Source of the DNA: Saccostrea echinata
Lineage: Eukaryota
Direction of reading: 5' to 3'
DNA length: 64,000 bases
NCBI RefSeq assembly: GCF_033153115.1
Contig: NW_026889801.1
Coordinates: 6,200,001-6,264,000 of the forward strand
Part shown: piece after piece, positions 1 to 64,000 of the stretch
Layout: each line of letters starts with the position of its first letter
Position numbering within the stretch: the first letter of the stretch is position 1
The notes under the pieces: generated by a model
Told to the model about the DNA's origin: nothing
Databases searched by the model: none
Seen by the model: only the letters and a program-made list of their open reading frames with translations
Position numbers and translations under genes: made by a program

Positions 1-597
1 TCCTCATTATCAACTATGTTTACTTCACCAGTAATGACGTGTCCAGCAGGACTATAGTTGTAGGGTGAAGAAGAACATGAACACGTAGGAGGATTATGTA
101 TCAGATGTTCTATATCTAGGCATTGTAGAGGTTTTTTTGTAATTAAAAAGTTTGGAAGCAATAGTCGATGTATATTTTATAAGAAATACAAGGTGTGGAC
201 TTCAACTTGAAATATGGTGGAATATAAGACGCTCTACCACTGCGCCACGTAGGCGACTAGAATGATTCGTTCTGCATGCTTCGACTATTTATATAACGAG
301 ACCACGTGACAACCAATCCTTAAATAGAATACTCTCCAAGAATTATAGTAGGACACCGGCGACAAAATATACAATAATGTATCGACATGAGCTTTCATTA
401 TTTTTCTCCCTGCAGAATGGGCGACAAAATTTACCTTACATATTGGCACTTAGTGTGCAGGCAACGATTTATGCTAATTGCTTTAATTTTTTTAAACAAT
501 ATTATTATCAGCCACATTTCGTTAGAAAGTGCACATTGGGTAATGAGTCCTTTTTAAAATTTTCTTTATCTGTTCAGTATCATCGTCAGTTAATTTA

Positions 598-910
598 GAG
601 CAGAGCAAACACGATTTTTCCTCCTGAAATCATCAGAGGCAGGACCAGGCGCCAAGGAGGAGCAAGCACCTCCGCCGACCGGCCACATCAGCCATGAGCT
701 CATTATCATGATCGGGCAAATGGAAAAAATCGTTGACAATTCAATGTTTAAATACTGGCTTGACAACCAGCACGAAAAACGTCAGCCAGCATTCTCTCAA
801 AAACTCTTGCCGACAAGGTCATTGTATCGACCATAGAACCTGCGAAATGATGACCGTAAACTAAATTCTCGTCATCGTTTAATCAACCCACTTGTCAATA
901 TTCCGCCTAG
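598..910 (-). mobile_element. Degenerate 3' fragment of a Penelope-like (Naiad-type) retroelement
   Basis: Aligns by eye with 12715-13020 (gagcaaacac...accggccac...acaaggtcattgtatcgaccatagaac...gaaatgatgac), which carries RT C-terminal coding remnants. Confidence 0.6.
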
Positions 911-1040
911 ATTCAGTAATTTTTGCACCTGAATTTTCGAAAATCTTGAATTCATTTTCACAAACAAATTTTACAACTGATATTCAACTACAAACATATT
1001 CCGAACAATGAAAAGAAAAAGGTTTTATTCCCGTCTCTCT

Positions 1041-2090
1041 AATAATGTACGAAATAAGGTGACCTCTGATCTAGATACTAATGTAAAATTTATGTTGTCC
1101 TCTGGTCTCCCTAATAATGTACAGTATAAGCTGACCTCTGTTCTCCCTAATTAGGTTCAATTTAAGGTGACCACTGGTCTCCCTAATAATGTCCAATATT
1201 CGGTGACCTTTGGTCCCCCTAATTATGTACAATATAAGGTGACCTACGGTCCCCCTAATTATGTACAATATGAGGTGACCTCTGGTTTCTTAAATAATAT
1301 ACAATATAAGGTGACCTCTGGTCTCCTTACTAATTTACAATATAAGGTGATCTCTGGTCTCCCCAGTAATGTACAATATAAGACGTCCTCTGGTTTAGCT
1401 ACGTATATACAATTTAATGTGACCTCTGGTCTCTTTAATAATGTACAATATAAGGTACATTAATATAAGGTAACCTCTGGACTCCCTTATTAGGTTCAAT
1501 ATATTGTGACCTTTGGTCTCCCTAATGATGTACAATATAGGGTGACCTCTGGACTCAGTATTTATATACAATTTTATGAGACCTGTACTCTCCCTAATGA
1601 TTTACAATATAAGGTGACCTCTGGTCTCTCCAATAATGTATAATATAATGTGATCTCTGGTCTCCCTAATAATGCACAATATAAAGGTGACCTCTGGTCT
1701 CCCTACTAATTTAGAATATTACGTGACCACTGGTCTCCCTAATAATGTACAATATAAGGTGACCTCTGGTCTTCCTAATAATGTACAATATAGGGTGACC
1801 TCTGGACTCCGTATTCATATACAACTTGATGTGACCTCTGTTGTCTCTAATGTATACTATATAAGGTGACCTCTAGTCTCCGTGTTCTTACACAACTTTT
1901 TGTTTTATACAACTTTTTTACATTATTAAAAGACCAGGGGTCACATAAAGTTGCATATAAATACGGAGACCAGAGGTTACCCCATATTGTACATCATAAG
2001 AGAGAACAGGAGTCACATAAAATTGTATATGAATGCCGAGACTAGAGGTCATCTTATATTGTACGTCAGAAGGGAGATCAGAGGACATAT
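1041..2090. repeat. 36-bp minisatellite array with an inverted degenerate arm
   Basis: Unit AATAATGTACAATATAAGGTGACCTCTGGTCTCCCT repeats over about 1041-1880 (period 36, e.g. 1741 and 1777). Reverse-complement copies (gagaccagaggt...) occur at about 1930-2090, with scattered copies at about 2510-2800. Confidence 0.9.
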
Positions 2091-5000
2091 AAAGTTGAAT
2101 ATTAAATGTGTGTTGTAAGGAGATAAGAGGTTAAAAAGTATGGCATATGAAGAATTATTTTCCCAACACAGACTCTGCTTTTAATGACACGCAAAAACAA
2201 AAAAGGTACACAATTTCTCCATATTCACTAAATTTATTTCGTCAGAATGGGGGTGTGTGTTTGGACAATTTGATTGTCTTCATAAACATGTATATGATTC
2301 TAGGAAACAATTCTCAAGGGGTCCGTGTTTTCTAAGTCTACTTTTGGTAAGTCTATTTTTTGGTTAGTATTGTTTCTCCATTTACAGATCTAGCGGGGGT
2401 AGTGATTGGAATTCAGCATCTCCCTTCCATTAAATTTTCACTCATTAAATACAAGGGGAACATCTTTTCTGTAATATCAATAAGGAGGACAGAGGAATAG
2501 CTAGAGTGTTATATTGATAAGGTCACCTATTGTGGTACGATATATTATTTAGGAGACCAGAGGTCACCTAACGTAATTTATTACCAAATCACTATTCCAT
2601 TATCTAAAAGTATCAGTGAAAAATCCAAGGAGGACACGATCTAATCCCCCTACCCTTCCCGGTGGATCTGCGCATGCAAAAACAAATGTCACCTACTCTG
2701 ATATATTGATAAGGATACCAGAGGTTTGATAGTGTGTTACTTTGATACGGTCGTGTAACATGGATTATCATAAGGGAGACCACAGGTCATCTGACGTAAT
2801 TCATTACCATATGAATTATATCATATATCTTTAAAATCTAATAGTCAATGTTGCTTGCTTTACCCCTATTGTATCTTTCCTAACATCAGATGATTATTCT
2901 TTCAAGAAATACAATTTCTGTTAGTTGTATATTACATTTGTAAAGTCTTCCAGTAGAAGGATTAACTCTACTTTCATTTTGCGGTTGCAATGCACTATAT
3001 TTTGTAGCGGAGTAAACAGGTTTGGTAGTTGTAAATGAGCAAGTGACCTTAGGTTCTAGTTGAGCGTACGTTTTATCCTTCTGCTTTTGTCACCGGAAGT
3101 ATTTACGGAAGACTATTTTCTGACAATATGTACATGAATATTTTTGCCGATGACAATATTTGCCAATGAATGACAATATTTGCAGTTTGAAGCATACTGT
3201 CACCGATCGTTCTATGTACAGGACCTTCATGACAAAATGTACCATCACACGACCGTTACAGCGAATTACAAAACACCGGTAAAGATTTCAATAGCTTGCT
3301 GCATGGCTCAATAGGGTAAACAATCTGCTCTGACAAGTATCACATTGGGTTTGAATCTTGGTCACGAGCAAAGAGCTTATCCAAGTGTGGCAGTAGATTT
3401 TACACGTAAATGTGAGTTGATTTCATGGTCTGTCTGAGTGATGAAGAAATCTGGACAAGTGGAAATGACAACACCATGAAACTCTTCAGCAATGTTGTAT
3501 GAAGCCACATATGTTTTACTTTAAATAAATGTAATATTTTTCTTTAATATAAAATGTTATATTTAATTTCATAAAATTGATTGCTCTTTTAGAAACGCAT
3601 AAATCTTCTGCACACAATTCATCTCATAGCTTCAGAGTCTTGTCACACCCGAAATATATTTTTTTTTTTTTTTGTAATTCACTTTCAAGACCCTCTATCA
3701 ATTTCAAATGGAGGGTATTTTCTGTTCTTTTGGGCAAAGGTTTCATTCTTGTCAATAAACAATAGCACCAACGGCAAGTGCTTAGATAGAATGGTCAACC
3801 TTACTCAATCCAGCATTCGAATATGTTCAAAACTGTTGTATTTTCCAAAATCTCCTCACCCACGATAAACAGGTTAGATTCTTTAAATGTATGAAAAATG
3901 AAAACATTAATGGAAAATAAGGTGTTGAAGATGGAGAGCTCAAACTATGCTAATGCTAGCAGTTTCATCTCCTGGAGCATTACTTACGACTAAGTAAAAA
4001 AAAATTAACATAGATCTAAACTCTCATCAACTGAATAAGTTTGCGATTTTGTAATTTTCTTATAAATAATTAAATTACCATTTAATCAAAGTAAATGATA
4101 AAATAAATTGCAAAAGCACTTAGTTCTTTTGTAAAACAAGACCTTAATTTAAATTTTGGGAGTTCCGAAGAAAGAAATTTGCTGGTTGTAGAGTTTATAT
4201 GTGTTATTTATAGTATTATTATTATATCATATTTATGTGTTTATTTATAATCCATAAGATGAGAGAAATTCAGAGTGGAAAGCTAGATTCCTTACTTTGT
4301 TAATTCATCAATGCTGCCCACTTTGCGCAAATAGTGTGGGGCTAAGCTCCATATCCCAAATCAGGTTCTTGGGCATATGTAATCAGGAAAATCACTTTAA
4401 ATTTATTAAATTCATGCAATTCTTTGAAATAACATAGACTACTTCTTTTTCAAAATTTGATTGTAATGTACGTTAAATTATATTTTTCTCAAAATTTGAT
4501 CGTAATGTACATTGGATACAAATAAAGCTATTAAATTTTTAACTTCTGTAATTTGTTATGCTACAATTCATAGAAAAGACCATTCTGGATCTGCATTCAG
4601 ATTTGGTTATTATTCACAAATAAAAACTTACAATAATTAAGGAAATTACAAACACAACTGCTCACTAGACTGTTACTCTGTGTCATACCATGCATGCAGA
4701 GTAACTTTCTGACCTAGATACTTGTTAGGCCAAACTGTATACCCTATCTAGCTATCAAGCTAGTTATTAAAGACCGGCGTTTTGTAATTTGCTGTTACCA
4801 GAAAAACACATTTGAATTATTGTATGTGGGTCTGACTGCACTTTTATTACATTCAAATAATATTGGTTATAGGTGGTCATCATATCAAAACTGATATGAA
4901 ATAATAATCAATTTTCCTTCTCATATTACCTTAAGATTTAGAAAGCTTTGTAAAACTTTTCATTTGTAGAATTAAAAAAGATTTCATAGCAAAATCGTTT

Positions 5001-6320
5001 CTGAGTTCGTTTTCCTTGTTGTTGCTTTTCAATTTTTTTTTATTTTGAGAAGAAAATAATATCAACCTGTCCAATAAAGACGCTGTACTTGACAGTATTT
5101 TTGGGAAAAGGTACTGTCCGATGCTGTTCTAAGTTTTGTCATTAAATTTTTTGACATATGACTGCCAGCTATATTTCTAGATCCGGTAGATAATAAATAA
5201 TACATGTATCTTTTCATATGGCCGACACGTTTACATAAAGCAAACGGCTACATACTCGAAAAAAGAACTGATAAAAACTTTACTAATAGTCGGCCGTTGT
5301 ATTTCAATTTGTTACGCTGTTTTATTATTATTATTATTATTATTACTAGAATAAGCAGTTTGTTGCTTAGAAGAAAAAAAAGGGGGGTTAGGGAGTAGGA
5401 GTAACACATCATTTCGTCAAATAACATTTTACATGTACTGATATGAGTACACTTAAGGATTTCGTTGAAAGTGGAGTAATTCATATTACGAATTCGAAGT
5501 ACTGATGAAAAATAATGTTTGTTCATTGATACAGTTGATACGTATCTTGTTATGTGCATTTTGGTATCATTCTGTTTGAAGTTGACGTTTATTTTCTTGT
5601 TTTTTCCTCAATTCTTTAATGTTTCAGATGGTTTCTTTAAATTGTAAGAAGAAAAAAAAAACCTAATTTTAAAACAATGTTCTTTAAAAACTATCTCAAA
5701 ATATAGAATGTTAGAAAATGTTTATATACTTACGTGTAAACTGATGGACAAAAGTAGAAAAGAGTTCATATTTGTTACAATCTGCATCTTTTTCAAAGAA
5801 TCCTGGAGCATGGCCCATTCAAGGAGACAGAGAATTTGTCGCTTTTTCTAATTTCTGTCAAATCAGGACGAATTCGAAAACTGTAAAATGTTATAGCAAT
5901 TTCAGACCTCAAAGATATATTTGTGTAGCATGCGATACATGTTTTTTTTTTTTTTTTTTTTTTTTTACTTTACGCAAAAGGGAACTTATCGTAAATCAGA
6001 TTTTAATGAAGTGTGATTATTTGATTTGATACGTTCATGACGATGAATTGTGAAATAATGATCAATGTAATACAAAACAGGAGCAGGTAATGATAGATCA
6101 TGAGGACATCTAGACGTTTTTAATACAGAAGTCAATCTACCTTTCAGTCTATGATCTTTCATATGACTAACTTTGTACATGTGTAACCCTGATTGCATTG
6201 TCACAATCTGAAAACTATCACAGCACGTACAAAAATATTTAAGTAGCTTTCAAATTCATCAGATTTCAATTTCCATATCCACAACTAAAACAAGTAATGT
6301 CCTATATCTCCTAGATAACG

Positions 6321-6322
<2 letters not shown>

Positions 6323-6393
<71 letters not shown>
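6323..6393. repeat. (TA)n microsatellite
   Basis: Pure TA run. Confidence 0.95.
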
Positions 6394-6398
<5 letters not shown>

Positions 6399-6849
6399 AC
6401 AAGGTGAATTTTAAAACGAAAGTAGATTTTCTACTCGTAATATATTAACTTTTGTGTCAGTTTCCTATTCTTTGCAATCGATTATTACTGAATATAGAAT
6501 TTATTCTAGTTTGGAGAATTGTGAAATCTTGTTTTATTACAAAATCTATACCAATTATATGTGTCAATCAGAGATACTTACTTGGTATATTTGTTAACAC
6601 ACATCCACTGGAGCGCACTATAGTACATATGGTTTAAACCTACCTTAGCGATTCGGTTACCTTAACTTGATCAAAGTCCTGTAAAATAAATGCTTGAGAT
6701 ATTTAAATGTACATTGTATGTCAATAAACAATTTGTGCCAAAAATGATATTTCAAAACTAAGATTAGTCTCTTTTTTAGCAAGAGAGAATGAAACATTTT
6801 TTTTTTGCGAAAGCGTATTTGCTGCCGGTTAAAAATATTTTTGCTACTT

Positions 6850-7328
6850 TTACGTTCGAGATATCATGTCGTACGAACAAGATATCGAGTCGTACGTTCA
6901 AAATAAGAAGTCGTAATTATGAAATAATATGTCGTACTCGTACACATAACATACACTAAGTCGTACATACGGCATATTGAGTCAAAGAGACAATATGTCG
7001 TAATAATGAAATACTATGTCGAACGTCCAACATAATAAGTCGCAATAACGAGAAAATTAAGTCGGAATCACGAAAAAAATAAGTCTTCCAAACGACAAAT
7101 TACGTCGTAAAAACGACATTAAAAGTCACTAAGTCGCAGAAACGAGATACTTAGTTGTATGTATATAGGTCGAAAAAACGAGTTATTAAGTTTGTACTAA
7201 AATGAGTCCTAAATACAGATAAAAAGTCGGCGAAATTATGAGATAATAAGTCGTACAACGACATAATAAATTGAACAGAGGACATTGTAAGTCATATGTT
7301 CAAGATATTAAGTCGCACAAACGACATT
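6850..7328. repeat. Degenerate ~21-bp tandem repeat array
   Basis: Recurrent (a/t)agtcg(t/c)a...acga motif at roughly 20-22 bp spacing. Confidence 0.65.
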
Positions 7329-8440
7329 ACAAGATGTGTTTGTGAAACACTGATGCCCCCGTATGACAGCTTTCAGATCAAAGTTTCTCAAATCAAGAGA
7401 TAAAAAAATGTTGGTACCCAAAGAAAGGCCTTGTGTCGAGGAATATAAGTGTGAAATTTGAAAGCCCTAAAACCAAATGTTTAAAAGTATTAGCGAAGGT
7501 TAAATTTTTTTAAAGTAAGTAAAACGTCAAGGTCCAAGTCAAATTGGGCCCCAATTAAAGGTCTTGTCACAAGTGATACACATGTTCGTGTAATGTGAAA
7601 GCCCTAGAACCAAACGTTCACATGTTATGGCCAAGATTTTGATTTTTTTAAAAGTAGGTCAAACTCCAAGGTCGGGGTCAAAAGGTCAAAGTGGTTGGTA
7701 TCCAAAGGAAGGTCTTATAACAAGGATTACATATTTGAAGAATGAAAGTCCTTGCACCAACCGTTCAAAGGTAAGGGACAAAATTAAACTTTTTCAAAAG
7801 TAGGTCAAACTCCTCGATCAAGGTCAAAGGGTCAAAGTTCTTGATATACAAAGGAAGGCCTTGTCACAAGAAATGTACATATTAAATATGAAAGCCCTAG
7901 CAACAACCGTTCAAAAGTTATGGCAAAGGTTAAAGTTTTTCAAAAGTAGTCAGACTCCTAGGTCTAGGTCAAAGTTGTTGGTATCCAAAGGAAGGTCTTA
8001 TTACAAGGAATACACCTGTGAAGTATGAAAGCCCTAGCACCAAATGTTCAAAAGCAATGACCAGGTTTTTTTTCAAAAGTAGGTCAAACTCTAAGGTCAA
8101 GGTCAAAGGGCCAAAGTTGTTGGTATCTAAAGGACGGTCTTGGCACAGGAAATACACATGTGAAGTTTGAAAGCCCAAGCACCAACAGTTCAAAAGTTAT
8201 GGGCAAGGTTAAAGTTTCATAAAATTTTGCTAAAGTGGGTCAAACTCCAACGTCAAGTTCAAAATGTTAGATATGATGGTACCCAAAGAAAGGTCTTGTC
8301 AAGGAATACACATGTGAAATATGAAAGTCATAGCTCCAACTAATCAAAAGTTATGGACAAGGTTAAAGTTTGTGCGGACAAACAGACAGACGGACGGACA
8401 GGACACAAATATACCCCCTAATCTTCAATACGGGGGCATA
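7329..8440 (+). mobile_element. Non-autonomous Helitron/Helentron-like (HINE) element with internal ~145-bp tandem repeats
   Basis: Starts ACAAGATGTGTTTGTGAAACACTGATGCCCCC. Internal repeats contain aaagtaggtcaaactcc-like motifs (~7651, 7797, 7944, 8076, 8232). Ends with a (GACA/GACG)n microsatellite and a CCCCC...GGGGGCATA hairpin, the layout typical of oyster HINEs. Confidence 0.75.
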
Positions 8441-9632
8441 GTGTCTTAATAACGACTTATACTAATACTTACGGCACAAGAAGTTGTAACAATAAGACTA
8501 TTATATTATATTATACTATTATCCTGCCGCCAGCCCCCCCCCCCCCCCCCAAAAAAAATACTCAAACATAAAGACATGAAATAGATTTTTTCCTTTTTAT
8601 TATCTTTCAAAACTTTTAGAAGAAGATATGCCAAATAGCTTTCTTTGTATTGTTGTTCTGGTGAAATTGCCTTTGCCCTTAACATAAGCAATTGCTATAT
8701 TCATTAGCTTGCATAGAAGTCTAAGTTATATTTCACAGTTTGAATTTGTCTTTTTGAATTCTTTTTATTCGAATTAGAAAACTGTTTTGTTTTGATCATA
8801 TTTAATTGCCAATATGTTAAAGGGATTGAACATAGATTCTAAAAACTTAGATAGTCCTCTCCTATACATAAGATCTTAAAAGCCATACAACATTTACAAA
8901 AGTATGGCTAGTAAACTCAATATATAAAAACACATAGAAAGTAAAAAAACAAAAGTAAATGGAATTGAAATAGAGAGAAGTACAAGGGTCAAAGATCATG
9001 CATATTGTCCCAACATGATAAAGGTGGCGGACCACAATAAAGAACATCAAAACAATGTAAACAAATACAATACAAAAGGATGTCAAAAATTTAAGNNNNN
9101 NNNNNNNNNNNNNNNNNNNNNNNNNNNNNNNNNNNNNNNNNNNNNNNNNNNNNNNNNNNNNNNNNNNNNNNNNNNNNNNNNNNNNNNNNNNNNNNNNNNN
9201 NNNNNNNNNNNNNNNNNNNNNNNNNNNNNNNNNNNNNNNNNNNNNNNNGTCAAGTGCTCTTGTGCTGGTCATAGCTCTATTAAATTATATTCTACTGAAA
9301 GAAGTTATACTACTTTGCCAACTTTTTAAAGCAAATATAAAACGTGAAGTTGCTTTAGAAATTTCACGTTATTATTCGTGCGCCGTAAAGCGATANNNNN
9401 NNNNNNNNNNNNNNNNNNNNNNNNNNNNNNNNNNNNNNNNNNNNNNNNNNNNNNNNNNNNNNNNNNNNNNNNNNNNNNNNNNNNNNNNNNNNNNNNNNNN
9501 NNNNNNNNNNNNNNNNNNNNNNNNNNNNNNNNNNNNNNNNNNNNNNNNAACGTAAGGAAAGTTTAAGAAAGCAGTGTTGATTTTTGTTCCCTGTAGTCAA
9601 CTTGTCCACGATTTTACCGGACAACCCTCGTA

Positions 9633-10707
9633 CGAGGATTGTCCCAGAAAAACGCGAACTTTTTAAATATTTCATAAACTACCTTACCAAAATTATTCAT
9701 TTTTGGCACAATGTTGGGAAATGTTATATTCGTCATTTTTACCAAATACTCTAAAGTTGGAATGTCATATGCATTTAGAAACAGCATTTAAAGGGTGTTA
9801 AATATCGGTGGTATACGCACAACAATTTCTTGACTTTCAGAATTAGCATTTCCATCTAATTTTTTCTTTATTACAAGGCTATACGGAAATATAATGTGAC
9901 AAAAATTACATCCATAGAAACTGTGCGATCTAAAGTACTTGTGTTTAAAAAATAAATAAATACTTTGACATCATAAATTACAAAAATATGATGTTATATG
10001 ACAAAACATAATTAGTTAGATATTGTCAAAAACGGCGACGTCGGGCGATAATGCGGCGCAAGAAATTATCACTCATTACTGTATGGAGCGGGTTATGACT
10101 CCTGCTCATACGGGAAAAGAGCTAGGAATGAGGGAACGACACAAATATATGTATCGAACACTTGTTTATACCTAGTAAAAGAGGTTCAAAGATAGATGGA
10201 CTGGTTATCCGATGGAAGAAGCGTTTGGTAGACCAACAAAAATGACGACAAACTGAAAAGTCTAGAGCTGGACGTCATACGTGGAGACAGTCATTAACTA
10301 TGCGAGTAGTTAAGTTTATGATCGGGGTTAGGAAATTGTCTATTAAAATAATTAATTCCTTGATTTATTCTTAACTGTAGTTCGCATGAAATTTATAACT
10401 TGGTAACTAAAAAGAAATCAAATGCAGTATCGAATTTCTGCTTCGAACGAATTTTTAAAGACGCACGATTCCTGAATAAATCCAAAACCTCCACGATCAA
10501 CGCTTTGACGTCGTTGGTGTTGCGCCGGGAGCTACTTTGAATGAGTGATTTATTAGAGAGAAAAATGTTATTTGTAAAGATATTATATTGAAATTTCTGT
10601 GAATTATGTAAAAAATGTTAATTATAGTGCATGCCAATTTTTAACTTTATAATATTAGTGAAACGAAAAATATTGAGAAAGTTCGCGTTTTTCTGGGACA
10701 ACCCTCG
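9633..10707. mobile_element. Mariner-like non-autonomous DNA transposon
   Basis: ~30-bp TIRs CGAGGATTGTCCCAGAAAAACGCGAACTTT and AAAGTTCGCGTTTTTCTGGGACAACCCTCG, flanked by TA on both sides. No transposase ORF. Confidence 0.8.
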
Positions 10708-10941
10708 TATATATAAAAATTATCCAATTTGTATTATCATTAAAATTTCACTATAATCTAGAAATTTATTAATTTTTGAAAAAAATTTCCTTATTTGCGT
10801 ACCAAAATAAATGTATTTCCTGAAAATGAAATAGACACATTTCAATGTAACCGTTTAAACTACACATGCGGAAACATTGATTAATTATTAACATTTTAAT
10901 GATTCTGGATTTTTTCTATTCATCATATAGGCCTATTTGCA

Positions 10942-11993
10942 ATGAAGAAATATATTCTAATTACTTTTTCTTTTATAGTGTATAAATTTGCTCTTTCCAC
11001 CAATCACAGGTAAAAACAGTTATTTCAATTGTTTTGCATTTTCTGAAATTGATTTCTATTTTATCAATTTCAGGTAATTCATCATGATTAATTTTAAATT
11101 TCTTTAGTCGTCAGATATCTCTTTGCTATGCAGGATATTTCTGGAGCAAACAAAATGCAACATGTGAAAGTAGGTCATTTTTGTTTTCATTATTATTGGA
11201 ATTTTGTCTCAGTGTTTTTCTTGGCTTTTTAACAATACTGAATTTCTTTCTTAATATATAGAGTGTCCTGTTGGTTACCATAATATAAACTGCTCTGAAA
11301 AGTGCAAATATCCTAGCTTTGGAGAAGATTGTCAGGGCGGGTGCAAATGTAGAAAAAATCTATGTGATTTTGTACTAGGATGCCTTGAACAGAGAAGTAA
11401 AGATACAAGACTTTTTTTTGTAATTATACCGGTTATACATGTACATGTATAATGAAAAATACTATATTTATCACTTACCTTTTTTTTTAGCTAAAAGGTA
11501 TTTTGGAACAACTATCGTATCTGATAACACTGTGAGTACCAAAGAACTAACAATACAAACAGCCAAGATGATAAGTACAGAAAAAGCGCATCAGACTAAA
11601 GCAGACTTCATTTTGTACGGTATTTTTATCTTAGTGGGAGTTTTCGTGATATTGTTTGGTGTTTTTGTCGCTACTTATCTTTATAAACAATGCTTTCGAA
11701 AAAGGCCTACTAGCAATAGATACGGCACAGTCGAATTAACTGCCATTGACAGGTACAAAGAACTGGAAAATCAGAAAATTGTGATAAATGATTCAAGTGA
11801 AAATATGTCACCAGATCCTGTCTATCTCGATCCAATTTGTGTTGAGCCACCATTTAATAACTCTGAATCAGACCAATCGTCATTGCAGAAAGCAAGTGTA
11901 TATCTAGAGGTAATCCACGGTACCAGTAGTGAGGAATCATTGCCTTCTGATGTTGAAAACTCTCCTACTGGTTATGTTGATGTCATACAGTAA
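10942..11993 (+). CDS. Small type-I membrane receptor A: EGF-like (MEGF10/SREC-type) ectodomain, TM helix, tyrosine-motif tail (~255 aa)
   Basis: Exons 10942-11009 (signal-like MKKYILITFSFIVYKFALS), 11108-11169 (CYAGYFWSKQNATCE), 11262-11396 (CPVGYHNINCSEKCKYPSFGEDCQGGCKCRKNLCDFVLGC) and 11491-11993 (stalk, TM FILYGIFILVGVFVILFGVFVATYLY, tail). All introns are GT-AG and the exons join in frame. AATAAA at about 12047. Confidence 0.85.
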
Positions 11994-12654
11994 GTTTCAG
12001 GGAATTGCTGTCAATCAGTTTGTAAATGTACTTTTTTGTATTAATGAATAAATTTTATTCTTTTTAAGTAAATACACAAAAAAGAAAAAAATGTTATATT
12101 ATGCATTGTCTGGAAAAGTTATTCGGTTTCATATTGAATAAGCATTTGAAGTATTAGCAGGCACGTAGAAATTAACCCCTCCCCCCCACTTCTTTTCTGA
12201 GAGTAGGCTTGTGCTGTTAACTATTTTTAATAAAATGAATTCAGGTAATAATTGATTTCACACTGAACCTTTTTGCTGCAGTATGGTCGAGTCTTTCCAC
12301 GTTATTGTAACTATGTAACTTTCTATCGAATATGAAAGTATGACCCCACCCCCGCAATAATTCATTGACAAGAACTTCGATTTTTGAAAAAGTTTACTCC
12401 CAAACACACTTTCTCTTAAGGTTTCACTCCGTTTAAAAACCTGGTTAGGGCAACGTCTCTTACCGCAAGGAAATTAAATAGAAACTTGATAGAAATATTT
12501 GAAACACAAGTGAAAAGCGATTGATACATGTGTATAATATTAATGTACTTTGAAACAATTACATCTGTACATACATGATAAGAAAGTAAGTGCATCCAAC
12601 CAATTTTACAGTTAAGAATTTGATACACGAAGTATATCTTTTAATACAATGATA

Positions 12655-13200
12655 TATATGGAGATAACGAACAGTATTCAAGCTCAAAAGTCCATTAAAC
12701 GATACAAAATAGGAGCAGAGCAAACACGGACCTCCAAACATAGGTGAGATCAGGTGCCATGGAGGAGTGAGCATCCCCTGTCGACCGGTCACAACCGCCA
12801 TGTGCTCCTTGTCATGATTGGGAAATAATGGAAAAATCCGTCGACAATTCAATGTGTAAATAATGGCCTAACAATGAGTATGAAAAACGTCAGTCAGCAT
12901 TTGACTCAATGATAAATTGTATTTGCTGACAAGGTCATTGTATCGACCATAGAACTTACGAAATGATGACTTTAAACGAGACAGCTGATATTCTTGTTTC
13001 ATCAACTTGTTCGTCAATAATTTACTTCGTTTTAGAAATTGTACATACGTAGAGCATGCTCTTGCGTATCGATCAACTGAGAGATATATACCCCGTATGC
13101 AGGTGATGAAGGTATATTGCTGCATAAGTAAGGGAAGTTGACAATTGAAAAGTTAAAGTCATCACGTTTGTCATATACCTTGGTTGTTAGATTACAAGCA
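12655..13200 (-). mobile_element. Penelope-like (Naiad-type) retroelement 3' remnant
   Basis: Minus strand reads TTKVYDKRDDFNFSIVNFPYLCSNIPSSPAYGVYISQLI / RYARACSTYVQFLKRSKLLTNKLMKQEY with one frameshift. This resembles the post-RT region of Penelope-like elements and is followed by the conserved 3' non-coding block. Confidence 0.75.
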
Positions 13201-14009
13201 ATCGCACTGTTAACATGATGTATGTGTTAGACTCACAATACAGACAAAGTAATAGTCAGGTTGTGAGATGAACAATAGATCCCTTATATCGTACTTAGAT
13301 TTTTCTGAGACAGCCTTAGTAAATTCGGGGTCATTTGTCTTATTACTAAAATTCTGCTCAAGGGCCATAAAATCTCGAGTATCAGAGTCATTTATCAAGA
13401 CATTTTGAGAGAACCATAGAAAACACCCTCCCCCCCCCCCCCTTTATTTGTCAAATACATATAACACAATCGAAGACAAACTATTCTACGGTTAAGTCTT
13501 CACCAATAACTTCTGATGAAATTTTTGCTTATCCAGTAATTTAAAGAATTTTAAGCATGTTTTGTTTTGTCCCCAAACTAAATAATGCTTTCAACAGGCC
13601 GAAATTCATTTATAATATACTAGTCTGCTTGCATAATATTTCCATCAAAGTTATATGTCTAATTATTCCAAAATGTATGTCAAAAGTTGATTTTAAAGGA
13701 AGATATGACTCAAGCTTAAGGCCACAAAGTTTGTAACTTTAGTTCTTTATTAAGTTCAATGATTTTAATAAATGATATGCAAATATTCCGTTTTCTACTT
13801 TTCATTTGATGTCCTTGAACATTTCCTAGAATAAGGCCATTGTTGATATTTTTGGCGCACCTTCAGCTTTACTGAAGACGTGTATTATATTAGCCAATAG
13901 CTTCTGGTTTAGCTTAGTTCTTGATTAACAGAACACATTTATTGTTTCCGTTCGTGAGAAATATTTTAAGACTCCAGCTTCAATAACGTGCATGGTTCAA
14001 GCCGCTCTC

Positions 14010-14310
14010 AACCATCGGCTCATGCATTTACCTCTGTCGTTGGCTAACATATATCACCGTGTTATGCACAAGAAATGGCGCGTTTCTTTAAATTTATAAT
14101 AATTAAAATCTTACTCTAATGTTTACTTTTACATATGTAAGATACATGTATACATGTATTTACTAAGTTGATCTAGAACTATTTGATTAATCTTAAATAA
14201 TCCTTGGAATATCACTTCTTTTTTTTACTTTCTGTCAAAAATCTTGGAGTGAGCCCATTGCAAAGGTGTCTGAGAGAGGAACGAACAACAACTCTGCAAG
14301 GGAGATTTAA
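14010..14310. repeat. Dispersed repeat (second copy at about 40061-40335)
   Basis: accatcggctcatgcatt...gcacaagaaat...gtcaaaaatctt...agcccattgca..ggtgtctgagagag...caactc is shared with ACAT2 intron 2. Confidence 0.75.
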
Positions 14311-15103
14311 TTCAAGCTTGATATTATTCCTGTAAATTTTATTTATGACACAAGAGCACATAAAATGCATTATTTTCCGTAAAGGTTCATGCATTTCAAG
14401 AGAGCCCTCACACACCTGTCTCGAAATAAGACTTTTGATTATGAACCTACATTTCCACAAACTGGTTACTTTAAGATAATAAATGAAAAATAGTATGTAC
14501 GAATTCAAATAATTTCACAGCAATATAATTCAATTTACTTTAGCAGGATTATACTTTTTGCTATACCATGTTTCAGCCTAAGCAACACACATTTTTGAAA
14601 TATAACTCTATGTATTGTCGAACAGTTTAATTTGACGCGTTGGAATTGCATGGGCATTTTGTATTAAAAACAAGTAACTTTTGAACAATGTTCTTTTCTA
14701 GAAAGCAATCGTTCCTACAACTTTTTGACAAGGTTTAGAATTACTTCTGTTTTCTTTAAAAGTAAATTGTATAAATTCCTACACAGAAAAGACAGAAGAA
14801 AAAATGATATCTAACTACTAAGATAATAAAATGAATTTAATTATTAAAGTCACACAAATATATATACATAACATTACTACAAATAATGATAATATAAACT
14901 GTGGCTAGCAATTTTCTTCAAAGTCTGCATTTGTGAAGGATAACAGATTACTTTTAAAGACTACAAATGTAACATGGACTGAAATCATTTACCCAACATT
15001 TCTATTAAGTATTCACCGATAATCACAAAAATGTTGAAATTTCCTCTTCAAATATTGTGTTTAAAAAACCAGAACGGAAAATCAGTGTGTTTTCTCAGGA
15101 GAT

Positions 15104-17448
15104 CTATAGTTCAGCGGATGCCAAGTAGTAAACTGCTTGTCTTATGCGCATTTTTATACTTTCTGGCAATTTTGAAGAACAATCTGGAAGTTCTACATTT
15201 GCTGTCCTCATTTCTTCTTTTTTATGAACAGCTGCAATCAGATCGTCAAGTTCTGTCTCCATAATATCTGTATCGTGATTATTTAAGATTTTTAAAACAT
15301 GAATATATTGAGCACAGCACTGTTCCTTCGCACTAGTTTTATCGTCTGCTACTTTCTCAGGATTAACTCCGTACAAAATAAGAATAATCAATCTTGCACA
15401 ACATTCCAATTCACCTAATGAAGATTGTACCTGCAAATGCTTTACTGCATTGTAAACTGGGGAACATCCATCTAAATTCAATGTGGAGACATTAACATCT
15501 TTACATTCAAGAAGTGTTAAAATGCATAATAATCTACTGTATCTCGGTTGTTTTGCAGCAATGTTTAGAACGGACTCTCCATCATTATCGTCATTATTTA
15601 ATATTCGCTGACTTTTTTTTCCATCTAAGAGAATCTTCAAAGTTTTTGCACATATTTCATCGGTGTTCTCTGATTTTAGGCAATGATGAAAAACGGTGGC
15701 TCCATTTCTATCCTTATATTTAACCTCTGCTTTGTTTTCAACTAGCTCTTTAACTACTGCTGTTCTTTCTTGTTTTTGCTGCACAGCTAACATTAACGGC
15801 GACATATTAAGATTGTTGCGTGCATTGATATTTGCTTTATCTTTACTCAATTTTACGACTGCTTCTGCCACAGTGCTGTCGGATCTCTCTGACATAATCA
15901 AAAGATGCAAAACTGTGTTCTTTTCTTCATCCTTAAACTCGAGAACTCGTTTCTTTATTTCTTCCATATTATTAAAAAGCATTCCATTCAGTCTTGATAC
16001 TATATTCTCACTTTTAGAACAACATTCGCCATACAAAGAAAGATAAAATTGAAAGTCAGTATTGATTTTATGTTTGCTAAGGATGCAAAACATTTTATCA
16101 ACTAAATAATGATGATTGTTAAGGCTAGCCCAGAACAAAACGGGTAGTTTCACGTTAGAACCCTCATTTTGCAGAGAGAAGAAACTTTTAGTGTCTTTGT
16201 CTCCTTTCTTTTCTAGTTCTTCACAAAAGCAATCTGAAAAAGGTTTCAATTTAAAAACGTTACAGCCGAAAATTTTCGAAAATCTTTTATTAAATGATTC
16301 ATATAAAAATCTCAAGGCAAGTTTTGATATTTGATCCTTTCTCAAAGAAGTGTATTCCTGAGCTTGAATCACATCGAAAGGAAACAAAGGAATGACTTTT
16401 TCGAAGAAATTTTCACAAAAGTAAGCCCCTACTGCCTCATAAACACTGTCGTGTACGAATTTAAACCCTCCTCCTTCGACTGCCATGAAAAATGAACCCG
16501 ACAAGTGCTGCGCATACCTTTTTAAATCCTTGAAATCTAAAGGGCTGAAACTATTAATAAGATCTGTTGATACTGCATTTATAAATTGCCTGCATGCAAC
16601 TTCGCTTTCTAGATTTAACTTTGCATGTGGATCTTGTGTCTTTAAATGCCATTCATACAGGAAAAGGACAAAGAAGAGGGTTTTGGTTTTAGAGGTTTGG
16701 TCGTTATGAACTTCATCTTCAATTTGAATTTTGAGAAATTCAATTGGATGTGAAAAAAATTTAGCACCACGCCTTCTGTATTCCTCTTTACATGCGTATA
16801 AATGGGCACAAAGGGGAAATCCTATAGGCCCCACCGCTTTAAATATATTTGTTCTGAAGTCACGACAATCACCTGGTGGTGAACGCATATGTTTTACTTT
16901 CTCTGCAAACTCAATTTGTTTTTGAAAGATTTCATTTTTTTCTTCGTCGGTTAAAGGATATTTATTTACATATTTCCTATAAGTATCATTAAATACAGGC
17001 GTTATCCTTTTCATAAAGTGACATGCATTTTCAATGACATTTTCTCGAGCAGTAATGATGAGACGCAACTCAATCATAGACTCTTCTTGTGAATTTTGTG
17101 GTCCTTGCTTTAGATAGTTTTCATATATTCTATCAAACCCCTGCCACCAATTTTCTAAATCGTAATTATCAGTTCCATAAAATACATTATCGATAAAGAC
17201 GACAGTCTTTTTATCTGCATTTAAAAGAGTAAATTCTTCCCATGATCCAAATTTTCGTAAATCCCAATTTTCCTTTTCTGCTTCGAATAGCATGTGTATT
17301 GCAGCATTCGTTTTCCCACAACCCGGAGCTCCACTCATAATGACAATATTGTATTTATCCAAGCATAATTTGGCAGATTTGTACATTTCAGTTTCAACGA
17401 AGTAGCGATTGAAAGTCTTGTAGCTTTTCATATATTTTTTCGTCTCAT
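15104..17448 (-). CDS. Terminal exon encoding the STAND-class P-loop NTPase plus ankyrin repeats
   Basis: 775-aa ORF with Walker A IVIMSGAPGCGKT, Walker B VVFIDNVF, sensor-1 LIITAR, GxP motif IGFPLC and winged-helix FKFVHDSVYE. About 5 ankyrin repeats follow (NTVLHLLI, MSPLMLAV, ATVFHHCL, ESVLNIAA, CSPVYNAV). Acceptor tttcag at 17449. Confidence 0.9.
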
Positions 17449-20400
17449 CTGAAATAAATTTGAGAGTAAAGTGATTATAATTAACTTAAATACTACCAAA
17501 ATTTCAAATACCCTTAAAATATATGTAAAAATGCATTTTGTTTGTTTGTTTGTTTGTTTGTTGTTTAACATCCCTCTCGAGAATTTTTCACCTATATGGA
17601 GACGCCGCCACTTGCCTGTGGAGGGCTGCAAATATAGACCTATACTGGCCAATGAGCAATGGTGCCTGCACCTATTGTGACACGGGGCCTCGGTTTATAC
17701 AATCTCCACGTCCCCTAGTGGGATTCGAACCCGCGACTTAAGGATTAACTCCTTACCTCGCAAGCTTAGAGCAAACGCTCTAACCACTGCGCCCCGCGGG
17801 GGACGGTTTTTTATTTAAAACAATTGAATTTACTCTATGTAATAAAACTTTCAAAAAATGTAATCTTTTCTGGCCCAATGGCCCAAAGAATAAGATTTTT
17901 CAAAGATGTCATGAAATTTTCACTAATTCTTAATAATCTCTCCCCTGAAAGAGGTCGTTGCTCTTCATGTTAACAAAATTAAATTTAATTCATATTGACC
18001 TAGTGGTTTTGGAGAAGAAGTTGAAAGTGTGAAAAGTTTACAGACAACTCACGACAGGCAGACAGACGTCGGAAAACTTTCGATCAGAAAACTCACTTAA
18101 GCCTACAGCTCAGATGAGCTAAAACATCTTCACTTCAAATTGTCTGAATACTATTTGCTCTTAAAATTCATTGTATTTATATTTTGAAACTAACCTATGT
18201 TTTCTTCTGCTAACTCTTCCTTTGTCTTTTGCACTATGAATGCTAAGAATTGCAAATTTAAAAGTTCGTTGGTTACAATATTTATTATGTCACACACCAA
18301 GGAAATATACATTTCCATTACACTAACCCGTTTCAAAAACTTATAAAATGTATCCTTCATCCTCTATTTCAATTTGTCTTTATACAATTAAACACATTCC
18401 AAAGAAATTCGGGAAAAAAAATTTGTTCAATCAAATTCTTACTATATTTATCTGTTGCTGTTCCCATTTTTATTTGTCGTCTTGTCATTTTGTCTGGAAA
18501 TGTAAACATTTACACAGTTAACTTAATCACAAAATTAATGAGGGAAATGTAAAAATGAAACAGAATTTTGTATGAGAAATATGGGTTAATTATATTATAT
18601 TTGATTTAACTCATTATTTAAATACTTGCCCTCTAAATCATGCACAACTAAGGGTTTCATTTCCTCTACAAGATAATTAGAAATACATCATTTATTTCAC
18701 CATTTTTCCACAACTAAATCATTGAGATCTTATCATTTCCTTATTGCATAGTTTTAAAGATTAAAAAAACTTCTTTTTTCATTTTTCATTCTTTTTTCAT
18801 TTTTCTTACTTTAATCCTTAGTTTTCAATGACATTCTACATTCAATATTATAAAAATAACCATAAAAAAATTAAAATATGCATAAATACCTATTTCAGAT
18901 TTCGTTTTTTCTTTAGGTTCGTCGGTTTCTTTTTCAGAACCTGTTGCTCGTTTTTTTCGATTTTTCCTCCTTCCTATTTTACACAAAAGTAAACATGTAA
19001 GTAAGTGTGTTTTTTTCTTTGTACAAGAGCAGTAGCTTGAAAACATTTTCTCAATGAGGAGGTATTAAAACTGAATTTGAGATAATTATTGATAGGCTGA
19101 TTACATTAATAAATGACCAGTAAAAGTATGTAATATTTACGCCATAAAAAGGTGAGAAGTAAAGGTATGGCAACCAGTAGAATAATTCCAATAACTGTGA
19201 GGGTAATCCATAATGCCCTGTGAAATATGGGGAACAATTTTTATTTCTATTTAATTCATTTTTAATCAGTTTTAGTTAATTCACATGTGGCATTAATTCA
19301 ATCAAAATCTTACGAAATTTTATTGTCAGTTTCACTGTTCGGCAAGAAATTACTAGGTGATGTACTGCGGCTTCCAGCAGAGGAAATTTCGTTAGTAGTC
19401 GTGTTTGTCAAGACTGAGGGGTGTTTATAACACGCCTGATCTAAAATAGGAATAGAGTTTAACGATTTATGAATAAATACATTTGTTCTTTTTTTTAATA
19501 GCTAATTACCATTTGTCATGATACTTCATGTCCTCCTTCACTGTTTGAGAATAACAACAAACATATTGTGCATTGAAAGTATAAAAAGACCCATCAATGA
19601 TTTCTCAAAATCATGCGCTCGTCATTAAAATGTACACTAAAATTCGTCTGGTTATGCACTTAAATGTCATATTCGAGAATGTAATCCTGTAATTATATAA
19701 AATCTCAAAAAGTCATATAAATAATACATATAATTTATAAATGGAGTTATTACAAACAAAAGCTATGTTCTTACATAAATAAGCTTCAGTTGAACTGTAT
19801 CTTGTTGGACAAGGTGGGTCTAAAACTGTACAATCAGTCTGGTATTGATCTTGTATTCTCGCACCATCGACGTTAAATTCTGCACAATAACCTAAAACCC
19901 ACATAAAACATTTGAATTGGAACATAACAAAAATATATACTTTTCAAATGAACATGAGTAAGATAATTGAATATCGCAANNNNNNNNNNNNNNNNNNNNN
20001 NNNNNNNNNNNNNNNNNNNNNNNNNNNNNNNNNNNNNNNNNNNNNNNNNNNNNNNNNNNNNNNNNNNNNNNNNNNNNNNNNNNNNNNNNNNNNNNNNNNN
20101 NNNNNNNNNNNNNNNNNNNNNNNNNNNNNNNNNNNNNNNNNNNNNNNNNNNNNNNNNNNNNNNNNNNNNNNNNNNNNNNNNNNNNNNNNNNNNNNNNNNN
20201 NNNNNNNNNNNNNNNNNNNNNNNNNNNNNNNNNNNNNNNNNNNNGCTTGCGACATGTTTTTACCATTAATTTTTCTTTCTGGGGCGCACACCTCGATAGA
20301 TTGATTCCTGAAAACATTAATAACGCAATGATATTTGAACTTTTCTGGAACAGCACAACTTTGGTTCTTTGCATGATATGGACAATTTTTTTCTTTGGCA

Positions 20401-20712
20401 GCCTCTTCCATTTCATTCTTGTTACGAGGACAGGTTTCGACTATCTGCATAGTTTCCAGTGACTTGGAGCAATGTCTATCATCAAGGAAAAGACCATCCT
20501 AAAGAAATGTATTTGTAACAGATTACTCTAACTCTCATAATAAAACCATACAAATGTCTGTAAATTTCAAAGTAAAAATCCATTGTCCCAAATTCAGAAA
20601 GAAAAAAAAATTATCTTAACATCTTTAAAGCATATTTACTGCACAATACCTTCACATAAAGTAACAGGATGACAGCAGAAAACCACTGTTTGTGTTGCAT
20701 GGTGTTTACCAT
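15104..20712 (-). CDS. Transmembrane STAND-NTPase/ankyrin receptor (~1060 aa): signal peptide, Cys-rich ectodomain, S/T stalk, TM, nSTAND3-like NTPase, ankyrin repeats
   Basis: Exons 20712-20650, 20498-20264, 19891-19775, 19440-19314, 19217-19141 (TM ALWITLTVIGIILLVAIPLLLTFLW), 18973-18890 (RRRKNRKKR), 18665-18630 (GC donor), 18493-18443, 18242-18195 and 17448-15104 total 3183 nt and join in frame. A 12-nt micro-exon near 18329-18340 is possible. Confidence 0.75.
17540..17800 (-). mobile_element. tRNA-derived SINE
   Basis: On the minus strand: GGCGCAGTGGTTAGAGCG (A box) and GGGTTCGAATCCC (B box), with 3' tail ...GTGAAAAATTCTCGAGAGGGATGTTAAACAAC(AAAC)n. The same tail occurs at 45385-45420. 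Confidence 0.75.
17830..18125 (+). mobile_element. HINE/Helentron-like fragment
   Basis: ggttttggagaagaagttgaaagtgtgaaaagtttacagac...gatcagaaaactcact...agctcagatgagctaaaa terminal hairpin. Related ends occur at about 24400-24510 and 27018-27070. Confidence 0.6.
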
Positions 20713-20944
20713 TTTTAGTTTTCTTTGTAAGAAAAATAATAAGGGTCAATGAGTTAGCATAGGCCGATAAATTATAAAAATATTCCTAATTTAATTCGTC
20801 TAAAAAGAACTGAAAGAATATGAACCAATAACTTTGATATAAATGTATATGAAATAATAGGCATAGTTTTCACAGATCGTAATGATTTGCAATACATGTA
20901 TTTGAAAATTGAATTTAATTCAGTAAAAAATTAAGTTTATATCT

Positions 20945-21135
20945 GGTGTTTCAGTTGAGTACGGTGGCTGGTATAGGACATGGTATGAGATTTTTTTTTA
21001 TTAATTCGTGGCCACGAAATAAAATTCGTGGGAACGAAATAAAATTCCTGGCCACGAAATATAATTCGTGGGAACAAAATAAAATTCGGGGCCACGAAAT
21101 AAAAATTCGTGGCCACAAAATAAAATTCGTGGGAA
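20945..21135. repeat. Repeat element with ~20-bp tandem units (inverted partial copy at 22635-22705)
   Basis: Units aaattcgtgg(cc/ga)acgaaata follow a head gtacggtggctggtataggacatggtatg, whose reverse complement lies at 22668-22700. Confidence 0.8.
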
Positions 21136-21816
21136 TTATATGTACACAATTATATGTACATATAGTGTTAAAATGACAATTTGCCATGGACCCAGTGAGG
21201 GTCTGTCCCATGACACACAGACACAGTTAGATTATTGTGACTGGCCCGCACTGATGAACAACATTATAAATACCCATATATTTAATTTGCATATATATTA
21301 GAAGCAGCTGAAAATTGGTATATGCATTATGAACATAGTCTAGATGTAAAAAAAATAATAATAATAATAATAATAAACTCTCTCTTTTGCTCTGTGCCCA
21401 AAATTAAAACAAAACATTCAAGCCGATTCAATTGACTGTTCTGGAGTTTAAGGCAGTTAAATGATACTTCATCCAAAATGATATCCCAATATCACACCCC
21501 CGCTTTAAATGCGTGTCCTTGTCGCAAAGCCACTGGATGGACTATTGGTAAGAAGATAAATACCGCCTTACGATTTGCAGCTTTATTTCTCGTTGGGTCG
21601 GACAGTATCAAGGACAACGTCCCGATTCCAACTCTCCGAATGTTAACAAAAGTTTGTATTTTAAGACATGACTGCAAATTGACATACTTGATTAACATAT
21701 GGCATGAGTTATTTGATTTACAAGTAGAGTTAAAGATTATATTTTTAAATAAACACTAATTAAGTCACTCAAATGCACAGTTCATCTGGTCATATCACTC
21801 ATAGCTAAATAACATA

Positions 21817-22022
21817 CTGTATACAGGGTTATTTTCGCCCTGTGTTATTTTCGCCCTGTGTTATTTTCGCCCTATCGCACTTGCGAACAATTTTGCCCTG
21901 TTTTAAATTAGCCCAGTCACAGTCCTGTTTAAGAAATGGTACTGTGTATTTTGAATTCGCCCCGTTTTAAATTCGCCCACCTGTGATTAGGGCGAAAGGG
22001 GCGAAAATTTCCCTGTATACAG
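21817..22022. mobile_element. MITE with TA target-site duplication
   Basis: TIRs CTGTATACAGGG and CCCTGTATACAG with TA flanks, and internal ttttcgccc subterminal repeats. Confidence 0.85.
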
Positions 22023-23140
22023 TAATTACATATTTCATAATAGATAATTCTGGAAGATTGAAGCAATTATTACAACTCATTAATTAATAACAGATAAGTA
22101 GAATTTGATAGAGAAAGTATTTAAAGTAATTGTCAAAATGCCCAAAGGTACATTTTCATCTGTGACACTAACCAAATAATAAAACAAACTGAAGGTGTTC
22201 TCATCAGCTTGTCATCATGCTACATGACACAACATGAAGTCCTAACTCATGATTTTTTAGATGATAAAATACACAGGGACAATTTTATATTATTCAAGTT
22301 ATGTATTTTTCTTAACTATAATGACTCTGGTAGTTTTGTTCCTGATATTAGTCAAGGCAAACCGAACATTAATGACTTTATGGGCTTATTTGCTGTTTTC
22401 TCACATTTTCTATTGAATCCTATCACATAGTTGTAATGAAATAAAGACACAAAATCTTAGCATGTTAGGAGTATAACTTCTCATGTGAAACATGTTCTAC
22501 GTATCAGCATCAAATCTCATTGCTCATTACACAAATATCCCGTTGGCTCATTCCAATTGAATGATAATAATATATAAGTGAACTTCGTTCATCTTGAAAC
22601 AGAAGAGGCTAAAATGGCATTATATAGCACAACTTTATTTCGTGGCCACGAATTAATAAAAAAAGAATCATGCCATGTCCTATAGCAGCCACCGTAGTTG
22701 AAAACATTTTAAAGCTGTAATATTTATTTGTATCTTCTTCTTCCATAAATGTGGCCCTCTGATAAGTTTTGTTGTTTGTAGTATATAGGAGTGTCTCGAT
22801 TCTTGTATCCAATAAATGAAGCAATGAGATATAAAAATGCTGTCGAAATGTCTTTTCAAAATACATGTAAATAGTTTGTCATTCATATTATACACATTTA
22901 CTCTTGTTATATTATTTTTAGTTTATGTTTGCATTTTTATAGCTAAATACTTTTTATTTGCTCGGCATTTCTCTACAGTTTTGGAGTCACTTTCTACAAA
23001 GTCGTCATACATTGAGTAAGTAAATGAGAGATTCAACTTTTCTGGGTACAATTATAATCTATAATCAGGAAAAGCGAAGTTCTAAGTATTTATTCTTTTG
23101 TTGGAAAGTGTGCATCACTGATGGAACAACTCTCATCTCA

Positions 23141-23142
<2 letters not shown>

Positions 23143-23220
<78 letters not shown>
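23143..23220. repeat. (TA)n microsatellite
   Basis: Pure TA run. Confidence 0.95.
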
Positions 23221-23227
<7 letters not shown>

Positions 23228-25007
23228 GAATTCAGTATGTATGTAAAAAAAAATTTGCAATTTCTAAAACGAAAGTAGAAATAATGATGCATTATTAGTA
23301 TATCAATAAATTCTTTCATAATTTCGGCTTGCAGCATGTAGTTTTCTAGAAATTGCTCATGTTGATATACATTATATATATATAAACACAATGTGCATGA
23401 AAAGTTCGATTAACTATCTGTAAAAATAACATGTTATTGAAGTTTAACCTACCATTTACCTGGCAGAGGACATTATATGTACCTTCAATGCGCAAACGCA
23501 ACGACCTTTGGTAGAAAGATAATAAAAATAATAGTTACTCTATTAAAATCACAAGAAGACAAAGGTTTTTTATATATATGTTACCAAAATAATATTTGTC
23601 TAAAGTATATTTTATTTGATGTTTTCTGAATTGTATTGAGATTAGAATAAATAACACCTTGCATTCTGACCTACTTTTTGTTAACCCGTCTTGGTTAACT
23701 GGAAAGTACAATCAATTTAAAAATACCCAGGTATAAGATATATCTGTGATGACGGCTTTAAAAGGGTATCTGATATAATGACCTCGTAAGGTATAATTAC
23801 GAACAATTTGTAGCATTAACTAATGTTCATTTTTAACTTATTTTATCACTATATTGTTAAGAAGAGAAACATTGTAGTGAAGTTATCGGAATGAATTTTC
23901 AGTACGTGTAGTTTATTTATTCACAAAAGCTTTTTAATTGACATTTTTATCCAAAAAAAAAAAAACATTTTAATCAAAGCGTCAGTCATATTCATGGGAG
24001 AAATTTATATGACTAGAAATAGTTTAAGTAACAAGAATCTCTAGAGTGCATAGAAGAATGTCAGACGATAATTATTATTATTAATAATAAAATTAACATT
24101 TGACATAAAAAAAAAAAGAATCGCTGTTAATGCTATATTTGCGCAGATAAAAACATTTCTAATTACAAGAGCTGCAACATTTTACTTGTATTTAGAAAGA
24201 AAACATTTTTCCTATCAAAATATTTATCATAACAACATATTGCTCCGAATGAAATATAATGCACTGTATGAAGAAACGTAAATGTCATTTCTTCCTCAAC
24301 TGACAAAGTTATATTAAAAGATGCCAATGATCCATAGCGCTCACGTAAACACCATTTCGTGGTAGATTTAGTAAAAATTGTTTATCTGGTATTGGAGAAG
24401 TTGAGAGTACATGTCTGGAAAAATATTGTACAACAGTTTTTAGACTGATGGACGAAATACATTGATCAGAAAATGTCACTTGAGACTTTGGCTTAGGTGA
24501 GTTTAAAAGAAGCTCAACACAATAAATACTTATTTTTAATCTGATATTTATTTCCCCGTAAATACAATTTTAAATGTGAAGACAGTTGTTCAAATGTTGA
24601 AAATGCAGTCAATATACAATAACCGTACAGCTATCAATGAAATATGCGTAGAATTTTTAAGTCAAACTTATCGCAAGCACTTTTTAATGTTTATTTTCAT
24701 AATTTTGATTAAATAAAAATAATAATAATAATAACAATAATATGTTTTCCAACATTATAATTACTAAATACATGTATTTCCGTTGTAGTCATACTTATTT
24801 TAATTAACGGCATAACATTTGAAAAAGGATAACATACAAATATTTCATTTCAGTTATGTAATTGAAATTAAACCTACGCACTCAATGTTTTAATTGCAAG
24901 TTTCGATGAAAAGGAAGGAATTAAATGAATCGGAAATAAAGCAGTTTAAACATAATGTCACCAAATAATATACAAAATGGATAATTTTAAAATGGACTGA
25001 TAAAATA

Positions 25008-42752: not shown

Positions 42753-45700
42753 ATGGTAAATACACGAGAATTTCACAGTACATTACAAATCTGAGGTCAT
42801 CATGTTGTAAAATTAATATGTTTGACCCCAGATATAATCATAACACATTTTGTAGCTTTTCATGTCCAATTTAGACGATATATAGAAATGTTTTCTGCCT
42901 GCATTTCAGAGATATTGTTTTTAAAAGGGCTTAGGTATTTTTAGTGGATAAATAATCGTAAAAATGTAAGAGAGTATTGCATATATGCAGATCTATACCA
43001 TAAGTAAAGTTATTTATTCCAGGGATTAATCTAAGTTTTGTTTGGGACAAACCCTTTTTGAATAAATGAATCCTCTTTGTACAACATGATGTTTCAACGA
43101 AAATTAACTTCTTCTGAAATACATTTGACATTTAACAGGGATAAACATTAACTCTTATATTCACTTGTTTCCGACAAGTGATCTGAAGATTTTACCTGCC
43201 CAAATGCAAAACTTGGACGCCCAAAATTAAGAAAGAAGAAAATGGTTAAAACTGTTTATCACTGTAAATGTTACATGTGATAGAAAAAGCAGGGTTCGAC
43301 ACAAACGTTAGTCCGTTAGTCTCAAACTAATAAAATCTGTGGCTAATTAGTCTGAACAGACCAGTAAAAATTCCTGGAAAACAATATGAATAATTTACCA
43401 ATTTCCGATTCTCCACAACTTTTACCGGAAAACCCCGATTTATTTTTAGCTTTCTAGCTTCTTGGCGGGTAGTTAGACAATTTCGAGTGAGTGCTTAATT
43501 TTTCGACTGATTGGTATGATGTAAAACGTTTTAGCTATATGACACATGAAAGAAAGATGTCAGACATTTTGGATGTAATGTAAGAGAAAAAGAACGAGAT
43601 CGGGAATACGATCGTACCCGTTGATCATGAGATTTCAACGAACCCGTGCTGTGGAATAAACCCTTTCAAGTAAATGCTTTGTTTATTTAATAAAAGTATA
43701 AATTAAAAAAAAAAAAAAAAAGACGTATATTGAAATGTTTATTTTTAAATTAATGTTGCAAAATATTGATGTTTCCTTTTTTTGACGGACTCATAAAATT
43801 GCATGCGGACTAGTAAATGTAAAGAAGCACTAGTCCGGCCGGACTAAAGCCTAAAAAAGTTAGTGTCGAACCCTGAAAAGTGTGACAAGATTCACTATTT
43901 TGCAAGTTCAGATATCAGATAAAAATTTTGATGGTATTCTTAAGTACATAAATGTATGTCACTTAAACATGTAAACACACACAACCATGCAGCCATACCC
44001 CCCCCCCCCCCCACCACCACCACCACCACCACCACCACCCCATTTCCTTTGTATAAAAAAATATAAAAAAAAATTTGATGGGATCCTTTTAATATGAATT
44101 CAGGGCTCGACATTAACGCTTGTCCGCTTGCCCGGTACCAGTGAAAAAAAATTACGGACAAGTGAATATTGCTGGGCACTTGTCCGATGGGACAAGTGCA
44201 TTTTAATGTAAAGGAGTCTTTAAATAATAATAAGATAATCGGTAGTTTCAAAACGGAAGCTGTACATAAAAACCGGACTTCGATCCCGATAGGGATCGCT
44301 ATTAATTGAGTTCACATTGGATCGGAATCGAAGTTCACTAATTGCATACCATTGAAAAGGCATGGAACTTACGAACGTAACGAAATTTGGTTCACTTGTG
44401 GACATTTATGTTGATGTCAGGACAGAAAGCCTAGATAAAATTTCGTTTTATGTGTTTGTTGTAAATATCAATAACATCGCTAATCAATCAAGCACATGTC
44501 ATGTGTAATGGACTTTATTTTAGTTTTCAAGTTGACAGTATTAGATCTTTATTGAAAAATTTTCGGACAAGTGAAGTTGAAGTTCGGACAAGTAAATGTC
44601 TTGGTCACTTGTCCGAATGGACAAGTAGGAAAAAAGTTAATGTCGAGCCCTGGAATTTTGATTTTCCGATAAAACTGTGAAGCAATATGCTAAAGGAAGA
44701 CAGTTGCTATAAAATGCACATATCTTGATTAGGATATGTTATATTTGTATGTTACTTATATTCTGTGAGTGAATTATGTAAATAATCTAATTTCCATACT
44801 AAGTAGGTAACAAAGTTGTTAGATGTAGAGTGTATTAACTATGAAAGAAAACAGAATAACCAACCGGATTTTTAAATAAAGTTATAATTTAGAAACGCTG
44901 CCAAGTAGTGATTCAGCAATAGTCGCCAAAAAATAATTGTTGAAAGGTTGGCAATACTGACAATCAATAGCATAGCAGCAAAATCAATAGTCGCTGTATA
45001 TAAATATGTATATCGTGTATATAGCTACTTTAAACCTAATGCTAAATCTTATATTATCTTTTTTTATGTGGTGTGTGTTTCCTTGTTTTTTGTACAAAGA
45101 AGACACACTGATTATTTATTTATGTTTCAAGGGAGGTCCTGAGTTCGAATCTCGGCCGCGACTGACCTAAGTCTATAAATAATGGGTAGCAACTGTTCCT
45201 TCGCCATGCGCTCGGCACTTTGAAGTGAAAGTTGCGGGTTCTCAGATGAGACCTTAAAAACCGAGGCCCCATGTCACGGCAGGCGTTGGCACAATAAAAA
45301 TCCCTCACTGCTCAATGGCCCTGAGTGCCGAGAAAAGGTCAAAATTTGAAGCCCTTCACCGGTATATGGTGATGTCTCTATATGAGTGAAAAATTCTCGA
45401 AGGGGACGTAAAACAACATACAGTCAATCTTACATGTGAACACATATAATGAATTTTTGTTCATTCACCTGTACTAAACAATACATTAAATATACTGAGT
45501 CAGAGAATAATTCATAAAAATGCTCTGCAAATTATGATTATAAGTATAGCTTCCCTAGATAAATGTTCTATTGTCAAAATGATGTCCTGTGCATATGGAG
45601 TCGGTTTTTGCTGAGGGCCTGTTCCAAGACACAGAAAGATGATTCTAACTGCAATTTTCTTAGAAAATGTCATATACTGAAAATGTCATATAGTATATCA

Positions 45701-48700
45701 ACTACAGTATGTAAATAGTTATTGCATATCAGCAAGTAAATAATGAATTTGGACATGTAAAAGTAACACTTGTTGGAAACTTGTCCAATGCACATGCAAG
45801 TTGATATTTTAGTTAATGTTGTACCCTGGGGTGTTTTTCTTTTAGGTCAGTTTGCAATATTGTCAACAACGCAGCTATTTTAATGAAGATTTATATATCT
45901 TGCGAAATAAAATTTGTATTTAAATAGTAGAATAAGCCAAGGGTTTTTGAAGAGAGGAGCATATCAGAAATGCACAAATAGTACAAATGGGCCACACAAT
46001 CATTTGTCTTTAAAATTTTATTATCTGTTGAACATTGTACTTACTATATGTACTTACTATATTTATTGTTTTTTAGGTCAACGTACCAAAATCAAGGAAG
46101 ACTTTCTGCAAGGGCAAAAAGTGCAAGAAGCACACCCTTCACAAAGTCACCCAGTACAAGACCGGAAAAGCCTCCCTCTATGCTCAGGGTTGGTTGTCAT
46201 TTTAATTTTTTACACTAATTTTCAGAAATGATCCTATTTTAATCAGTAATTATACTCGTAAATTAATCAAAAGATGTGATAGGCCTTTTCCCCTTGATGA
46301 TGGATTCAACATTAAAATACTTTTGAAAAATATTGGTCATTATTACAGTCATTGTCAAAAAACATAACTTGCCAATGGATGGGGAAAAAAGTTTGTCATC
46401 TCATTGAAAGCAAGTGGAGATCTTATCAGAAGGATTTAAAGTCTACAATGTCTAGAGAGAAGGAAAAATGAAGTAGTCAGTGATTCATTTTGATGTGCGT
46501 CCTGCGTAAATTACGCACAAATTTTGCTCAGGATGCATTATTTCAATAAATGTGCATCCCAATGGACGCAATAAATTTATAGAAGGACGTGTACTATTTT
46601 AAATTATATCGGTATAATCTGATTCAAAACTTGACCGATTGCATCATATCCACGTGCTAAGCGATATGCATGAACGATTTTAACAGGTATAAGGTTGCCA
46701 ACAACAGGTCAGATTTCACAACTGCAGTTAAAATCAATTATCAGAAAATATTTGAAAGTTAGATAGCATAGTTCGATTATCACTGATTATGTCTATACCG
46801 TGGAACGTTTCTGAAGCGAATACTATACCTTTGTATTTAAGCTGTAACCTGTATCATTGGTTTTTTTTTTTTTTTTGTTTTTTCTTACAAGCTAAGAAGT
46901 ATAAAATTTAATCATTTTTATTTCTGGCAATTTGTCATTTCTTCTTAAACTTTTTTTACTTCATTCTGCTTCTGTGCATTTTTAGGACTGATACAATGTG
47001 TGAGATCGTATGTACGATCTAAAAATAGAACCAAAGTGCACAGTGGACAATATATTATTTTTATGACACAAAATCATGTACTCTTACTTGGACCATTAAT
47101 AGTAAAAGTATAAATCATTCAAAGCTACAATAAAACATTTGCACTTTCGTGCAGTACCTTTTTTATTTCACCAGAATTTCCTGTGTAACATCTAATATAT
47201 GGTACCCTTGGATTTGGACGCATTGATTTCGGCACGGGACTCATTGTTGTCATTAAGAGGGGTCCTTTGGACCCATGATAACCATTTTCAAAATGAATCA
47301 CTGAGTAGTTAAAATTTACCGGTATATGGATATTTCTGTTGCTAGGAAAAAGAAGATATGACCGGAAGCAGAGTGGTTTTGGAGGTCAAACAAAGGTCAT
47401 CTTCAGAAAAAAGGTTGGTACCATTCACATTGTTTTTAAATTTGTAATAATTATATGTACTAGAATTCTTCAAGATATTGATAAAGAAGTGTTCCCACTG
47501 TCATTAGAGGACATGCCTTACATAATCGTCACAAAATAGCATAAATTTATTGTGTTTACAATAGTCACCCTTTTGTAAAAGACTAGAGAATATTTCATAA
47601 ATTTATATGTACTTGCCATTTTAAAAACAACTATTACTTCTATTTCAATAGAAAATGCATTTCTCTGCACCTATTATAAGCTCATTGTAGTAGAGGTACA
47701 GTCTTGACAGAGACTTTTTTTTTATCTGTTTGTTCACTTTCTTGATAGGAAGCTACTAGCAAAATTATTTTTCATTAAAATTTACTTCTTAATCACGTGG
47801 CTGGTGGTAGTTAATTCTTTTTTCTTGCATGCTTTCTTTCAAATTGGACTTGCTATTTTATTTTTGTGTTCTTCAGGCAAAGATTACAAGGAAGATTGTA
47901 CTCAGATTAGAATGCACAGACTGTAAATACAGAAAACAACTAGCCATCAAAAGATGTAAACACTTCGAGTTGGGAGGAGAGAAAAAGAGAAAGGTAATAA
48001 AAATATTTATTTCCTATCTAGCTTGTTTCATGAAATTTGATTGGTTAATAAGTCTTGTGTAAATTTCTGTGCACCCAGCTTGAGCTTTGGGTAAAAAACA
48101 TGACTTCACAATGATAGTTTCTCTATCTCAAATTGATTACTGCTTGCTAAGTAACATGACATTAGGATGCATTGAAGCACATACAGTTGAACTTTGGTAT
48201 ATCGAACACAGATATCTCAAATACCATGGATATGTCGAAGTGATTTCGAAGTCCCAACTACTTATTCTTTAATTTTTTTACCTTGGATATCTCAAGTCCT
48301 CAGATATCTCGAAGTTTTTTCTCAGTCCTACTGAGTTTGAGATAATGAGGCTTGACTGTAGTTAATTTTATTGTCAGTTTGAAACACTATTGATTGGACT
48401 TGGGTTTACAAAAAATGTATTTGCTTGCATACACTGTAGGAATTAAATTATTTATTCAGGTCCAGTCAGGGGTGTACAGGAATTTATCCCAGGTGATTTT
48501 CCATACACCCTTTGGCCTCTGGGTGTAATGGGTGTTTGGCATAAAACCCAGGATTAATCCCCATACACCCTTGATTGAACCTGGATAACTAATATAATGT
48601 ATAGGATCATAAAAGTAACTAATTGTGCACTCAACTAGAGCTAAAAAGAATGAACATTTGCCAATGAATAGCAGATGATGAATATATACATTTTAAATTT

Positions 48701-49057
48701 GCAAACACTTGGCTGGTTTGCTTTTAAATCCTTGATTGAATTGCCTCATTGAATGTATAAATGATTTCCCCACCTAGTGTTTAAGAGGCAAATTATACTG
48801 TACTGCCTTTTCACTACAGTCTCGAAACAGCTTTGTTACTGTTGCTTTAAAATGTTATTTCATTTTAAAGCAGTCTTAAATAAGTAAATACATAAATAAT
48901 AATATCAATATGTGTATTAAGATTGGACAGAGACACCTGTACATGTAAATTGAGTGACAAGATTTATGATCAGTATAATTGTAATTTATTCCTAGAAATT
49001 ATGTAATTAATGTTTCTTTTTTATTTCATTTTACAGGGACAGATGATTATGTTCTAA
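42753..49057 (+). CDS. RPL36A: 60S ribosomal protein eL42 (L36a/L44), 106 aa
   Basis: Exons 42753-42755 (ATG), 46077-46188, 47346-47413, 47877-47993 and 49037-49057 give [112 protein letters not shown] at 49082. Confidence 0.96.
43290..43875. mobile_element. MITE with 5-bp TSD (AAAAG)
   Basis: TIRs CAGGGTTCGACAC and GTGTCGAACCCTG, flanked by AAAAG on both sides. Confidence 0.85.
44101..44652. mobile_element. MITE with 5-bp TSD (GAATT)
   Basis: TIRs CAGGGCTCGACATTAAC and GTTAATGTCGAGCCCTG, flanked by GAATT, with subterminal ggacaagt repeats. Confidence 0.88.
45128..45420 (+). mobile_element. tRNA-derived SINE (5'-truncated)
   Basis: B-box GAGTTCGAATCTC; the 3' tail GAGTGAAAAATTCTCGAAGGGGACGTAAAACAAC is shared with the SINE at about 17560. 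Confidence 0.7.
46478..47303. mobile_element. Non-autonomous DNA transposon with 6-bp TSD (AGTAGT)
   Basis: 16-bp perfect TIR CAGTGATTCATTTTGA / TCAAAATGAATCACTG, flanked by AGTAGT. Confidence 0.85.
48184..48358. mobile_element. Tc1/pogo-like MITE
   Basis: TA-CAGTTGAAC ... GCTTGACTG-TA, with internal gatatctcga-type repeats. Confidence 0.7.
48452..48594. mobile_element. Foldback MITE
   Basis: ttattcaggtccagtcaggggtgta ... tacacccttgattgaacctggataa; a second copy lies at about 35966. Confidence 0.7.
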
Positions 49058-52000
49058 ATGGCTTGTGTACACTGTGCTGTAAATAAAGGGAGAAAACTCT
49101 CTCAGTTTTTTTTTTGTTTGTTTTTTTTTTTTTTTTTTTTTTTACTTTACATGATAACATGAAAAATGTGTTGTCTTATTAGCAGTCAACACACTGCTGT
49201 CTTTGGAAGTCAATGAAGTGGATTTTTTATTGGAATTGTATTAAGTAGAGTAAAGCTGAAAAGATTCTTTAAAAAATTGTTTTTGGACATGTAGAGCAAT
49301 GTATTGATGATAAAGATGGGGAATATACTTCATCTGAAAATCTCTTTTTCAAGGACATTTAGCAGGCAAATTTTTGGCATTATTACATGGACGTAAGCAG
49401 GCAATATTTTTCATAATTGCTAGCACTGTTGAGCCAAGCAAATATGTTAGTCTTCTTTACTGGAATAGGATGGTATGGCTTGAGAAGATACCATGCCATT
49501 TTCTATTTATCATCTGAAGGTACATATCAGAAGTTTCCTGTTTTACCTGACCTGTACAAAAAAAGTGTACATGTAAGTAATTATGCCAAGACTGCAGAAT
49601 TCAGTTATTACTTTAATACATTTAAAAAAAAAATTTAACTACCTTTTCAGGGCTTTCTTGCAAGTTCGGATGTGTTGCGCAAACTTTATAACAACCTCCT
49701 TTTTACAAACATTGAATAGTTTGGAGCTTAACTGCATAGAATACAGCATATAATATAACCTGAAGTATACCGCAGAAGTCAACCAACGCTTGAATTGATA
49801 GAAAGGACTCCATTTTGTAAAAAAAAAAAAAAATTAACATGGTGTTTTCCCAGTTAACAGGAAGATGCTATTGCAACAAAACATTATGTACCACTTCGAC
49901 AATAAGATGGGTGAAGGCGTGCATAATGCCTATAGCTTCAGATATTAATAAATCATATTCAATATGTGAATTAAGTATTTAAAGTAAAGTTCTCATTTTT
50001 GAAATTTATGAAATTATGATCAACAAAATTTTTCTGAGAAAAAAAAGATCTTGGAATTTTTTTTCTTTTATTAAAAAAATAAAATGGTATATGTAGGATT
50101 CGAACCCCTAAGCAATAAAAATCCGGAGTATCATAATGCTTTGTGACTAACACGCTAACCACTACGCCACACAGCTCCTGATGAATAGTATACAGTTATG
50201 GAATGGGTATGAGGGAAATAGCAAATTTATGGTTCCCCTTGGCAGGAAACTATTTCCCTCGGCGGCGAACTGTTTTATTATACCGAAACAATCATGGGAA
50301 ATTTATTAAACTAGAGACTCAGACATTTTTTAAAACAATATAGAGGCATTTAAATAATCACAAATGGATGATTAAAAATATTGTAAGATAACTAATGCAT
50401 CAATACAGAGGAAAATAAGATTATTAAAAATTATAAAATAATTTCACTGAAACTTGGAAGGATAATCGTTGTCTTCAATTCGCTAGAATTCCAGTATGAT
50501 TTTGACATCGCATGTCGAAATGTTTTGACGTCATAGTTACATTGCTAATAACATTACGTCACAGACTCGAGAGATTCCGTGAACGCTCCGCCCACTGTTC
50601 ATTTTAATTGGTTAAAATTATTAATAAATATTCATGAGGGAGTAGTCCCAGGGAGTAGCTCCGATTTTTCAGGGAGTAGTCCTCCGATGAGGGAAATAGT
50701 ATCTTTTCAGGGAATAGACAGATTTATGGTATTAATTTTATATAGAGTAATAACAGTAGAGATATAATAATGACATTTAAATCTTGTTGGTGATATGACC
50801 CTTGACTTAATGGACTTAAGTATTTCTCGGAAAAATGCGAATGCTTTGTCATAAAAGTGTACTTTTAAGGTAAAGTGGGTCTTTGCTCCATGTTTTTCTA
50901 AACCAAAAAATTTTTTTATGCAAACTTTTAGGGTTAACTTCAAAAAATTGGAGCGAAGACCCACTCATATCGAAAAATTTTGTTAAAGTGTGAGAAAATG
51001 ATCCTTTTTGTCCTCTTTAGTGTGTGTATGCTACTTCATAGGCAAATAATTTCAGTCTTTGTGAGATTTTTGTAAATTGTAGAGATTTTGCATAAGGTAC
51101 ACTTTAATGTAAGATGAACTATAAAAAAAAAAATGTTTATATAATTGAGATTTTATTTTTCACTTCATGTTTGTCGCACTATAGGCACGTTGCCCGCCTT
51201 GTTCACCCATCTTTTCATAAAAGGTGGTATGGTCCTACCGATTTCTAAAAATTGAATTTTTCACCTCAATATTGAAATTACAGTGGAAGACATTTTGCTT
51301 AAAGCACAGTGATGAAGCCCCCTCAAGACGAAATAAATTTGTGGTTCAGAAATTACCCCCCCCCCCCCGAAAAAATTCCCGGATCCGCGCCTGATATATG
51401 AAATTTAACAAGATTGATAAAATCTTGTTTAGATACATATATTAAAAGATATGTACAGAATTGATGTTTGAGTTTAAATGCCAAACAAATGTATTGAATG
51501 CTTTGTTTCCATTCTGTTGAGTATTATTGATTATTTCAGAACATGAATTCTTACTAAACGGTCTACTTTCTTTTCTCTAATTTTCGAAAATGAATGAGGC
51601 CTTTTGAGGGTACCGTAATATTTTATTATAATGTATGTGAATAAAAATACTGAGATAAAAAGTATCATAATTCAAAATAGTTTTTTTAAATTTAAAACAA
51701 ATGTTAGATTATATTGTTCCGATTCATTCCTCATACTCTGAGATTAAACCATTAGCATATTGATATCTTCTTGCACACCGTTCCCTGAACCATTTTTTTC
51801 CGCATTGACGCAGTGTAGCTAGACGGGTGGTCGAACCTGAGTTTACATGCAGAGAGAATATAGTGAATTTTTAAAGGTATGCTTCTTATATTTTTTATCT
51901 TCATTTTTGATATAATTATTATTTCCAAGATGGTACTTTTTATTATTATATCGTTTAGCTATCGGTAATTTGCATTGCGTGTTGATATTCTAAGCATATC

Positions 52001-52330
52001 TGACTAGGTGTGTGCCAAGAGTGTCACCATCAAATTGAAAAAAAAATGTCGTAATTTACGGAATATATTCATCGTTGCTGTCATTAAATTTTCCCATTTT
52101 GCCTGGCAACAAGGTGGCTGTCAATGCTTTGAAAAGTTTATGGATTTTCACATACTATACGATGAAATATGAAGATAACATTGGAACAGTACAAATTGGG
52201 AGCAAAGCAAACACGGACCTCTATTGAAAACATCAAAGGTGGGATCAGGTGCCGATCTAAAAAAAAAAAATAGATACATCACATCACCAATCATACAGCT
52301 CTTCTATCGAATTAAAAGCTTATTTATTTT

Positions 52331-52336
<6 letters not shown>

Positions 52337-52406
<70 letters not shown>
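52337..52406. repeat. (TA)n microsatellite
   Basis: Pure TA run. Confidence 0.95.
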
Positions 52407-52415
<9 letters not shown>

Positions 52416-52702
52416 TTCTGCTGATCTAAGTTTCGGCCCTCGGGCTGATATTGCTGATATTGGAGTCTCGGATTGATAGGTACAGGTTTTGCCATGTATT
52501 ATTCTATTTAATTTCATCGATTCATTGCATGCATTAAAGAAAAACCACCTGTCAAGTATTGCCTATACTATGGAATATACAACTGGGTTCCTTCGAATCG
52601 ACGTAAATGAGTTAATACTTTCTAGGTATCAACATATGATAGTAAGACCTACGTCACCAAACTACAGGATGGGGTCGGGTTAAACGATATATCATATACT
52701 TC

Positions 52703-52832
52703 CAATCTAATTAAAATTAGACCTTTCATCTCGCTCTTCGTAAATTGATTTGTCGCTCGTGAAAGGATCCTTTCACGAGCGACAAATCAATTTACGAAGA
52801 GCGAGATGAAAGGTCTAATTTTAATTAGATTG
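52703..52832. mobile_element. 130-bp perfect palindrome with 10-bp TSD (Mutator-like foldback MITE)
   Basis: Two 65-bp arms meet at GGATCC with no spacer. CATATACTTC is duplicated at 52693-52702 and 52833-52842. Confidence 0.88.
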
Positions 52833-53200
52833 CATATACTTCTAGTTTTTTATTTAAAAAAAATTGATATTGTGCCTAACTTTTCCGACATAGGGGATAG
52901 GCAAGCATGTATAATACTTTGCAAAGTGGGTTATTTACCCAAAATCAGTTGCTACAGTACATAATTAAAAAAGCATAAACTTCTGATGATAATATGTACA
53001 TGTGAGAACCTGAAGGAAAAAGAAAAACTCGGCGCGTATATACCAATAAACAACTATAATGTTCATATGGAGTGTCCTTTCTGATAAAGTTTATTTAATA
53101 AAATAAAATCTGCGAGAAAGGAAAGTACATGTATATATACATCATTTGATTGAAAAATATTTTACAGAAAGTAACATAAGAAAAAAATTCTTTAACCAAG

Positions 53201-56200
53201 ATGTTCAGATGCCAGAAAAAGTTCAGTAACGGCAGCATCTGTAATGGAAACCTGGCAGCAGGATTCAAGTACTGTCCCACCTGTGGCACACGTGTGCCAG
53301 AAAGCAGGCAGGGATCTGACAAATTCGAGGAGGAGAGTATACCCTACGAAGCAGACAAGTGTAAGCTATGCTTATTCTTTCTCGTTTTAGAATTAACACT
53401 CTTGTTAAGAAAATGTCCTTATAATTTGACATAGTTTCCACCAGGTAGACGATAGAAGGAAAGAAATAAACTTTTGAAGGTTTACAAATACATGTCTCAT
53501 GTATGACAGATACTTCAGTTTATTAAATGATAAAATACAAAAGCTCACATCGTAAATCTACGTGTAGTGAATTCTAATTTAGACATCGGTATAGACTTCA
53601 ACAATTAAATTTGATTCAAGCACTTTGTCTCCTTTGTTCATTTATTTAGCCGTTCCAGAGACCCTGAAGACAGAAATGAAAAAACAGGAAGATCCTGGTG
53701 GTGGCAAAGACAGTGAGACGCTATCAAAAGCGAACATTGATTGCACAACCCAGACAGTTAAAAAAGCATCAAAAAGTTTCACCGAAAAGAAAGATATGCA
53801 AGATGGAATGGTTAATACGGAAAATGTAACAACAAAAGAAGAAATCACTGCAGATATCTCTCAAAATATGAGAGATGATTCAAAGACAGAGAAAGACCCC
53901 AAAAAAGAATTGAAAGTAGTTCTGTACATTGACAAAAATGGCAATGAATCAATGCAGGAGATACGACAACATACAGAGACTGAGAAAAAAGATCAAAATG
54001 AAAGACCAAAAGGACAAAACCTTATAAAAGAATCTGAACTCATGACAGACATTGGTCAGAAAAAATCGACAGAACAAAGTGAGCCCCTAGATATTCCAAT
54101 CCAAGATAGTGACTTTGAATGCTCTAAAGATGAGGAAAAAGTAAAAGAATCTCAAGAAACAAGAGAGAGAGGGAATAGAGGATCAACTATTGAAGAGGAA
54201 TCTGCAGCTACCAACATTTTGAATTCAATGTCATCAGGAAAAGGAGCTGAAGATGACGAGAAAGGGAAAATTACTGAAAAGAAAGACGGTGAAAACAACC
54301 GAGATGGTAAGCAAAGAAACACACTGTCTGGGGGTACCAGTGACCTGTCAAACCAGGAAAAAGTAAAGGCAGATAAAGTCAACAAAAGCATCACTGGAAA
54401 AGAAGGAAATGAAAACCTCACTGGAAAAGAAGGAAAAGAAAACATCACTGGAAAAGAAGGAAAAGAAAACATCATTGGAAAAGAAGGAAATGAAAACCTC
54501 ACTGGAAAAGAAGGAAAAGAAAACATCACTGGAAAAGAAGGAAAAGAAAAAATCACTGGAAAAGAAGGAAAAGAAAATGGCCAAGTTCCGAAGCAGCCAG
54601 AAAACACAGAAAAACCCGTGAAAACAGAGAAAGAATCCGAAAACCAACAAAGAAGATGCGGAGGCAGTCAAAGTACTGGACAAAATGAAAAGTGTCAACC
54701 AGAAATGGCTAAAAAGAAGGTGTGTAGCTATTGAAATACTTCTAAATTTTATTTTAGAGAATTTGGTTTCTTTCACGAATAACATTTGAACGATCTTTGA
54801 CAATTTTTGTTGAACAGGTGGTAAAGGTGATATTCCATGCGTTCTTGGCACCAAACGTGACAATGAATCTTCAAAAGGACAAGATCTTTGTTGTATTTGG
54901 TCCTCCTTGTGGTGACTGGGAGACAAAAAAGGGAGAAGTTTTAAAAACGACAGAATTCCAAGTGTAAGTACATATATGTACAAGTTTATGAAAAAAATGT
55001 AAGCATTTTAAACATTTCATATTTTAGGTTTTAAACAGCCATTGTTCATATTGTTCTTTTATTCACTGTTTATTATCTATTTCATTAGTATTAAAAGCAC
55101 TAGGATTTATAATGAAGTATTTCAATAATTGACTCAATTGTTCCTTCTTCATGTGAATAATGCGCATTTTAAATACATGTAGCTAGATTTCCACAATGTT
55201 AGTAGGTGAATAACTATTGAATAAATCGTAAGTAACTCACATAATAGTGATATTTTTTTTCTGAAATCCAATGTAAGTGACGAAGAATAACAATAGGTTC
55301 ATATTTAAAATCATTTCTAAACGTTAATATTTAAAAAAACAATTTATAGTTTAATCTGTAATAAATTATTCTTTAAATACAGGAAAAATCATCCCATACG
55401 TCTTAAGGCAACAGCAATGATAGAAAAAGATTTATTGAAAGAACCATTGAGATACGCATACAAGTTGCAACACCAAGAAAAAAATGTCCAGGAAATCGTT
55501 ACAGAATCAGAATTTTACCTTAACAGTTATGAACCTTATAAACGCAAATATCGTCTGCTGGACATTCCATTGGATGCTGTAGGTATGCACAAATAAGCGC
55601 GTGCGTTTGAGAGAGAGAGATAAAAAACAGAGAGGAGCATCAATATTTTACAGCAGATATGTCAAATTTGGAGTACAGTTTCCATTGTGCAGTATTTTGC
55701 GCAGTATTTAAGAGATGAATATAATTTTTGAGAATTCATGAGGACATGAACTACAACGCTTCACGCCTGCATATTTCATGAAGCGCGTCAGCGCTACGTG
55801 ATAAATATGCAGGCGTGAAGTGTTGTAGTTCAGTTACTTCATGAATTCTCAAAAATTAAATTCATATCTTATATCTGCATTATTTTTCGGATGACTTGCT
55901 ACATATTTTTGTCATTCAACAATCATTTTTTTTTTTTAAAAGTTTACACTGTTCTTTGACTTCACTCATATAATAATGGAAATATTTTTATTCATCCTAC
56001 AGTAGTTCATGAGACCATGAACTTTTTCTAATTTGCAAGGAATCTTAAGGAAAAATATTTGGAAATGTAAATGTATTGAAATAAAGTATATTTACGCTTT
56101 TAAAGCAATTATTTCAACATAATTTATAAAAATGAGCAAAATCTTTAAAAAAAAAATCGGGAGCAAAAAAAAATCTTCATTTAAAAAGAAAATGGATTTT

Positions 56201-58725
56201 TGAATGATATATCAAGTGATAGATAGATAGATGTCATAATTTTGTGTTTGTGACGTTAGGATAAACTGATATTCCTTAAGACGGGATCAGAGAAAGCGTT
56301 ATAAAATTTAAAAAAAGGTATAAAATTCAGCCATTGAAATTTTAGACACAAAAGTTTTGAGATCTTACATTTATCTATGGTTAGTTTCTTAATAAATTCC
56401 TAGTATCTGTTAGTTTTTGTAGTACTTAAAAACAGGAATTTTTTTTTAAAAAAATTTGAGATTACTCCTCTGGAAACCATGCAGACGATAGGATTTTATG
56501 TTTTCTTAAATTTAATGCACAGTATAGTATTACTTATTACATACAATTTGAGCAAAAAGTCTATTGTAGTCTAACTATAATTTGTTTTGAAGTGCGAAAA
56601 ACACCTAAAATACCGAGATGGTAGATTTTCCTGAAACTTTGTATATAAACTGAGGTCAATATATACTAGACATTGTATATTTTTTTTAAAAAGTCGACTC
56701 TCTTAAAGCATCGAACATGAAAGCTAACATTCAATTTTGATTTTACATGACTTTTTTTCAGGCGAATGGAATCAATATGACGGGTGCATTTATGCCGCTA
56801 AAAGGGGGATATTATTCAGTATCAGAGAAATGGTTACTGGAAATTTTCAGGATGTAATGCTGAACGACGGCAAATATATTCTGCACAGATATTTGCAAAA
56901 TGTTACCGAGTGTCTTAAAGCAGGAAAGCAGCTGAATGAATTGCAAAATATATTCAGAAGTGTAAATCATGGTGGAATAAAAGATCAATTTTTGAAAAAT
57001 CCCAAAACGCCGGACGTTAGTCTTTTCAAACAGGTATCATTTTCTGTCATTTTGACCACGTTGTTTTTATAGATACATGTAAGTTATTGCCTTTCAAAAT
57101 CTTAAAATCGCAGGAAGCAAAGACCGCGTATTTTTTAATCGTACTCTCAAAGTTATACATGTAGATTGCAGCAATGTAGTATACCCATTTGATTTTTAAA
57201 GGAATTATGGGATCACCTTAAAATTGTTACCGAGGTACTAGAGGATACAAAAGGAAAAGATATGGGTCTGGCACTCTTAACTTCTATTATGATCATAGAC
57301 CTCATAAAAGATTTGGATATTCCTTTTGAAATAATTGATGATCTCCATGTTAAATCCCTACAAAAGTGTTTAGTGCTGAGACCAGATACTGACCACCAAG
57401 CTTGTGAGCAGCTGGAATACCTTGAGAAACATTTGCCAAATGACTCGAGACAGTAAGGGGTGTAGTTTCATGAATGTGCACTTTTATCATAATTGTTCTC
57501 TCATCTTACAATTGTATGTACTGAAAGTACATTATAATTTAGCAAATGTACATGTAGCAACGTAAAAGCTGAGAGCAGATAAGTTAAGTTTAAATATGAT
57601 ATTTTACAGGAAAGCCAAATCGTCCATCGTGACGTTTTTGAAAAGAACAATGTTTTTGCGAAGTCATGTTGACCCGACCTGGTTAGCTTGCATGCCATTA
57701 GTTCACTTCCTAGAGGGCAACTTGCAGCCATTCGTTCCATTGGATCTACGCCAGTTTGAAATAACTGAAACAAAGCATGACGAATGGTGGTGCTTTTCAG
57801 AATTTGATAAGGAAAAAAACGAAATGAAACGGAATCGTTGGACAATGTAAGTCTTCAGAAAGGATGTCCATCCCTTACATAGGAACAATGACTCTCGAGG
57901 TTGTCACTTATCTTAAGAAGACTCAAAATGAAGCTTAGAAAGCTTGAAATACTTTTTTTTCAACAATTTCCATTTCATGTTTTTTAATATGAATTAAGGG
58001 AATTTGAAGTCTTTGTACCAGTCCTGTAATTTCTTGATTTATGCATTCTAAAGCGGACAGTAATGACATTTTAGAGACAAAAAAAATCGCCTCATTTGCC
58101 ATTGCTTATTAGCATATTTAAATTAAATATAAAGTGATCTGTGATATCTCTCAATGATACATGTGTATCTGTTAATGTATCATCTACAAATTGAAGTTGA
58201 AGTCTTAAATAGCACATAAGTATGAAAAACATGCAAAGTATTTTTGAATGCCTTGATACTCATTAATTTTTTTTATCTGAAATATATTTGTTAAAAGATG
58301 TAAACATGAAAATATATAATTTATTTTTTTCTTCACATTTTCTTCAAACAAATATATATAAGATTTTCAATTTTCTGCTTATGTTATAACTGTAATGATG
58401 AACTCAATAACTTAACTGCTGATTTTAGAATAGAGACAAATGTTTTGTAAAAAAAAAAAAAAGAAGAAAACCTAAGAACGGTGAAAGTTTCAATTTTATT
58501 CATAATTATATCACTATTTTAATACAATGAACATATTTTAGATCTTGTGAAGAGTTTGTCAAAATGCATAGACCTTTATTCCAATTGGACTCCACCTTAC
58601 AGAAGACTTTCATGTCTGCACTAGACATAGCCCAAGTTCCCGAAGTCATACCAATTTCTCAGATTCAGCTTGAAATCAAATTGGCAACTATTGAACATTA
58701 CTTCGAAAATTCCTCTGAAGTACAT
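53201..58725 (+). CDS. RNF213: RNF213-like giant E3 ligase/AAA+ ATPase, N-terminal exons only (probably continues beyond the window)
   Basis: In-frame exons 53201-53360 (Zn ribbon C..C..FKYCPTCG), 53650-54719 (disordered K/E-rich), 54818-54963 (VKVIFHAFLAP...VVFGPPCGDWE), 55383-55581 (LRYAYKL...RLLDIP), 56762-57033 (GEWNQYDGCI), 57202-57452, 57610-57846 (WLACMPLVHFLEG) and 58542-58725 (RPLFQLDSTLQKTFM). The motifs recall the RNF213 CBM20-like domain and N-arm. AAA+ and RING domains are not in the window. A probable non-coding first exon ends at 51876. Confidence 0.68.
54390..54578 (+). repeat. 27-bp coding minisatellite, (I/L)(T/I)GKEG(N/K)E(N/K) x7
   Basis: atcactggaaaagaaggaaaagaaaac-type units inside the large RNF213-like exon. 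Confidence 0.9.
55708..55871. repeat. Long imperfect inverted repeat
   Basis: aatttttgagaattcatga...gaactacaacgcttcacgcctgcatattt pairs with aaatatgcaggcgtgaagtgttgtagttc...tcatgaattctcaaaaatt. Confidence 0.8.
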
Positions 58726-59498
58726 GTAAGTAAACGTGAATGCCACATTATTCTGGATTCATGTAATTAATGTTTTTCATCATCGAATACTAAAATCGGT
58801 ACTCGGTTACTCGGATGTATATTTTTTTCATATTTCAAAGTGCATGTTTTTATTAAAAAATGTGATTTAAATATTTATTGTCCATGCCTATACAGTAATT
58901 AGCGTTACCTACACCAGTTAATACCCGTTATCGCCTTTGGCTGTGTACAGTACATGTGTATAAAGTAATGACCGTGACCAATCACTGGACATCATTCTCA
59001 CCTCTTGTGACCCTAATTTTTGAATGGCTTTAATTATTTGTTTTCAATGAACATCTTTTAATTATGATCTATTAATTATCCTTAGATTAATTAATTAGCA
59101 TACGGTAGCGAAATCGGACATACATAGAAAATATCAGCGTATACGAGGTGAAACAACCATATATTTAAGGAATCGCTGTCTAGTTTGTTGGGTATGCTAG
59201 AGCATCAACGGCAGTTGGAAATTTGGAATAATTTATGCATAACGGGTGAAGTTGTAAATATCGAGAAATCAACATAATTAACTTTCAGAGTTATCAAGAG
59301 AAAACTTGTAAATAACATACATGTACGATTCGCGATCACGACAACGTCCATTCCCAAAAATATTCTCTTTCACTAGTCTGATCATTACAAAGTTGCGTCC
59401 TTCTCTTCCGTTGATCAAATTGTCTTCATAAAAAGAACTGTAAATCATTTGTAATTGTTGGTGTAATAACTGATCATGTCTTTTGTGTTTGCTTGATA

Positions 59499-60826
59499 CA
59501 AAAACTAAGTACCAAAATAAATCGTTTTCGTTGGGCTCGATGTTTATGTACATGTATGCATAATAAACGAAAGAAAACATCGATGGGGTAAACAGGTCTC
59601 AATAACATCAACAGACATTTCATGTATACCGCTTTTTCCGAGTACCCGGGTACTCGATCGGAAAATCGTCCGAGTAACCGATTATCAAATATTGNNNNNN
59701 NNNNNNNNNNNNNNNNNNNNNNNNNNNNNNNNNNNNNNNNNNNNNNNNNNNNNNNNNNNNNNNNNNNNNNNNNNNNNNNNNNNNNNNNNNNNNNNNNNNN
59801 NNNNNNNNNNNNNNNNNNNNNNNNNNNACATCTATCGGGATATAAATACGGGTTGGTCACGTGATCAAATTCCATAGGCTTTATGGTAAATTTGATCTCG
59901 TACCGAACAGTATTTATATCCCTATAGATGTTTAAAAATGATACTTCTTACCTATATTTACATTTGTGACTTATTCATATTTTATATTTGCCTTTTATAA
60001 TTTTTCACGTGTGAAGTATTTTATTTTTCAAACTCAACGGCACGTTTTAAATCCATTGATTGCGCGTCAACCCTTTATGACGTCACTGAGAAATTACGTC
60101 GAACGTTTATGACGTGAGGAACCCGTGTTTATACGGATATAGATACACATTGCTTTCAATAGTGTCATATAAGGGGAAGCATTTGCAAATGTAAATATTC
60201 TCTTATACAAAATTATTGGTGTTCTTTTTCTGATTTAAATCAGGCTTTTATGAATCGTTTTTATTCTTCGTAACATTAATTAAAGAAATATTTACTCCAT
60301 AATTTTTAGATTAAAAAGAAGTTTAGTAACAAATAGACATTTAGTTATATAATTGCTGATCTGTGATTAATTTTTAGGATGACAAGTTATATAAATCTAT
60401 AAAGAAGCACATGTTATTGTATTGTGCTCACAAGTGACTGAAGAAATTACACCGAGTTTCGTATATTATGTTAGGAAATTGGAAAAGACTTATTACCCAA
60501 TTTACAATTTAAAAAAAAAAAACTTTTTAAATGTGAGCTCTCTGTTATTGCGCATTTTGATCAAATGTATTTCGTTTGCATCTAAATAAGAAGAGGGGGC
60601 ATTTTAATTGATAATCTAAAACTAAGTACCAAAATAAATCGTTTTCGTTGGGCTCGATGTTTATGTACATGTATGCATAATAAACGAAAGAAAACATCGA
60701 TGGGGTAAACAGGTCTCAATAACATCAACAGACATTTCATGTATACCGCTTTTTCCGAGTACCCGGGTACTCGATCGGAAAATCGTCCGAGTAACCGATT
60801 ATCAAATATTGACCGATTTGACATCC

Positions 60827-60913
<87 letters not shown>

Positions 60914-63055
60914 AGGAATCATTTTTAAACATCTATCGGGATATAAATACGGGTTGGTCACGTGATCAAATTCCATAGGCTTTATGGTAAATTTGATCTC
61001 GTACCGAACAGTATTTATATCCCTATAGATGTTTAAAAATGATACTTCTTACCTATATTTACATTTGTGACTTATTCATATTTTATATTTGCCTTTTATA
61101 ATTTTTCACGTGTGAAGTATTTTATTTTTCAAACTCAACGGCACGTTTTAAATCCATTGATTGCGCGTCAACCCTTTATGACGTCACTGAGAAATTACGT
61201 CGAACGTTTATGACGTGAGGAACCCGTGTTTATACGGATATAGATACACATTGCTTTCAATAGTGTCATATAAGGGGAAGCATTTGCAAATGTAAATATT
61301 CTCTTATACAAAATTATTGGTGTTCTTTTTCTGATTTAAATCAGGCTTTTATGAATCGTTTTTATTCTTCGTAACATTAATTAAAGAAATATTTACTCCA
61401 TAATTTTTAGATTAAAAAGAAGTTTAGTAACAAATAGACATTTAGTTATATAATTGCTGATCTGTGATTAATTTTTAGGATGACAAGTTATATAAATCTA
61501 TAAAGAAGCACATGTTATTGTATTGTGCTCACAAGTGACTGAAGAAATTACACCGAGTTTCGTATATTATGTTAGGAAATTGGAAAAGACTTATTACCCA
61601 ATTTACAATTTTAAAAAAAAAACTTTTTAAATGTGAGCTCTCTGTTATTGCGCATTTTGATCAAATGTATTTCGTTTGCATCTAAATAAGAAGAGGGGGC
61701 ATTTTAATTGATAATCTAAAACTAAGTACCAAAATAAATCGTTTTCGTTGGGCTCGATGTTTATGTACATGTATGCATAATAAACGAAAGAAAACATCGA
61801 TGGGGTAAACAGGTCTCAATAACATCAACAGACATTTCATGTATACCGCTTTTTCCGAGTACCCGGGTACTCGATCGGAAAATCGTCCGAGTAACCGATT
61901 ATCAAATATTGNNNNNNNNNNNNNNNNNNNNNNNNNNNNNNNNNNNNNNNNNNNNNNNNNNNNNNNNNNNNNNNNNNNNNNNNNNNNNNNNNNNNNNNNN
62001 NNNNNNNNNNNNNNNNNNNNNNNNNNNNNNNNNNNNNNNNNNNNNNNNNNNNNNNNACATCTATCGGGATATAAATACGGGTTGGTCACGTGATCAAATT
62101 CCATAGGCTTTATGGTAAATTTGATCTCGTACCGAACAGTATTTATATCCCTATAGATGTTTAAAAATGATACTTCTTACCTATATTTACATTTGTGACT
62201 TATTCATATTTTATATTTGCCTTTTATAATTTTTCACGTGTGAAGTATTTTATTTTTCAAACTCAACGGCACGTTTTAAATCCATTGATTGCGCGTCAAC
62301 CCTTTATGACGTCACTGAGAAATTACGTCGAACGTTTATGACGTGAGGAACCCGTGTTTATACGGATATAGATACACATTGCTTTCAATAGTGTCATATA
62401 AGGGGAAGCATTTGCAAATGTAAATATTCTCTTATACAAAATTATTGGTGTTCTTTTTCTGATTTAAATCAGGCTTTTATGAATCGTTTTTATTCTTCGT
62501 AACATTAATTAAAGAAATATTTACTCCATAATTTTTAGATTAAAAAGAAGTTTAGTAACAAATAGACATTTAGTTATATAATTGCTGATCTGTGATTAAT
62601 TTTTAGGATGACAAGTTATATAAATCTATAAAGAAGCACATGTTATTGTATTGTGCTCACAAGTGACTGAAGAAATTACACCGAGTTTCGTATATTATGT
62701 TAGGAAATTGGAAAAGACTTATTACCCAATTTACAATTTAAAAAAAAAAAACTTTTTAAATGTGAGCTCTCTGTTATTGCGCATTTTGATCAAATGTATT
62801 TCGTTTGCATCTAAATAAGAAGAGGGGGCATTTTAATTGATAATCTAAAACTAAGTACCAAAATAAATCGTTTTCGTTGGGCTCGATGTTTATGTACATG
62901 TATGCATAATAAACGAAAGAAAACATCGATGGGGTAAACAGGTCTCAATAACATCAACAGACATTTCATGTATACCGCTTTTTCCGAGTACCCGGGTACT
63001 CGATCGGAAAATCGTCCGAGTAACCGATTATCAAATATTGACCGATTTGACATCC

Positions 63056-63150
<95 letters not shown>

Positions 63151-63953
63151 AGGAATCATTTTTAAACATCTATCGGGATATAAATACGGGTTGGTCACGT
63201 GATCAAATTCCATAGGCTTTATGGTAAATTTGATCTCGTACCGAACAGTATTTATATCCCTATAGATGTTTAAAAATGATACTTCTTACCTATATTTACA
63301 TTTGTGACTTATTCATATTTTATATTTGCCTTTTATAATTTTTAACGTGTGAAGTATTTTATTTTTCAAACTCAACGGCACGTTTTAAATCCATTGATTG
63401 CGCGTCAACCCTTTATGACGTCACTGAGAAATTACGTCGAACGTTTATGACGTGAGGAACCCGTGTTTATACGGATATAGATACACATTGCTTTCAATAG
63501 TGTCATATAAGGGGAAGCATTTGCAAATGTAAATATTCTCTTATACAAAATTATTGGTGTTCTTTTTCTGATTTAAATCAGGCTTTTATGAATCGTTTTT
63601 ATTCTTCGTAACATTAATTAAAGAAATATTTACTCCATAATTTTTAGATTAAAAAGAAGTTTAGTAACAAATAGACATTTAGTTATATAATTGCTGATCT
63701 GTGATTAATTTTTAGGATGACAAGTTATATAAATCTATAAAGAAGCACATGTTATTGTATTGTGCTCACAAGTGACTGAAGAAATTACACCGAGTTTCGT
63801 ATATTATGTTAGGAAATTGGAAAAGACTTATTACCCAATTTACAATTTTAAAAAAAAAACTTTTTAAATGTGAGCTCTCTGTTATTGAGCATTTTGATCA
63901 AATGTATTTCGTTTGCATCTAAATAAGAAGAGGGGGCATTTTAATTGATAATC
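59499..63953. repeat. Tandem array of four near-identical ~1.1-kb units, each with a (TA)n tract or gap
   Basis: aaactaagtaccaaaataaatcgttttcgttgggctcg recurs at about 59501, 60619, 61718 and 62848. The units differ only in homopolymer or TA length and a few SNPs. Confidence 0.92.
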
Positions 63954-64000
63954 AAGTTGTACATGAACTAATGTGTAGCAATAAGCACTTTAATTTCAAA

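What the first reader, a model, noticed from the sequence alone, without database searches (positions are those of the whole stretch)
15104..20712. Cell-surface receptor fused to an NLR-like STAND NTPase-ankyrin module
Seen: ten exons splice in frame into signal peptide, 10-Cys ectodomain, S/T-rich stalk, a ~25-aa hydrophobic helix, the basic stop-transfer RRRKNRKKR, a short linker, a P-loop NTPase (Walker A/B, sensor-1, GxP, HD motif) and ankyrin repeats. Established: STAND NTPases (NLRs, Apaf-1, plant NB-ARC proteins, bacterial Avs antiphage proteins) are normally cytosolic switches built as effector-NTPase-repeat sensor. Inference: here the N-terminal effector slot is taken by a TM helix and an extracellular domain. 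That implies either outside-in activation of a STAND switch by an extracellular ligand, or inside-out clustering of the ectodomain once the ankyrins sense a cytosolic ligand. I know no characterised animal receptor with this architecture. It is the best candidate for an undescribed system in this window.
Basis: partly seen in the sequence, partly recalled or inferred. Interest (0 to 1): 0.93.

Follow-up and report, generated by a model that had tools for sequence, protein, structure and literature searches.

The report
Oyster membrane-anchored STAND NTPase-ankyrin receptor gene
This rock-oyster gene really does join a secreted cysteine-rich domain and a membrane helix to a cytosolic NLR-like switch (nSTAND3 NTPase plus ankyrin repeats), but it belongs to an oyster family already catalogued by computer analysis, and a membrane-bound NLR has already been studied in a sea cucumber.

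Summary
On the minus strand, ten exons (20712-15104) read in frame with AG acceptors and GT donors, plus one GC donor. They encode a signal peptide, a 10-Cys ectodomain, an S/T-rich stalk, a TM helix, RRRKNRKKR, a linker of about 75 aa, an nSTAND3 NTPase (Pfam 1.5e-18) and ankyrin repeats. The N gap (19980-20244) lies inside intron 2 and no coding sequence is missing.

Spliced RNA contigs from a public run show every intron removed and link the ectodomain and TM exons to the STAND exon. NCBI splits the locus into two genes (LOC133204308 and LOC133204307). Seventeen homologues of 1017-1111 aa, two of them from Crassostrea virginica, have the same fused architecture. A paralogue keeps all ten exons under purifying selection.

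There are caveats. The only exon 2/3 junction assembled uses a donor 28 nt upstream, which shifts the frame. A second isoform skips the TM exon.

The novelty claim is overstated. Kaur et al. 2021 defined nSTAND3 partly on these oyster proteins and listed "cysteine-rich-region+TM+...+nSTAND3+Ankyrin" architectures. Sea cucumber AjNLRC4 (Ig ectodomain, TM, cytosolic NACHT) has been characterised experimentally.

The ectodomain has no Pfam match and no clear structural match, and it occurs in at least 150 copies in this genome. The scan also noted a similar architecture elsewhere in this genome (s1-803054).

The parts
20650..20712 (-). Exon 1: start codon and signal-peptide-like hydrophobic N-terminus (21 aa)
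   Evidence: Translation and donor GT. The junction 20649|20497 is seen in an X1 contig. KD11 is 2.35.
20264..20498 (-). Exon 2: first 6 Cys of the 10-Cys ectodomain. An alternative donor lies at 20292.
   Evidence: tblastn of full-length homologues, 42-48% identity. There are at least 150 copies in the genome and 751 representative proteins in the library. X1 uses donor 20292, which shifts the frame.
19980..20244 (.). Assembly gap, inside intron 2
   Evidence: The exon 2 donor is at 20263 and the exon 3 acceptor at 19892. Homologue residues are contiguous across the gap. An RNA contig skips it.
19775..19891 (-). Exon 3: Cys 7-9 of the ectodomain
   Evidence: The junction 19775|19440 is seen in X1.
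19314..19440 (-). Exon 4: Cys 10 (YQACYKH) and the S/T-rich stalk
   Evidence: The junctions are seen in X1.
19141..19217 (-). Exon 5: transmembrane helix (77 nt). It is skipped in one X1 isoform.
   Evidence: KD19 is 2.85. AF2 predicts a helix at residues 177-208 of P0121. X1 shows both the inclusion joints 18972|19140 and 19216|19313 and the skipping joint 18972|19313.
18890..18973 (-). Exon 6: polybasic stop-transfer RRRKNRKKR and an acidic/basic linker
   Evidence: The junction 18890|18665 is seen in X1.
18630..18665 (-). Exon 7: 12-aa linker exon with a GC donor
   Evidence: The GC-AG junction 18630|18493 lies in the same X1 contig that reaches the STAND exon. The NCBI model XP_061196020.1 reads through this donor.
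18443..18493 (-). Exon 8: linker with the conserved TTDKY motif. NCBI's 812-aa model starts here.
18195..18242 (-). Exon 9: linker
15104..17448 (-). Exon 10: nSTAND3 NTPase with its helical/winged-helix module, a helical spacer, ankyrin repeats and the stop codon
   Evidence: Pfam PF20720 at 1.5e-18, and Ank_2/Ank_4/Ank. Invariant residues include Walker A GxxGCGKT, Walker B D, GPIGFP and HDS. The AF2 model has pLDDT 91. Foldseek's best match is EfAvs5 9jap.

Best explanation
This is one ten-exon gene of the oyster Saccostrea echinata. It encodes a type I single-pass membrane protein of about 1,060 aa. The outside part is an oyster-specific 10-Cys domain on an S/T-rich stalk. The inside part is a short disordered linker, an nSTAND3-clade STAND NTPase (P-loop domain plus helical and winged-helix domains) and ankyrin repeats.

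It belongs to a tandemly expanded oyster family, and the current annotation splits it into two genes.

The mechanism below is inferred by analogy with Avs5, NLRs and Apaf-1; it is not shown here. The nucleotide-bound NTPase module is held closed by the C-terminal repeats. Ligand engagement releases it, either by the ectodomain outside or by the ankyrins inside, and nucleotide-dependent oligomerisation follows at the membrane. There is no recognisable effector domain, so the output is probably induced proximity or recruitment of partners through the ankyrin or linker regions. Alternative splicing can remove the TM exon or break the frame, which may limit how much full-length receptor is made.
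For: All ten exons are in frame. The Pfam nSTAND3 and Ank matches are above their cut-offs.

Spliced contigs of run X1 show all nine introns removed. One contig runs from the STAND exon through exons 9, 8 and 7 into exon 6.

All 17 homologues of 1017-1111 aa have the signal peptide, the same ectodomain, a TM helix, nSTAND3 and Ank. These include C. virginica LOC111105635 and LOC111104457. They map colinearly onto the window.

A paralogue on C39 keeps all ten exons. Its dN/dS is 0.13 and 0.26 for the ectodomain exons and 0.23 for the STAND exon.

Ectodomain exons and STAND exons lie in a same-strand tandem array at C52:5.90-6.22 Mb.

The AF2 model of the NTPase module has pLDDT 91. Its best PDB matches are EfAvs5, SAMD9, ZAR1 and wheat resistosomes, NLRP14 and NOD2.

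Walker A, Walker B Asp, TAR, GPIGFP and HDS are invariant or nearly so across 56 family members.
Against: NCBI annotates two genes: XP_061196020.1 (229 aa) and XP_061196019.1 (812 aa).

In X1 the only assembled exon 2/3 junction uses donor 20292, which gives a frameshift and a stop in exon 3. No contig covers 20264-20289. The isoform that skips the TM exon has a higher contig depth (8.7) than the one that includes it (4.7).

The evidence is a chain of short contigs, not one molecule spanning from the ectodomain to the STAND exon. X1 is labelled only as 'RNA?'; I infer that it is RNA from the spliced joints.

There are no data on protein, localisation, ligand or nucleotide binding. Walker B reads D-N, without a second acidic residue, so hydrolysis may be weak. 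No downstream effector is identifiable.
Confidence: 0.72

Rival explanations
1. There are two independent neighbouring genes, as NCBI annotates. One is a small ectodomain-TM protein that ends by reading into intron 7. The other is a separate cytosolic nSTAND3-ankyrin protein that starts at the Met in exon 8. Any joining is occasional read-through splicing.
For: The NCBI models XP_061196020.1 and XP_061196019.1. The S. cucullata orthologue model also starts at MTRRQIKMG. Most proteins carrying this ectodomain are short TM proteins of 200-400 aa.
Against: An X1 contig splices exon 7 to exon 8 through a GC-AG intron, and no contig covers intron 7. The exon 8/9 residues (TTDKY...) are internal linker sequence in all full-length homologues. 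The paralogue conserves the ten-exon order. Ectodomain and STAND units appear to duplicate together in the C52 array. The start-at-exon-8 models are what a gene caller would output if it missed a GC donor.
Confidence: 0.12
2. The locus is transcribed and spliced, but in this species it is mostly non-productive. The dominant mRNAs carry frameshifts (donor 20292, TM-exon skipping) and are degraded or give only truncated secreted peptides, so little or no full-length receptor exists.
For: X1 shows only the 20292 donor at exon 2/3. The TM-skipping junction has a higher depth than inclusion. Both changes introduce early stops.
Against: All ten exons are open. dN/dS is 0.13-0.26 against the paralogue, including the 28-nt segment VCAPERKIN, which is identical at the protein level. 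Logan contigs drop minor variants and depth here is only 5-10, so the productive isoform may simply not have been assembled. Only one sample was informative. The NCBI model XP_061196020.1 uses donor 20264.
Confidence: 0.13

Closest known systems
Crassostrea receptor-like TRADD-N/nSTAND3 proteins (Kaur, Burroughs, Iyer & Aravind, eLife 2021, PMC8195603)
   Same: Both are oyster lineage-specific expansions with a cysteine-rich extracellular region, a TM helix, and intracellular nSTAND3 plus ankyrin repeats. [quoted passage not shown] Their nSTAND3 alignment contains stretches identical to P0046 and P0088, the C. virginica homologues of this gene.
   Different: This gene and its full-length homologues have no DED or TRADD-N by Pfam, and only about 90 aa lie between the TM helix and the NTPase. 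The proteins are about 1,060 aa, against 2,650 aa for the listed nSTAND3 example. I could not test whether their 'cysteine-rich region' is the same 10-Cys domain. S. echinata shows only one NCOA6-type TRADD-N hit.
AjNLRC4, a membrane NLR of the sea cucumber Apostichopus japonicus (as described in PMC13133943)
   Same: It is an animal single-pass membrane protein with an extracellular recognition domain and an intracellular STAND NTPase, and it has been studied experimentally as a surface receptor.
   Different: Its ectodomain is Ig rather than the 10-Cys domain, its NTPase is NACHT rather than nSTAND3, ankyrin repeats are not reported for it, and it is from a different phylum. No sequence relationship was tested.
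Bacterial Avs5 (SIR2-nSTAND3-TPR antiphage STAND; EfAvs5 PDB 9jap)
   Same: It carries the same Pfam NTPase family, PF20720. It is the best structural match of the AF2 NTPase-module model (Foldseek E 2.9e-6, TMq 0.50). Both have C-terminal helical repeats.
   Different: Avs5 is cytosolic, with an N-terminal SIR2 NADase effector. In this gene the N-terminal position holds a linker, a TM helix and an ectodomain, and there is no enzymatic effector.
SAMD9/SAMD9L, and plant and animal NLRs (ZAR1, NRC, NOD2, NLRP)
   Same: They share the fold of the NTPase module, with nucleotide-binding, helical and winged-helix domains.
   Different: There is no Pfam match to NACHT or NB-ARC. The repeats are ankyrin, not LRR. 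The protein is membrane-anchored.

Membership tests
STAND NTPase, nSTAND3 clade (PF20720) | Profile match above the curated cut-off | tested here: met
   67.4 bits against a cut-off of 27.2, E 1.5e-18, profile positions 1-154 of 155. Homologues score 71-85 bits.
STAND NTPase, nSTAND3 clade (PF20720) | Walker A GxxxxGK[ST] and Walker B hhhhD | tested here: met
   GAPGCGKT and VVFIDN are present. G39, G42, G44, K45, T46 and D86 are invariant in 56 sequences. The residue after the Walker B Asp is Asn, not an acidic residue.
STAND NTPase, nSTAND3 clade (PF20720) | Helical and winged-helix domains after the P-loop domain | tested here: met
   AF2 pLDDT is 91.3 and pTM 0.86. Foldseek probability is 1.00 to EfAvs5, SAMD9, ZAR1, NOD2 and NLRP14 over 390-480 columns. 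GPIGFP and HDS motifs are conserved.
STAND NTPase, nSTAND3 clade (PF20720) | C-terminal superstructure-forming repeats | tested here: met
   Ank_2, Ank_4 and Ank are above their cut-offs at residues ~540-655 of the exon. PDB ankyrin matches span ~500-750.
STAND NTPase, nSTAND3 clade (PF20720) | N-terminal effector or adaptor domain (typical tripartite layout) | tested here: not met
   There is no Pfam domain between the TM helix and the NTPase in the window's gene or in four full-length homologues. The linker is about 75-90 aa and low in complexity.
NLR in the strict sense (NACHT or NB-ARC plus LRR) | NACHT or NB-ARC profile match and LRR repeats | tested here: not met
   None of these families appears at E <= 1. 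The relationship is at the level of fold only.
Crassostrea Cys-rich-TM-DED-TRADD-N receptor-like expansion (Kaur et al. 2021) | Intracellular DED and NCOA6-clade TRADD-N | tested here: not met
   There is no DED or TRADD-N hit at E <= 1 in the full-length homologues. The linker is too short to hold them.
Crassostrea Cys-rich-TM-DED-TRADD-N receptor-like expansion (Kaur et al. 2021) | The same cysteine-rich extracellular domain | not testable with these tools
   Their ectodomain sequences are not in the held supplements. A profile search with this ectodomain listed no TRADD-N or DED proteins among its best 120 hits. The genome shows only one NCOA6 TRADD-N hit.
Type I single-pass membrane protein | N-terminal signal peptide, one TM helix, positive-inside flank | tested here: inconclusive
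   The hydrophobic N-terminus has KD11 2.35, the TM segment has KD19 2.85, and RRRKNRKKR follows immediately. AF2 predicts helices at 3-23 and 177-208. No SignalP or TMHMM-type predictor was available, and there is no experimental topology.
Membrane NLR of the AjNLRC4 type | Extracellular Ig domain and intracellular NACHT | tested here: not met
   There are no Ig or NACHT hits. Only the general layout is shared.

The most novel reading that the evidence does not exclude
The oyster 10-Cys/TM/nSTAND3/ankyrin proteins could be a distinct class of cell-surface pattern receptors. In this reading, binding of an extracellular ligand (a microbe or a non-self cell) to the rapidly expanded ectodomain directly drives nucleotide-dependent oligomerisation of a membrane-tethered STAND module. 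That would be a 'transmembrane resistosome/inflammasome' working without DED, TRADD-N or any other known adaptor. Splice isoforms lacking the TM exon would supply soluble decoy ectodomains.
Probability: 0.2. Interest if true: 0.8.

Novelty: new member of a known kind. Interest (0 to 1): 0.45.

Why it matters
It corrects a split annotation: LOC133204308 and LOC133204307 are one gene.

It documents, with RNA junctions and paralogue conservation, the simplest form of the oyster receptor-like nSTAND3 architecture, in which nothing but a short linker lies between the membrane and the STAND switch.

The ectodomain occurs in at least 150 copies in this genome and has no Pfam match. No clear structural match was found for it either, although that search was weak. 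It appears to be a shared extracellular cassette joined to many different cytoplasmic tails.

This makes the family a tractable case for asking whether a STAND switch can be driven from outside the cell. The question has so far been addressed experimentally only for the unrelated sea cucumber AjNLRC4.

Tried and rejected
A 31-nt candidate exon near 19540 (tgaaggagg...) was rejected. It breaks the frame, homologues need no residues there, and X1 joins 19775 directly to 19440.

The structural searches for the ectodomain gave nothing usable. Foldseek against PDB had its best E at 2.8. pdb_via gave Z 2.5 to brazzein. pdb_via_wide was dominated by the TM helix, with Z no higher than 3.5.

The ESM Atlas search returned only unnamed mollusc clusters.

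A word-indexed search with the ectodomain region of P0046 found only 4 proteins. A profile search (A3) found 248 proteins, and the best 120, which were the ones listed, were all short and carried no informative Pfam domain.

A sequence search of the STAND exon against PDB found only ankyrin proteins. NCBIfam gave nothing meaningful.

Runs X2-X4 gave no splice information for this gene.

Exons were searched by reference, and the NCBI model P0121 and natural homologues stood in for the N-terminal half.


Full report
ORGANISM AND LOCUS
The 780-aa translation of exon 15107-17446 (minus strand) is 100% identical to NCBI XP_061196019.1 (LOC133204307) of the rock oyster Saccostrea echinata. The window is G000:C52:6200001-6264000.

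THE OBSERVATION
Reading the minus strand and checking it by script gives ten exons:
- 20712-20650
- 20498-20264
- 19891-19775
- 19440-19314
- 19217-19141
- 18973-18890
- 18665-18630
- 18493-18443
- 18242-18195
- 17448-15104

All acceptors are AG. All donors are GT except a GC donor after exon 7. The phases match throughout and there is one terminal stop.

Translated exon by exon, they encode:
- a hydrophobic N-terminus (MVNTMQHKQWFSAVILLLYVK);
- a domain with exactly ten cysteines;
- a stalk with 38% Ser+Thr and NxS/T sites;
- a 25-residue hydrophobic helix (KD19 2.85);
- RRRKNRKKR;
- about 75 residues of charged linker;
- the large exon.

Pfam places the large exon in nSTAND3 (PF20720, E 1.5e-18, 67.4 bits against a cut-off of 27.2, whole profile), followed by ankyrin repeats. 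A 31-nt piece near 19540 that might look like an exon is not one.

THE ASSEMBLY GAP
The gap 19980-20244 lies between the exon 2 donor (20263) and the exon 3 acceptor (19892).
- Six full-length homologues align to exon 2 and exon 3 with contiguous residues (for example, query 25-95 then 93-128), so no coding sequence is hidden.
- An RNA contig skips the interval.
- The paralogue has a plain 186-nt intron at this position.

ONE GENE OR TWO?
NCBI annotates two genes. LOC133204308 (XP_061196020.1, 229 aa) has the signal peptide, ectodomain, stalk and TM helix; it skips exon 6 and reads through the GC donor of exon 7 to a stop. LOC133204307 (812 aa) starts at a Met in exon 8.

Three lines of evidence argue for one gene.

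(i) RNA. Run X1 is about 98.5-99.5% identical to the window in the exons. It holds contigs with joints at 17448|18195, 18242|18443, 18493|18630 (the GC-AG intron), 18665|18890, 18972|19140, 19216|19313, 19440|19775, about 19891|20292 and 20497|20649. All have canonical ends. The first four share one contig depth (9.71), so I read them as a single contig that runs from the STAND exon into exon 6. No contig covers intron 7. The spliced joints show that X1 is RNA, although its record does not say so.

(ii) Homologues. Of the 120 best relatives, about 100 are 750-830 aa calls on the single large exon from genomic contigs, and these say nothing about the N-terminus. All 17 proteins of 1017-1111 aa carry the signal peptide, the same ectodomain (YHCVIN...EVCAP...CTEFNV...AYKYPDCY), a TM helix, a basic flank, a linker with TTDKY, nSTAND3 and Ank. 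They include C. virginica LOC111105635 and LOC111104457 and transcript-sized Logan contigs.

(iii) Conservation.
- A paralogue at C39:1497896-1521753 keeps all ten exons in order on one strand.
- Its dN/dS is 0.13 (exon 2), 0.26 (exon 3) and 0.23 (exon 10), at dS 0.3-0.65.
- On C52, STAND exons (6058881, 6102254, 6144439, 6185533, 6216601, plus a broken copy at 6086822) and ectodomain exons (5900477 ... 6078330, 6130085, 6197213, 6220265) lie on the same strand. Most of the STAND exons have an ectodomain exon upstream, which suggests the unit duplicates as a whole.

CAVEATS FROM THE RNA
The only exon 2/3 junction assembled in X1 uses a donor at 20292 (GAG|GTGTGC), 28 nt upstream of the homology-supported donor at 20264. 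The depth arithmetic shows that no contig covers 20264-20289. This junction shifts the frame and gives a stop 23 codons into exon 3.

A second isoform joins exon 4 directly to exon 6, skipping the 77-nt TM exon (depth 8.7, against 4.7 for inclusion). On an otherwise productive mRNA this would yield a soluble ectodomain ending 12 codons into the shifted frame.

Contigs drop minor variants, depth is low, and only one sample was informative. The fraction of productive mRNA is therefore unknown. No single molecule spanning exon 1 to exon 10 was seen.

THE STAND MODULE
An AF2 model of the first 420 residues of exon 10, built with 55 homologues, has pLDDT 91.3 and pTM 0.86. It shows a five-stranded P-loop core followed by helical and winged-helix-like parts.

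Foldseek's best PDB matches are EfAvs5 SIR2-STAND (9jap, E 2.9e-6, TMq 0.50), human SAMD9, wheat and ZAR1 resistosomes, NLRP14, NOD2 and NRC proteins.

Across 56 family members the following are invariant or nearly so: GxxGCGKT, the Walker B Asp (always followed by Asn), TAR, GPIGFPLCA and F-HDS.

nSTAND3 is also the NTPase of bacterial Avs5 (PMC12931631). No NACHT or NB-ARC match appears.

THE ECTODOMAIN
It has no Pfam match. Exon 2 alone finds at least 150 open copies in this genome and 751 cluster representatives in the protein library. The best 150 are 69-406 aa, and those I read are signal peptide, ectodomain and TM helix with unrelated tails. Named hits are all from Saccostrea or Crassostrea/Magallana.

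AF2 on XP_061196020.1, with 59 relatives, gives pLDDT of about 97 over residues 31-145. The model is an alpha/beta domain with a four-stranded sheet.

Foldseek and VIA-align found no convincing match. The wide search was dominated by the TM helix, so I make no claim that the fold is new. The Atlas gave only unnamed mollusc clusters.

COMPARISON WITH WHAT IS KNOWN
Kaur et al. [quoted passage not shown] They discuss these as receptor-like proteins that might sense adhering pathogens or cells.

[quoted passage not shown] Their nSTAND3 alignment holds XP_022295718.1, whose displayed stretch is identical to P0046, and a row identical to P0088. So the family was already used to define nSTAND3.

The present gene and its full-length relatives lack DED and TRADD-N. 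They are the minimal version: ectodomain, TM helix, linker, nSTAND3 and Ank. I could not test whether the 'cysteine-rich region' is the same domain.

Separately, sea cucumber AjNLRC4 (extracellular Ig, TM, intracellular NACHT) is described as an experimentally studied membrane NLR (PMC13133943). The statement that no characterised animal receptor has this layout is therefore too strong.

The scan also noted a Cys-rich ectodomain, TM, STAND and ~50-ankyrin gene elsewhere in this genome (s1-803054). I did not check it.

MECHANISM (INFERRED)
By analogy with Avs5, NLRs and Apaf-1, the NTPase module should act as a nucleotide-dependent oligomerisation switch held in check by the repeats. Here it is tethered under the membrane, and the usual effector position is occupied by the linker, TM helix and ectodomain. 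Whether the trigger is extracellular (ectodomain) or cytosolic (ankyrins) is open. Output is most simply induced proximity or partner recruitment. The D-N Walker B suggests slow hydrolysis. None of this is shown.

VERDICT
The feature is real and the architecture is correct. The gene is mis-annotated as two genes. It belongs to a computationally known but experimentally untouched oyster family. Interest is moderate.

TOOLS NOT AVAILABLE OR STEPS LEFT OUT
The joined spliced protein was not built for any search or fold.

Noticed in passing
window 17500-18100 (intron 9): A tRNA-like SINE (ARAGORN: 17709-17804 minus, scored as 'tRNA-Pyl cta') and neighbouring repeats. Contig depth there is 370-14,000 in all four runs, so this is a dispersed, expressed repeat family and not part of this gene.
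   Followed up: partly
G000:C39:1502289-1518139 (intron 6 of the paralogue; loci L001-L003): The paralogue's intron 6 is about 16 kb, against 224 nt here. It carries at least five extra copies of an exon-7-like 36-nt segment (EMKPLVVQD...). This is a tandem repeat that includes a mini-exon and could supply alternative linker exons.
   Followed up: no
window 18972/19313 and 20292: Two frame-breaking splice variants appear in run X1: skipping of the TM exon, and an alternative exon 2 donor 28 nt upstream. They may represent regulated unproductive splicing or a soluble ectodomain isoform.
   Followed up: partly
G000:C52:5.90-6.22 Mb and G000:C52:16.55-16.69 Mb, G000:C3:2.06-2.09 Mb: Clusters of ectodomain exons and of nSTAND3 exons. 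Some nSTAND3 copies sit in open frames of about 1,600 aa, which would be larger relatives. One copy at C52:6086822 has five stops and is a pseudogene.
   Followed up: no
P0187, P0205 (library proteins with the same ectodomain): Their cytoplasmic tails end in a segment that looks SAM-domain-like by eye. This suggests the ectodomain-TM cassette is combined with several different intracellular modules. It was not checked with Pfam.
   Followed up: no
window 11439-11993, 26148-26657, 27591-28064, 53625-54734 (+): The other long ORFs in the window have no significant Pfam match; the only hit is a sub-threshold collagen match for the last one. Another scan note calls the flanking genes EGF-type receptors. 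I did not examine this.
   Followed up: partly

What the first reader, a model, noticed from the sequence alone, without database searches (positions are those of the whole stretch)
19410..20498. Unnamed 10-cysteine extracellular domain
Seen: C-x12-CP-x14-C-x8-C-x8-HC(VIN)-x9-C(AP)-x7-C(AEFN)-x13-C-x6-C-x13-C, split across phase-1 exons. It does not fit EGF, Ig, C-type lectin or LRR patterns. From memory, similar YHC.IN...EVCAP...G.C.EFN motifs recur in many uncharacterised oyster membrane proteins. Inference: a bivalve-expanded ligand-binding module (possibly distantly TNFR-like) that is shuffled onto different cytoplasmic signalling domains.
Basis: partly seen in the sequence, partly recalled or inferred. 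Interest (0 to 1): 0.72.

Follow-up and report, generated by a model that had tools for sequence, protein, structure and literature searches.

The report
Oyster receptor head with swappable tails
This oyster gene joins an unnamed, disulfide-rich outer head and a membrane anchor to an inner ATP-driven immune switch, and the same head sits on many different inner signalling parts in other oyster genes, so it looks like a large, uncatalogued family of oyster cell-surface receptors.

The parts
20650..20712 (-). Exon 1: start codon and signal-peptide-like segment (aa 1-21); phase-0 intron follows
   Evidence: splice sites, hydropathy peak at aa 9-20; joint 20497-20649 in X1 and X3
20264..20498 (-). 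Exon 2: Cys1-6 of the domain, with invariant P45, H78, E90 and two N-glycosylation sequons
   Evidence: 751 relatives
19775..19891 (-). Exon 3: Cys7-9 and invariant S133; phase 1 on both sides
   Evidence: spliced contig
19314..19440 (-). Exon 4: Cys10, then a stalk of about 40% Ser/Thr
19141..19217 (-). Exon 5: transmembrane helix (about aa 182-205)
   Evidence: Hydropathy 2.85 over 19 residues; helix in the model
18890..18973 (-). Exon 6: basic stop-transfer stretch and linker, phase 1-1
   Evidence: present in the S. cucullata relative P0002; the length of X3 record 19 leaves about 85 nt for it (inference)
18630..18665 (-). Exon 6b: 36-nt linker exon with a GC donor; the public model reads through this donor to a stop
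   Evidence: Joint 18493-18630 in X1 and X3
18443..18493 (-). Exon 7: 51-nt linker exon, phase 1-1
18195..18242 (-). Exon 8: 48-nt linker exon, phase 1-1
15104..17448 (-). Terminal exon: nSTAND3 NTPase with helical and winged-helix regions, then ankyrin repeats, then stop
   Evidence: PF20720 E 1.5e-18, Ank_4 E 7.1e-11; motifs; joint 17448-18195 in X1 and X3

Best explanation
A type I cell-surface receptor of oysters. The 10-cysteine domain is a compact, probably five-disulfide alpha/beta recognition head held off the membrane by a glycosylated stalk. Binding of an extracellular partner (a host protein or a cell or microbe surface) clusters the chains; in this copy that releases the ankyrin-capped nSTAND3 module, which swaps ADP for ATP and oligomerises into a signalling scaffold, most likely for defence or cell death. 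The family diversified by splicing the same head cassette (signal peptide, domain, stalk, TM), through phase-1 introns, onto different terminal exons. Shown: gene structure, head-to-NTPase link in a relative, intact NTPase motifs, conserved cysteines, many tails, tree conflict. Inferred: disulfides, surface location, ligand binding, direction of signalling, immune role.
For: Topology and intron phases. One 1299-nt contig joins exons 2-4 to the NTPase exon. The same fusion in 20 of 120 long hits listed and in an Ostrea edulis model. Walker A, Walker B, the strand with the conserved Thr, the GFPL motif and the WHD Phe-x-His-Asp pattern are present (motif names recalled). One N-terminal copy in 123 of 123 long members, a TM after it in 121 of 123 and in 160 of 173 full domains. 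Other tails are of kinds linked to invertebrate immunity or conflict: AIG1 (4 of 120), NADAR, FN3, BIR/homeobox (1 each). Head and NTPase trees reject each other's clades. Kaur et al. 2021 (PMC8195603) draw a like inference for receptor-like Crassostrea proteins.
Against: No ligand, expression pattern or phenotype was found. The protein has no recognisable effector domain, so its output is unknown. In usual STAND proteins the N-terminal slot is the effector and the C-terminal repeats are the sensor (established knowledge), which points the other way. The head varies no more than the tail among near-identical copies (3.2% vs 2.7%) or against a relative (about 10% vs 10.5-15% of bases), which is not what a pathogen-chasing receptor would show. 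Many members have short tails with no domain. The linking contig is from a related organism about 90% alike, and the joints come from one study.
Confidence: 0.5

Rival explanations
1. Inside-out NLR: the ankyrin repeats sense a cytosolic signal, the nSTAND3 module oligomerises, and the TM plus head is the effector slot, clustering at the membrane as a display to other cells or as a membrane-damaging assembly.
For: Domain order matches effector-NTPase-repeats; ankyrin regions are often less alike than the NTPase between paralogues (for example 51-52% vs 73-75% for P0176 against P0177/P0184); N-terminal TM regions are reported on anthozoan NLRs (PMC3879445).
Against: Most family members have no NTPase (103 of 123 long members lack a listed nSTAND3 hit or have only ankyrins or other tails, bar P0154), yet keep the head; a single TM behind a signal peptide and stalk is receptor topology.
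Confidence: 0.18
2. The head is an adhesion, self-recognition or co-receptor-binding module with one shared partner, or mainly a folding and export tag; different cytosolic genes captured the cassette to reach the membrane, and the role need not be immune.
For: Invariant polar residues across heads of 41% median identity (H78, E90, S133 at 100%; K58 95%, N82 92%); no excess variation; very mixed tails, including homeobox/BIR, coiled coil and low-complexity ones.
Against: Most identifiable tails are NTPases, GTPases or conflict-type domains; about half of the head's positions are highly variable between paralogues, enough for different specificities.
Confidence: 0.22
3. A very divergent member of a described cysteine-rich fold (TNFR, three-finger, Frizzled, Methuselah, defensin-like).
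Against: No cysteine-rich ectodomain family among the Pfam rows shown for 63 members, bar one sub-threshold plant row that falls on the TM region; cysteine spacing has no CxxC or CC; the weak rows are tied with unrelated folds.
Confidence: 0.1

Closest known systems
Crassostrea receptor-like TRADD-N proteins (Kaur, Iyer, Burroughs, Aravind 2021, PMC8195603)
   Same: [quoted passage not shown]
   Different: Those carry TRADD-N, often with a DED or helical region, between TM and tail. Here only about 74 linker residues lie between TM and NTPase, and TRADD-N motifs were found in 0 of 417 proteins held. Six locus ids from my hits are in none of 13 supplements (file 4 is cut). The paper gives no sequence, name or fold for its cysteine-rich region, so identity with this domain is untested.
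STAND/NLR-like proteins of the nSTAND3 clade (Pfam PF20720) with ankyrin repeats
   Same: NTPase, helical and winged-helix regions, C-terminal repeats.
   Different: The N-terminal slot holds a secreted head and a single TM helix instead of a cytosolic effector; not NACHT-LRR.
Putative membrane-bound anthozoan NLRs (PMC3879445)
   Same: A STAND NTPase behind N-terminal membrane segments (passage).
   Different: Those are NACHT-LRR with three to four TM segments; this is single-pass with a signal peptide, a folded ectodomain, nSTAND3 and ankyrins.
TNF receptor superfamily
   Same: Type I topology, cysteine-rich ectodomain, signalling tail.
   Different: No TNFR profile match, no CxxC core, no tandem 6-Cys repeats, no death domain; the model has several helices.

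Membership tests
TNFR cysteine-rich domain | Match to the Pfam TNFR repeat profile | tested here: not met
   0 families for exon 2, exon 3 and P0001; not among the 25 of 71 families shown for 63 members
TNFR cysteine-rich domain | Tandem ~40-residue repeats of six Cys with a CxxCxxC core (recalled) | tested here: not met
   Gaps 12,15,8,9,12,9,17,6,14; one copy in 123 of 123 long members
TNFR cysteine-rich domain | TNFR fold | tested here: inconclusive
   Not listed; a missing row does not exclude a fold
EGF, Ig, C-type lectin, LRR | Profile match | tested here: not met
Other 10-Cys ectodomains (Ly6/TGF-beta receptor, Frizzled, Methuselah) | Profile match and family cysteine pattern (adjacent CC or terminal CN; recalled) | tested here: not met
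   No Pfam hit, no PDB sequence hit below E 1.4, no CC or terminal CN
Other 10-Cys ectodomains (Ly6/TGF-beta receptor, Frizzled, Methuselah) | Shared fold | tested here: inconclusive
STAND NTPase, nSTAND3 clade (tail of this gene) | PF20720 above its cut-off, with Walker A and Walker B intact | tested here: met
   67.4 bits vs cut-off 27.2; motifs
STAND NTPase, nSTAND3 clade (tail of this gene) | GxP-type helical motif, winged-helix region and C-terminal repeats | tested here: met
   GFPL and FVHD motifs (names recalled); ankyrins
STAND NTPase, nSTAND3 clade (tail of this gene) | Nucleotide exchange and oligomerisation | not testable with these tools
   Needs biochemistry
NLR in the strict sense | NACHT plus LRR | tested here: not met
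   nSTAND3 and ankyrins only
Crassostrea Cys-rich/TM/TRADD-N proteins (PMC8195603) | TRADD-N after the TM | tested here: not met
   No room in the linker; two TRADD-N motifs absent from 417 proteins
Crassostrea Cys-rich/TM/TRADD-N proteins (PMC8195603) | Same cysteine-rich region | not testable with these tools
   Supplements give accessions and TRADD-N alignments only; no tool fetches by accession

The most novel reading that the evidence does not exclude
An undescribed disulfide-rich fold defines an oyster-restricted receptor superfamily, in which one head has been joined again and again to NLR-like NTPases, immune GTPases and other effectors. The nSTAND3 members would be single-pass receptor-NLR hybrids that turn an extracellular binding event directly into STAND oligomerisation, and could fill the gap left by the near absence of classical NLRs reported for the Pacific oyster.
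Probability: 0.3. Interest if true: 0.82.

Novelty: new variant of a known kind. Interest (0 to 1): 0.62.

Why it matters
Oyster immunity is read mostly through named domains, and this family is invisible to Pfam while being large and wired to immune-type switches. One paper counted a single classical NLR in the Pacific oyster against 45 in the pearl oyster (PMC3879445); surface-anchored nSTAND3 proteins may be part of what oysters use instead. A profile, a confident model and a list of tails now make the ligand and direction of signalling testable. Public gene models can cut such genes after the TM, as here, so the NTPase-linked members are probably undercounted.

Full report
Observation. The domain is on the minus strand over three exons: 20498-20264, 19891-19775 and the start of 19440-19314. 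All have GT-AG ends and splice in frame. Both internal introns are phase 1, but the intron before the domain is phase 0 and the one after the stalk is phase 2. Exon 2 matches a public Saccostrea echinata model at 100% (P0001), which identifies the organism as an oyster.

The gene. Upstream is a 21-codon exon with a hydrophobic signal-like segment. Downstream come a stalk of 40% Ser/Thr, a TM exon, four short phase 1-1 exons and a 2345-nt terminal exon. The terminal exon encodes an nSTAND3 NTPase (PF20720, E 1.5e-18) and ankyrin repeats. The public model stops at 229 aa because it reads through the donor of a 36-nt exon, which is GC in this genome. Contigs from two runs of one study, X1 and X3, show joints at 17448-18195 and 18493-18630, and one 1299-nt X3 contig, about 90% alike, carries exons 2, 3, 4 and the start of the NTPase exon. 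Its length between laid pieces (330 nt) fits all the linker exons (329 nt), so the 1060-aa form is best supported (inference). These runs are only guessed to be RNA, but they skip the introns exactly. The link is shown in a relative, not in this individual, and a short isoform is not excluded.

The family. Exon 2 alone finds 751 clusters at 50% identity with E<=0.001, of which 150 were listed; many are single-exon fragments from many data sets, so this is not a gene count. Of 273 proteins examined, 173 hold the full domain; 160 of these have exactly ten cysteines in it and each cysteine column is kept in 171-173 of 173. P45, H78, E90 and S133 are invariant in 110 dereplicated heads; median pairwise identity is 41% among 122. 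In 4 of 4 genomic loci from metagenome assemblies the two internal introns sit at the same places in phase 1, and the upstream one is phase 0 in 3 of 3 that reach it. All 22 named rows among 120 listed, and all organism-named rows, are Ostreidae (Magallana, Crassostrea, Saccostrea, Ostrea). Most rows have no name and the searches rank close relatives first, so a wider range is open but not shown.

Tails. A profile search of 402-2000-aa proteins gave 125 hits, 120 listed: 20 with nSTAND3, 3 with ankyrins only, 4 with AIG1, and one each with FN3, NADAR and homeobox/BIR (the last may be a fused gene model). Clustering the tails of 123 long members gave groups of 54, 24, 17, 7, 4, 4 and 2 plus 11 singles. 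The 54 share a domain with no Pfam or PDB match. The 17 have a weak ubiquitin match (E 0.043) and a RING-like cysteine pattern (recalled label). SAM matches are below cut-off (best E 0.0057). The HSP70-like label for 2 is recalled and had no hit. The head is single and N-terminal in 123 of 123, with a TM after it in 121. Short-tailed members may include cut models like P0001.

Shuffling. On a tree of 122 heads the STAND label needs 11 changes, 6 of them forced by well-supported branches (few columns, bootstrap not settled; gain and loss cannot be told apart). For 20 head-plus-NTPase proteins (22 aligned, 2 dropped for lacking part of the head) the two trees conflict: P0183's head is 68% identical to those of P0177 and P0184 but its NTPase only 29%, and groups instead with four others at 100/99. 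AU tests reject each tree's clade in the other (p 6e-116 and 9e-6). I chose these clades after seeing the trees, and several rows are transcript assemblies that could be chimeric. Because the domain's flanking introns differ in phase while every intron after the TM is phase 1, the moving unit is best read as the whole head cassette joined to new terminal exons (inference).

Selection. Within 14 clusters of near-identical proteins the head differs at 195 of 6118 positions (3.2%) and the cytoplasm at 474 of 17355 (2.7%). Against the X3 contigs, exons 2 and 3 differ at 23 of 235 and 12 of 113 bases and the long pieces of the terminal exon at 10.5-14.9%. These are crude counts, not dN/dS, but they give no sign of a hypervariable head.

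Mechanism. The best reading (0.5) is an outside-in receptor whose clustering switches on the nSTAND3 module. The NTPase motifs are intact, so the switch is probably live. The main rivals are a shared-partner adhesion or targeting head (0.22), an inside-out NLR with the membrane part as effector (0.18) and a divergent known fold (0.1). No ligand, expression or phenotype evidence was found.

What is known. Kaur et al. [quoted passage not shown] The overlap in tails makes it plausible that their region is this domain or a relative, but none of my proteins carries TRADD-N motifs and I could not fetch theirs; the part of the supplement that is cut may bear on this. PMC3879445 (passages only) reports multi-TM anthozoan NLRs and one NLR in the Pacific oyster. 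All other papers were seen as search listings only. Ten searches found no paper naming the domain.

Verdict. A real, uncatalogued ectodomain with a confident model and no clear structural match, heading a large oyster receptor family with exchanged tails; this copy is a receptor-like nSTAND3-ankyrin protein. The general theme has been noted once in print, so I rate it a new variant of a known kind, interest 0.62.

Noticed in passing
window 18630-18665 (-): The exon's donor is GC; the public model LOC133204308 reads through it and loses the whole NTPase-ankyrin exon. Whether the donor works in this individual is not shown.
   Followed up: partly
P0188 group (54 of 123 long members): A conserved cytoplasmic domain of about 200 residues with no Pfam or PDB match; a second unnamed domain worth folding.
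   Followed up: partly
P0224 group (17 of 123): Tail with a ubiquitin-like region and a RING-like cysteine cluster (label recalled): possible receptor-linked ubiquitin ligases.
   Followed up: partly
P0030, P0059, P0066, P0079, P0091, P0288, P0290: These lack most or all of the exon-3 part (Cys7-9), read by eye; either exon-skipped isoforms or model errors.
   Followed up: no
window 11255-11993 and 25326-26657 (+): Two similar neighbours, each with an EGF-like cysteine exon and a TM plus tyrosine-motif tail, resembling MEGF10-like receptors (label recalled; no Pfam hit above cut-off).
   Followed up: partly
window 53180-54734 (+): A CxxC-bearing stretch followed by a 379-aa charged ORF with 9-residue tandem repeats.
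   Followed up: no
window 27567-28064 (+): A 165-aa ORF with a Cys/His cluster that looks like the end of a retroelement (recalled).
   Followed up: no
window 17473-18135: The last intron holds a high-copy repeat (summed depth in the thousands).
   Followed up: no
P0262: A Pro/Thr-rich repeat and a further domain are inserted after the TM in one member of the 54-protein group.
   Followed up: no
window 9096-9548, 19980-20244, 28114-28527, 59695-59827, 61912-62056: Seven runs of N; the one in this gene is intronic.
   Followed up: partly

What the first reader, a model, noticed from the sequence alone, without database searches (positions are those of the whole stretch)
47396..47398. eL42 has Val at position 56, the cycloheximide-resistance site
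Seen: the spliced protein reads [11 protein letters not shown] (codon GTC). Counting from Met this is residue 56, and the change needs two substitutions from any Pro codon. Established: this residue is Pro in yeast Rpl42 (P56) and most eukaryotes, and P56Q confers cycloheximide resistance because the loop lines the 60S E-site drug pocket. The gene looks functional (TOP tract, intact introns, polyA signal). Inference: this filter-feeder's ribosome may be naturally resistant to E-site inhibitors, including marine natural toxins that bind there.
Basis: partly seen in the sequence, partly recalled or inferred. Interest (0 to 1): 0.78.

Follow-up and report, generated by a model that had tools for sequence, protein, structure and literature searches.

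The report
Recurring drug-site swap in marine ribosomes
This oyster's only gene for ribosomal protein eL42 has valine instead of the usual proline in the pocket where cycloheximide binds, as do all other oysters examined and several unrelated sea-floor animals, which likely makes their ribosomes partly resistant to that class of drug and may be a repeated adaptation to natural toxins.

Summary
In detail: codon 56 is GTC (Val) in an intact eL42 gene. The assembly's second haplotype encodes the same protein, no Pro56 paralog was found, and spliced transcript contigs carry GTC. The change is not private to this animal. All 15 listed members of the oyster cluster (Saccostrea, Ostrea, Magallana, Crassostrea) have Val; pearl oyster, mussels, scallops and ark clam keep Pro. 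On a hand-built 102-tip animal tree the site changes 10 times: Val seven times (oysters, venerid clams, Ciona, Styela, Saccoglossus, Halichondria, one Tubulanus paralog), Leu in siboglinid worms, Ala in Novocrania, and the classic resistance residue Gln in three bryozoans. All 10 changes lie on marine-benthic branches (48% of tree length; post hoc, search biased towards Val), and Val/Leu travels with Arg59. Resistance was not measured. The known Gln mechanism is a polar clash that Val cannot make; a recalled yeast saturation study ranks Val as moderate resistance. Broad resistance to marine E-site toxins is unsupported: Gln56 ribosomes stay phyllanthoside-sensitive. Verdict: a real natural variant of a known drug site, with a convergent pattern that my literature searches did not find described; toxin-driven selection is plausible but unproven.

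The parts
47396..47398 (+). Codon 56, GTC (Val); Pro in most eukaryotes
   Evidence: GTC in both haplotypes
42753..42755 (+). eL42 exon 1 coding part (ATG, then GT donor); inferred
   Evidence: identical in the other haplotype; no joint seen
42731..42739 (+). Pyrimidine tract, candidate 5' TOP (label recalled)
46077..46188 (+). eL42 exon 2
47346..47413 (+). eL42 exon 3, the E-site loop (K55, V56, F58, R59)
47405..47407 (+). Codon 59, Arg (His in the pearl oyster); accompanies every Val/Leu56 in the tree
47877..47993 (+). eL42 exon 4, with oyster Ile64 (47883-47885; Thr in 94 of 102 tips) and Arg66
49037..49057 (+). eL42 exon 5 coding part with stop codon
49082..49087 (+). AATAAA polyadenylation signal

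Best explanation
Val56 is the fixed state of the single, spliced oyster eL42 gene and has arisen repeatedly in sea-floor invertebrates; it likely weakens binding of cycloheximide-type (glutarimide) inhibitors to a moderate degree, and it was possibly selected as target-site resistance to natural E-site toxins. Shown: the residue, gene integrity, single locus, presence in all oysters examined, recurrence, pairing with Arg59. Inferred: replacing the proline ring, which lies 3.1 A from the drug in yeast, with a branched, flexible residue reshapes the pocket without the polar clash that Gln makes, so the shift would be smaller than the roughly 1000-fold of Candida; Arg59 would compensate for the loosened loop. 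My odds: lowered glutarimide sensitivity about 0.7; toxin-driven selection as the cause about 0.35-0.4.
For: Residue and gene. Oysters: 15 of 15 listed members of a 17-member cluster have Val (one is labelled Clostridium and is probably oyster contamination). Census: of 447 proteins held, 413 had the full motif: Pro 374, Val 29, Leu 6, Gln 3, Ala 1; 34 were dropped. Tree of 102 tips: 10 changes at site 56 while 55, 60-63 and 51-53 never change; 7 are Pro-to-Val, a two-base change; 10 of 10 fall on marine-benthic branches that hold 48% of the length (p 0.0007; 0.028 after 42 columns), and 7 of 10 on suspension feeders (32%, p 0.014). Three bryozoans carry the proven resistance residue Gln. Both one-step intermediates, Ala and Leu, exist in animals. 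All 14 Val and 2 Leu tips have Arg59; in Lophotrochozoa 4 of 4 Val/Leu changes share a branch with His59Arg (p 0.008-0.03). The other Pro site (P5) is Pro in 349 of 350 matches. Literature: K55, P56 and F58 are the critical drug contacts; P55Q costs C. elegans nothing visible. Recalled, not seen: Bae et al. 2018 (doi 10.1093/femsle/fny066, listed in references, not held) class Val, Leu and Ile as moderate resistance in yeast.
Against: No drug assay on any Val56 ribosome was seen; the only Val data are recalled. The Gln mechanism does not transfer to Val. In a choanoflagellate even P56Q helped only below 10 ng/ml. The habitat classes were drawn after seeing the data, two of three protein searches were Val-biased, topology and lifestyle labels are from my own knowledge, and the suspension-feeder signal does not survive correction (0.60). 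Two Leu rows were left out as probable pseudogenes (Teladorsagia fragment P0145, Myotis P0161); with them it is 10 of 12, p 0.014. Other columns also show repeated two-base changes (16 cases of 3 or more). Many filter feeders keep Pro. The AU test does not reject a single Val clade (p 0.146, 97 columns). No selecting toxin is identified, and uL15 Q38/H39 is unchanged.
Confidence: 0.55

Rival explanations
1. Tolerated substitution: once Arg59 stabilises the loop, Pro56 can drift through Leu or Ala to Val; any drug resistance is a by-product and no toxin selected it.
For: Val/Leu always sits with Arg59; P55Q is phenotypically silent in C. elegans; neighbours 57 and 59 toggle often (11 and 15 steps) and also mostly on marine-benthic branches (9 of 11, 11 of 15); many filter feeders keep Pro.
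Against: 50 tips have Pro with Arg59, including vertebrates, arthropods, nematodes and flatworms, and none of these lineages changed in the tree; 7 of 10 changes end at the same two-step residue; Gln and Ala arose on a His59 background.
Confidence: 0.28
2. Selection on ribosome function itself: the loop touches the tRNA end in the E site, and Val56 with Arg59 (and Ile/Val64) would tune tRNA release or stability under intertidal hypoxia, salinity or temperature stress.
For: Oysters and Ciona also change Thr64, otherwise constant (94 of 102); changes cluster around one loop; eL42 lines the E-site tRNA pocket.
Against: Carriers span subtidal, vent and sediment habitats; intertidal mussels keep Pro; no kinetic data.
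Confidence: 0.15
3. Assembly error, pseudogene or silent paralog beside an expressed Pro56 copy.
For: Tubulanus holds both a Pro and a Val copy, so such pairs exist; genome searches score only the best candidates.
Against: Both haplotypes, spliced contigs and 15 of 15 oyster entries have Val; no second locus in 4 searches.
Confidence: 0.02

Closest known systems
Natural eL42 (L41/Rpl42) P56Q of Candida albicans and Kluyveromyces lactis
   Same: Same residue, natural, fixed, in the working ribosomal protein (PMC9132455; PMC12132315).
   Different: Val instead of Gln, so no oxygen-oxygen clash; an animal; no measured resistance. The bryozoan Gln56 seen here is the exact match.
Engineered or selected residue-56 alleles (P55Q in C. 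elegans, P56Q in Salpingoeca and Arabidopsis; yeast saturation series of Bae et al. 2018, content recalled)
   Same: Show that the site controls cycloheximide sensitivity in animals, choanoflagellates and plants.
   Different: Laboratory alleles; here the change is natural, old and comes with Arg59, Ile64 and Arg66.
C. elegans rpl-41 Pro-to-Leu psymberin resistance (Wu et al. 2012; recalled, not held)
   Same: An aliphatic residue at what I recall as the same proline resists a sponge-derived E-site toxin.
Convergent target-site toxin resistance (sodium-channel saxitoxin/tetrodotoxin and Na,K-ATPase cardenolide substitutions; recalled)
   Same: Same site changed repeatedly in unrelated lineages.
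   Different: There toxin, exposure and resistance are shown; here none is.

Membership tests
eL42 / Ribosomal_L44 (PF00935) | Profile match over the curated cut-off | tested here: met
   Window exons over cut-off; oyster P0134, 2 differences from the window protein, 110 bits
eL42 / Ribosomal_L44 (PF00935) | Intact, spliced, single functional gene | tested here: met
   exon 1 inferred
Residue-56 cycloheximide-resistant eL42 alleles | Non-Pro residue at 56 in the working copy | tested here: met
Residue-56 cycloheximide-resistant eL42 alleles | Gln side chain that clashes with the glutarimide oxygen (the solved mechanism) | tested here: not met
   Residue is Val; mechanism from PMC9132455
Residue-56 cycloheximide-resistant eL42 alleles | Raised cycloheximide IC50 of the ribosome | not testable with these tools
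   No assay found; Val as moderate resistance in yeast is recalled only
Convergent target-site toxin resistance | Independent origins in unrelated lineages | tested here: inconclusive
   7 Val origins on the species tree; nearest non-sister neighbours are mostly Pro relatives; gene tree needs 5 changes but AU p 0.146
Convergent target-site toxin resistance | Association with an exposed ecology | tested here: inconclusive
   10 of 10 marine benthic, post hoc; suspension feeding 7 of 10, not robust
Convergent target-site toxin resistance | Identified toxin, exposure and fitness gain | not testable with these tools
   none

The most novel reading that the evidence does not exclude
Residue 56 of eL42 is a hotspot of convergent target-site resistance in sea-floor animals: oysters, venerid clams, ascidians, an acorn worm, a sponge, a ribbon worm paralog, siboglinid worms, bryozoans and a brachiopod have each, about nine to ten times in all, remodelled the 60S E-site pocket against microbial or symbiont-made translation poisons (glutarimides, lissoclimides, pederin-type polyketides), giving the ribosome its own version of the cardenolide and saxitoxin resistance stories and a candidate answer to how toxin-bearing ascidians and sponges protect themselves.
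Probability: 0.33. Interest if true: 0.88.

Novelty: new variant of a known kind. Interest (0 to 1): 0.67.

Why it matters
The large-subunit drug pockets are treated as uniform across eukaryotes; the broad survey that says so examined rRNA residues (10.1101/2024.11.28.625670, parts 1-2 of 4 read). Natural Val, Leu, Ala and Gln at the key protein residue in farmed and model animals (oysters, clams, Ciona, Bugula) would mean that cycloheximide-based ribosome profiling, protein half-life and energy-budget work in them may under-inhibit translation. A 2025 lissoclimide paper states that nothing is known of how producing ascidians and molluscs resist these toxins (PMC12012676); this pattern makes that question directly testable in yeast.

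Tried and rejected
Assembly error and Pro56 paralog: rejected. Oyster contamination as source of the other Val sequences: rejected, they are 79-88% identical to the oyster protein. One ancient Val paralog: disfavoured but not rejected by AU. Filter feeding as the single correlate: weak. A second resistance change in uL15 (Q38/H39): absent. No run on record as RNA was listed; a closer laying of contigs on the codon was not obtained, so rare alleles at the codon remain unchecked. Paper searches (10); none listed a report of Val56 in animals or of oyster cycloheximide sensitivity; one search was swamped by p56lck; only listings were seen for most hits, and the library lacks most subscription journals. 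Passages that gave nothing: PMC2108483, PMC9661190, PMC13326754, PMC11251625, PMC6716058; PMC2890537 used emetine in Bugula and does not mention cycloheximide (76). Not held. Supplements of the bioRxiv rRNA survey were not seen and might touch protein residues. No structure prediction was run: no drug-bound coordinates were available, so it could not decide anything. Echinoids, amphioxus, cockles and razor clams were not among named hits.

Full report
Observation. Window 47396-47398 is GTC. Five exons with GT..AG introns give a 106-aa eL42 with Val at residue 56 (one search was a first attempt with two exon borders one base off). The five PDB alignments printed all have Pro at that place. From residue 2 on, the protein is identical to three Saccostrea entries, so the animal is a rock oyster; those entries are not counted as independent support, since they may include this genome's own models.

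Is it the working gene? Two exon queries, the Pfam family and a Pro56 pearl-oyster protein each found only two places in G000. The second (C39) is collinear with window 32-50 kb including introns and differs at 5 synonymous codons only; codon 56 is GTC there too. It is the other haplotype. Contigs from 4 runs (at most 3 samples, 2 studies; RNA status guessed by the tool) join intron 2 in 3 runs, intron 3 cleanly in 2 and intron 4 in all 4, and letters ahead of exon 4 in run X5 include the GTC. The table of differences was cut, so it cannot exclude a rare allele. Exon 1 is inferred from an ATG-GT behind a pyrimidine tract; one contig shows another leader that was not found in the window or genome.

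Distribution. Three protein searches and three cluster look-ups gave 447 proteins; 413 had the full motif: Pro 374, Val 29, Leu 6, Gln 3, Ala 1, and 34 fragments or odd variants were dropped. Each search listed only its best 120 hits (of 671, 2187 and 6363), two were built to favour Val, and clustering hides members, so these are not frequencies. Val: 15 of 15 listed members of the oyster cluster, Ruditapes, Mercenaria, two Ciona, Styela, Saccoglossus, Halichondria, one of two Tubulanus copies, and six unnamed entries. Leu: Ridgeia, Lamellibrachia, one mislabelled siboglinid-like entry and two probable pseudogenes. Gln: Watersipora, Bugula, Flustra. Ala: Novocrania. Close relatives keep Pro: Pinctada, Mytilus, Pecten, Mizuhopecten, Tegillarca, Solemya, Mactra, Mya, Dreissena, unionids, Ptychodera, Glandiceps, Clavelina, Corticium, Lingula, Arenicola.

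Convergence. I placed 102 named animal sequences on a species tree written from my own knowledge. Site 56 needs 10 changes: Pro-to-Val 7 times (the two ascidian cases could be one gain and one reversal), Leu, Gln and Ala once each. Residues 51-53, 55 and 60-63 never change. All 10 changes fall on marine-benthic branches, which hold 48% of tree length (p 0.0007); this is the highest share among 42 variable columns, tied with column 69 (5 of 5); corrected for 42 columns p is 0.028. For suspension feeders it is 7 of 10 against 32% (p 0.014, 0.60 corrected). Keeping the two probable pseudogene rows gives 10 of 12 (p 0.014). The classes were chosen after seeing the data. With sites 56 and 59 removed, Saccoglossus is nearest to Pro hemichordates, the Tubulanus Val copy to its Pro paralog, and the venerids (after each other) to Mactra; Halichondria's nearest is the Val-bearing Styela. 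A 42-row gene tree needs 5 changes, but the AU test does not reject one Val clade (p 0.146). All 16 Val/Leu tips have Arg59, against 13 of 38 marine-benthic Pro tips; in Lophotrochozoa the 4 Val/Leu changes all share a branch with His59Arg (p 0.008 to 0.03). Oysters and Ciona also change Thr64.

Mechanism. PMC9132455 (parts 1-2 of 4 and a supplement search read): cycloheximide binds mainly rRNA, lies 3.1 A from the Pro56 ring, and Gln56 excludes it through a clash with the glutarimide, giving about 1000-fold resistance in extracts, while phyllanthoside still inhibits. Passages of the choanoflagellate paper name K55, P56 and F58 as the critical residues and show only a modest gain from P56Q. 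P55Q gives full resistance at no visible cost in C. elegans (passages) and works in Arabidopsis (passages). Lissoclimides bind the backbone of Pro56 and Phe58 (passages). A review table lists pederin-type compounds, tedanolides and lissoclimides as 60S E-site binders (passages). Val cannot make the Gln clash. I recall that Bae et al. 2018 tested all 20 residues at 56 in yeast and classed Val, Leu and Ile as moderate resistance; the paper is cited in the reference lists seen but was not held. I infer a moderate, drug-specific loss of glutarimide binding, with Arg59 as a compensating change. The oyster's uL15 keeps Q38/H39.

Comparison and novelty. It works like the natural fungal P56Q alleles but is not a member of that mechanistic class. 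The rRNA survey (parts 1-2 of 4) calls large-subunit sites nearly uniform but, in what I read, treats rRNA only. My ten searches listed no report of natural Val56 or Gln56 in animals; the library lacks most subscription journals. Earlier notes of this scan held nothing on this sequence and one unrelated divergent eL42 copy in Naegleria.

Verdict. The residue is real, old and family-wide. Moderate cycloheximide resistance is likely but unmeasured; broad resistance to marine E-site toxins is not supported. The recurrence in marine benthic lineages, with textbook Gln56 in bryozoans, is the surprising part and is cheap to test. Interest 0.67; new variant of a known kind.

Noticed in passing
proteins P0350, P0440, P0441: Three cheilostome bryozoans (Watersipora, Bugula, Flustra) carry Gln56, the proven cycloheximide-resistance residue, in an animal.
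   Followed up: partly
proteins P0378 and P0382: The ribbon worm Tubulanus polymorphus has two eL42 copies 96% alike outside sites 56 and 59, one Pro56/His59 and one Val56/Arg59: a natural pair for testing.
   Followed up: partly
proteins P0270, P0273, P0385, P0342: Siboglinid tubeworms have Leu56 and the brachiopod Novocrania Ala56, the two one-step intermediates between Pro and Val.
   Followed up: partly
window 42575-42613 (-), 40531-40662 (-), 39613-39768 (-): A thiolase gene (Pfam Thiolase_N) starts about 140 bases from the eL42 ATG, head to head; a GCGCATGCGC palindrome at 42713-42722 (NRF-1-like, label recalled) lies between them, suggesting a shared promoter.
   Followed up: partly
G000:C39:1549409-1562892 versus window 42753-49057: The two haplotypes differ strongly in intron length: intron 2 is about 290 versus 1157 bases and intron 3 about 7.9 kb versus 463, from large insertions; the haplotig is kept as a separate contig.
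   Followed up: no
window 46076 (run X1): A contig carries a 5' leader unlike the predicted exon 1 apart from the last bases before the ATG; not found in window or G000, so perhaps a related species or a divergent allele.
   Followed up: partly
proteins P0132 and P0375: An oyster eL42 is deposited under Clostridium perfringens and a siboglinid-like one under Bacillus thuringiensis: probable database contamination.
   Followed up: no
window 45130-45430 and 48180-48360: Intronic repeats with very deep, mixed contig cover, probably abundant interspersed elements.
   Followed up: no
protein P0438: An unnamed marine entry with the two-residue gap seen in echinoderm and hemichordate eL42 also has Val56, hinting at a further origin.
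   Followed up: no
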